The notes beneath the pieces are model-generated. The model worked only from the letters and a program-made list of their open reading frames with translations. It was not told where the DNA came from and did no database searches. A stretch of 64,000 nucleotides of DNA from Botryllus schlosseri (Eukaryota): positions 22,632,001-22,696,000 of the forward strand of contig CM119371.1 in the NCBI GenBank assembly GCA_051294905.1. The letters are read 5' to 3'. Shown in pieces: positions 1 to 64,000 of this stretch. The translations under genes and the position numbers were made by a program. Each line of letters opens with the position of its first letter. The stretch's first letter is position 1.

Positions 1-691
1 CATTCGAAAAAATTCCCAAGTAATCGTAATCGTAATCGACTACTTCCCATATTTAATCGATTTCTTTGTGAAAGAACGATTACTTTTTATTTGTACAGGA
101 CTATGACATAAGCTGAACATTCGTTAACATGAACAAGGATTATACCCAGGCCGTGTTATTTTTGGCATTTCAGGAGCCAGATGCCAAAACTGCCAAAAAT
201 AAAAATTTGAAAATGCCAAAAATAAGCAATTTTTGGCATATGCCAAAAATAACGCGGCCTGCCAAATAGTGTATTTCCTTCATAGTGTTGTGTCAACAGG
301 ACCGCGTTACAAGCGAGAAGAGCGTTTGTGAAAGGCAGGTTTCTTAATCTGGGTCCAGCTCACCCATTAGGGGTGAAAGCATGGTGTCCTAAATGGTGTG
401 GGCACAGCGTGATTGAACGGCTGACTGCATTTGGTTACGTCATACTTTCCATTTGTCCAAAGGCAATTTTACGACCATTTTTGACCGGCTTGTCGAGCAC
501 TAAATTTGATAAAACGGGTATCAATGAGAAGCTGCCGCAGTACTGATTATTAAAATATAAATTATATTCTGCTCATGGAGCTGGAACCCCCAAATTCAAC
601 CACGATCTTTGCATTGTGATCGAGTTGAACATTGTGACGCAACAAACTGTCTGGCTATTTCTGAGCTGCATAGTCTCGTTTTGCCAGACAG

Positions 692-1304
692 TAGGGATGG
701 TGTGAACCTCTGAAAGGTTCAGGTTCGTGTGAATGCGAACCTTTTTGAAAGGTTCTGTGTGAACGCGAACGTCAAACTCATGACGTCACGTGACGTCACA
801 TTGCTAATTTCAACCCTATATTTCAAGATTGACCCCGTACGCTTGCTAGATTTTTACATCAGAAAACGATATCAATCTCATTGATTGATTGAATAAGCAT
901 CATTCGCTGACTACATGTAGTGTATTTCGCTCTTGATATTGTGTGATTGCGGGTCAAGCTCACAGCAGAGAGTCACTAAATATTCATAAGTAAGGCTGGA
1001 TAGGCGGAAGGGTGGATATTTCGAGCAAACCTTTGTAACAAAGCAAGTAAAATTTTTCAGAATGTCAACGTGCATGCTCGTTTAGTGTTGATTGTTTATG
1101 CTGTCAGCGCCATGCATAGATTGGCCCGTAGTTGAAATGCAATAAATTTGAACCAAATATGTTATAATGAACTGAAAATTGTAATATATGAAAAAAGGTT
1201 CACAGTGCAGAACCTTCCAAGGTTCTGTTGTGAACGCGAACCTCAAAATTTCCGAGGTTCACACACAGAACGCGAACGTGAACCTCACGTTCACACCGTC
1301 CCTA
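692..1304 (+). mobile_element. hAT-type MITE, TAGGGATGGTGTGAAC family (internally deleted copy), nested in 147-2126
   Basis: TIR TAGGGATGGTGTGAAC / GTTCACACCGTCCCTA; TSD CCAGACAG on both sides; GTGAAC/GTTCAC subterminal repeats. Confidence 0.93.
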
Positions 1305-1312
1305 CCAGACAG

Positions 1313-1772
1313 TCTTGTTGCGTCAATGTTCTTAAACAAGCTAACCTTCCCGGGACTCTTCCATGCGAGTTGGTAATATTAAAGCCACCTGAAGTGACAA
1401 AAGTCCTCCGAAAATATATCGGTAGACTGAAGGAGAAATGATAGTCGGGCTACTAAATAGAATGTGTTGAGAGACAACACAGGAAACTCCTGGAAAAGGA
1501 TCGGGAAGAAAATTCTTTCCGCGATGAGATCGATGGCACTGGCGAAGTGATCTCTTCATAATGCATGAAAGCCGGTTCGGCCCTCCAAAGATTTTAAAGC
1601 TCTGAAAACCTTTTGTGGATGACTGGCAACATTCTTTCCCTCAACGGCTACTGTTGAAGCCGATATTTCCCAGATTCGCTGGGCGAGAAATGAATTTAGG
1701 AGAAACTTAGCTGACCTGAGTTTGGAAGCACTGTTACAGTGCAAACGATTTAAGTCTATTCAACAGCTGTAA
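1313..1772 (+). pseudogene. Decayed hAT-like transposase C-terminus
   Basis: NLPGTLPCELVILKP...RL, then FKALKTFCG*LATFFPSTATVEADISQIRWARNEFRRNLADLSLEALLQCKRF* resembles the hAT C-terminal dimerisation region. In-frame stops present. Confidence 0.7.
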
Positions 1773-4329
1773 CAATCAGCTGTTGAGCGTGTTTGTTAGG
1801 CTTTTCTTTCTTTTTTTTTTTTGCTTATTGGCACCGAGTCCGATGGATACTGCACATTTTGTGGTTTCGTTTGATATTATTAACCTATGAAATCGTTAGG
1901 TTTTTTCTTCTTATTATTGTTTGTTGGCGCTGATTATACGTGGGTGATGCACATTTAGTGGTGTCTTTTGACAAACTAGCCCAAATAAAGCGTTTTTGTG
2001 ACTAATTCGAGGCTGAAACTATCTATTTAGAGGACGATGCCAAAACTGCCAAAAATAAAAATCGAAAAATGCCAAAAATAAGTTATTTTTGGCAGTTTTG
2101 GCATATGCCAAAAATAACACGGCCTGATTATACCAGTTAGTGATAGCACAAACGTCAGATTTCCAAATGACATTGCTCATTATTACGTCAGAAGTGGCCT
2201 ATTAGCTTTGCTCGTCATTGCGTAAGTATGAAGTATCCAGCTATCCACATATAGTGAATAGATATTCGATGTACATTGGTGTGATTGTAAGAACACTCAC
2301 CCTGCTGTATATCAGGTTATCGGGATAGTTAATCACCACTCTGCCTAGTTTAAAATAGTAACTTATGTATTGATGTTTGGTATGCTTAGTTAAACGCAGT
2401 TTGGCCGTTGCTGCTTGGCGAGCTGTAGGCTTATGTAGCACGAATGTACACCGGACAAAGGTTTGAAATTTTGTAGGCCTACTCGTCAAATAAAACATTA
2501 CGGTTTCCACGACGAAGCATTAAGAATCAACAGCTGTTGATATATCTCATAACCGAGCCGTTTCACGTAATGACTGCTTGTATTACATTATCTGTATTAA
2601 GTTGAAGGCAGAATTTTATGTTCACTATCTCTAATTCTCATATGATTCTACTTGAAACGGGCGCTAATCGTTATTTCACAATGCTTTACTCAACATTTGG
2701 ACCTGTCGCCATAGCCATCGGCTTGTATATCCTCCTCGCCCAGACGTAGCAGGCTAAAAGAAATACTTGCGTGAGACGCAAACACAAATTGCCGTGTCTG
2801 TCCATGCTCTGTGCGTGCCCGGGTGGCATTTGCATTGTGGGCTCAAATTGGACGGACCAGACTATTAAGTCACGCCCACCCAGCGCGGCTATTGACAATG
2901 GACCCATACCCCAAGTTTCGGCCAATGTCATTCATCAGTAGCACACTTTGTGGATTCTCATGTTGGCCGAAACTGCATGTGATTTTTGGTGAGTCGTGGC
3001 GCGGTATTGAGTGGCAGCTAAATGCCTGTTACTATGAATTATGCATGCTTTTTTTCTTGAGGAGGAGACGTATGTATTTCAAAATCAAACTACATAGAGA
3101 CATTTAAATCGCGATGGTCGTAGAACATTTTCAAGTTCATGAAATCTCTCGAAAATAGTCTATAATTTGTGTTGGTTTACGAAATAAGCCTATCTTTGAT
3201 TCCCTTTCGAGCTCTCTCTCCACCCTATTAGGAAATTTTGGGTGCGGCAGTTGCGGACGTAGCAAGAATGAAAATCGTCCTCTATAAAATGGGCAATGGG
3301 TAGGCTACTTTATGACGTAACAAACAAATGTCGCATCTTTTATAAAGAAAGTTGTTATCTCATCAGGCCTCTCAGTTTCAGTGCTATCCATATATTGTCT
3401 TCCAATATAACTTTAAAGATGCAAAATAACTGTAATCGTGAGTAATCGTGATTACTTTTCCAATGTAATCGTAATCGTAATCGACTACTTCCTGATTTTG
3501 CTGTAATCGTAATCGTAATCGCGTCATTCAGAAGTAATCGTAATCGCAATCGATTACATTCATGAAGTAATCACCCCATGTCTGTTTGCTACACTTCCTT
3601 ATTGATCGGACATACATTATTAAATTCTAATATTCGATAAGGCAGAAAGTAAGCAGTGCTAATATATGAACCATGGTATATTTATTGGCATTGTTATGGT
3701 CGTTGATATCAGGTAACCCATTATTGGAAAACACCTGTACCGCATATGATATCTGAGCACTGGTAGGCGGCAGCTCATTGTACACAAATATATATTGTTT
3801 CAGATTATATCAGAATATATCAGATTTCAGATTATAATATAGACTCAATCAAAGTGATTTTTCGCACTAACGTTGCCAGAACAGCGAAATCGTCATGGAC
3901 ATATGTATAATGTGATTCTGAACAATTGACAACGATGACGGAGTGCAAATTCGCCCGAGACAAAATGAAGTACTGGTGACATATAACTGGTTGTGGACCA
4001 TTGATTATTGGCTATGCGTGCCGCAATTGGGGGGAGGCCATATAAATTACTCTTTATCACCCGAAACACAGGCCGGCCTTCATGTCAATTCCTTTGCTCC
4101 CCAGACCAAAATTTTCATATGGATAATATCGTCACTGCCAAATATAAATACAATTACCAACTATATAAAATGTATTCGTAGCAAACCAAGCCCGGTTAAA
4201 ATAGATTCACGAAAGGAAAGGACGTAGTTTATTTTTGTCCTTGATGTTTTTGCGGCATATACACTGACTCATGATATACATACACACGATCTGCGCATAT
4301 GCATACCATGAGTGCATGATGTGCATATG

Positions 4330-4542
4330 CCGCTGGACAAGGAAGTGCAGATATAGCCTTTACGACTTTCTAAGCCATGCACCACTCCTCCATGCTATCC
4401 CAGTAATGCATGAGCGCCAAGCAGGGAAGCCATGGATACCAGTGTTACTAATCAGGTCTTTGGTCTGACCCGGCCGGGAATCGAACCCACGACCTACCGA
4501 TCAAGAAGCCGGACGCTTAACCATTACGCTATCTTGATCGGC
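4330..4542 (-). mobile_element. tRNA-derived SINE with Meta-domain-like core
   Basis: Minus strand shows A box TAGCGTAATGG and B box GGTTCGATTCC, followed by GGGTCAGACCAAAGAC...GGTATCCATGGCTTCCCTGCTTGGCGCTCATGCATT. Confidence 0.75.
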
Positions 4543-5178
4543 GAACAGGCAGCAATAGGTCACGACGTACCCATGACCATTTATTTGTATCGACATTCTA
4601 CGCATTTGTTTTCTTATCACTCGAAATTAGCTAAAGTTAGTGAATGAATTCGTCAATGAAATTGGTGCTTGCATATATCATTATCTATTCTATCATCTAT
4701 GAGCACATGTGATCGGTAATATTATCATATGTAAGCCCGAGTGATTTGACATTCCGGTAAATTCATGACGGCGATGACTTCGAATATATTTTTGTTGCAG
4801 ACGTTTATTATATACCTCCTAGGCCTATATGCTATCTCGCCACATAAGGTAAGTAATTAAACATCTTTAGTCACGTTCATACCACACAACTCACGGGTTT
4901 CCGTAGGGTTAGCGCCGAGCGGGTTTCTAATTCCTTTGTTGAAACAGGTTGTGATGAAAGATTTGCCGCTACTCAAATGATATTGGAATATGTTACACAA
5001 ACCAGATCAAACAAAAAGAAATAACTCTTTCACATATCTCCATGTATCACATTATTTATTTCTGCGTTCCCATGTCTAACCCGTGGCTCAGATTATAGAG
5101 ACATGGCTATTTCGCACAGACCATTTCGGTCGGCCTGGTGTAAATGTCAATAGTAGTCGATAAACACCAAGGTTACAA

Positions 5179-5486
5179 GGGAAGCTATTGGCGCACTTGG
5201 TAAAAACTGCATTCACGACAGCCAGTGGTTACTGGTTCGCGTCTCGGCTCTGTCGTGTTTCTATGTGTCGGCGGTTTATCAGGGCTCTTCATCGCCGAGG
5301 CGGCTGTGAATACAACGCAATGAAAAGCGCGGACGAAGAGAGACCGAACTCTCGGAAGATGGTAGCTTAAAGTCCAGAAATAAGGAAGGAAGACCGCAAA
5401 GACATTGTGTTAATGAAATTACCGTGTTGGACGCAGAAAATCTTATAGGCGATAAGCGCCAATGTTGTGAATAAAACAAAACAAAC
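5179..5486 (+). mobile_element. tRNA-derived SINE, family A
   Basis: GGGAAGCTATTGGCGCACTTGG head, GGTTCGCGTCT B box, AATAAAACAAAACAAAC tail; homologous to 52638-52955. Confidence 0.8.
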
Positions 5487-5752
5487 CATGAATACAAGAT
5501 CTCGTAATATACCGTTCTGTCGTAATTGCGAATGCAGTGTTTGATATAGAAAGTTGCTATTATTAAAATTAATGAATCTGGCGACACAACATCTCGTTAC
5601 TAACGATTAAAAATTTACAGGTGTATGCCCGGGAATAGCCCACTCAACTTAATCTTTATTCACGAACTTCTTTTTGGACCATTCACCCCTAAGTTTGCAG
5701 TGCGGTAGGTACAACCCTGATTACCGTCGTACACACATTACTGCATTAATTA

Positions 5753-6408
5753 CACTGGTCAACACATGCTTTTAGACAGACAAAGTAATAGATGTTCGGG
5801 GGATCTGAAGGGTACCGATTCCGAATACGACCTTAGTTTTTTTTCAAATTGGCTCTATTTTTGTAGATATTCCATGAGCCTATTTTGACTAAAATCTCAT
5901 ATTTTGGTTATATGGGCTAGATAAAAATTCGGCTCATCTGCACTATAAAGTGTTTTTCAAGGACAGGTAAATAGCTGTACACTCCGCTTTTATCTTGGAA
6001 GAAAGAACAAATGGTACGAGAGAAAATAAATTTATGATGTGCAAAAGAACAATTTTTAGGCCAGACAAACTGCTTTTTTCGATAGACAAAGATCTCTCAT
6101 CAGGGATCTCGCATCAGGTCATGTTAATATTGATTGAATAACTTAGGACGACATGACTGTTCATCATGGTCAATTCACTATTTATGCGCATTATACAAGT
6201 AGAAGAATCTAGGATTTACTTCCTACCAAATGAAATATTCCATAGTAAATACAATGATTTTATTCTTTTTGGGGGGTATAAATATCTTCTTTTCTAGAAC
6301 CAATCTGGCAAGACAAATGGGATATTCGTAATCAGCAACCTTGAAAACATCCGAAATGGCTCCTAGATGTTCTGCCAAAGAGTGTGGTTTTCATTCTGTT
6401 TAACAGTA
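5753..6408. mobile_element. Decayed non-autonomous DNA transposon, Chapaev3-like (CAC...GTG termini)
   Basis: CACTGGTCAACA left end after tta; degenerate TGTTTAACAGTA right end; internal ccgattccgaatacgacc and ttcgtaatcagcaacc motifs. Confidence 0.5.
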
Positions 6409-6935
6409 TATTATAACAGTTTCAACTGTGTGGTGATAGCTGTCACTGCCCAAGGATGAGAGACTTGGGTTTTCAAAATATCATGGTAAAATATCGTCCA
6501 GGCAAGTCAAAACGTTCAAGTGCGGGATTGAATCTGTCAGAATTATGTCGACGACAACAGAAAACTGCCTAATTACGCTGAAGCCATTATTGGTTACAAA
6601 AATCTGCTCATTACTATCGGGAATCCCTCTTTCCGTCCTTTCACGAACACGTCACGAACCCCAGGACACCAAGTTCGTTACAACACGTCGTTGGGATCCA
6701 TCCAAAAACTAATTTGACTGAACAATATTTATTATGCAACAATTCGTATTCCAGAATCGAAAATACTGTTCACGTAGAAGCAGTATACGAATCAACCATG
6801 ATAAACAGTCCGTGAGCCGGAAAATATGTGAACCATTGCTTTAGCTCATACCATAATACACGAACTATATTCTTATCCAATGTGAGCGAAAGATTAGGTC
6901 ATACATCGCAACTTCTAGAGACGCTGGTTACCTAC

Positions 6936-7299
6936 CTGGCCGCATAAGTTTATGAGGTATTTCCAATTGTACATATTGATCGGTAGATTGAGCAAGTCTT
7001 TCATGCAATTAACCTCCGCTTTGAGTCGACTGAAAGACGCGTAAATCACCGACTCGCTTTTTGATGACTTGAAAACGTTCGGGAAGCATTCCGTCATCAA
7101 TTTCGTGCCTTCAATCAGATTGTTGGGTGATTTCGTATCGACATGAATACAATATATGTGTTGGCTTCGGTAGATTGTGCTTAGTAGTAAAGCAACCTGA
7201 TGGAGATCTTTGTGCATGAGGATGGTGTATGCAATTGAAAACCGTAATTCTTTTGTTGTAGAATATGCCCTTTCTTGAGTTTCACTGAAGAATTGATAT
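6936..7299 (-). CDS. GCNT: GCNT-like paralogue A, coding exon 2 (Branch/GT14 domain N-terminal part)
   Basis: Acceptor ttgtctag|A, then YQFFSETQERAYSTTKELRFSIAYTILMHKD...HIYCIHVDTKS...ECFPNVF...SRLKAEVNCMKDLL...WKYLINLCGQ|gtaggt. These are classic GCNT motifs; exon ends in phase 0. Later exons were not found in the window. Confidence 0.93.
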
Positions 7300-8279
7300 C
7301 TAGACAATATAAATAGTGTAATACGTGTGCTCTTAACAATATGTAGCACGCTTAACACAGATTACACATATCAGGGAATATTGCATATAAATAGGCTGAA
7401 GAATCGACATGTGTGAGAATACCGGATGAAGTAGACGTGTGGAAAATCCATGACATAATTTAGTTTTGAAGTTCACATAATAGGCTACTTATTGAGCAAT
7501 GCATCTTACGTTTTATGTTGACGGGGATCATGCTTGGATATTTGATTGTTTTTATGTAAAGTCAATTGCTGAACGCACCGCTTAGTATAATAGCGGGATT
7601 TACTGCAATTCGATGCCGTCTTGTGTGTTTAATATTTACCTTGTATTGAAGTATATACCTGCAACGAACTGATAATTACTGATTGGTGGTTTTCAACGTT
7701 CAACAGATTGCATCTGATTTCCACGAATAGTTGGAATCGAAGTTTCCGAAGTCCTCATAAATATAACTGATTTGTTTTTCAAAACTTAGTTTGCGTGTCC
7801 AGTCCTTGATCTGTTTCACGGTATCACAATATTTTGGTGTTTTGAGCTGTTGTAAATGGCAATAAGGAAGCCATCATCATACCATTCTAGTAAGTAAAGT
7901 TTACCGCTTGCCTATATACTATGTCAATAATATCTTCCCGGTCTTTTAATATAATTGTATTCGAACTATCAGCAGTTAATGAATGCCTACTAATTAGCAA
8001 TAGGTTCATCTGAAACAGTAACAGTGAATCTCGATAAAACCAAGTACGGACCAAGATAAAAACTTTCAATAGTGGAAAGAACTAAAAATATATACTAAGC
8101 AATGTTAATATTTATAATGGTAGCAAAGGGATGACGGATGATAACCAAATCGCCAATACTAACATTTACCAGAAACGATAGTTCGGAACGATTTTGCAAT
8201 AGAAATTGACAACGAATGTGTCATTCTGAATTCGTTTAACTTCGTGATCACCATCGGTGTATATATAATTAGTTGTACC

Positions 8280-9399
8280 TAGGGCGATTTTTTTGACATG
8301 TCAAAATAAGGCTAAATTCTGTCAAAATTGTTTATAAACTAAAACAAATTTCCACCTGCATTTCGTTTGTATCGCAAATGTTTGCATTGTCAGTGAACTT
8401 ATCATTTGACATTTTACAGCCTTCAGTCTACTTTATAGGCCCACCGTTGAAGACGGTCACTGTTAATCATAAACGGCGAAATTAAAAAAAAATGTTTACA
8501 TCGTATTATACTGAACGTACCGCAATATCCGAACTAAAGCAAGATTGCGTGGGCATTGGTTCTTATATCAAGAAGCGCACTTTGAACAAATGTGACGTAG
8601 ACAACATTGTCAGAATGGAGCAACACGGTGTGTCACCAGCAGTGTAAGCAAAACTTCAGTGTTGCCGGCCAACAACTGCTACTGTTGAAAAACGTTTGTT
8701 TGTTTGTTTTGAGAAATTCATGGTGTTTGTCGACTACTATTGTCATTTACACCGGAGCAATTTTCTTCATCTATATTCCGCAGCTGCCGACCTGTAGCCC
8801 GGCTCACTTCGCTTTTTATAAGACACCGCCTACACGGATGAGATGACGAGGAGGAGACTCGATATACCTCCAACACTTGGCCAGGAATTCTGGAGTCGAC
8901 CTCGGTCGGAGTCAAAACCGCAACCCATTGGTGTTGCAGCTGTGTCTTATACCACTAGGCTACGCCATCTCGCCACAGTGCTGTTGAACGTTCTTTCTCC
9001 ATTCCTGACAAACTACTTAGTAAGAACATACACGTTCTACCCGAGAATGTAGGGAAGTATCTTTAGTTGTACTACAGCAAATTTTAATTATTTCTACCAT
9101 GACGCGTGATGTCATAATGTGATAATGTGATTCGTCATGGGTCCAGACTTCGTTAAGATAGTTCATTCATGTTACAATATGTCATTTTATCATTAACAAA
9201 AGTTTTACAGGCCAACAGCCTTCGTCAGGATATACAGTTACAACCAGAAATAAAGATAAGAAGTACAATTCTAACATTATGTGTAAGAACACCTAATTTA
9301 AATACATGAGGTCAAAATTGAGTTTTTAAAGTCGGAAAATGTCGAAATTTTGATTTAGTAGGTCGAAATCTCCACTCTTGGGTCAAATAAATCGCACTA
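8280..9399 (-). mobile_element. hAT-type MITE, TAGGGCGATTTT family, in intron 1 of GCNT A
   Basis: TAGGGCGATTTT / AAATCGCACTA ends; TSD GTTGTACC/GTTGTAAC; reverse-complement homologous to 28459, 55115 and 62837 copies. Confidence 0.88.
8694..8974 (-). mobile_element. tRNA-derived SINE, family B, nested in the 8280-9399 MITE
   Basis: GGCGAGATGGCGTAGCCTAGTGG head and (CAAA)n tail. It interrupts sequence that is contiguous in the other MITE copies; ctgttgaa is duplicated around it. Related fragments at ~43140-43300 and ~45960-46050. Confidence 0.8.
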
Positions 9400-9462
9400 G
9401 TTGTAACACAGGCAATAAAAAAACACGACTATTCATTCCGCCACATGTATATCTCATTTCAC

Positions 9463-9842
9463 CTTTTCCTGAATTCTTCACAACCTTCCTGCAGTAATAG
9501 GCTCATGACTTGTTCATCAGTCGTGACATCTGAAGTAGATTCGACGTATGTGTCGGAACTTTTCTTTCCATCATCTATCAATTGATAGCATTCTTCCAGA
9601 GTTAGATTTCCTGAATTTATGACTTCTTCCACTCCCTGCCTCGTACGGTGAGTAGTCGTCGCGTTATATATCATTTTCGGTCGAAAGCTGCCCCCATATT
9701 CGCTTTTATAAAAGTGCACGTCCTTTGCATTCATAATTGATTTGACGTATTGCCGGTGCAGTAACAAGCGGCAGGATATTATTTGAGTTATTAATAAAAC
9801 AACGCCACAGCCAATGAACAGTATGATCAGAAATCGGGTCAT
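9463..9842 (-). CDS. GCNT: GCNT-like beta-1,6-GlcNAc transferase paralogue A, coding exon 1 (type II TM anchor and stem)
   Basis: ATG at 9842 gives MTRFLIILFIGCGVVLLITQIISC (signal anchor), then stem with the two conserved Cys (EECYQL, EGCEEFRKR). Donor AG|gtgaaa at 9462, phase 2, same position as in paralogue B. Confidence 0.85.
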
Positions 9843-10186
9843 TTTGAGACTGATAAAACTTTTAGACTGGCGATTAGATTGACCTATATTGATGAGAAAA
9901 TATAAGAAGCTAATGATTATTGCGGGTGGAGCAATCCAAGTTTCCACTGGCAAAGAAATTACGGCAGCTTGGCTTACAGATATCGCAATTTCATGAACTG
10001 TGACGGTGACGAGAAACTGCAAAACTGCGAGCATATATATACGTTCTGACAGGAAAAACGAATACAGAAATTTTACAGCTCACAAACATGATCTCATACT
10101 CATGTCTCGCCACCATGCACAGATGTAGGACTAATCATACTTATGTTTCCTGATGCTCATGCGTCACCATATTCATGTGTTCCAAT

Positions 10187-10857
10187 CAAAGTTAAATCAA
10201 TTACATTAATTCAGTTCAAGAACAATATAAATTACTGTTTTAATTACATCACAATTACAATTGCTCCATGCTATAAATATCAATTTACAATTACTATTAA
10301 ACGTATAATGGATCAATCATACATCCAACTTCGGTAAAATGGATCTCACAAACGTAGCGACGAAATTAGCAACAATCACAAGCTATTCATGTTTCAATCC
10401 TGATACGTAGACTACCCTATATTTATAAAAAAACTCAAACGTTGTTGAACTATTCCCATCACGTGTTCTGAAAAATACAAACATAAGAAAAAATTTCTAA
10501 GCGACTGTTAACAACCAGAAGTTTAAGCGACAGGCAACGACTAACAACGGACAGGCTACAAGACAGGCAATGAAATACACAGAGCTGGCAAATAAAATGT
10601 GATTGGTAAGGCATCAGCGATATGTATAATCGCGATGGGGTGTGTAAAATTAGGATAAATGTAAATGGGAAGAAACTCCTGCTAACTACAAATTACAAAA
10701 TTTTGGTTTGCATTTTCATTTTAGCTTACTCAAAAACTGTTGGATTACGAATATACAAAAGAAAAATGCTTCAAGTAGAATTACAATACAATTACAGTTA
10801 CAAATGTAATTCATTACATTCATCTCAATTATAAATTATACAGTCGATCCAACTCTG
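10187..10857. mobile_element. Decayed MITE with (AATTAC)n subterminal repeats
   Basis: caaagttaaatcaattac left end, gatccaactctg right end; AATTAC arrays near both ends; no clear TSD. Confidence 0.5.
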
Positions 10858-11924
10858 GTGCCCGCTAGTGTTTTCCAAAATATGGAAAATTTGTAAAACT
10901 AGGATTTAATATCTCATTGGCGTTTCTACAAACTGAGCTTTCACAACAGAGCATTTTTATAATCCTTCGTTTTTTCGCGACCCTTAGGTGGCAGTCATTG
11001 TTATATTGTCTTCAAATATGTTCTCAAACATCAAGGATTTAAAAAAGATAACCAAGTAGTCGTCATCGTATTCATATTGTGCCTATCAGAAGTAATTGTA
11101 ATTGTGATTGCAATCGATTACTTCGAATCACTGATCAATCAATTACACAAAATACGAGTTAGCTCGTCCTCTGTAGACCAGGGGTCACCAACGCGCTGCC
11201 ATCGGGTGCTAGGTCGGCGTTAAGGACTTGATGGGTCGCCACCAATTGCACAAGCAAATATTTCAATGAGAGCTTTGAAGGACGAAGTGGATAAGGGTTT
11301 CATGCGGAAAGCAGATGAACATAAGTCACTCGACCCTATGGAACATGCAAACGAAGTTTTTGAACGAGGGGAGAGGCGTTGATCGTCTTTTCTTCCTGCG
11401 GATTCGAAAGAGAATGTAGGTAATATCCCCAAGTCCCGACACGAGATTGGTGTTTCCGCGCCCATTGCGGCAATGCAACTGAACTATGTGGAGCTTGCGC
11501 AAGTCCCTGGAACATTTTTCTATATACGGAGCAAAAACCCTGTCGATTTCTAGGAATGTAGGAAATAAATTAATCATTAACGGGGAAACGGCAGAATTAC
11601 CTGCAATAGTCCTTAAGGTAATCAATACTGAAAGGTTGGTGATCACTACTATAGACAGAGTTAAAAATGATGGAGAATGAAGATAACAAAACAAACAAGT
11701 ATTAAGTAATGTTAATCTTATGTTCACCTTCTGGGGATTCGCACCATCCCAACTGACTGACCTGAATTATTTTTATGACTTTGATACTTTGCGGTGCTCG
11801 TCAAGTCGTATATTATGATATCTATAATAACTCTCGGGAATATCTAACTGATTAACATTTCCTGCGGTTCGATTTGTAAACTCTATCTTGTCGTTGAACA
11901 GCATTGCCGCCAAGTGAATGCACA

Positions 11925-13050
11925 ACACAGTTTATTTGACACATGCCAAATAACAAATATAGCTTAATTTTGGCGTTCTCTTTATTTTTGGCAATTTTGG
12001 CATCGTCATGAATTCATATTTATAGACTCGAGTTAAACATGTAAAAAACTTCAGTTTAGACTTTCTTAAGAAGATGAAGTCAAAAAACATACAGTATCCA
12101 CACTGCACCAACAAAAAATCCCAATTGAAAACGATGTTGAAAACCAAATTCACCCGATACAAAACTGTGGGCTTCTGCACTATCTAATCTCAATAGTAGA
12201 TTCGCTATGCGTGAAAAATTACCGGCATCCTCACATATCCTATTACTTATGATAAAAATCTAAAAGGGTTGCTGATATGCTTGGATCACAGCCTTGACTA
12301 TAACGGACTAATGGTTCGAAAGCATGAGTGACTTTAATAATCAAGATAATATGAAAAGTTATCCACTCCGAGGCTAGGAAAAATCTCGGAAAGACTGAAT
12401 GTATATCCGTTTGTATGGTACGTACAGATTGGGACGCCTTTGCCCCAAGTATGTTCATTGATGGAACTATATCCCCGTTGGACAACGTGACATAATCTAT
12501 CAGTGATTGAGCAATGAGCATGCAGACATTTTTCAATTGCAAGTTAATGGATGAATGAAATATGGTATATGCACAACGAATTAAAAATGTGACCGTGTGA
12601 CAGCTATATGATGTCACAAAGTGTAAGAGCAGTGAAAACAGGAAAATGACTTGTCATTGCGCTACATCCAACAATATGGACTCTCTATCACAGATTCTGA
12701 CATACGCTGATCACTACACCTGAACAGGTACTCTTGCGAGCAGACATCGTCTACTTCCTAATTGCTGGCTTGATCAATCCACAGATTGACCGCCAATCTA
12801 AATTTAGTCGCTGGACATTTTGTTCTCGAGCCTAAGATCCCCGAAGAATATACGGACCCTAAATTAGGAATCCTGCATTACACACTTGATATGTCGCTTT
12901 ATATAAACTCCTGTCAATTATTGATGACATTTCATCAAAAAGTTTAATAGAAGTCTATATTTGCAAAAAGCCTTATTTTAGGCATTTTAAAATTTTATTT
13001 TGGACTGTTTTGGCATATGATTACCAAAATCCCACAAATAGCTGTAAATA
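11925..13050 (-). mobile_element. Old decayed hAT element inside left palindrome arm (ends related to 147-2126)
   Basis: Reverse complement of 11925-12008 resembles the right end at 2034-2126; 12960-13050 resembles the left end at 147-240. Confidence 0.6.
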
Positions 13051-14061
13051 GATCTATACCAATACTAAATTCCTTCACCTATACAATGCGAATGCTAGTT
13101 AACCGGCCCAATAACTGCTACTTAGCAATAACTCTCATACGATTTATGAGGTTTCCTGTTGGCTTCATATCAACCGTGGTCGCTACCGATTCAACTAATC
13201 TGTCGTCGGCAAATATCAATGAACTGTTATAGGGTACTTGGTATCGATTTTGTATTGAAATTTATTCATGCGCCAAATGTATAATTGTACGTGAAGTTTA
13301 GTGTTGTTTTCTTTCGCTTATGTCTTTGATGGATATGTATGTATGCCTACAAGCAAGTTGTATTTAAAATTTGTAACGCCCTAAAATAACCAATATTCAA
13401 GGTGTTTAGGAGTTACACTGCTTTACCAAATAGATTAACATTGATGAGTTCGTTCATTCCAGGAACAGATATCCCGACTGCGGATCACATGCGGGTAATT
13501 GCGAACATATTAAATCAGATTGATTTCACAACTCACTATATCTATTGTGATGATACGTCAGAGAATAAAGCAGTGGTTCTCCACCTTGGGTCCGTGATAC
13601 AAATTTTTGTACCGCGAAGCACGTACTTAAAAGTTAAAACGATCCCGCAATTACCGGAATTTTGGATTTTTGGAATGTAATAATTTTCAGGCAACTTATT
13701 TTCCAAACCAAAATAGTAGGTGATTCAAAATTATTTCGTTAATCAAAATAAAGTAGAGTATTTTTGCTCGAATATATTCAGATTGAAGTTTTAGTTGCGC
13801 TTCGGGCGATTCAGTGTTACTACATTTCTAGACTTTATTGTGCGTATATGCGCACTCTCGAACAAAATACGAATAATGTTACAGTGATAAGTGTACCTGT
13901 CTTCGCAATTTTGAGAGAATCGCTTGATTCCGTTGGTATGCTTCAGTGTATGGTAGTGATATCTGCAGATGCACCATCGGCATTTCGGCGCTGACCATTT
14001 CATTTCGTTTCGGCTACACCCAGACACTGAAAGGTTTCGCCAACATGCCACTCCATGAAGT

Positions 14062-14374
14062 TTTTGCCTATTTAACACATACAACAGTGGTGTTTATCGC
14101 CAATTAAGGTCATGTACACTACGACAATGATATTAGTGATGTTGGATCTTTGCTTTTCGTATTCTTTCTGGACGAGTTCAACCCCACACTCGCGCACTTC
14201 CAACTTCGGTCTCTCTCTCTCTCTCTCTCTTCCATGCATCCGGACTTGTACTTTACTGGCGACTTCCTACTGGCGCGGCTCACCATCATACTGGGCTTTT
14301 TGGGACACTGTTTTGGCAGTGAGGATAGCGATGAGGAGTCCAGAAAAACCTCCAACACACAGAAGTTGGTTCCA
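14062..14374 (-). mobile_element. 5'-truncated SINE inserted in left palindrome arm only
   Basis: 12-bp TSD ACTCCATGAAGT (14050-14061, 14375-14386); the empty site is present in the right arm (~15219-15230); shares core with SINE family A. Confidence 0.85.
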
Positions 14375-16249
14375 ACTCCATGAAGTGAGCTGCCGAGAAT
14401 GGCAGTAGCGATAAAACCGTGGCCCGAAATCATCTAGGCGAATGTTGGACGAAACCTTCGATATTGATCTGTCTAGACACGGAGGAGGAGTCCAGTCAAA
14501 AATTTCACGCTTTAATACCCGGTCTTATATTACTTTCATTACCTCTTCATTATTTTTATTACTATTTGAAACTCGGCTGGTTAGCCTATTCCCGTGCCAT
14601 TTGGATCACCCTTCCACGGACGCTAGTTTGAGAAATCCAGAGTCATGTATACGCTAGCATCGTAGCAACACGAATCCTGTAATTAGAGGCAAAAACTGAG
14701 TTACACCCCTCATACAGGTTACCGGGTTACCTTGATATAATGATATATATATTGAAAAAAATATTTCGGAGCTTAACATGAAACAACGGAATATATCGTA
14801 CGGCCATTTTGAGTAAGTTGAATTGTACTTAATAGTGTGGGGGAAATAACCATTGCGAAAGCAATTCACCTTGCTGTAGCCGCCTTGAAAACGATGCTAT
14901 AATTCGATCTCGAATATCGAATTTCATATCCTGCAACACATCTGACCTTCAAATCCAAATATTATATTCGGGAGCTACCCATATCGAAATGCTCGAAATA
15001 AATTCATATCCGGTCACAATTTTCATATTCATCAAAATTTAATCACCATTCGATTTTCGGAGAGTAAATGAAAGTATTAAATGCCGGGTATGAAAGCGCG
15101 AAATTTTGACTGGACTAGTCCTCCGTTCCTAGACAAAGCAATATCGAAGGTTTCGTCCAACATTATCCTAGATGATTTCGGACCGCGGTTTTATCGCTAC
15201 TGCCCTTTTTGACAGCTCACTTCATGGAGTGGCATGATGGCGAAACCTATATGTGTCTGGGTGTAACCGAAACGAAATGGAGTGATCAGCGCCGAAATGC
15301 CGATTATCCATTTGCAGCTATCACTCCCCTACACTGAAGCATACCAACGGAATCAAGCGATTTTCACAAAATTGCGAATACAGGTACGCTTATCTCAGTA
15401 ACATTAAGCGAATTTTGGAAAAATAAAATCCCGAAATGTAGTAACACTGAATCGCTTGAAGCGCAACTAAAAATACAAAATGAATAAATATGTACAAAAA
15501 TACTCTACTTTATGTTGATTAAAGAAATAATGTAGGGGCACCTTCTAGTTAAGTTTGAAAAAGTACGTTGCCTGAAAATATTTATACCATAAAAATCCAT
15601 AATTTCAGTAATTGCGGGATCGTTTGAACTTTTTAGTACGGGCTTTGCGGTCCATAAAATTTGTGTCGCGGATCCCAGGTTCAGAACCACTGCTTTATTC
15701 TCTGACGAATCATCATAATGGATATAGTGAGTTTTGAAATTAATCTGATTTAATATGTTTGCAATTACCCGCATTTGATTCGCAGTCGGGATATCTGTTA
15801 CGGGAACGAACCAACTTAATTAATATTGTCCTATTTGGTAAAGTAGTGCAACTCCTAAACATCTCCAACATTGGCTATTTTAGACGTTACAATTATAACT
15901 GAAAGTTGCTTAGAATTTTCCTAGTATTACCAAAGTTATCAACAAGTAACTATACATATCCATCAATGACGTAACCGACAGAAAACGAAATTCAACTCCA
16001 CGAAGATTTATACATTCGGTGTATGAAGAAAGTTCAATACAAAACCAATACCAAATACCCAATAACAGTTCATTGAAGTTTGCCGATGCCAGATTCGTTG
16101 AATCGGTCGCGACCACGGTTTATATGAACCCAACAGGAAACCTCATAAATCTTATGAGAGTTATTGCTAAGTAGCAGTTAGGTGGCCTATTTACTCGCAT
16201 TCGTAGCGTAGGATATTATGTGAAGGATTTAATATCGGTATTGATGTAT

Positions 16250-17415
16250 ATATATAGTTATTTTCGGCATTTCGGGAATCAAATGCCAAAACAGCTGAAT
16301 ATCTTTGGAAAATGACAAAGATAAGGGTTTTTTGAAATATAAGCTTCTATGAAACTTTTCGATAAAATGCCATCAAGAATTGATATGAGATTATATGACG
16401 CGACAGAGCAATTGTGTGAAGCACAATTAACTTAGGGCACTTGAATCCTTCGGAGGGCCGCAGACTACCTGCTAGGCGGTCCATTAAAGGTGAAGGAAAA
16501 TCTTATGCTCGAGGACAAAGAGTCCAGTGATTAAAACTGAAATTACGGCCAATCTGCGGATTGATCAAGCCAACGATTAGGAAATAGATGATATCCAGCG
16601 ATTACGAACTAGATGATCTTTTCCTGCAAGAGGTTCAGGTAGTGATCAGCATATTTCGAAATCTGCGATAGAGAGCCCTAATTGTTGGATTTAGCGCAAT
16701 GACGATAGGAATGCTTCTGTATTCACTGCTCACGCATTTTGTGACACCATGTAGCTGCCAAACGCTGGCCAGGGTACATTTAGCTTATTGTGCATATACA
16801 AAATTTGATTCACCCTTCATCTTGAATTTGAAAAATGTCTGCATGATAATTATTTAATCACTGACGAGTTGTGTCAAGTTGTCCAATAGGGACATTGTCT
16901 CATCAATGAACATCCATACATCCATATACTGCAAAGGCGCCCCAATCTATACGTAATATGCAGACATATATATATACAATCAGTCCTACCCTAGATTTTT
17001 GTTTGCCGCCGGGTGGATTGATAATTTTTCATAAGCCACTCATCCTTTGGAACCATTGGTTCGAGTCAAGGCTGTAATCCAAAGGTATCAGCACCCCTTT
17101 TAAATTGTTAGCATAACTATTGTGATCTGAGAGGATGGCGATAGTTTCGATTTGATCGACAATTGAGATTACATATTCCAGAAGCCCGCGGTTTTGCATC
17201 GGGCGAATTTGGTGTTCAACATTGTTTTCAATTCTGATTTTTTGGTGGCGCGGTATGGATACTGTATGTTTATTGACTTCCTCGTCTTAGAAAAGAACAA
17301 ACTGGATCGTTTTACATGGTTAATTCGAGTCGATAAATATGAATTCACGGCGATGCCAAAATTGGCCAAAATTAAATGTTTTGGTCATTTAGCATATGCT
17401 AAAAATAACCACACT
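16250..17415 (+). mobile_element. Old decayed hAT element inside right palindrome arm (mirror of 11925-13050)
   Basis: gttattttcggcatttcgggaatcaaatgccaaaacagc matches gttatttttggcatttcaggagccagatgccaaaactgcc; right end cgatgccaaaattggcc...gcatatgctaaaaataac. Confidence 0.6.
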
Positions 17416-20105
17416 TGTCTCTATAGCAAGACACCTGCATGGTTATGAATGAGCCATATGATTCAACGACAAAGGTATTGAATTCAGCGCTTGCGTAGCT
17501 TATATTGGTATAATATTGAAAACCTGTTAGCATGTTAGGTACATCTGTACTCCACTCAGATAACAAATTAATATGCATTTCAAGCATTTCATTTTCTGAC
17601 AACAGCCAGGTAGAGGGCCGTGTAGTTACTCGAAGACTTCACGTACCCGCGATGTACTAAGGCCTTGCGGCCCCTCGTCGTCATCCTGGTCCGTACCGGA
17701 TTTTCACTGGTGTTACAAATAATTGATTGATTAATTGATTTACGGCTTTCTTCTGGAAAAAGGAGCAGTATCATACATGAAGCGACTGCTATTCCAACGC
17801 ACGGATAAACCCGTCGATGCATATTCCTGTATGCTCGCATACAATTTGGATCACTAACAAATATGCTTACTTTTGTGTTACCTATTATTTCATATTTACA
17901 AACCCAGAGAGATCGATTTGCTCGATTAATTTTAATTGTTACTACGTTATCTATTTCGAACTGGTCTGCAATGGTTTGGAACAGACGGCCCGCGAAATCT
18001 ATTTGATGAACCATAGATCTTGCAGTTGCCGACAAACGTCACAGATAGGCATGTCTGCATGGTTTACGATCTTAAACCGTATATCACTTTTACGCTTACC
18101 TCCAAAGTAACATATCATTTCTAAATAGATTAAATAATAATATCATAGTCACTCGAGAGAAACGTTATAGTCGACATTTACATTAGCCGTGACATAGCAT
18201 CGACATGCACGCTTTCAGTTTGATAGAATAGCTAGTCTTGTTGCGTGAATGACATGGAATTAGTGAGATATATGTTCATTCGCTATGAATGTAGGGGGTG
18301 TCAAACATACGGCATACATGAAGAATAAAGTAGTTGAAAAAATATCCTTCAAATATCTGTGGTCGCACAGCTGCACCGCTTTGTACACAAAAAAGGTTCC
18401 CGACTTCCAGAGAAAGCCAAAATTAATTCCTATTTCTGCCTTTACGGATAAATCTCTTGTATTCGTCGCAACGCATAGGCAGGGCTAACACCAGAATATG
18501 ACTAAAACATTATAGCCAGGAAGCATAGAAATATATCAACTTCACATCGCCGTTAAAGCAATGATTTTGTGGTTTACAACTGTATTGCACCGGTCACTGA
18601 TCTTATTCTTGGTAATTCCGTTGTTTGTGAAGAAAGGTGTTGCGACAATAGAACCACTATGATCCCTAATGTACTGATATGTACGTACATCGGCTTAATA
18701 ATATAGTGAAAAACCAGTACATCGATTTTAAAATAACATTTCAAATTTTTGACTAGTGCGGCCCGCGAGCTATCTGAAGGTTTGAATCCGGCCCGTGACG
18801 CAAGTTTGAGTTTGACATCCAAGGTCTACGTATTTTTGACTAAAAACTGTGTACCAAGAGAGTGGATTCCTACAGTTATATCCAGCAGTGGGACGCATTT
18901 CCGGGCTATTGTACGCTGATGGTACGCGGAAGTGTTTTGAATGTCACGCAAATAACTTACCGGTGAGTTTCCTATACATAGATCGACAACAGTTTCGCTT
19001 TTTGTACACCCAAAATACCCAAGGTGTGTTTGCCAGGCAGTTATAAGTGGATTGTGTAATTTGCATACGGAGTTTTAGCATTGGTGTTATCGCCTATACA
19101 AGTGGTTCTCAACCGGGGGTACACGAAGCATTTCCTGGGGGTACGCGAAACCTCTAAATTCGCAAAATGGTTGATAGCCTATTTTTTATGTTAGGGAAGT
19201 CATGAGGCAGTTTGTGCTTCATTACGTCTAAAATTTCATGACTCACATCAACAGAATGGCCGTCTAAGATGAAATATCCTACTGTGCAAACTCATTTCAA
19301 TTGCCAAAAGTCTACTGATACAAACATGTTGCTGTTTAGAGGTGTTTTGTTGGCGTTAGTTGAAAAAATTAAAGTGGAGTAGTAAGTTCGATCAGGGTGA
19401 CAGGTGACTTCGAAATGTTCTAAAAATCCATTTTCCTCTGTGATATACACAACCCCCATTCCAGAATAACTTTAAGATGAGCTGCTACAAAGAAATGACT
19501 AGGCATGGTGTTATATGTTCATTAGGAAATATATTTCCCTATTGTGGTGCCGTTGCGATCGTACCCAATGGTGTTATGAGGCGTTGCCCGTTATAATTAC
19601 ATTCGCCACCACCTATCTTTGTTGAAATGGATTTTCGGCACTATCGAATCAAAGGCGCGGCGTTTCAAGACACGACTCCGTATTAAATAAATGCAGCTAC
19701 AGAATTCGCTACCAATTTCGCTACAAAAATTCATTTTGTTGCTGTTTATAACTAGTATACAGCTAATATTTGCACAAGAAAAGTAACTGTTACAGGGTGA
19801 TTTGACTAAATATGACACGAAACTTGCGGGTCTGCGGGGATCCGGGAGATCAAAAGCAGGTCCGCATAGACGAAAAAGTTGATAACCACTGATAACCATT
19901 TGTCCTGGAAACTCTCAACTAAGTGTGGACTTTTTTACCCGCCAGGAATCTGATATTCATTTCACAGACTTATTTTATTACTAATGCTTAGAGTTTTATA
20001 ATTACGTCATAATTGCGTAAATACTTTCCGAAAAACATATTGTATGGGCCTACGGACGATGACCACCAGTTATAGCCGACGTATGCGATATGGGATGGCT
20101 GGAAC

Positions 20106-21106
20106 TAGGGATGGTGTGAAGCTCTGAAAGGTTCAGGTTCGTGTGAACGCGAACCTTTCTGAAAGGTTCTGTGTGAACGCAAACTTGAACCTTATGACGT
20201 CATATAACGTCATATTGAGAACTACAACCCTACATTTCAGTAAAGTGATAGCCGAGATTTATGTACACCATACCTAGCGACGACTCAGGCCACATCATTC
20301 CGCAATGCTGGAGTACATATTGCAGTTTTAAACGTCGCTAAATGTATCAACTGGCGTAATTAAATCATATAATAATCCCATAAAATCAATATCTTCCGTC
20401 GCTTTGTCAACAATGTCGACGAGGGAATATAAACATACGCCTTAATGGTCTAGGGCAGACCGGATAATGTATCCGACATCTGAGTATCGCTGCGTTGATA
20501 TTGAGCAAAGTGTAAAACGGATTTCTACACTTGCGACCGATATTACCCCATTAACAAGCAGTAGCCAACACCCCACGGATTTGGTTTTATGGTACAATGA
20601 ACATATAAAATCAAGATTGACCCGGTACGCCTACTAGAATTTTTCACATCAGACAACGATATCAACTTCATTGGTTGGTTGAATAAGCATCATTCGCTGA
20701 CTATAGCTACATGTAGTATATTTGGCTCTTAATGCAGTGTGGTTGCGAGTCAAGTTCACAGCAGAGAGTCCCTAAATATTCTAGCATACTTTTGTAACAA
20801 AGCTCGTAAAGTTTTTGAGATTGTCAAGGTGCATGCTCGTTTAGTCCTCATTTATCATGCTGCCAGCGTCATGCATATAGTTTCCCGCAGTCCAAATGCA
20901 ATAAATTTCAATCAAAGATGTAATAATGAAGTGAAAATTGTAATATAAGAAAAAGGTTCACAGTGCGAACCTACCAACGTTCGTTTGTGAACGTGAACCT
21001 TTAAATATCTGAGGTTTACACACATAACGTGAACGTGAACCTCACGTTCACTATAGATAACTAACCTACGTAGGTTAGTTATCTATATACGTTCACATAA
21101 TGCCTT
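20106..21106 (+). mobile_element. hAT-type MITE, TAGGGATGG family, upstream of GCNT B
   Basis: Full-length homologue of 692-1304; TSD GCTGGAAC/GTTGGAAC; right TIR interrupted by a 36-bp palindrome. Confidence 0.88.
21052..21087. repeat. 36-bp perfect palindrome with flanking target duplication
   Basis: TATAGATAACTAACCTAC|GTAGGTTAGTTATCTATA flanked by cACGTTCAC / tACGTTCAC. Confidence 0.9.
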
Positions 21107-21337
21107 GTTGGAACCATCGAAATAGTCGGTTCAACAGCTATAGTACGTAGAGATTTCGTCAAAGAAGCTATATATTTGTCCTATATATTCAATTGTTCAT
21201 GTCAATCCACTGTGACGTCACAATTGAACACTCGTGACGCCAAGGCTTGAAAAAACATGTTTTAAACATGGGCCTTGTTTTAATTATGTTTGTTTTAAAT
21301 TGGTTTTTGTTTTAAATGCAACCCTAATGGATGAGAT

Positions 21338-21696
21338 ATGGTAAAATGTACCTTGAAGAGGCTCGTCGGTGTGACGATTATTGCAGTATGTGCGATGTCA
21401 GGATTAATAGCTCGCTACGAAATACTAGTCCGTGGGCGGCAAATCCTGCCAACTTGTCGTTTCCTACAACAATCCGGTATAAGCCCATCATCGGCCGCTG
21501 CGTTGGCAAAAGTTGAAACCAGGAAAAGACGAGGCTGGGATGACTCTACGGTAACCGAGCCTTGTAGAGCTGTGTTGAATGGGAATATCAGTCGAATCAA
21601 CGAAGTTGCGAAAAATGGCGATTTTCCATGGCGTGAAAGCGTTGAGGATGCAGAGATCTCAATGATGGCGAAAGACTGCGAATTATTGAAACGAAG
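21338..21696 (+). CDS. GCNT: GCNT-like paralogue B, coding exon 1 (TM anchor and stem)
   Basis: MVKCTLKRLVGVTIIAVCAMSGLIA signal anchor; EPCRAVLNG and KDCELLKR stem cysteines; donor AG|gtatgt at 21697 (phase 2). Confidence 0.88.
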
Positions 21697-21795
21697 GTAT
21701 GTTATAAATGTTATAATTTCTGCCGCAACTGTAGCTATATTCGTACTCGACTGTTTCAGTCGATACGAATGGATTTTATGATCAATACTCTATAC

Positions 21796-23819
21796 CAGTG
21801 GTTCCCAAACTTTTTCGGTGGCAGGGCCAAATATAAAATTTCAGAGTACGGTCGGGGCCGCACGAATACCAGGGCAATGAAAGGTACCCAAAATCGTCAC
21901 CAAAATATGAAAATTGGCATTGTTCCGATCATTTGCTTGACGCCATTGGCCATTGTGTTGCCGCGCTCCCGTTGTTCAGAACAATCAACCTTTGCTGGCT
22001 ATTTCGGAGTAGTTTTATTGCCCTGGCGAGATTTTGATTCGTATTTTTGGAATCAGTGCGACACATTGCTTTTGATAAACACCGACATATCAAATTATTC
22101 GGCCGCTTGGGTCGCGAGCTATAGGACTACCAATTATGCTGCTTTTTGTCGGCTAAGTAGTACGCATCTCGGCGTATTCAATCGTGAGTCACTTGTTGCA
22201 CATCTATCCGTAAATTAGGTATCAATACCCAGGGCCGTAATAGCAGCCCCCTAAAACGTTGCTCTTGGGCCCCCCATGGGGTGATAAACCGAACTTCGAA
22301 GCCCCGCAGACCCCCCTCAGGCTAGATGGCTGTTTATCACTATTTATCATCTAAATGGGGTGCCCGTTTCAGGCAGCTTCTCTCGACTAATCACGTGAAG
22401 CGCGAAAAAATTCTATAATTTATGATTGAATCGGTCAATATAATCAGGAATTGCATATATATTGGTGTCAATTTTTATCCTCTCTCTGCTCACGTAGTCA
22501 GATTGACCGGTTGAGCCGAGTGAGTTGTGTTTGAAAAGGTAGGACCACTAAATAATAATTAAACATCTTCGGGCGTATACCCGTTAGCAGGAACGAAACA
22601 GCACTTCGTCAGGCCCCACAAAACACTTAGGTCTTGAACTCCCATAGGGTGATACACCGACCCCCGTCCCGTTGCTTGCTTCTGCCACGAAATCAGGATC
22701 ACCGTTAAGTGAGCTAGCGTGGAACGCGAAAATTTTCGATAATCCAAAATAAAATAGGTCAATAAGATCGAAAATTTCATATATATTGCTATCAATTACT
22801 TGTCCTCTCTGCTCACGTAATCAGATTTACCGGTAGAGCTGAGTGAGGGGTCTTAGAAACTGTAGGGCCCGTAAAAAATAATTAAATATATTTGGACGGG
22901 CGGACCTGTTGGTACGACTTCGTTACATGATGTTATTTCGTGACCTCCAGTCTGCTATATCAAAAAATATAGAATCGCCAAACGTACTGAGCTAAAAGAT
23001 GCACACGATTCCAAATTGGTATTTCTTCAGTGGCATATAATTCTTCCCTGCGGGATGGCAGCCTATTTGTCTCGTGAGGTTCAGATTGCCAAGACAGGAA
23101 CATTTGGCGCCGGTCATGTAGGCGCCTATGGTCAATTATACCTATACGTATTTTGTTTATACATAACGAAGTTATTGGTCAGCATAAGGGCAGTCCTTTT
23201 CGGTCAAGGTTTTCTCGCTGCCGATCGTTCTGGCACACTTCTTGGAGTCGCATGTTGCATGGCCTCAAAATTTATATGTATTCGTGCGTCGTGGCGCGGT
23301 AATGACCAACGCCGATATGGTCACTTCTACAAATCTTGCGTATTTTATCTTGGTCGAAGAGTACCCAATATATTAAGGTACTTGAAAACTTGAAATCGAG
23401 CCTGGCGCGAATTTTTTTTGAAAAAGTTGCATAAAATTTCATAAAATACTCTATAATTTATGCTAATTCACTGAATAATTTTGGGCCCCCTTGGAGCTCG
23501 CTCCCCCCAATTGGGGGGCTTGTAGTGCGGCAGTTACGGCCCTGTCAATACCTATATCTATACCTATATATATAGGTACTGCTCGTTCAACTGGAAAGTT
23601 AGGGCACATTGCATTGAAACAGCAGTGACGTAATCTTAGCAGTCTATTCACAAATTTCCTGCAATCCTAATTGAAAACTCCAGACTCCAAGCCAAACAAG
23701 AGTATTTTATAAATATAATTTTTTTTTCATAAATCGATTTCTCAATATTTTTGTGGGGGCCGCAAGACGGCTAGCTTGGGACCGTATGCGGCCCTCGGGG
23801 CCGCGGTTGGGAATCACTG
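21796..23819. mobile_element. hAT (Charlie/Buster-type) non-autonomous element in GCNT B intron 1
   Basis: CAGTGGTTCCCAA / TTGGGAATCACTG ends; perfect TSD CTCTATAC; GGGCCGC subterminal motifs. Confidence 0.88.
22230..23544 (+). mobile_element. hAT-type element, CAGGGCCGTAA family, nested in 21796-23819
   Basis: CAGGGCCGTAA / TTACGGCCCTG; TSD TCAATACC; internal ~330-bp-period duplication. Homologues at 36439-37138, ~43724-44690 and ~35060-35400. Confidence 0.9.
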
Positions 23820-24961
23820 CTCTATACCGTCGGTTATACGATATTGTTTGACATGTAAGGCTGGGTGGAATCGACTACTGTGGGACTCGGTGCTGTATGG
23901 ATTTTCAGGCTTCGAGTCGAGTATTCGAGTTCAGCTCTTTATGGAGCCCCAAAAGCGTGGTTAATTTGGAACGTTAAATATCTACCTTTTACGCGATCGC
24001 CACTAATATAAAGACTGTTTTAGTTATGTTTGAACAATATCTGTGGTCTTGCGCAATTATAGCTTGTATTTTGAATTTCCGTGCAACATCTGTGCAAACA
24101 TTTGTGCAACTTGAATTGATAATGTAGCAATTCTACATGCATCGTGTTACACTCTTATCGGACGAAATCTACAACTCCGCATAGCTTTATGTCTAACTTC
24201 AAATTAAAGAATTGGGGTCAGGATTTCTACATGTGCTGGCAGCGATTTTCCCACTATAACCGAGTCTGAAAAAAGTTGAAACGATTTGTTAAAACTAATA
24301 TGATCCCCCCAAACTTGGTTGTCACAAGAACGTTGTGTCATTGGACGCATGCAGGTATGTAAGACATAGCCACATATATTTTCATATTGAGAATATTCAT
24401 ATTAATAATATCATTAAATACTTGTATGAATGACTCATCTCGGATCGAAACGTGCTACTTAATCACGTTAAAATGCGGCAAATGCGCATTGTAACAGCAA
24501 AGAGTCGTGGTCCGCCCCTGCATCCACAAAGTACCATAAATAGGTGTAATATAAATTGGTACGTGACTGTCACGCTATCGTTGCTTGTCGTCAACAATGC
24601 AGAATGGATTACATTCCTATTTTCCGCAGTTCAGACAATATCTTTAAGTATGATGTTTGTTGTATGTGAGGGACAATTATTTAGGATTATGGAACCGTCC
24701 GTGACGGTACATAGGGGGTCCGCGAAGAACCACTGCTCTATATTATTTATGATCGATCATTATGAATAAAGTTACGTTCACTGGTTTATCGCGTGTTGAC
24801 TTTGTACGCACGATTCTGCGTTGTCAAAAAAAAACATGCTGTGATGTCTCAAGAATCTCATTTCATGTAGCCAGTCTCGGGAGTTTTGACAGTTTCTTCA
24901 CTTTGGCAATATTACATTCTATTTGTCCACGATTATGAACCATTCATTATATGGAAAAAAC

Positions 24962-25945
24962 TAGGGATGGTGTGAACGTGAGGTTCACGTTCGCGTTCTG
25001 TGTGTGAACCTCGGAAATTTAGAGGTTCGCGTTCACAACAGAACCTTGGTAGGTTCTGCACTGTGAACCTTTTTGGTAAATTGTAATTTGCACTTCATTA
25101 TAAGATCTTTGGTTCAAATTTATTGCATTTCAACTGCGGGTCACTCTATGCATGGCGCTGGTATAGCATAAAGAATCAACACTAAACGAGCATGCACCTT
25201 GACAACCTTTAAAGTTTTACTTGCTTTTTTGTTACCAAAAATTTCTCGAAATATCCAGCTTTCCATTCGTGAATATTTAGTGACTCTCTGCTGTGAGCTT
25301 GACCCGCAATCACACAACATCACGAGCGATATACGCAGTCAGCGAATGATGCTTATTCAACCAATCAATGACATTGATATCGTTTTCTGATGTAAAAAAT
25401 CGAGCGGGCGTACGGGGTCAATCTCGACTTCATATCTTTACTGTATCATTAAAACCAAATCCGTGCGATTAAGGTGCTGGCTACAGCTATATAACTTGTT
25501 GTTTATGGTATCGGTAGCGACTATAGAAACCCGTTTTACACTCTGCTCAATATCAATGTAGCAATACTCAGACTCCGAACACATTGTCCGGTCTGGCTAA
25601 GACCATTAAGGCGTAAGCTTATATTCCCTGGTAAGTCCTCGTCGAAATTGTCGGCAAAGCGACGGAATGTATTGATTTTATGAGATTATTGTATCCTTTG
25701 ATAATCGCGGTTGATACATTTAGCGACGTTTAAAACGCCAATATGTACTTCAGCAATGCGACATTATGTGGCCCGAGTCTTCGCTAGGTATCGTGTACGT
25801 TAATATAGGCTATCACTTCATTGAAAGATAGGGTTGGAATTAGCAATATGACGTCACGAGGTTCACGTTCGTGTTCACACAGAACCTTTCAAAAAGGTTC
25901 GCGTTCACACGAACCCGAACCTTTCAGAGGTTCACACCATCCCTA
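24962..25945 (-). mobile_element. hAT-type MITE, TAGGGATGG family, GCNT B intron 1
   Basis: Perfect TIRs TAGGGATGGTGTGAAC; perfect TSD GAAAAAAC. Confidence 0.93.
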
Positions 25946-26127
25946 GAAAAAACTAATACATGTATAGCCTCCTTGGTAGATCTGTGGGTGCAAGGCAGGC
26001 ATGCGGTTGTACAATCAAATTCATGCGACTAGTGAATACACTGAAATAGGCCTACGTAGATAAACAACCGATGGAAATCTCTTCCCAGCCCTATAATGCA
26101 CGATTAATATTTCGAATCACGTGACAG

Positions 26128-26485
26128 GTATAGATTCCCTCCATACTTTTCGCCAAACGTATCTACGGAAGAGATGGAGTTTCCCATCGCGTACTCAATC
26201 CTCGCTCACAAAAACGCCAATCAAATTTTGATGCTGCTCAGCGCCATTTACCGGGACCATAATATCCATTGCCTACATATGGATGCGAAAACAAGTCAAG
26301 AGACGTACGAAGCCGTGCTACATGCGACTACGTGCTTTCCAAATGTCTTCCTCTCCACTGTTCGGATAAATGTGCGATACGCTCACGTGTCAAGATTGCT
26401 AGCAGACATCGCTTGCATGAAAGATTTACTGGCCGTACCGAAACAGATATATAATTGGAAATATCTCATCAACCTTTGCTCTCAG
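26128..26485 (+). CDS. GCNT: GCNT-like paralogue B, coding exon 2
   Basis: gtgacag|G TAT AGA..., giving STEEMEFPIAYSILAHK...IHCLHMDAK...CFPNVF...SRLLADIACMKDLL...WKYLINLCSQ|gtaggc. Confidence 0.95.
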
Positions 26486-27510
26486 GTAGGCGAAACTAAC
26501 ATAAGAGACAATGATTTTTTGATTAGGGTTCTCATTCGATACACAAGTATAATTTAACGGGACCTGGCGTTTCAATTTATATCTGTTATGTGTGAGTGTA
26601 TGAATGAATGTATAACTGACAAACATCGCCGAGCTGTCCTTCCTGTCCTGGAGTTTCAGACATATCATTACTAATACTAAATGTGGGAAATGATAAAGAG
26701 TGCAGTTAGAGCTTGTGCGCCGTGGCATTAATCATATATACGAGTCAGAAATTCAAATAGAGTGGATACAGCTGAACACGAATTGTACCTCTTATGTCGA
26801 AATGCTGAGATATGTTAGTAGGAGAGGTCAGCTATATGCGAAGAAAAATATTTACGCGGCGTATAAATGTTCTGTGAAATTGATGCGAGGGATAATTCCT
26901 GATGAAATATGTGACAGTATCAAATATGTAACAGGCAATCAGATTTGATAATTGTTCAATTCCAGTTACGTGCAATCTACGATGTCTTGAGCGCATTCGG
27001 GCGGAATGATATTATGTTACTTTAGACAATTTTATAGTCGTCGTGTAAAAAAACGAAGTCATTGACGCAAACCTTTAACGTGATAACCGCTATCTTCTTT
27101 GACGTATAGCTAATTCTAAATATCCAACTTCCCACCAATTCCAACTTTCCGACATGTACGAACCATGTCTCTCGATATTATGATGCAGCAGTGTTCGTCG
27201 AGAAGACAGCAATGCCCAAGTGCAATTTTACTACATTTATGCTCTAGTATAAGCATAGCAATTATTTCTACACCTTTCAATTGCTTGTATAATGACTGTG
27301 ACCAGTCGATCGGTCGTGCAATGCATTTGTACTCAGGTTAACATCGAGCTAACGTGATGTTGATAATTGCCAGGTTCAGGCTGGTTTCACGTTAGAAAAC
27401 GAGAACGATGGATACATTAACACACCTTTGATAAACTGCCAAAGATGACGAAATTAGTGCGTCGACAAATCAAAGCTAGATGTGCGACCACATAACGCAT
27501 ATTTACACAG

Positions 27511-27635
27511 GACTTTCCTACTCGAACAAATTTGGAAATCGTACGCCAGCTCAAAGAATTTCGCGGGTTCAACAGTATCGGTGGATATTCCGAAATCAAT
27601 GACGAGACGAAGAAACGTACGCAATACGTTTGGAA
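27511..27635 (+). CDS. GCNT: GCNT-like paralogue B, coding exon 3 (not in ORF track)
   Basis: tttacacag|GAC TTT CCT reads DFPTRTNLEIVRQLKEFRGFNSIGGYSEINDETKKRTQYVWK|gtgag, matching the GCNT DFPxKTNLEIV motif. Phase 0 in, phase 2 out. Confidence 0.93.
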
Positions 27636-27955
27636 GTGAGATTTGTCTGATAAGATTTTTGTAAATGGATGACGTTGCATCATTGTTTCGTAAACTTATA
27701 GTAACTTTGCGATAGATTTATATTCAGTATATTTAAATGTATATAAATAGTTACTTCGTTGTACACAAGTTGATGTTTGAGATTAAATAAACGTATTAAG
27801 GCAATGAATGTTTTAATCAATGTAATCTGGAAATTCTATACCACGTACCCGGCTATCACAGATTGATTGAAATCTTATCACAAAACTGTGATGATGCGCG
27901 ATGTACAATAATCTTGCGATCATAGAAAATCAAAAAATATTTTGCTACTTTGCAG

Positions 27956-28284
27956 ATTATCAAATTTAACGCGGAATGGCGTGACGGAACAACGCCCAGT
28001 CTGGACAAATGAAGTTCATACCGCTCCTCCATTCAATATGATTGTGGTGAAATGCCTGGCGTATAACTTCTACACGAGGGAATTCCTGCAGTGGGCACTC
28101 ATAGACAGCGAAGTCGGGCCTGCGTTATTGGAATGGAGCAAATATACCTACAGTCCTGACGAACACTTTTGGTTGATGCTGCATAGATATCCAGGTGCCT
28201 CCGGTGGATCCGAGCCTGCGACAGGATACCAAATAGCGAGGAAAATACTGTGGGGATATGGCAACAGAAAGACATCGTGTCATG
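27956..28284 (+). CDS. GCNT: GCNT-like paralogue B, coding exon 4 (catalytic SPDE)
   Basis: ctttgcag|A TTA..., giving TAPPFNMIVVKCLAYNFYTREF...LLEWSKYTYSPDEHFW...ARKILWGY...SCH G|gtgggc (phase 1). Confidence 0.92.
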
Positions 28285-28458
28285 GTGGGCTGACTAGTTA
28301 GGTAATACTCTTCTGGTGTTGTTTACTTTTTAAACCACAGTTACACATCTTTGTCAACGGGTGGGATGCCGGTCATAAAAATTCGTGAAAGTTATATACA
28401 ACATGGGTGTCTTTTGGAAAATATCTCCTAGATATCAATTACAATCATTATTCATCGG

Positions 28459-29337
28459 TAGGGCGATTTTTCCTGACCTAAAAAACGGAAGATTTTGACT
28501 TGAAAAAAATCAAAATCTGACATGTTTTCACGTTAACAATCTTATCTTTCTTACCAAATTTGACTTAGCGTATGCACACAAGGTGTTTCCCCACATAATG
28601 TTAAAATTTCACTACTTTTCCCACATAATATCAGAATTGTACTGCTTATCTTCATTTCTGGTTGAAACTGTCTACCCTTACGAAGTAGTTTGGCCCTTTT
28701 TGCCTCAAAACTGTCAAATTTTTACATGAAAAATCTTTATTTTAACGAAATCTGACGATATGAAGAATTCCAGTAGTTACATGACGTATGATTGTAGAAA
28801 TAGTTTAAATAAATTGTGTAGTACAACGAAAGATACTTTCCTACATTCTCGGGTAAAAAATGTCTGTCCTTACCAAGTAGCTTGCCAAGAACGCAGGAAG
28901 AACGTGCAACAGCAGCAGTAGTTGGTTGACAACACTGAAGTGGTGCGTAGTGGTTGCTTCATTCTGACAACATCACATTTTCATCATTGGCTTGATATAA
29001 GGAACATACAATGCCTTGCTTCATTTAGGATATAGCGGTACTTTGACCGTAACATTATGTCCACCTATTTTTTTCATTTATTTGTTTCACCGTTTATGAT
29101 TCGCAATGAACAGACAATGGGCCGTCTACAATTGTAGGGCTGTAGGCCTATGAAGTTGGCTACAAGCTGTAAGATGTCAAATGATCAGTTCACCAACAGT
29201 GCAAAATCTACAATACAAACGAAATGCAGGTTGCAAAAAAGTTTTTACCTAGTAAACAATTTTGACATCTTCTGACCCAACGCCACAGTTTTGACCTAAT
29301 TTTGACTCTTTTTGACATGTCAAAAAAAATCGCCCTG
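28459..29337 (+). mobile_element. hAT-type MITE, TAGGGCGATTTT family, GCNT B intron 4
   Basis: TAGGGCGATTTTT / AAAAATCGCCCTG; TSD TTCATCGG/GTCATCGG; TTTTGAC subterminal repeats. Confidence 0.88.
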
Positions 29338-30197
29338 GTCATCGGTGAACATGATGACGTCAAACAGCCGTACTAATTATCACACATCCAATTACTTGCT
29401 ATATAGTAAAGCTATTGAGAAAACCGATGGATCCTCTTGTAAATCTGAAAAAATAATAATAATATTAACAATCAGCAATGTAATATAGCTTCATTGTGAT
29501 TTTATAGGTCATGGCACATTGTTGAATTTTTATATCGTACTTTATGTGAGCATTTAAAATCTATTGATGTTTCATATTTTTGTTTTCGCAAACAGTAATA
29601 ATCCTGTTACGTCTATCGTATTTGGGTGCAGATTTTGCTGCGAACAATCCAGCAGACCTGAAGCGGGGATGTCGGGCCACTTAAGCTCTCGACCTTGATA
29701 GATATAATCATAAACCGAGTCGAATGACTATACTTGAGTCATACAAGATAGCCTACATAGAGTTCGAATTAGGGTCCACAATCTCAAGTGGTTTGAGAGA
29801 AGACTTCTCGGTTATACATTTAGATACCGGGTTCGCCAAGTTCCATCACTGCTTGTATCGTTGTCAGCGCAAGTGGGCATGATATTTTCGTTAAGGGAAA
29901 TTAACTTTCATCACAGTGCATCAATTAAAACATTGGCATCAAGGCAATCCAATTCAAGTCCGTAATCAGAGACAAGATGAAGCCTTATATTGTCGATAAT
30001 GTCCTTAACCGAGGAGGATTGGATGAAAGTATACTATTAGGATTTTGTTTTATATAATATATACTGTTATACACGTACAAAACATAAATATAATATCCCT
30101 CGCTCTGTAACCTTTTTTCATAATGGCCCCTTTGAAAGTTTAGAAAATTGACGCCCTCCTTATGTTTTCAACTTTCAGCTATCCTGTTTGCATTGAG

Positions 30198-30745
30198 CAG
30201 GGCCGTACCCAAGTCAGAAGGCTCCGAGTCACAAGTCAATCTCACTTATAGTTTTGACTCAAGTCAAGTCGAGTAATTTACAAATCACCACTGAGTCAAG
30301 TCCGAGTGCAAGTCAGCAAGCAGAGGGTCGAGTCCGATTCATGGTAGTATGACTCAAGTCCGAGTCGAAATCATTGTATTGGCTGCTCAGTTCAAGTTTT
30401 AAGTCTTGTGAAACCCGTATTTTATAACTCTACTTGGTGATATCGGATGGTTCGAAATTCTAATTTTCCCCACTTTTAGTGGTTTCTGGTCGCATTTTCA
30501 AGTACCAGTACCAATAGACGAAATCCCAATAGTGTCGTAACATTACTATTCTTCAAAATTTCAATGAATTGTCGGTATTGGCCATCTGAGTCTCGGGTCA
30601 TATGACTTGTTTCGAGTCATGCGCAACGACTCCAGTCCAAGTCCAGTCAATTCACAGATTGAGTCGAGTCGAGTCGAGTCGAGTCAATTCCGTATTTTGA
30701 GAAAATGACTCGAGTCGAGTCATGACTCGAATCATTACTACCCTG
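30198..30745. mobile_element. hAT-type MITE with (GAGTC/AAGTC)n subterminal arrays, GCNT B intron 4
   Basis: CAGGG...CCCTG ends; TSD GCATTGAG/GCATTGAT. Confidence 0.75.
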
Positions 30746-31151
30746 GCATTGATTGATTTGTTAAAACTGTTCAATATAGAACGCCTTGCTGCCTGCACAT
30801 CAAGTTAAGCCAAGACTATGATAACTTTCCGCATACTTCTTTATTTTAGCAAGGATGACCATTGCGCAAATTTTAAAATAATGGTAATAATAATGATAAA
30901 ACTGAGAAAGTAAACTGATGATCGAGAAGTAGCCTATTGCTGTAAAAGCATTTCTACTAAAATTTTTGGTTATAATGTAGTAGACTTTGAGGTGATGAAT
31001 ATTTCCATGCATACCTGAAAACGCCCAATATCCCTGCTATACTGTATATGTATTTTAATGTATATATAGTCGTATTGATGATAAATGTGTACGTTCATGT
31101 ATAATACCCTGCTTATCATGACTGATACCGTTGTTCGCAAATGCTCTTCAG

Positions 31152-31390
31152 GGGAATGGAGGCATGGGATATGCGTTCTGGGAGCGGAAGATGTTCACCG
31201 GGCGATCCCAACGAGGGACTTGTTCATAAATAAATTCGATGTGGCGTTGGACAGTACCGGGCCAATATGTATAAGGCAAATGCTTGACGAAAGGGCCTAT
31301 ATTCCGAAAGAAGAACGAAGCATTGGAAATGAAGACAAATTGCCAGACATTCCGCCCCAATCATTCTTTAAGACGTCGCGAGTAACTTGA
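31152..31390 (+). CDS. GCNT: GCNT-like paralogue B, last coding exon
   Basis: ctcttcag|GG GAA TGG reads (G)EWRHGICVLGAEDV...LFINKFDVALDSTGPICIRQML...stop TGA 31388-31390. The five exons sum to 1410 nt = 469 aa plus stop. Confidence 0.92.
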
Positions 31391-32242
31391 AATATGATCA
31401 GCTTTCCTTGAGATTTGGCTTAGACTTTCAAAGTCTTCCTTCCCAAAAACTTTCAAACGCACTGAGACCTGAGACCCGGTTTAAACTGCCAAGAAGCGTT
31501 CTTGTCGTTATGCTGCATCCACAGTGTCATGGAGAACAAAGATTTTTGTTAGCTAACGCTCTACTGGCGAGGACACGTAGCGTATCAGATAATAGTGCAT
31601 CTTCCTGATGGCTTACATGAATTGTGATTGTTATGGCGTTATGTTGTGCTTCCGTTGACTCAAGGTCTGTGTCTATATTCCGTAGTCCTGATAGTATAGC
31701 TGAGTTTCTATTAGGTTCTAGAAACACCTGGCTTGGCATAGATTCCAATTATTGCATAGATTCTAATTAGTTAGCATAACAATATATGACGGTACAAAGC
31801 CCGAAATAACTAGCAGAAAATCTCCGTGACTAAACTGGAATTCCTTAAAATACCATTCACGATGTCTCGGTAATCCCATTTCCTCAGTGATGAAATGGTG
31901 ATGGCGATCTTTTCCGTCACTCTAATGAGACAGTCAGTTAAACGGCATCAGTGTGTGCCTAGAAAACACAATATGTCTGTCACTCAGACGATTGGAAAGA
32001 TACATTTAAATGAGTTGTCAGTCAATTCATTTGCTAGTTGAGGAGCTCCCTATCCCAACGTGGGGTCAGCAAATAGTTACCTGTGCTTGTAAGTAATTTG
32101 TGCCTACTTCTACTATACTTGCTCAATTGCTCAATATTTACTACTGCGGAAGCATCGATATAGACTTTATTAAACATGGATTATGCGGATCTGGTGACTC
32201 GAAAGAGCCTAGCTAAAACTCCAATACTACGGTAGGTATGGG

Positions 32243-33825
32243 CAGGGGGTCTCAACCTGGGGGGCGCGGGAGGCTCTCAGGGGGGGGGGGGCGAGAAATT
32301 GTTGTCAATTTTGTCAATGACTGTATAAATTTTGACTAAACGTGTTTCACAACCATTCTGAAGATACGATTATTGAAGATTAAACTTAATTCGTATTCTA
32401 GAAAGCTTGCCAAACTCAAACTCCAGCAGTCGCGCTCAACGGAGTATAGGCTGACTTCAACTTCATTTGAGCAAATTTTTTATATTCTTTGAAGATTTAG
32501 TGAAATTCCTACGTGCAAGTCATTCATTACTTTATAGCTTTGGCAGTAGCCTAAATCTCGGTGCGCTAGGTAGCTGCTGTTATAGCTGGCGAACTGCACA
32601 TGTGTTTCACAACCATTCTGGAATAACGATTGTTGGAGATTAAATTTAATTCGTATTCTAGAAATCTTGCCAAACTCAAACTCCAGCAGTCGCGCGCAAC
32701 GGAGTATAGTCTGACTTCAACTTCATTTGGGCCAATTTTTGATATTCTTTGAAGATTTAGAGCAATTCCTACGTGCAAGTCATTCATTACTTTATAGCTT
32801 TGGCAGTAGCCAAAATCTCGGTCCGCTAGGTAGCTGCTGTTATAGCTGGCGAACTGCACTGCACAAGACAGACTTATATGCAATGTAGGTATCCGGTTTC
32901 GCCCTCAATTTGGCTATAAATCAACACAATTTAATTCATTTCAAAAACTGATCAAATTTAGCATGGCAGGACAGAACGACGCCGTGCTCTTTGTAGTCAC
33001 TACCAGCATCAGGATTATTCTCAGTGCAACCTACCTTGAAATGAATGGATGTCCTTTTCAATGTTTTTTTGTTATTTTCAAACAAGTTTGGGGAGGTTTG
33101 TCAGCAATGTAAAAGACTAAACAACTGGATTGCGGATTCAAAACTGGCGTAAGATATACCTTATGTATACTATTAGATCAGGGGTGAGCAGCCCGTACGG
33201 CCGCATTCGGCCGTAGAAGGGAATTTGTGCGACCGTCGACGCCTAATTCTGTTGGTATGTGTTGGCAGCCGTAGACATGCAAATTGCATCACTCCCGAAT
33301 TTTCGAGAGATTTTATTTAATCTTGAAATTTTCTTCGCGCTCCGCGCAATTCAAAAGACTTCATTTTTCGATTTTAATGCAGTAGCGCCCTTCTTAATTG
33401 GAGCAGGAATGGGAATCCTCAAGAAATAACAATTCATTCGCGGCTCTGAAAAATGTTCGCGCTTGGCGCGACAATATGCACTCCCAGCAACTATTCATAA
33501 CATTGCCACTCGCGATTTCTGTGCGTAGGCTACAATAGGCCGTTGTGAAAAATAGAATAGTCCGGAGTTCACCGGGAATGGATATGGACAGATTACCATA
33601 GGTTTTTTGCGTCCAGATCGTTCATTGCGGCTATGCCCTGGAATGCGGCCTTAGGCTACATAAGTAATCGAAATGCGGCCATGATTAGCAGGAAGGTTTC
33701 CCACCTCTATATTAGATGATGTGCTCTTTACGACATGACGATAAATGTAAGGGGAGTCAGGGGGGGCGCGATTTTTTTGACCATCGCCAAGGGGATCGCG
33801 TGTCAAAAAAGGTTGAGAAGCGCTG
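32243..33825. mobile_element. Charlie-type hAT element with internal ~260-bp tandem duplication (32341-32860)
   Basis: CAGGGGGTCTCAACC / GGTTGAGAAGCGCTG; TSD GGTATGGG/GGTATAGG. Confidence 0.8.
33179..33709. mobile_element. Charlie-type MITE nested in 32243-33825
   Basis: CAGGGGTG... / ...CCCACCTCTA; perfect TSD TATTAGAT; CGGCC motifs. Confidence 0.82.
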
Positions 33826-36438
33826 GGTATAGGTAATTTAAATTGTTTTTCGGTAACTTGGATTTTTATCAAGTGAGTACCTGAATCTCGTGGGATTTTT
33901 GCTCCGTACGCCTTTTACGCAGTTTCCTTTGGAGAAAGAAATATGAAGGTTAAAAGACTCAAACGTTACCGGCCGACAAATTATCGATTGATCCCCGCCA
34001 AACGCACTCGCACCTTTATTCGTCTTGGCAGGTACCACAAGCAGTGGCTCTAGAATAGGATCAAAACTGGGTTTGGTGGTCTGAAGCTTTGGCCAGAGCA
34101 TGAGGAAGCACACCTAATTTTCCAAGTGCACTGGTGAAATACAAGTTGTTAGGCAGAGTGGATTTCTCGTCCAAGCGCAATGAAGATAATTGCTCATTTG
34201 TCTACCCCTACCAGCATGAAGCGCTTGTATAAAGAATAAGGATACTCGATCTCAGGTGATTCACGCAAATAAATTTATTATATTTCATGAATTGTATCTT
34301 ATGGTTGCAAACGATTAAAAGTAAGTTTCTCTCTAAAGCCGGCCTGGGCAAAGTGCGGCCCGCGAAGCTATTCTGTGCGGCCAGCGAGAGGTTGCTTCAA
34401 ATTCGAAATATAAAACTTACTTTTTAATGTTGCTGCGTGGACCAAAACCATAGGATGTATAACTATAAATCGAACCGCAAATTAGTTTACTAGCGAGCCT
34501 GATCATTAGCATGGCATGATTACGCAGTCTATACGTACCTCACAAGCTTACATGTAATCCAGATTCGAAATAAAGTCTTAATGCAGCAGATTGTACCGTT
34601 ACAATCAAAGTCACAAGAAGTCACCATACCTTCTCTATTGCCATTGTCACATTACGCATTGCACGGTCTGTGTTTCAAATTGTTACGTGATGCGTTTCCA
34701 AATCCCTAATTCGTAAAACAATTCGACCAGTCCCCGTGATTTCTGTGAGTCATCATCACCCATAAAGGATGTCAAAAATAAAAATAAAACGGAAATTTTA
34801 AATTCAAAGAAAATCTGTTTACAGGGGTCAGGGGTAAACCAGTCCGTTTAGTAGTTGATACCGAGCAGGTCGCCGTGTTTAAGGAATATGATATAAGTCG
34901 GTTTTATGACAAAAACACGAATACATGCACTCGGTCAAGGGACGGGGAACTTCAGAAGAATCGCAAGCTTGGCTGAACAACAAGACCAATTCACCCAGCA
35001 GCATACTACTCGGAATCCAGTGACTAAGATAATAAGCTTTATATAGTATCCCAAGGACCAAGGACCGTAACTGCCGCACCCCAAACCCCCAAATTGGGCT
35101 CGGGCGAGCTTGAAAGGGCCCAAAATTATTTCATGAATTAATATAAATTATAGCGTATTTTTTGGAAAATTTACGCAACTTCTGTCAAACTTTTTTCGCC
35201 CTACGCGCGATTTAGCGACCAATGGATTATAGAATTAGGCATTTCGACGCCGGCCATTACCGCGCCACGACGCATCAAGACATATGAAGTTTTGCAGAAA
35301 AGGGCTACCCTTATGTTGACTGAAAACCACGATGTCAAATTGTCCATTGGCAATATTTGGCAGTAAAGAAACACCAATTTGGAATCGTGTGGGTTTAGTA
35401 CGCTTTGGCAATAGAAAAAATTTCGTTCAGAAGTAGTGTTTAAAATGTGCATCCCGATGGGAGTGGTTTGGAGGCAACTTTGGTTTATAACTCTATGGTG
35501 GGTCTAAGACGAACGTTTTTTAAGGGGGCTGACGAATGGCTGTTTCGGCCATCCCAAATACATTTTAATGTATTGATAGAAAAACGTGGATAGGGGTTTA
35601 AAGGGAGTTCAAAATGTATCATGTGTAACATTGTTTCGATATATGACGGCGAATAAATATTTAATTGGTAATTAACCGTCACTTCTTCATTCTCCAATAT
35701 CAACATATCCACTGAGCACCATTTAGTGTAATTCACTGCTTTCAATTAGGAAATAAAATCAATACATTAGAGCAGTGCTTTTCAACCTGTGTGACGGTTC
35801 GCACTCGTGCGAATGAAAAAAATTGCAGTGCGAATGACGAACAAGGTGCGAACGGTGCGAATGAAAATCCCGGATGAGTGCGAATGAAAATCGTGAATAA
35901 TAATTGCTTTTCAAATAAACATAATACGAAATTCAACGGCAGTGTAACTTTGGTTGTTGCGACGCAATTGCAAAAACTTGTTTAACTTACGACGCACCAC
36001 TAGTCGTAGCTCTCACAAGCCGTAGTGAATTGATATTTTCGCACTATAATTATTACGTAACCAAAACCCTGGTTTGGAACCTGGTGTAGTGACAGACATA
36101 TAGCAGTTCGTCAGAGGCTGGGAAAATGACGTTAAATTCACTTTCTGCTTACTTTCGATAAACAATCATCAATACTTCCGTAATACCTGTTCGATTAGTG
36201 CTAGGCACGAGGACAGTAGTAAATACTATCATTACAGACTGCCATTTGCAAGTTACAGTAACGCAAATTTTACCCTTTCAGGGGTTATTAAAGTATAGAC
36301 CACAAAGGGTATAATTTTGGGTCGACACGGTGCCAGGGGTGCCAGGACTATCCGTCTGTTCGGCGTAGCCAGCCGAAAAAAGGGGAGGGTGGTTGAAATA
36401 AAAGGACGGGTTCGTTTTATACCGAATTTAGTAATATA

Positions 36439-37138
36439 CAGGGCCGTAACAGCACTTCGTCAGCCCCCCAAAACGTTGGTCCTGGGCCCCCATATGGTGA
36501 TAAACCGAACTTCAGTGAGCAAGCGCTAAGCGCGAAAATTTTCGATTATTCATGATATAATCGGTCAATAAGATCGGGAATTGCATATATATTGCTGTCA
36601 ATGTCTTGTCCTCTCTGCTCACGTAATGAGTTTTACCGGTAGAGCTGAGTGAGGTGTCTTTGAAACTGTACAGTCCGTAAATAATGATTGAACAATGAAC
36701 ATCTTCGGGCGGGCGGACCCGTTGGTATGACTTCGTTACATGTTATTTGGTGACCTCCTGTCTGCTATATCAAAAATATAGAATCGCTCAAACGTACTAG
36801 ACTGAAAGATCACACGGTTTCGGATTGGTATTTCTTCACTGGCATATAATTTTTTCCTGCAGGATGGTATTTGTTTTGTGTGTTTGTCTCGCTACGATCG
36901 TTCTGGCACACTTTTTGGAGTCGCATGTTTCATGGCCTAAAACGTTATATGTCTTTGTGCTTCGTGCCGCGGTAATTGCCAACGCCGACGTACCCATTTC
37001 TATAAATCTTGCGTATTTTTTCTTTGGGGAAGAGCACCCAATAATCAAGATATTTGGCGACTTGAAATTGCGCCTAGCGCGAAATATTTTTGAAAATATT
37101 GCATAAATTGGGTTTGGGGTGCGGCAGTTACGGCCCTG
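36439..37138 (+). mobile_element. CAGGGCCGTAAC-family element nested in 35773-38265
   Basis: CAGGGCCGTAAC / GTTACGGCCCTG; perfect TSD GTAATATA. Confidence 0.9.
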
Positions 37139-37419
37139 GTAATATAGCATCAATTCATTAGGGTTAAGTACATGCGTAAATAACGATTATACAACATCCT
37201 CGTGTTGACGATTATACGCTTATGATAAGCTTGTCGACGAGTCCGAAAGAGCTGTTAATTGGCACTCCCTGATCTGTCGTGAACAATTGAATACCCGCGC
37301 TTACCAAGGCATCGAACAATAAAATACGCGCGCTGACCAATGCGTCTTACGTAGCCCCGGCCAAAGTATTTAAGGCCCAAGACGTGGTAGTTAGTCTAGC
37401 GATATCTTTCGTATACTAG

Positions 37420-37552
37420 GCCTATTGCAAATGCGATTGTGCAGGCCAGCGATGATATCGTGCGCAACAAGCCAATGCAGATGCGATTGTGTAGACCAGC
37501 GATGATATCGTGCACACAGGGCCAATTGCAGATGCGATTATTCAAGCCAGCG
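37420..37552. repeat. ~50-bp minisatellite, about 2.6 units
   Basis: gccaatgcagatgcgattgtgtagaccagcgatgatatcgtgc unit; gatgatatcg recurs at 37451 and 37501. Confidence 0.8.
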
Positions 37553-38851
37553 GAACTAGGCTTGTTCTAGACGCGATAAATCAGGCTAGCAACGATTGCC
37601 GAGCGCGCGGCTATAAATGAACTGATTTCGCAATTATCTCAGCGGGAGATCGTGTCGCTCGTGTCACGTTACATTTGCAGTGCAATGCGCAATGACGAAT
37701 CTCGCTAATTGGTACCACGCCTTTCGTTATTTGGCCGCGTGCAACACTGATAATACGACTTATTGAATTGCAACCGAGTATTAGGGTCTGAAGGGCCATT
37801 TCAAAAGGATGGGGTTTCACGTTTAAGGAGGGGTTTCGCGTTTCCAAAGGGACAATAGCACATTTTGAGTAACGTCGACAATATTTTTAAACAGAAATGA
37901 ATTTCAGTACTGGGCGTTCTTCTGAAAACAGATCCCGGGCCGCAAAATATGACATCGCGGGCCTCATGCGACCCGCGGGCCGCGTGTTGGTGACCCCTGC
38001 TTTAAGACCTGACCATCCAAGCACTAGTTAACTAGTAGACGGGTTTTAGTGAAATAGCTGAAATCAAAACGAGCGAAAATAGTAGCATTTATCAAGAGAC
38101 ACTTGATAGCTTAAGATACATAGTAGCCAATTTGTTGCACATCTGAGCAAATAAATGTTGTATTTTCATCTTCTTTTTGTATATCAATATTCGGTTAGTC
38201 TGTGCGAATGAAATTTATTTTACAAAAAAAGTGCGAATGAAGCTCAAAAAGGTTGAAAAGCACTGGACTAGAGTAAAGTTACAAGTGACATGTAGTGTTA
38301 CGTGATAATAGCCGTGTTGAGATCAAGTCAAGTCACTCGATTTTTGGAGGTGACTCGAGTCAAGTCGAGTCAAGTCAAGTCAAGTCAAGTCACGAGTCAA
38401 GTCACAATTCAAGTCAAGTTGCCTTTTCGAAGTATGAGGCATGATTACGGCATTGCATTTTGCTAGCTGTCTGAAATGCAGATTGACTGGTGACTGATTT
38501 TGAACCGATGAACGAATATAGAGTTGAGTATACACGCAAGAAGGCGCTGTATCGCTCACATATACGTAGAACTGCAAAACTACGTAACAGTAATTGCATA
38601 GCCTCAGTTTATTGTTACCAGCCAAAATAGAGAATAGAGAAACGAATCGATAATATGCAACAGGCTACATTACCCATTTGCAAATAGATATGATACAATT
38701 CGAGCCTGCGTCAATGGATGAGGACTACATAAACTATATTCGAATTCAATTTCAATAAAACAATAGGTTTGGTTAAGGTAAGAACAGAGAACAGAAATAT
38801 ATATTGTGCAATTAACTTATTTTACTATACTAGTTTACCGACAACGTAAGT

Positions 38852-41089
38852 CAGAGGTCTCAAACTCAAATGTGCTCGCGGGCCAATTTCCTACTTTTTG
38901 ATGGCGCCGCGGGCCGCAGCACCAATAATGGGGAGAATTCAATGTATTTCCTGGGTAGGCCTTATTTGACGGGACCTTTGCAGACGGACATTCCAAACGC
39001 ATCGTGAAAATGTGATTTACTATTGTGAATTCACGCCTGGCACGAAAAAAAAAATCACATTTTTAAGTATATTAATAAAATTGTTGCTGTACTTGGCATT
39101 GTTTGTCAAAGTAATTAATTGTAGACACCATGCGAGAGTACAGATGCATCAGGACATCGTAAAAGCTGTCGCGTTATAATTTTGCAGCTATCGGACATTT
39201 GACGTGCGGCAATTATCGGTGGAATTTATGAATTTTACAAAGATTGATCTGATATCAGAGCATTAGAGCAGTACAGCCAAATCCGGGTATCTGCAGAGGT
39301 GGTCAAAGTAGTCAAGAAAGCTACTCAAGTAGAAGTAGAACTAGCGTCGAAAAAATCTACTCAAGTACAAGTAGAAGTACTTCTTTCATAAGCAACCTGA
39401 AACTACTTGAAGTAGAAGTAGAATTGTCTGACTTTAAAAGTACTCAAGTAAGTAAGTAGTTGTGAAAACGATACTGATTGGATGGATTATAAAAAGGTGC
39501 AAATTGAGCTATGTGATAGGTGACGAGCTTGATTCATATTGATGCATAGCAGCAGCCAGCAGGTATCCAATTTTCGATAGCATAAGCATTCGTCACATCA
39601 TGGGATGAAAATGATAGTACTGATAAGAACATGCGATGCTAATCCTTTGTTTTCTCGAACAGCACGTTTTGGAAAATAGCATGGTATGGCGCCATCCCCC
39701 ATATCATAAGGCCCGTAGTTTAGTCGAAGAGCAATACGGAGAATTTATATAAGATACGGTGTAAACACTTAGCGCGATTAGTAAACGTTAATAAAAAATA
39801 TGGTGGACCGTAAAATGCCATATTGTGTAGCTTTATTTCCAGAAATCAAAGGCATTACTGCACTTGCTTTTATACTTCAACATGTATGTTATCCAGACAA
39901 AAGAACTGATATTAATCATAAGTATATGATACTGAGAATTGAAAGTGAAATATTAATAATACTTCTAAAAGCAGAATATGTATTCCATGTTTTTAGTCCG
40001 GAAAGTTTCAAAGGTGGTATGCTAAAACATCTCTAAAACTAAAAAAAAGTAAAGTCAAAGTCCACTCTTCCAGATTAGGACACGCCATGGACATGCTAAA
40101 TTACGATATGACAAGAACATGATAGATTGCGAAACATCAGTTTCAAAGGTTATGATGAGCCATTATATACTGTGATGAATTATTTCATATGGGTGAAGGG
40201 CGACAATGTGGCGTGAACGGAACCACGCTAACCCTCCACCTAAATTTTATTCCCCGATACTTTTGTGAAATCATACTGGTCACTCCGTATCCACTGCGCG
40301 CGAAGCGCGACGAAAATTCTGGGCTTTACTAAACTTTTATGAAAATTAAATGTTAATACTCCGTGAAAACAGCTCCGAAATTCTTCAGGCTATCTTCCAG
40401 ATTGGAAGATTGAACTACTTCTACTTGACAAACTGAAAATAGCGAAAAGTAAGTAAGTAGATCACAATATATTAAGAAGTATAAGTAGAAGTAGCGAAAA
40501 TCAGATCTACTTGAGTAAGTACCAGAAGTAGAGGAAAACTACTTGAGTACTTCGAAAAAGTAGAAGTACTTCGTTACTGACCACCTCTGGGTATCTGGCA
40601 TAGGCCTACTGATAACTAGGCTATATTGATCATGTCATTACCAAAGCCAAATCAAATCAGCGTTAGATTTGCCTTCGAATATTGGAACAGGTCATTAACA
40701 ACTTGAAGATCTGAATACTGTGCCATAGCAGTATATATGTGGAATCGTCCTTCTCTGATTGTAACGGTTGACGCGACGAGTGCATGTACGGGTAATTCTA
40801 CAGAAGGTCGCGCCCAAGTCCAAATCACAATTTTCAGTCACGAATCATCAATGGGTCATATTTTACCATCATAAACAAGTAATATCACGTAATAGTTGAT
40901 CTTCCACTGCGTGGTAACTTTTGAAAGTGATTTAATAGTGAAGTTTTCGGAGTAGTTTCAGAGCAAATTTCAAGTTCTCAAATTAAAATAAAAAAATTGG
41001 TAGTTAAATATTGTCGAATACTTCGAAATCCAAAATTCCGTCGCGGGCCGCACAAAATGGTCTCGCGGGCCGCGTGTTTGAGACCTCTG
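38852..41089. mobile_element. Charlie-type hAT element nested in 38312-41409
   Basis: TIR CAGAGGTCTCAAAC / GTTTGAGACCTCTG; TSD ACGTAAGT/ACGTAAAC (empty site gcgtaagc in the 58369 copy). Confidence 0.88.
39294..40589. mobile_element. hAT-type element with (AAGTAG/AAGTAC) subterminal repeats, nested in 38852-41089
   Basis: TIR CAGAGGTGGTCA / TGACCACCTCTG; perfect TSD GGTATCTG. Confidence 0.9.
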
Positions 41090-41588
41090 ACGTAAACTGT
41101 AGGCTTTGCGGTCAATTTGTTTGTGAGGGAACAATGGAGGCTCAGTAAAGCGCACGTTCATTGAATGATTCGGCGCTCTCACGGGTTACGATATCGTTTC
41201 GCGAACAATCCGAACATATGCAAGATACAGTGATTTTTATCGACACCGTTTACTTGGTGACTTGAAATTGACTCGTAAATTTTGCTCCAAGTCACGAGTC
41301 AATCCACATTTCTGATACGCCGAGTCAAGTCAAGTCAAGTCATTTTTGCAAAGTGACTCTAGTCAGGTCAAGTCTTACAAAAAAAATGACTCTGGTCATG
41401 CCAACACTGGAGAATAGTATTCATAGGCACACGCTCGCCTCGACCGAATAACATATAGATCGGTATCTGTATTCGCGTGACGCAGCATTTCACGAAGGAA
41501 TACTTGACTACTTCGACTGCATAAAGATAGAGTGCATTCCAAAAGATCTGTATAGGTTACTACAGTCTTGATAGGCATAGCCTTGCAA

Positions 41589-41908
41589 GAGGGATGGTGT
41601 GAACCTCTGAAAGGTTCAGGTTCGTGTGAACGCGAGCCTTTTTGTTAGGTTCTGTGTGAACGCGCGAACTTGTACCTCATGACGTCACGTGGCGTAATAT
41701 TGCCAATTCCATCCCTACATTTCAGTGGGTTGATAAAGGCCTACTAATGTACACGATACAAGATGTTATAATGTCGTGGAAAATTGTAATTTATGAAAAA
41801 GGCTCACAGTGCAGAACCGACCAAGGTTCGTTTGTGATCGTGAACCTCTAAATTTCTGAGTTTCACGCGCAGAACGCGAACGTAAACCTCACGTTCACAC
41901 CATCCATA
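41589..41908 (+). mobile_element. Short internally deleted TAGGGATGG-family MITE
   Basis: Both termini of the family joined by ~60 bp; TSD not evident. Confidence 0.8.
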
Positions 41909-42167
41909 GTTGGCGAGTTCATAATTGAATAATTGCTGTACTGTGCACATAGTCGTCAGCTCTCCAAATATGCCGTGGGTAGGTTTCGGCGAAGGTCCTG
42001 ACCATATCATTAGTAGTCAGCACCTCAAGTAGAGAGGTGAGTTGCGGAACATTTTACAGTCGAAACTTAGGGTCGCGGCCGTGCAAAAGGTTCGGAAAAC
42101 CTGTTCCGGAAACCAGAATCGTGAGGAATATTTCAACTTAGAGAATATTCCAATTTTACACTGTTAC

Positions 42168-43079
42168 CAAGGATGGCGTGAACCTCTTAAAGGTTCAGGT
42201 TCGTGTGAACGCGAACCTTTTTGAAAGGTTCTGTGTGAACGCGAACTCGTACCTGATGACGTCACGTGACGTCATATTGCTAATTCCATCCCTATATTTC
42301 AATGAAGTGATAGCCTCCTATTTGTACACGATACCTAATAGCGAGGACTCGGGCGACATAATGCCACAATGGTGAAGTACATATTGACGTCTTAAACGTC
42401 GCCGAATGTATCAACTGGGCAATCAAATGATACAGTATTCCCATAAAATCAATCTCTTCCGTCGCTTTGCCAACAATTTCGACGAGAACTTGCAAGGGAA
42501 TATAAGCCCACGCCTCAAGGGTCTATAGGTCAGACGGAGAATGTAGTCGGCGTCTGAGTATTGCTTCGTCAATATTGAGCAGAGTCTGAAACGGGTTTTT
42601 GTACTTGCTACCGATATTACCCCATCAACAAGTTGTACATCAGTTGCCAACAGCTAGATTTTTTACAACAGGCAACGATATCAATTTCATTGATTGGTTG
42701 AAAAAGCATCATTCGCTGACTACCTACACTGAGTGTATTACGCTCTCGATGTTGTGTGATTCCCGATCAATGTCACAGAAGAGTGTCACTAATATTCGAG
42801 CAAACTTTTGTAACAAAGCATGTAAAGTCTTTGAGATTGTCACGGTGCATGTTCGTTTAGTGATGACTTTTTAATGCTCTCAGCGCCAAGCATATAGTGG
42901 CCCGCAGTTGTAATGCAATAAATTTCAACCAAAGAAGTTATAATGAAGTGAAAATTGTACTATATGATAAAGGTTCACAGTGCAGAACCTACCAAGGTTG
43001 GGTTGTGAACGTGAACCTCTAAATTTCTGAGGTTCACACACAGGACGCGAACGTGAACCTCACGTTCATACCATCCCAT
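42168..43079 (+). mobile_element. TAGGGATGG-family MITE
   Basis: Homologous to 20106 and 24962 copies; TSD ACTGTTAC/ACTGTCAC. Confidence 0.88.
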
Positions 43080-43723
43080 ACTGTCACCCTCTAATGACTA
43101 TTTACGCATTCCGTTTTACGCGCATATGTCATAGTTGCTCTTGCGGTATTCATTGTGTTTGACGACTGCAATGGTCATTTGCGCGAGGCCGATTTTCTTT
43201 ATTTTTATTCCGTTTCTGCCGACTTGTAGCCCGGCCCACTTCTAAACTTTTTGTATGACACCGCTTAAGCGGATGGGATAACCAGGAGGACACTAGATAA
43301 ACCGATGTCGTGATTGCATCACCAGTTAAAACGCATTCCCTGTTTCGCTGTTATGCCATTAAGTAAACCGAGCGTTGTTGTTTCAGAGGACGTGCTCGAA
43401 GAACTCCTGAATAAAATTCGTGAAACCCAAGGGGTTCAATCCATCCTTATGAATAAAAACCATTTGTTTTGACGTCCTCGGTTTTCATGGCTGGGAAAAG
43501 TTTTCGTTGTCATCATTACTTGCTATTTCGTTAGACAAGAGATCAGTGCACTCAGAAATAAAAATACTTACAAATGATATTTTGTCGATTTAGTGCACTT
43601 ATCGATGAAATAGGTAAACTAGAAGACGTACCAAGGGAAATTCATCACGATAAATAGTTTCGATAGCCTATTCAATCACGTGACGACGGAGAAGGTTTCG
43701 CAAACACCTCCGTCCCGCAGAAT

Positions 43724-44690
43724 CAGGTCCGTAACTGTCGCACCAAACCGCAATTGGGGTGGGGGTCGAAGCTCGAAGGGGCCTGAAATTATTTCGAGAA
43801 TTAACACAAATTAAAGTGTATTTTTTTCAAAATATATGCAACATTTTCAAGTTTTTCACGCTACGAATGTTACCAAATATATTGATTATTGTTGACCCTG
43901 TCCCCACGCAAAAATGCGCATGATTTATAGTAATGGGCATTTCAGCATCGTCCATTAGCACGTCACGACGTACCAAGCCATATGTATTCTTAGGCCATAT
44001 AACATACGACTCCCAGAAGTGTGCCAAAACCATCAGCAGCGTGAAAAACTTGTCTGAAAAATGCCGCCCTTATGCTGACCTAATATTTCAAAATATCTCC
44101 ATTTTTAATTGTCCATAGGCGCCTAAATGGCTGACGCCGAATCTTCCTGTCCTGAAAATCTGAACCCCACAAGGCAAATGCTATCCCGTAGTCATCCAAT
44201 TTGAAATCGTGTGCGTCTTTTAGTTTAGTACGTTTGTGCGATTTCAATATCTTTATACATAGCAGACAGGAACTGACGAAGTAGCATCATGCAACGAAGT
44301 CATTACACCAACTGGCCCGTCCCAATATCTGTAAATATTATTTGTGGGCGCCCCACTCAGCTGTAGCGGTGAATCTGATTACGTGAGCAGAGAGATATTA
44401 AAAAATATCAGCAATATTTATGCAATTTACGATCATATTGACCGATTCAATCATCAATTATACAACTTTTTCGCGCATCGCGCAGTTACGAGATACAAGC
44501 GCCTCAACAAACAGTGCAATAAACCTTACTGACAAGTAGCGATGAATAGTCCATAGCCTGACTGGGGTATGGGGGGCTGGGGCGGGGATTCGCCCCCGGA
44601 AGCTTTGTTCATCACCCTATGTGAGGGCCAAGACCAGCGTTTTGAGGGATGACGAGGCGCTGTTTCGGTACTACGCAGGATGGCCTGTTT
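43724..44690 (-). mobile_element. Decayed CAGGGCCGTAAC-family element
   Basis: caggtccgtaactgtcgcacc end; reverse-complement similarity to 22230-23544. Confidence 0.7.
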
Positions 44691-44720
44691 ATGGATAATT
44701 TCGACGTGAATGGGGTAAAG

Positions 44721-45749
44721 CATGGGTCACCAACCTTTTTGCAACCGAGGGCTACTTTTGCGTAATGATTGAAGCGGCGGGCTACTATTTACTCCCGCCG
44801 TATTTCGGCTTTGATAGTCATAGCACTGGGCAGGACTGGACATCATGTTATCAGTTTCTATAGCAGTCAGTGGGAAGCCTGACATTATATGATATCAACT
44901 AGTGCGCTGTACTCTGGTATGTAACTTGACATTGCATGCACTTCTGAGTGAGTGTTCCAGATGTGCATTAATTAAGCGTGTTTTGTGTTTGTTTTTGATG
45001 AAGTTCATGTCCGAAAAGGCTGATTCACAACGATAAGTTGAACCATAGACGCTTGCAACCTTCCTAGCTGCTGAGCATACACCACTGTACTTTTCCGTAT
45101 CAACAAGGCCCCAAACGTTTGCGGCAGACTGCTGAGGTGGGGGTCATTTTTCAGTGTTACAATTTCAATCTCCAACTGTTCAGCATCCAGAAATGGCTAG
45201 ATATCATTATACCGGACAATGATTACATAAAGTTAGAAACATGGTATACTAAACTGCGATGAGTGTAACAGAAACAAGCTGTGTCAAAAGATGCAATACG
45301 TAATGGGTATACAGATATTCAAAATCTGCTAGTACTTCACGGCCATCTAACTCCAAATAGTAATATTGTTTACTACTTTGGCATTGTCCTGGACGTCGAG
45401 TTATCATAACGGACCCCCCGCCATTTCAAGAAGACCGTGAATGGCATTCCGTCATGTCGCCTGTATAGGCAATGCACCGTGATGGTGATTCTATCACATA
45501 CATCTATATATTACTAATTGTAATTGAGGATATTTTTAAGTGTTTATATGTGTAAGTTACATGTTAGTGTATTTGAAACAAGAATAGCTGAATCAATCAA
45601 ATCTATATATTTAGAAGCTGACTGGTAATAATCAGACGAATATTGGTAAATGCTGCTATATTCCACCTTTTTTAGAACGGGCTCGCGGGCTACTCATCTA
45701 GTCCTCGCGTGCTACCTGGGGCCCGCGGGCACCGGGTTGGTGACCCCTG
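44721..45749 (-). mobile_element. Charlie/Buster hAT deletion derivative with transposase C-terminal remnant (~44866-45200)
   Basis: CATGGGTCACCAACC / GGTTGGTGACCCCTG; perfect TSD GGGTAAAG. Minus strand reads WGLVDTEKYSGVCSAARKVASVYGSTYRCESAFSDMNFIKNKHKTRLINAHL...QASH*, the GSTYxCExxFS motif of Buster/GTF2IRD2-type transposases. Confidence 0.9.
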
Positions 45750-47681
45750 GGGTAAAGGTTACACGGCTGTTGCTCCTCTTTGTTTCGTGAAAGTAGTTCG
45801 TGCACTTTCGCGAACCTCAGTATGGTAATTTGCGATGGTATATTTCGACGAGAAATCATGATCCAAGGAGATAAAATATGATTTTAAATTTGTTTGCTCT
45901 GTGTGGATTTCTGTTTTTATTGCGACCCTAGCCAAATAGGCAATATGTAGGCGTGATACTAGCGTGATGGCGTAGTGATATCTTCCACAGCTGCCCCACT
46001 AATGGCTAGTGTGTTCCAGTCCCTCCGAGGTCGACTCCATAATTTCTTCAGGAGAGTCATAGGTTTTCTAGGCACCACCTGAATTTGTAGACCAATTTGA
46101 CCTACGTATGATTGAATAAAATCGGTCGTTGCATTTTATCATCTAGCAAGCAGATACCAGTAGCTAATTGATTAGAGAGAGTTCACTTCTAACCACTAAT
46201 CCAATATGTCCATGGGCTTTCGTCAGTCGTGGGGTGACTATAGGAGTTCCGAGCAGAGAGGCAGTGTGATTACTGTGTCGACTTTGTCTAACGACGTGAC
46301 GGAAATTAAAAGGAAGTAAAGACTTTGCAAGAGACTGTGTCAGAGCTTTCAGGAAGGGTGAATGAAATATACGAATGCGTGGTAAGTTCTTGTGACCAGG
46401 GACTCCTGAGTTTAAGGCAGTGTCACACATCTGTGTTATTGGCAACTAAACGAAATTGAATCAAATTAGACCGTTTTCTACTTTTGCATGCCCAATTGCC
46501 CATTGACCAATCAAATGTTTCGACACCCCCACTTTCTCCTTCGGCTAACCGTTCTGTTCGCGTGTCACGCTGGCAAGTTGTACTAGTGCATCATCAAGTC
46601 ATTGTGAAGGTACTTTTGCGATAACAAATCACTGAACTATTCTTCCTACAATACCAACATATAGTAGCGGTGCGCGGTGTAGTCGCAGTTATGCTAAGCT
46701 AGGGTCCGTAATTTCCTGTACACGTCAGGAATTTCACTGTTCAAACTGCCTCCGGGAGAAAATTATAAAATACGAATTAAGGTCCGGAATTTTGAAGGCT
46801 TGAAATAGGCTGAATTTTTTTCTTTTGTGAACATGAACCATGTTGTTGTAACCTTCTCCTAACGTAAGGAGGGGTATTGAAACCGCTTTTAATTGAACTC
46901 AAATCCTACGACCGATCCTGACAAACGATGATCCGTTGATGAAGGTTTGAAATAATGTATTTAAATGAATGACGTAACAAATGAATGTCCCAAATGCAGC
47001 AAATAAGTTAGGTCGTGAAAATAGGTTTTAAAATAGTGGTCGCCTGCTTTTATGGAGACAAACCTAAACAATAGAAACACATGCGGCAACTAGAGACCAC
47101 AGATAACACAAATAACAACTAGCAGCGTAACGACGCCACGTAGCTAACACATATTACCAACGACAAAACCGAATAAACTAGAGGCATCGCCCAATCAACA
47201 TATATAGAGAGCAACCAATGCTGCACCTAATCAATTGTTGATAATTACTATACACTGCAGATTACTGAAGTAACAATTATTTGTTGAAGGCTTAAAATTT
47301 GGTCGTATATCAACATAAACAACATTCTTTTAAAACAGATTCATGCTACTTGAAATTTTTCTTTGCGGTGCACGGGATTTAGAGTAACGTATATTAATTT
47401 TAATTTGGGGACCACCGCTCCCGCAACAAATGCAACCAAAAATAAACGAAAATACCCATAATCTACTGAAATAAATCTAATTGTATTCGCAATAATCGGA
47501 GAATGGTGCATTCATAAAATCGGTAAAGGCCGTTTCCATGCTTTAGTGAAAGACAGCGCTTCTAAACCTGGGTGTCGTTTGCCTTTGGATCAGTGGTTCT
47601 CAACCTGGGGGGCGCGCCAGAGCTCATATTAGAGATGACCCACTTTATGACTTATGTTTCACTCTTGTAGACGCTATACAG

Positions 47682-47821
47682 CAGAGATGAGCGGAATTAT
47701 ATGTCCTAATCCAATCCAAATCCGAAGCTTCAAATCCTAATCCAATCCAAATCCTACAATATTTCACAGATCCGGTTTTTCCAAATCCTAATCCCAATCC
47801 ATGGTCAATTGCTCATCTCTG
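47682..47821. mobile_element. 140-bp hAT-type MITE with (AATCC) repeats
   Basis: CAGAGATGAGC / GCTCATCTCTG; TSD CTATACAG/TTATACAG. Confidence 0.8.
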
Positions 47822-47905
47822 TTATACAGTTGATAGGCAAAGCTCCGCTATTGTGATGTCAATGTCTTCATACTTCATTGTATTATCCGCTAGTATGCTC
47901 TATAG

Positions 47906-49310
47906 TAGGGTTACCATATTTTTGTGAAGCAAAGTCCGGATACCCTTTAGCGCCCACTAGCGGATTCAAAAATGAGGTGTAACACATTGTCTGTCAATAT
48001 GACGTCACACTAGCAAAGGATTGCCCATCGACTGTATACGAATGGAGTGGAACATAGGCCATGAATTGGGTCATCTGTAATGTGATATCTGGTGATTGCT
48101 ACTTGCCAGGGTCTGCAACAAATTTCTCCACGGGCCGGATGAAATCGTCTGGCGGGCCGTGTCTGGCCTGTCCGGATTGTGTTTGTCAGCCCTACTATAC
48201 TGTTAAGTCGGTGCGGCTATCTGGTTGTTTATTTTAATCAGATCTGGAACAACATTGTTTCTGTCCCCTTCCGCCCAAATAAAGCCCTGATGTTGGGCCC
48301 ACCAGAGGGTACTCGGTGTACCTTCTTGGGCACTTACTATATGCATTTGGCTGTTAAAATTTATCAATGAATTCTGTCGATAATATTGATTCTTCCATAT
48401 TTTAGGCTACTATAAAATGCACCAGCAGGTTGCACATCCGGGGATTTCCAATTTTTTATGGTGGCAACGTCATTTCCAACTTGAAAATGTGCCGTGGTCA
48501 AGCTGAAAACTTGATAAGCTGAAGCTAATTACTAAAAAATTTCAGCTTGCCCAAACTTACTCACGGCCTAGGAAGCTGATTACGTCCAACATCATCGCGA
48601 TTCCCAGATAAAGGCAAACGACCCCAAGATTTGGAACCATTGTCTGTGACTGAAGCATCCAAGAGGATTTGTCCTATTTTTTGACTTTTTGAAAGTGTCC
48701 TCGGAGGACGGACAAATGTCCTCTAGTTTGAGATTTTGTCCTCTTTTTTGAGAAATTTGGTTAAATATGGGGCGAAAGTCGACTGAGATACATTAAATCA
48801 GTACTGGAATAACGTTCCGGCGGCTATTTCGGGAGTTTGGTCGGAAAGTTGCCCTTTTCTTTACAATTTTTTCAGGATTTTCCTCTGGTTTTGCAAGTTT
48901 TAAAATGTTGAAAAAGTGTCCTCTTTTCAGATTTCCAAAATATGGTAGCTCTACTTAACCAACTCTAGGAATATACCGTTAGCTTATCATCACAATCGGA
49001 CTTATTTCAGTAAACAATGGTTATTCATATTTATTTTGATTGCATTTTTGGGCGAGAGTGATTGCCTGGTGCTCATACTAATATCAATATAAGTTGCATT
49101 AACTCGCACGCGGCACGAAGAAGAATTTTTATTAGCATAAATCTGCTTGAAAATAATATTGTTTATGCTGATTTACGAAAAAATTTTGAGCCTACTTAAA
49201 GCCTTCAAAATTCCGGACATTTAGGCATATCTTAGAAATTCCTCCCGGACGCAGATTTTTCAGTGAAATTCCGGACATGTCCGGGAAATTCCGGACGTAT
49301 GGAAACCCTA
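47906..49310. mobile_element. hAT element with TAGGGTTACCATA termini (Blackjack-like), containing further insertions
   Basis: TAGGGTTACCATA / TATGGAAACCCTA; perfect TSD CTCTATAG; CCGGA subterminal motifs. Confidence 0.88.
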
Positions 49311-49960
49311 CTCTATAGCCGTTGTCGCGAGCCTCTTTTGTCCGAAGAGCCATATTGTCTCTGTTTTTTTACCATCTCCACTCCCAAAGAGCCATACATG
49401 CCATTGAACTGTTACGTCACAACTGAGAATTCGTGACGTCATGGTAGCATTAATTCGAGCTCACTACATGGGATTCCACGTGTGCGCCATATTCTCTCCG
49501 TAAAAACTGGTATTTATTGTTCGAGAATTATGCTGGAAACGAGAGATAAGGCACAGACGGGCCAAGCCTCACCATTGATAACGCAATTCATGGTAGGCTT
49601 AGAATCTATTACAACTGATATTAATCGAATACGACTGTCACACTGATTCCGAAAATCTAAAAACTTATATCGACTTCTCAATTCTCAAAGTATTCGGTAG
49701 AAACATAACGTTGCGCAACACGCCTAGATTTTATCGCCTGTACTACACAGAGCCATGCTTACCAATCAAGAACGTGGATAGCTATAACGTTGTTTGTAAT
49801 TCGAGTTTGTAAGTGTCACATCTACAGCAATTCATTTTGCGCCGTACATCAGAAAGACTATGTTTTGAAATCGGCGTTGCCATGTTTGCTATATTCTTTG
49901 ATTAATCAACGTATCGCACAATTCAAGATTTCGATTCGGGTACATAGAATCCGCGAGTGA

Positions 49961-51589
49961 TATAGATAGATAGATAGATAGTCTTTTATTCGTCACATCA
50001 ATAAATAAAGAAATATACAAAACAAATATTGCAGTATAGACTGGGAGACGACGAGGGGCCGTTAGGCCTTCAGAGTCAGTCGCCACCCGTTTGGAGTGTT
50101 TGATGCGTGTAACATATATATTAAATCACACACATATACGTAGAGTCAACATTCAGTAAATATACGACTAACGACACGATATTAAACTTTAATAAGGGTG
50201 TAATAAAGGATAACATTAGAACAAGCATTGCATAAAAGAAAAGAATCAACAGTACGTTTGGAGTAGATAATTTTTACATATTTTTTTAAACTGCCATGGT
50301 GGTATTGGTATCAGCTCTGCAGGGAGATCATTCCAAGTTTTCGCACCGACAAAATGTAAACTATTGCGGGATGAAGATCGTGACAGGAGAGGCAGCGAAA
50401 TATAATTTCTCGATACCTGTCTAGTTTCATAACCATGAGTTTTCGCAAAAGTTGTAAAATGCGAATTAAAGTATGACCTGTTTGTGTGGAAGATGGTGTG
50501 CATCATCTTTGCCGTCTCGTACTGAATTAGGTCGGTAACCCTGAGTATACCATGACTTCGATATTCCGGGAGAATTCGTTGCCTGGGAGGCAATTTACTA
50601 ATGACACGAAGAGCCTGGTTCTGGAGAGTTTTGATTTTTGTAAGGTTTGTTACATTTGTATGTCCCCAAATATTTATTGCATATTGAAGCTGAGATTGAA
50701 AAATAGCAAAATACACTGCGCACAGTACTTTTTGTGGCATTAGATATTTCAATCGTTGTAGCATGCCCGTAGCCCTTGACAATTTCGAGGTGACTGAGTC
50801 TATCTGAGGTTTCCATGACAATTTCGAATCGACAAGAATTCCAAGATAGCGAACGTGATCAGCTGGGTTAATGACAGTTTGATTGATTGTTACAGAAAAT
50901 GGATTGGTTTTTAGCGAATTGGAATTATTAAATAAGAGAAGTTGGGTTTTGCTGGGGTTGATGGAAAGTTGATTACTTCTCATCCAATTACAGATCTTTG
51001 TCATTTCATTAGATGTCAATTCTTGCAAGGTCTGCAAGGATGTTGAGGATGCTGAGAAACAGGCATCATCAGCGAATAGTACGGTTTTCAGTGAGGAGAC
51101 CTTGCTAACATCATTGATATACATAAGAAATAATAAAGGCCCCAATACAGACCCCTGAGGGACGCCACAAGTTATAGTTGATGGAGCGGAGATAGTACTA
51201 TTGACATACACACATTGTCGGCGGTTTTTCAAGTAGTCAGATATAAGTTTTGAGGCAATAACACGTATGCCAAACTGAACAAGTTTTCTAATCAGTATCT
51301 GGTGGTTAACAGAGTCAAATGCTTTGCTGATATCTAAAAAAACACAGCATGATGTTTTTTTGTTATCAAGTGACTTGAAGTGTCTGGATGTCATGTCGGC
51401 TAGGGCCTGCGTAGTGCTTCTATTGGCTAAAAAACCGAATTGCTCATCGGATAATAGTGAATTTTTCATAACAAAGTCAATGATTCTGCGGTAGAGTAGT
51501 CTTTCAAATGTAATGGCGATTGAGTTCAAAACTGAAATTGGTCTGTAGTTTCCAATTTCTAGCCTGTCGTTCTTTTTGTAAACTGGTAA
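49961..51589 (-). mobile_element. 5'-truncated CR1/L2-type non-LTR retrotransposon
   Basis: RT ORF followed by 3' UTR ending AATAAAAGA(CTAT)n. Confidence 0.92.
50246..51589 (-). CDS. LINE ORF2 reverse transcriptase, partial and uninterrupted
   Basis: LPVYKKNDRLEIGNYRPISVL, QFGF, FLDISKAFDSVNH, GVPQGSVLGPLLF, LFADD, YLGILVDSKLSW, WNDLP. Confidence 0.92.
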   Translation of the reverse strand, partial: LPVYKKNDRLEIGNYRPISVLNSIAITFERLLYRRIIDFVMKNSLLSDEQFGFLANRSTTQALADMTSRHFKSLDNKKTSCCVFLDISKAFDSVNHQILIRKLVQFGIRVIASKLISDYLKNRRQCVYVNSTISAPSTITCGVPQGSVLGPLLFLMYINDVSKVSSLKTVLFADDACFSASSTSLQTLQELTSNEMTKICNWMRSNQLSINPSKTQLLLFNNSNSLKTNPFSVTINQTVINPADHVRYLGILVDSKLSWKPQIDSVTSKLSRATGMLQRLKYLMPQKVLCAVYFAIFQSQLQYAINIWGHTNVTNLTKIKTLQNQALRVISKLPPRQRILPEYRSHGILRVTDLIQYETAKMMHTIFHTNRSYFNSHFTTFAKTHGYETRQVSRNYISLPLLSRSSSRNSLHFVGAKTWNDLPAELIPIPPWQFKKICKNYLLQTYC

Positions 51590-52637
51590 ATTGGTAGTAA
51601 CTGAAATTTGATAATCCTAAAAAGAGGAGGTTCGAGTCCCTAAACCTTAGGATGGCATTGTCTTTACCTCTCAAAGACATGCTTATACTGCCACGAGAAT
51701 ATAGTTATTCTGAACGTGAAAAAGATTTACCAACAAGTCGCTGCAATATTGATCAATTCCGTACAAAAATAAATATTTGGCAAAGAGCCATATATGGCTC
51801 GCGAGCCACAGGTTCCCGACCGCTGCTCTAATGTGTCAGGAATTTGAGACACAAAATATGGTAATCCTATGCTAAGCGACTATTATACTTATACTATTTT
51901 TAATTACCCAAGTGAACTTTATACGTCGTTACTCATTCAAGCGGTTACGTTTAGACCACATCCGCGTTATAGACGACGAAAGTTACCGTATTTTCCGCGC
52001 TTTCGGGTGTTGGAGTGGAATTTCATTTATTACTATGACTTGACTCGTACCCGTGTCCGTCCTACTTGATGCTACTCTTCTGGACAATAATTATTCATAT
52101 TTTCGCCGCCAGGTCGCATTTTGTCGGCCACAATTTGGCATATCCCGTTCTTCAGTGTTACAGTAGTAAGCTAGTAACAATTAGTGTGTTGCTTAGTTTC
52201 AACCAACCGACTTTCACACGGAGATGTCCCACGAATCAAATTGATAATTATCAAATTAAACGTTTCGTTGTCCATCACACAAGGTAGGTGTAAGGGGTTA
52301 GGGTAGGGTCAAAACTATGTTAAGCGAGGTGCAGCGCTAAACAGCTGGAATCCCTGAAGCATTACATTTACGCAGGAAACAACCATGAAAACCGATGGAA
52401 ACGAATGTTGCAACTGGTTATAATGCCGGACACCGTTCACCTCCTTTAACTATCCTGCGCGTTAATCGTGAATATGCTTCCTGCAACTATTAAACTGACA
52501 ACATCAAATGACCGCAAAAAAGATGAAATCTAGATTCCGTATCTTTGACTAACTCTGTACTTGTGTACTTCCCAGATCTTCTTTCTTTAACCGGCTCCAA
52601 AAGTACTTTTGACAATCGTCATCTCGCCCTGCGAATT

Positions 52638-52955
52638 GTTGTTGTTGTTTTATTAACGCATATGATTGGCGCTTGCAACATCGTGGTTCTTTGCGCCCAC
52701 ACAGTAAATTTCATACATGTCAAAATGGCATGTCTTCTTGAACTTGAGTCTTTTTGTCGGCTCATTTGCTGCCTCCTTTCATGAGTTCGGCTCTCTCATA
52801 GTCTGGGCTTTTCAATGCGCTGTATTACAGCGGGATCGGCGATGAGGAGCCCAGATAAACCTCCGACACATAGAAACATGGCAGAGCCGAGACTCGAACC
52901 ATCAACCATCGATGTCGTGACTGCAGTGTTTAACCAACTGCGCCATTCGCTTCCC
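52638..52955 (-). mobile_element. Full-length tRNA-derived SINE, family A
   Basis: GGGAAGCGAATGGCGCAGTTGG head, GGTTCGAGTCT B box, (AAC)n tail; perfect 13-bp TSD CGCCCTGCGAATT (52625-52637, 52956-52968). Confidence 0.92.
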
Positions 52956-53789
52956 CGCCCTGCGAATTAGAATAAATGTTACAACATGAACAATTTGATC
53001 ACCTGTGCATGTGTTATATTACTTCCGTGCGGAGTATTGAATAAAATATGAAATCGCATGCTGCCAACTGAACATGTGGACCTTTGATATTTATACATCT
53101 ATGTGCCCATACATCACATTTCACTTTAAACACCGCAATAACATTTTCACGCGGTATTTGTAGATGGAGAAGAAGCTAGAGTCAAAGGCAACATCGCGAT
53201 CCAACGATGAAGCATTCTTGAAATCACAAGATGTCACATATTGGGATGGTATCGAGACCTCTATGATAGCAGCATTGCGGGGGATTGACTGCATGACGGT
53301 ATTTATCATACTACATATATGGAGAGTAGGTCCGAACACCGATATATATAAATTCACAGGCGAGCGACTTGTTGGATAAGTACAGGCAGCTAAAAGGCGA
53401 AGACAAGTTTATTCCCTATATTACTGCTCAATTAGAAGATGGACCTCGCGCGAAACGATGTGCATCGGACATAACACGATGGATTGAAAAGAATAACAAA
53501 TAGCTTGTTGTGGTTACCACGTTGACCATCATGTTTACAATAAAATGATTGAACAATGAACATCTTGTGAAAATGATTTAATAAATCGGGAAGTGATTAT
53601 AGGGATATAGTGCGAACGTTCAGTACACTCTCGCATACGCATATAGGAGCCTCGATAAATTGGAAGTGCACGTTCACTAACGAACCTGGGTAGGTTCTAG
53701 ACGAGGGAGGGACAACATACGGCATGAGACGTGATTTTGAGCGGCCCTGATAAAGTTTCCTGTCGTAAATGATAATGTGGCCCGCGATC

Positions 53790-54300
53790 ACAGTCTGCGG
53801 AAATCTCCCACTATAATACTTTTTCATACCTGCTAAAAATGTTCACTCCCATTACACGAGATCCCCGTCAAAAGGAAATATCTACGTACCCCCACCCAAT
53901 AGCAACCTAACTAAGAGATCCATCGACTACTCGGGACTTATCATCTGGAATGCATTACCACCACATATCCGTGAATTGCCTTATAATAGATTTTAAAAAA
54001 CCTACTTGATGACCTCTTGTCGTTATACTAACACTGTTGCTCTACCTCGCCCATACATTGCTTCATTGATCATTTTCTACAGCCGTTAAATTTTCTTTTA
54101 TTTTCCTTTATTCAACTAACATTTTTTACAGCCCGAATGTTCAGAGTCAAGTGTACCTGTTTGATGCCGGTGTGATCAGATTAGTTAACCCTGAAGGTCG
54201 TATCGATATTACTATCTAATACCTAATACTGTGCATGCATATGTTCTGGACCACCATCATTGTCGTCTGTTTTTATGTAATTTGGTTGGATGAAAATATA

Positions 54301-54345
<45 letters not shown>
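53790..54345 (+). mobile_element. 3' fragment of CR1/L2-type LINE with (CT)n tail
   Basis: FFIPAKNVHSHYTRSPSKGNIYVP...RSIDYSGLIIWNALPPHIR matches the C-terminus of the 50246 ORF; 3' UTR ends in a CT microsatellite at 54301-54345. Confidence 0.8.
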
Positions 54346-55114
54346 GTGCGTGTGTGTAAGAGTAGAGTGCGAGAGTGGAGCTTACGCAAAAGTTCGTCAA
54401 CACGAAGAGGATGGTATTACCGGCATTTACGCATGTACTCAACCGTAATGAATTGATATCCTTGCAAATTTGGAAAAATCTCAAGCCCTCACAAATGATA
54501 ATGATGTTTCAGTTATTCTTGAGTTCTATATTTTCTTTGTGTGCAACTTGCGGCCAGAGTTGAAAGAACCTGTTCAAAGCTTTGATCGACCACAGATGTG
54601 TAGTCGACTTCAACAGCTATTGACATACATTACATTATAAAATTCATTGAATATTGTTTTAATTTCTACGCTCAAAAGTTAAAATTTATATTAAATACGA
54701 TTAATCCTTGTATAGGAGTATAAATACGCGTCGTATGTACCGATTCAGGAATCTGGCCCGCCAAGTACTTCATTTCCCCATATCAAGCCCGCCGACTGGA
54801 GAAGTTGCCCGCCCCTGTTCGTTCCAGTGGAACGAAAGTTCCGATATTCTCAATTTTGGTATTCAAAATTCTTCAAGTTCGACTTTATATTACTTGCACT
54901 CGAGGCGGTAAAAAGGAAATTCAACAAAAAACTGAGATGAACCTTGTATCGATTTTCATGATCTCTATTTCAAATATCACAGTCTTCTGTGTGTTAAAAA
55001 TGAAATTAGTTTATCCCGTCAGGTAATGTCATGAATGTAGATCTACGCCTCATACAGCTGCATCGTATTATTTATGAAATAAGTTTCGCAGTGTGAAATT
55101 CTAAGGGTTGTGAC

Positions 55115-55991
55115 TAGGGCGATCTTTTATACCTTAAAACAGAAATTTTTGAGATAAAATCAAAATTATTTTGACTTTTTTCGTCATAAAAAAACTTAAT
55201 TTTGACTAAATACTGACCTCACATGTGCAAAGTGGGAGTTTTAGCATATGTTAAATTTGTACTACTTATCTGCATTTCTGGTTGGAACTGTCTGTCCTTA
55301 CGAAGTAGTTAGGCCTGAAAAAACGTTTTTAACTGAAAACCTGTCGAGTTTTTACGTGCAGAAAACTAGTATTTTAACGAAATCTGGCCGTATGAAGAAT
55401 ACCATTATTAATTCATTACGTATTATGGTTGAAATAATTAAAATTTGTTGGAGTACAACGAAAGATACTTTTCTGCATTCTCGGGTAAAAATTGTCTGTC
55501 CATACTAAGTAGTTTGCCAAGAATGGAGAAAGAACGTTAAACAGCATCAGTTATTGGCTGACAACACTGAAGTTGTGCGTGCACTGCTGGTGACACACCG
55601 TGTTGCTTCATTCTGACAATGTTGCCTATATCACAATTTTTATCATGCGCTTCTTGATATAAGAATCGTGCAATGCCCAAGCAGTCTTGCTTCAGTTAGA
55701 TATTGGGTACAATGACCATAACATCCTGTCAACCTATTTGTTTCGTTTGGCCGTTTATGATTCTCATTGAGCAGAGAATTGGCCGTCTACAATGGTAGGC
55801 TGTATAAAGTAAGCCTAGGTTACAAGCTGTAAATTATCAAATCATATGTTCACTGACATGTCAAATCTACGGTACAAACGAAATCCGGAGGTCAAAAATT
55901 GTTTGCCTTTGTGAACAATTTTGACAAATTTGGACGTAACGCTACAATTTTGGCAAAATTTTGGCTTATTTTGATATGTCAAAAAAATCGC
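55115..55991 (+). mobile_element. TAGGGCGATTTT-family MITE
   Basis: End-to-end homology with the 28459 and 62837 copies. Confidence 0.87.
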
Positions 55992-56599
55992 TCATGACTC
56001 TCAGTTCCAATGATTTTAGAGCTCTGATAAATATAACATATAAAGTTCAGAATAAGGCCGTAGATGGGTAATATTACCGTAATCAGAAATGAAAATGTAT
56101 TGGTGCAATAACAATAAATGCATTAAATTATTTGTACGGATCCGTTCTGTAATTTTATCAACCTCAAAAAACCACGCAAAAATAGTACCTCTTGCTCCTC
56201 TGGTTTAGTTACAAGCGTCTGCCATTGCAATGCGGTGACGAGTGGAGTCCCACCTGGGTCCTGCGATAATTTACGGCCTTATGGCGCATTACACTTGCAA
56301 TATCGGGGAGGTCGACGTTCGTAAAACAGACATCAGAGATTGCTAACGATTTCACTTCTCGCTACCAGACGCTTCGCTTTAGATAAGTCTCACGAAGTCG
56401 TATAACATACGAAATTAGTACTTTCACGTTAGACCACCCAAAGTAACATTCGGCAACGTCGAAGATACAGTTATCCACGAATCAAAGAAATAGACTGTAG
56501 TGTACAGCGATAAGGACCAAACCTCCAATGTTAAGTATTTTATTGCATGGTAAAACCAATTAAAGGATGTTAAGAATAAATTGATATCGTTTTCATAAG

Positions 56600-57290
56600 T
56601 AACCTCTCGCAATAACGAAGACCAAGCTTATGGTCATGAAGTTCCGACCTCAAATTCGGTGAATCGAATGCATCAATGAAGTATGCAAGCTACGACTGGT
56701 TACGTCCTTCACAGCATCTTTTCTCTCAGAGACAATCATTTCTTCTATGCTTCTATGCTTCGGCTAGTTATTGTAATCAATGGGCACAGTGATCATGATC
56801 GCACACTTTAAAGGTCGATTTTGATGACTAGAACAGGTCAAGCTTCGGGGCCTTCAAAACGTTACAAGACATATTCGGCACTGAGACTTGAGGATGAGAG
56901 CAACTGATTGTTTCAATGCTATTCAGGATGAAAAACTGGATGGAACAAACTTAGCGAGTGGTTCTGAAGGAGAAAGCAATACCCACGAGAGAGTAAGTCG
57001 AAATAGCATGAACTTGTGTCACCGAAATCATCAACAATTAACACTCCCAGCAATTCAATTTTTGAGGACCTTTTTGCCACAATAAGACACCTCCTCGCTG
57101 TCAGGAGATAAAGGAGATCTAGTAATTTCAATGATCCATTTGATCACCCAATTAGCGAAATCTTGTAGAAAATAGATTTTACCATCTTGCAAGATAACTG
57201 CATCAGACAAGGGATTGGGTGAATATTTGTGCCAGCTATTTCCAATCGTCCAACAAGCATTAATAAGGCTCAAGAATGCAGCCATATCTT
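56600..57290 (-). pseudogene. Heavily decayed P-element/THAP9-like transposase remnant
   Basis: AAFLSLINACWTIGNS...LSDAVILQDGKIYFLQDFANWVIKW, then in another frame DLLSRGYCFLL and LREV. This is the recalled motif order of P-like transposases. Confidence 0.45.
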
Positions 57291-58368
57291 CCCTGTGAGG
57301 CTGGTAGCTTTTGCAAGCTGCAATTTAGTCGACTTGTGGAATGGGGCGGGAGCTAACTTAACACATTTTAAAATTTTCAGACCTGCAATACCGGAGTAAA
57401 ATCCGGAAAAATAGCAAATTTCTACCGCTTCGTGGTCGGTTGACTAAAAAAATCCAATTTCCGGCTTAAATCCTGAAATACAGTTTCTCTTTCACGTTGT
57501 CTGTTGGTTGACTAAAAAAACAACTTTCCGGCTCAGCTGCGGAAATAGTCGACGGAGCGTTACTTCAGTGCTGATTTGCTGCATCTCACTCGAATGTTAC
57601 CCTCATAAAAAGGACATTTGGACGTCCTCCGAGGATACTTTCAAAAAAGTAAAAAAACAGACAAATCCTCTTTAAGGAGGAAGTATGCTAACCGTATCAT
57701 ATACATATTATGCTGCCACGCCGACGAAGGACGGAGAATCTGGGTTAGAATGCAACAGTTCGGGCTTCTGAATAATCTTCTGTCGGTTAGAAGTTACCTG
57801 TAGAAACATATGCACGGTTGATTCTCCCGCGCACGCCTGAAGTCGAAAGGCTGCTAAACACAGTTCTAAATTACAGGTATATATTATGCCATACGGTCCA
57901 TTCCGTTCAAACCGGACCATTTGGTTCCGCTCATTTTTGGCGGAATTAAGCGGTGAAAACGGCTTTATCCGAATTAGGGGGAAATCAATTATTCATTTCA
58001 TGGTCATACAACAATTACTGTGCTGTTGCGTATTAAATGAAGAACACTGCACTATACTGTACTGTAGTAGGTGGCACTGATCGCACAAAACGCACAGCAG
58101 TTTTACTTCCATGTTAGTTGTACTATGCAGCATTTCGATACCTAACGATTCAACAAATATAATGTATATTTTGTTACTGTGCAGCACACACAAATTGGGT
58201 CGAAAGAGCATAGTAATTCCTCAAATGGACGAAGTGGTAAAACGCAAATTTCGCTTGATAAAAGTACCAAACAGTACGAATAACTGCAGTTCGATAAATA
58301 CCCAGGTCTCACCACGATGCGACTCCGTCCGTATCAAAAAAGTAGTTATCCAGGTCCAATCCGGCTAT

Positions 58369-59318
58369 CAGTGTTGGGATCAAGTCACTACCTTCGAGTC
58401 ACGAGTCATTTCGAGTCATTGAACATTTTGACTCGAGTCAAGTCAAGTCACTCGATTTTTGGAGGTGACTCGAGTCAAGTCGAGTCAAGTCAAGTCAAGT
58501 CACGAGTCAAGTCACATTTCAAGTCAATTTGCCTTTTCGAAGTATGAGGCATGCCTACGCCATTGCATTTTGCTAGCTGTCTGAATACAGATTGACTGGT
58601 CATTGATTTGGAACCGATGAACGAATATGAAGTTAAATATACACGTAAGACGGCGCTGTATCGCTTACATATACGTAGAAATGCTAAACCACGCAAGCAT
58701 AATTGCATAGCCTCAGTTTATAGTTACCACCCAAATAGAATAAAGAATAGAGAATAGAGAAACGAATTGATAAGATGTAATACATCACCCATTTACAAAT
58801 GGATATGATACAATTCGAGCCTGCGCCGATGGTCGAGGACTATATAACCTAACTTCGAATTTAATTTCAAGAAAACAAGAGGCTTGGTTCAGGTACAGAA
58901 AACAGTAATAGACATTTTTCTTTACTACTTTACATTACTATACTAGTTTACGACAGCGTAAGCTGTAAGCTTCGATCCCTTCGTACGCGGTCAATTTATT
59001 TGTGAGAGAACAATGGGGAGGCTCAGTAAAACGCATGATCATTGAATGATTGATTGGTCGCTCTCACGGGTTACACCAGCGTTTCGCGAACAATCCGATT
59101 GCAAGATACATTGATTTTTATCGACATCGATTGCTTGATGACTTGAAATTGACTCGAGAATTCTGCTTCGAGTCACGAGTCAATCCACTTTTTTGTTACG
59201 CCGAGTCAAGTCAAGTCAAGTCATTTTAACAAAGTGACTCGAGTCAAGTCAAGTCATACGAAAAAGGTGACTCGAGTCTGACTCGAGTCAAGTCATGACT
59301 CGAGTCATCCCAACACTG
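58369..59318 (+). mobile_element. hAT-type MITE with (CAAGT/GAGTC)n arrays, intact copy
   Basis: TIR CAGTGTTGGGAT / ATCCCAACACTG; perfect TSD CCGGCTAT. Confidence 0.93.
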
Positions 59319-59708
59319 CCGGCTATACGCCCCAAATGAAATAACCAGTCAATATCCACACTGTATCTGGCTATATTCTGCGCTCTACACCCAGTTTCTG
59401 CGGGCGTTTCTGGAAAAGTACAAATACGTCTCCAATTCAGATTCAGCATTATCAGCAAAAGTAGAAATCCGGTTCCGTTATGGTTTTAACGAAAAACCAT
59501 TTATGAGAAAGCAGCGGTGCCTTTTGAGATGGGCGAGGTGTGCCCCGCCCTCCCCCTGGTCGACGGGCGCCCCTCTTTGGTCAATCATCAAATCTCTGCA
59601 TTTGTTAGAAAAGTCCCATAGCCCGATAATCATCTATTATCTGCATGCAGTAGAGGCACTTAGTTTTGATGTAGTCTATCCTTGCAACCATGGAATAATA
59701 GATACGGC

Positions 59709-59736
59709 CAGGGCCTACTATATATAGTAGGCCCTG
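59709..59736. repeat. 28-bp perfect palindrome with flanking target duplication
   Basis: CAGGGCCTACTATA|TATAGTAGGCCCTG; GATACGGCC at 59701-59709 and 59736-59744. Confidence 0.9.
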
Positions 59737-60027
59737 ATACGGCCTAATCCAGCTCCAGGCTCAAACCTTGACGTTGCGTGGTGGCTAATTACTAATATTA
59801 GCCGATATCATTCCAGATTAGTGTGGGTCTATTTAGCCTGCAGAAGTTGTATCGCTATTCTATTATTTCACGCTACATGCCATACATCTTCAACATGAAG
59901 GCATGAGCTATATAGTTAACTGGTTCAATTCTTTTATAATTTGACAATGTGTGATAAAAGCAGGCTCAAGAGCTAGATCAATTCAACATTCCGGCCTACT
60001 TCAAAGCCGTGTCATACTGTCATATGC

Positions 60028-60426
60028 TAGGGTTACCATACGACCTCTTTCAAGAGGATTTGCCCTCTTTTTTTACTTTTTTGAAAGTGTCCTCGGTGGA
60101 CGCCCTTTTGTCCTATTTTTGGGAATTTATATAGGATATTTATAGAAGAATTCGATTGAAATGCCGTAAACCAGCACCGAAGTGACGCTCCGGCGGTTAT
60201 TTCGGGAGCTGAGTAGAAAGTTGACTTTTTTAGTCATCCACCCGACAATGTGCAGGATAAAACTGTAATTTGGGCGTTGAGCGAGAAAGTTGAGCTTTTT
60301 TTATTTAGTGAACCGACCACAAGGTGGGAAAATTTACCAGTTTTGGAGAATTCTCCTCCGGTTCTGCAATTTTGAAAATTATGAAAAAGTGTCCTCCTTT
60401 CAGATTTCCAAAATATTGTAGCCCTA
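60028..60426 (+). mobile_element. Blackjack-like hAT MITE
   Basis: TAGGGTTACCATA / TATTGTAGCCCTA; TSD TCATATGC/CGATATGC; relatives at ~48655-48954 and ~57300-57690. Confidence 0.8.
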
Positions 60427-62836
60427 CGATATGCACATCACGTAATCCCGTTCCATATGGCTCACTAATATTAAGTTGGTTAGCTGCGATGACATAGTCT
60501 ACTTATAGGGCCCACCCGGAAGTCTCGCCCAGCCCCCCAATCGTATCGTCCCCACTGTGTGAGAGCTAACAATGCTACCAGATGGCTAAATGCATAAGGC
60601 ACAATGTTTCGGTGAGCCCGTGCGTTTGTGTTGCGGTCGTGGCCAAAAATGGTATCGACACTGACGCTATGGTTCCAAAGTATCAGCGAATATTAAGCTG
60701 ACACGGCCTTACGTCTTATATGCGTTCATTGTCGATTGTTTGGTTTGAATTGACAATGTTGTATAAAAATGAGCATCTACGGAGATTGGTGGTAACGATG
60801 TCCGATTGAATGCGGCTAGTAAGACCACGAATTTCTTCATCACATATTTGTATATACATTCTTTTTGCGAAAGAATTCTCAATTTAAAGGGTGCTACAAA
60901 CAGATTTCTTTATTGCATAACCCTTCCCCATTTTCCGGGCCACTAATTCCTCCCGGGAATCTCAGTTTGGGAATTACAGGCATAACCTGTGTTGATGCAT
61001 CGACATAATTTCTGTTTATGGTACTTGTTGAATACCACCAATATAAACATATTATACCAAGGCAACTCGGTAGTATACTAGGCTTACTACGCTTTAATAC
61101 ACATGGCTTTCGCTCTAGCCACCGGCGAAACGTAAATATTTCCACGCAAGTTTATCGCGCCCTTTTATTTCAACGAAGCAAGGAGTCTCTGCCAACTAAA
61201 ACGTATATTACTTCGTAGGATATAGGTTCGAATTAACTGTAGGAAAATTTTCCGTATCTTGTCAGCATGGTAACATATTTTATAACAACGCACTGGTAGG
61301 TTAGGAGAATACTTCGTGGTATACTATCATTTTACTGTCAAGGAGAAAATCATAACAGCCAGGTTTGGCAAATCTCTAGCATGAAAAATGGCGCCATGTT
61401 TAGACGTTACTATCAAACGGGATTCATAACACTGGTCGACATTTTCTGACTTTTTTTAGAACGAATAATTGAGTTTACTTAATTTGACGATGCTGATTAC
61501 GAATTTGCCGTCAGAAGTCACTCATCACCTCACAATTTTTTGCAAAGATCGAATAAAGATTTCACTCAAAAACGGCTTTGTTAAGGGCACTTATGCCCGT
61601 TTATTTCCGTATATTTTACAAAACACATCCTACAATGCTGTTGACTTACTTTATCTGGTTTGAGGTTTTATTATCTTAAAGTGAACCCTCCAAATAATCA
61701 GGATCGTTAGTATTTTCAAAAAAATTAGATGCAACTTCCATGATTCATGTGTTTTTTTTCCAAATGCGCCTTCCTAATAAGAAATAAAGGTTTTTGTGAG
61801 TGTTCTGATTTGAGGTCTCACAAATACACACTCTATTGTATTAACACAAGTTAGGAAACATTTCGTGAATGTATTTTGAACAACGTGCACTCTCTTTTGT
61901 CAGGGCCTTTAAAAAGTTTTTCATGAGATCCGGTTTAATATATAATGCTGGTCGAATTGCAACATTAGATCTGTCGATAAAAGCAAACTCTCCCACATTT
62001 TAAAGCCTGGCGTAAGATACTCCCTCATCGGCCATATACGCTTTATTCAATGATTTCTTCTGTCACAGGCACACATAAAACAAGGATACCTCGTAGTTCT
62101 GGACAATTGAACCAGTAGCATAATTATGAGTTCAAAATCAACGGAAACTTAACATGTTAAAGTAGTTTGAGTACTATATACCACATTGGAAAGAAAAAGT
62201 TTCATATTCTCGTAAGACCCCTTGATGCCAGTTGTACCAGCTAGAACAGCGTTTCACAACCTTTTTGGACATGCGCCCCCCTTGGCGATGGTCAAAAAAT
62301 CCCCCCCGCACTTATCGTGATTTCGAAAAGAGCACGTCATCTAATACAGAGGTAGGCAACCTTTTTGCTTATCATGGCGTATTTCGATTACTTATCAAGC
62401 AGATAGGAATCAATACACAAAATTGATGATTGCAAAAGCGCGCATCCAATCACTATTTGCCCTTTTCCTCTTATATGCAACACTGGGGCAGGGGGTTTGG
62501 GCAACGCATTGACTTGCTCTCTTCGCGACACTATGCGGACTATAATGGCGTTCTGGGCTGTTTCGATGCATTTCCCTATCTATGTTCGCAAATCGTTACT
62601 GGTGTAACCGACCAAGCGTTGGAAGGAATTTCAATTCGTAGGCACATAGGATAACACACTGTCCAGTGTCGCGCTAAGATTATAAAACCGTCAACAAAGA
62701 ACGTGCATCATTTACTAATCCAATTCAGAAAGGAGACGGCTATTCTCGGCGTGAGGCATGCGCGCCTCCAAATCGATGAGTTTAAAAAGTCACGTTTCCT
62801 TATCCTCTGGCGTCGCTTAGATATTCGTCTCATTAG

Positions 62837-63653
62837 TAGGGCAGTTTTTTTTTTACCTAAAAAAACTAAATTTTGACCAAATTTTGACCTAGCGTATGCA
62901 AATTAGATGTTTTCCCACATAATGTTAAAATTGCACCACTTATCTTCATTTCTGGTTTGAACTGACTGTCCTAACGAAGTAGTTTGGCCTGAAAAAACGT
63001 TTTTGGCTTAGAAACAGGCAACTTTTTACATGAATTTTTTTTTAACGAAATCTGGCCCTATGAAGAATTCCAGTGGTTACAATATGTATTATGGTAGAAA
63101 TAATTAAAATATTTTGTAGTACAACGAGAGATGCTTTCCTGGATTCTTGGGTAGAAAGTGCACGTCCTTAATAAGAAGCTTGTCAAGGACGTTCAACAGC
63201 AGCAGTTGTTGGCCGACAACACTCAAGTTGTGCGTACACTGCTGGTCCTGGTGACACACCGGGTTGCTTCATTCTGACAATGTTGTCTACATCACAATTT
63301 TTCATCATGCGCTTCTTAATATAAGAATGATGCAATGCACAAGAAGTCTTTCTTCAGTTAGGATATTGCGGTACGTTGACCATAACACCATGTCTACCTA
63401 TTATTTTTTTTTACCGTTTATGATTCACAATGAGCAGACGATCAGCCGTTTACAACGGTAGTCCTATAAAATAGGCTAAAAGTGGTAAAATATCAAATTA
63501 TAAGTTCACCGACATTGCTAAATCTACGGTACAAACAAAATGCAGACGTCAAAAATTTATTGATTTAATGAAAAATTTTGACAAATTTTGACCTAACGCT
63601 ACAATTTTGACAAAATTTTGACAAATTTTGACATGTCAAAAAAACCCGCCCTA
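62837..63653 (+). mobile_element. TAGGGCG-family MITE
   Basis: TAGGGC / GCCCTA ends; TSD CTCATTAG/CTCATTAC. A related end begins at ~63815 and runs out of the window. Confidence 0.87.
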
Positions 63654-64000
63654 CTCATTACTATAATTACGTAAATTTCTCAGCTCACATAAGAATCAAT
63701 CCCGTTTTGTGACATACATGGTGATCATGGCGATTTTTCGAACCACGCAATTGGCCATCGGATTTCAGCTGATAAAAAAATGCGGGTATGACGAATGTCC
63801 ATTTATAGTAATTACTAGGGCGAGTTTTTGCAACTTTTGTAACTTTTTTTTACAGCTAAATACTCGGAAATTGTGTAGAATGCTATTTTAAGCTGTTGAA
63901 GGAATCTTATAGTGCAAATTGTTGCAACTTTTGTCCATTTTATTTCATTCAACTTTTTCGATTTTTCATGAAACATTTTGCAAGTTTTTTTGATTTTTCA

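Follow-up and report, generated by a model that had tools for sequence, protein, structure and literature searches.

A decayed 5.5-kb palindrome with hAT-like elements in its arms between two GCNT genes of Botryllus schlosseri

A 5.5-kb mirror-image structure between two head-to-head GCNT genes was confirmed in the window, i.e. the whole 64-kb stretch of Botryllus schlosseri DNA that was analysed. On the best reading of the comparisons made here, the palindrome would resemble in form a composite insertion or 'killer' locus of maize and would now be a relic. On balance it is probably an old inverted duplication generated by a transposon and now decaying. The literature searched, which had most subscription papers outside its coverage, contained no paper on this locus.

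Geometry and composition of the palindrome

Self-BLAST of the window gave minus-strand matches of 11981-14061 against 17376-15219 and of 14375-14546 against 15230-15061. When 11980-14546 was aligned globally to reverse-complemented 15061-17376, the arms were identical at 1789 of 2175 columns (82.3%; K2P distance 0.20), with 32 gaps and an identity of 77-89% per 200-bp window. An earlier note had described arms of about 2.4-2.65 kb, judged by eye to be about 80-90% alike, around a spacer of about 515 bp centred near 14800; the self-BLAST and alignment agreed with this, giving arms of about 2.63 kb (left) and 2.36 kb (right) and a spacer of 514 bp. The same note had set the outer limits at 11890 and 17471. 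These limits depend on an isolated 11-bp inverted match (11888-11898/17462-17472), 23-45 bp outside the element termini; continuous arm alignment begins further in, near 11921-11980 and 17376-17417. Matches of at least 11 bp arose by chance in 13 of 3000 random pairs of 100x100-bp windows. The features are as follows.

11921..14546, no strand, left arm of the palindrome (self-BLAST and alignments; faint homology may reach 11888)
14547..15060, no strand, spacer of 514 bp (centre about 14803)
15061..17417, no strand, right arm of the palindrome (self-BLAST and alignments; faint homology may reach 17472)
11921..13050, minus strand, decayed non-autonomous hAT-like element of the left arm, 3'-type end outward and degenerate 5'-type end inward (scores 108 and 79; shuffle maxima 34 and 33)
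16249..17417, plus strand, hAT-like element of the right arm in mirror orientation (scores 73 and 70; shuffle maxima 32 and 36)
13051..14546, no strand, inner part of the left arm, non-coding and partly multi-copy
15061..16248, no strand, inner part of the right arm (identity with its left counterpart 84.7%)
14062..14374, minus strand, 5'-truncated tRNA-derived SINE, confined to the left arm and flanked by a 12-bp target duplication (14050-14061/14375-14386) and an empty site in the right arm
147..2126, plus strand, younger family member used as reference, with 22-bp identical termini and a perfect 8-bp target site duplication (TSD; 139-146 and 2127-2134)

The ends of the arm elements were scored by local alignment to the ends of the reference element, against shuffles. 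All four ends were found in mirror order, with scores of 70-108 and shuffle maxima of 32-36, and the terminal 27-mers matched the reference at 15-20 of 27 positions. A 12-base subterminal motif of the family has 14 copies in the window, where 1.2 would be expected; eight of these lie in the reference element and four at the four ends of the arm elements. A whole element of this kind makes up the outer 1.13 kb of each arm, the palindrome ending within about 35-55 bp of its outer terminus, and the transposon connection of the arms is stronger than the earlier note had supposed. Judged by their termini and the TSD length, the arm elements are probably non-autonomous and hAT-like, and could also belong to a P/Galileo-type or other group with 8-bp TSDs. 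The hAT assignment is our presumption from the TSD length and the terminal letters, the 22-bp terminal inverted repeats starting with CAGG. Like non-autonomous hAT elements of the Ds kind, the arm element shares termini and subterminal motifs with a relative in the window that has 22-bp terminal inverted repeats and an 8-bp TSD. A 66-codon stretch of the reference element (1572-1769), which we take to resemble a hAT C-terminus, gave no significant match in Pfam, NCBIfam or a homolog search. The reference also carries an extra internal 3'-type end at 180-261, and a single 8-bp TSD surrounds this unit, indicating that the family does move as composites. The right-arm element is flanked by a possible decayed 8-bp duplication (6/8), which is near chance: 6 or more matches within ±3 bases have a probability of 14.5%. 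For the left-arm element no flanking duplication reaching 6/8 was found.

The left arm contains a 325-bp gap relative to the right arm, which consists of the SINE and its duplication. This insert was shown to be a tRNA-derived SINE that is younger than the arm duplication. Relatives of it occur in the window near 52788-52875 and 5259-5295, and A/B-box-like motifs were read by eye; ARAGORN found no tRNA gene. In the inner arm DNA, 13101-13208 resembles a 58-codon (174-bp) tandem unit. One frame of the right arm has as few as 13 stops over 396 codons, which places it between percentiles 1 and 5 of a best-of-six null, and the 306-codon core of this frame gave one match among 1.84 billion representatives (E=3.5e-5, about 35 residues aligned), to an unnamed protein with three 58-residue repeats. 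This was read as translated tandem DNA and not as a gene. Exons or a third gene within the arms were likewise rejected: neither the 12 arm frames (stops as X) nor the six spacer frames gave a Pfam match above the cut-off, and an NCBIfam search gave nothing close to its cut-off. The best protein-atlas value was 0.90, with recognition below threshold, and was counted as no evidence. An Rfam search of 9000-22000 gave one match, at chance level. A promoter scan of the spacer gave chance-level counts under a bacterial model, which is not applicable to this host, and no arm-like symmetry was found inside the spacer. Scanning for further copies by pattern gave 0 in metagenome contigs (two patterns) and 0 in viral contigs (one pattern).

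Arm divergence and age relative to the GCNT genes

The arms differ by 181 transitions and 205 transversions. Seven of the 32 gaps are multiples of three, codon periodicity was absent in 14 of 14 ungapped blocks, and the arms look as though they are decaying without visible constraint. Homogenisation by arm-to-arm conversion had been suggested earlier and was not borne out. The longest identical run was 33, against 33.1 under permutation (p=0.47), and no conversion tracts were detected (fragment statistic p=0.10; best 100-column window p=0.22). Ongoing conversion was rejected on these tests and because the arms, 18% apart, are less alike than alleles (5-7%). Divergence in the element part of the arms exceeds that in the inner part (20.5% vs 15.3%, p=0.002; non-CpG 18.5% vs 14.2%, p=0.012), a contrast that a single copying event would not predict.

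The exons of the two flanking genes are located as follows.

9463..9842, minus strand, first coding exon of the left GCNT gene, membrane anchor and stem (splice donor read from the sequence)
6936..7299, minus strand, exon 2 of the left GCNT gene, start of the Branch domain (Pfam match)
21338..21696, plus strand, first coding exon of the right GCNT gene
26128-26485, ~27510-27636, ~27957-28286 and ~31150-31390, plus strand, further exons continuing the right GCNT gene

Pfam Branch (PF02485) was found in exon 2 of both genes. Across this exon the paralogues share 52% identity at the protein level and 56% at the DNA level, with differences at 12 of 16 fourfold sites. Exon 1 gave no alignment above shuffles (score 22 vs shuffle mean 25), as expected from the remark in the earlier note that the first exons barely align. 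Exons 3-5 of the left gene were not found in 1-6935, and the window holds only its exons 1-2. Also, that note's claim that the non-coding arms are far more alike than the GCNT exons proved correct (82.3% vs 56% in exon 2 DNA). Its suggestion that the palindrome is younger than the gene duplication agrees with an arm distance of 0.20 against saturated fourfold sites. The palindrome centre lies about 790 bp left of the midpoint between the two ATGs. The gene-side gaps outside the arms showed no mutual similarity (blastn, E<=1), and no mutual homology was found between the two first introns. These comparisons support the view that the palindrome is far younger than the GCNT duplication and unrelated to it. 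It would sit between the two genes because the intergenic space is rich in repeats. If the structure is a neutral relic, it also cautions against assigning a palindrome to the duplication of the head-to-head paralogues that flank it.

Origin of the inverted duplication

The arm alignment is unbroken across the junction of element and inner DNA, and the same terminal bases have been lost at the inner end in both arms. This common junction and common loss indicate that the two element copies were not independent insertions and that one unit was copied once. In the proposed course of events, a 1.13-kb, putatively hAT-like non-autonomous element adjoined 1.2 kb of other repeat-derived DNA, the arrangement still seen in both arms. 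The resulting 2.3-kb unit would have been copied once, in inverted orientation, 0.5 kb away. The transposase of the family may have started at the intact outer end of the element, either through alternative transposition in which re-replication was aborted or because the composite unit hopped locally, and the palindrome would stop at this end because the event began there. Since then the arms have diverged to their present K of about 0.20 and the SINE has entered the left arm alone. A search for a TSD around the whole palindrome gave at best 4/8 and 5/8 at the two candidate boundaries, which is chance level; an old copy may have lost it. Fresh composite insertions carry one such TSD, and its absence counts against the proposal. 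The outer 11-bp match hints that the copied unit reached slightly beyond the element end, which also counts against it.

In maize, alternative transposition of Ac/Ds gives composite insertions that have transposon copies at their borders and may take in DNA flanking the donor, and 'Ac killers' and Mu killer are described as inverted duplications of 2.1-2.5 kb and 1.8-3.9 kb in maize alleles (10.1101/2020.01.07.897926). According to the same source, these killer loci are fresh, have 8-bp TSDs and duplicate the 5' ends of an active element, and dsRNA and siRNA were shown (10.1101/2020.01.07.897926). The Botryllus palindrome likewise would be a kilobase-scale inverted duplication of DNA-transposon terminal sequence, bounded by transposon ends and next to host genes. 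It differs from the loci so described in that its arms have diverged by 18%, its outward ends are 3'-type and its element is non-coding; nor was a TSD seen, or RNA detected in the two bulk libraries, each read in part.

Read depth across 9000-22000 was far above the single-copy level in most of 30 bins. The spacer bin 14642-15075 was near single-copy, with a depth of 14.5 in DNA run X1 and 111 in X5, although X5 has three contigs at one spacer site. In X5 the bins of the inner arm part reached 163-1077, against about 85 for single-copy DNA, so this part is not plain single-copy host DNA; short embedded repeats (40-bp matches) may have inflated its depth. No empty-site joint was found among 15 of 967 joints.

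The main rival, possible though rather unlikely, is that the whole palindrome is a decayed mobile foldback element, whose 2.3-kb arms would be long terminal repeats that include the hAT-like element and whose relatives would lie elsewhere in the genome. A foldback element is known from Ciona. Long terminal inverted repeats around a middle domain are indeed present, both the outer and the inner arm parts were above single-copy depth in two DNA runs, the outer 11-bp match could be a terminal remnant, and the 174-bp-unit similarity is reminiscent of satellite-bearing arms. Decay of about 10% per copy could have blurred a TSD, but none was seen at either candidate boundary. Against a foldback element also stand the near single-copy depth of the spacer, the possible inflation of the inner-part depth and the two 3'-type outward ends, since a unit of this kind would, going by Ac/Ds work, move poorly. 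A tandem-repeat domain was not found either, TRF giving only (TC)n in the SINE and a 25-mer of 1.9 copies in the right arm, with no autocorrelation peak. A Polinton-ended palindrome was rejected, the end motif being absent at the arm ends and the arms only 82% identical. Tetris has inverted arms of up to 1,735 bp and a non-coding middle (PMC4079207), and both Tetris and Tm1 carry tandem-repeat domains within their arms, are flanked by 8-10-bp TSDs and occur as several copies in differing contexts (PMC4079207, PMC3169594). These elements share with the Botryllus palindrome the long arms around a non-coding middle; for the latter, in contrast, no tandem-repeat domain, TSD or multiple-context copies were found.

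It is improbable that the palindrome is the ancient inverted duplication core of the GCNT pair, in which past conversion retreated centrewards and then stopped, the element having been copied from arm to arm by conversion. Such a core would account for an axis between two inverted paralogues, the faint homology just past the outer end of the element and the drop in divergence towards the centre (20.5%, 15.8%, 12.4%; Spearman p=0.007). However, neither segment showed a trend of its own (p=0.21, 0.30), a tract signal was lacking, and at the end of the element identity drops sharply, from about 83% to the background level. The unrelated gene-side gaps and first introns, and the partly dispersed inner DNA, also argue against it. 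The earlier note had allowed that the arms might simply be copies of a dispersed element, each with its own TSD. The arms are indeed largely repeat-derived, but two independent TSD-flanked insertions did not emerge, and the chance tail-to-tail insertion of one dispersed 2.3-kb composite element is extremely improbable. Both arm parts appear multi-copy, and the arm divergence of 18% is similar to the 15% between MITE copies in the window. On the other hand, the low apparent copy number makes a 0.5-kb spacing unlikely without local hopping, and the inner ends lack a terminal repeat or TSD and share the same end base.

Possible function of the palindrome

Should the transposon-made duplication be a neutral relic, it would be an unremarkable though neat example of DNA transposons building local inverted duplications in a repeat-rich sea-squirt genome. 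That the locus functions, as a Mu-killer-like source of hairpin siRNA against the hAT-like family or as a mirrored regulatory block for both GCNT genes, is distinctly improbable. A read-through RNA of 14375-15230 would fold at -343 kcal/mol (z=-24.7), as expected of any palindrome. The arms retain 37 perfectly paired 21-nt windows (77-88 with G:U allowed), include the terminal motifs of the family and are both present in at least two individuals. However, they have tolerated the 325-bp insertion and 31 other gaps and are about 20-25% diverged from the ends of the younger family member. The G:U-compatible changes show no strand bias (91 vs 90), which we would expect under selection; on such bias in hairpin RNAs the literature searched, with most subscription papers outside coverage, offered nothing usable. 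Arm variation was also not below that of adjacent flanks. In the second individual, X5, both arms carried 231 differences in 3903 letters (5.9%), and the spacer-spanning piece with two adjacent flank pieces 129 in 1919 (6.7%; p=0.25). When the flank set was enlarged by two X5 pieces lying further away, the arms were less variable than the flanks (5.9% vs 8.0%, p=0.001), an observation that runs against neutral decay.

We would likewise give little credence to a fossil or active animal 'transposon killer', in which a neighbouring promoter would drive a 2.3-kb hairpin from the transposon-made palindrome, siRNAs would silence the hAT-like family in the ascidian, and the locus would have been fixed for that, possibly co-regulating the GCNT pair. 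Small RNAs mapping to both arms would make this a chordate killer-type case with which the generality of the transposon-silencing route could be tested; they would matter the more since killer-type loci of natural origin have been documented in maize (10.1101/2020.01.07.897926). Mean arm RNA depth per strand, SINE bins excluded, was 0-1.3 in X8 and 0-1.1 in X12, weak evidence as 6% and 13% of the runs were read. The bin of the left GCNT exon 1 also had a depth of 0 in both, and the blank in the arms is correspondingly weak. The highest arm values in these bulk RNA runs came from bins touching other repeats, and 94-97% of the placed RNA reads continued into unlike sequence. One loose end, at 14370 in the SINE, led into what we take to be a tRNA T-loop-like motif.

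Structure and origin of the palindrome

The palindrome between the two GCNT paralogues described in the earlier note was found to be real, its arms (11980-14546 and 15061-17376) aligning with 1789 of 2175 columns identical (82.3%, K2P 0.20) around a spacer of 514 bp. The outer limits drawn in that note depended on an isolated 11-bp match, of a length also seen in 13 of 3000 random pairs; firm alignment started 30-90 bp further inward. The arms were compared with a younger reference element at 147-2126, whose termini are identical over 22 bp and which is flanked by a perfect 8-bp TSD. Its two end types recurred, decayed, at four places in the palindrome.

Element ends in the palindrome, with scores (shuffle maxima, 32-36)
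11921, 3′-type end, outer edge of left arm, score 108
17417, 3′-type end, outer edge of right arm, score 70
13050, 5′-type end, inside left arm, score 79
16249, 5′-type end, inside right arm, score 73

With both end types present in each arm, the outer 1.13 kb represents one complete non-autonomous element. The length of the TSD and the terminal letters are the grounds for calling it hAT-like; a search for a transposase match yielded none confirming this label. No gene or RNA family could be recognised in the inner 1.2 kb. Only the left arm carries a tRNA-SINE fragment, 313 bp long and flanked by a 12-bp TSD; its empty site was visible in the right arm, indicating insertion after the duplication. 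In both arms, about 105 bp (13101-13208 and 16084-16191) could be translated into a match to P0011, an unnamed protein of three 58-residue repeats, which suggests, at the level of translation, that this segment may be akin to a 174-bp tandem unit.

The arm-to-arm alignment was unbroken across the junction of element and inner part, identical terminal bases were missing from the inner element end in both arms, and the inner boundary lay at a matching position in both. The palindrome thus derives from one event, not from two insertions, and is a single-origin, transposon-derived inverted duplication. Mainly because the palindrome ends at the 3′ terminus of the element, or no more than about 35-55 bp from it, this duplication may have been produced by a transposase-initiated event. 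The element at 147-2126 is likewise a composite: a single TSD encloses an additional, internal 3′ end. Two results count against such an event: no TSD was found around the whole palindrome, and divergence was higher in the element part (20.5%) than in the inner part (15.3%). A neutral relic made by a transposase mechanism is, on balance, slightly favoured.

Age of the palindrome and variation in a second individual

Exon 2 of the two GCNT paralogues showed 52% protein and 56% DNA identity, and 12 of 16 fourfold sites, a small number, differed. Set against the arm distance, these values support the earlier proposal that the palindrome is younger than the gene duplication; the paralogues are much older. 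The nearest named homolog of right exon 2 was a Styela clava protein (65% identical), which makes an ascidian the most likely source of the window. The gene-to-arm gaps of the two sides showed no similarity to each other, and the first introns had a single 13-bp match in common. All exons of the right gene were found in the window; exons 3-5 of the left gene were not, so either the left gene is truncated or one of its introns exceeds 6.9 kb.

Four of 24 runs were compared with 9000-22000 at 80% likeness. Long pieces from the DNA run X5, a different sample, covered both arms and the spacer.

X5 pieces over the palindrome
12021-13947, left arm, 102 differences
14443-15162, spacer and both junctions, 51 differences
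15333-17335, right arm, 129 differences

Alleles thus differed by 5-7%, one third of the arm-to-arm distance of about 18%, which excludes ongoing homogenisation and places the age of the palindrome at roughly three times the allelic depth. No conversion tracts between the arms were found either, and ongoing arm-to-arm conversion is not supported. Among the longest 16 X5 pieces, variation was 5.9% in the arms and 6.7% in adjacent pieces (p=0.25); when two more distant pieces were added, the flanks reached 8.0% and the arms were less variable (p=0.001).

Depth, which refers to contigs from the runs and is not true copy number, was 79-93 for single contigs in X5, 111 in the spacer bin and up to 163-3837 in arm bins, the top values containing SINE or other repeats; inner-part bins without SINE gave 163-1077. 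The values in a second DNA run, X1, were distributed alike. Some sequences related to both arm parts therefore occur at other loci, which is mostly not so for the spacer; the inner values may be raised by short embedded repeats.

In X5, the bin over the first exon of the left GCNT gene (9434-9867) had a depth of 4.3, against about 85 for single-copy sequence; in X1 its depth was 11.8, about one haplotype. The left gene may be truncated or variably present, but such depth holes can be filter artefacts. An X5 piece over the right first exon (21272-21741) had 47 differences in about 470 letters (10%), above the non-coding arms, and represents a divergent allele or a paralogue.

Possible function and known counterparts

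Substitutions in the arms appeared unconstrained, without codon periodicity and with gaps of every length, and G:U-compatible changes numbered 91 vs 90. In the bulk RNA runs X8 and X12, of which 6% and 13% of the reads were analysed, coverage fell on the SINE and other high-copy repeats and hardly at all on the arms; the left GCNT exon-1 bin was also zero, so this result has no positive control. A transcript across the palindrome is predicted to fold, and 37 perfectly paired 21-nt windows are still present; a hairpin role is therefore conceivable but unsupported.

In its structure the palindrome follows the composite insertions and killer loci of maize (10.1101/2020.01.07.897926), but membership requires dsRNA and siRNA. 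It resembles foldback elements (PMC4079207, PMC3169594) in outline only: no tandem domain or TSD was found, and it has no demonstrated family. Polinton-type palindromes differ in their ends, which are absent here. The palindrome most likely is a neutral relic; leaving the mechanism aside, a repeat-derived origin and lack of function can be accepted with considerable confidence.

Other repeats in the window

The transposon at 147-2126 has one perfect 8-bp TSD and three ends: a 115-bp miniature (147-261) supplies a 5′ and a 3′ end, and a second 3′ end lies 1.8 kb further on. This arrangement suggests a composite that transposed as a single unit. Within it lie a nested MITE at 692-1304 and, at 1572-1769, a short remnant resembling a transposase. 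The MITE belongs to a very high-copy family, with a depth in X1 above 200,000 and termini that are internally repeated; other copies were found at 20107-21051, 24962-25945 and 41590-43077, the last apparently consisting of one copy inserted into another. Members of the tRNA-derived SINE family were observed with tRNA-like heads at 5179-5351 and 52783-52955 and, 5′-truncated, in the left arm (14062-14374); SINE sequence was well represented on both strands in both RNA runs. The gap right of the palindrome holds an element of about 790 bp (19101-19891), whose termini are of the Charlie-like hAT type, judged by their motif; similar short termini occur at 13566-13587 (left arm) and 21791-21812. 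At 50246-51616 (-) lies an ORF of 456 codons for a LINE reverse transcriptase (Pfam RVT_1, E=6e-36), and at 32342-32859 a recent 260-bp tandem duplication (93% identical). Three further dispersed repeat families had several copies each.

Dispersed repeat families in the window
Family 1: 8314-9356, 28616-29342, 55157-55991, 62847-63658
Family 2: 22224-23544, 35061-37107, 43724-44578
Family 3: 38323-41392, 58392-59307
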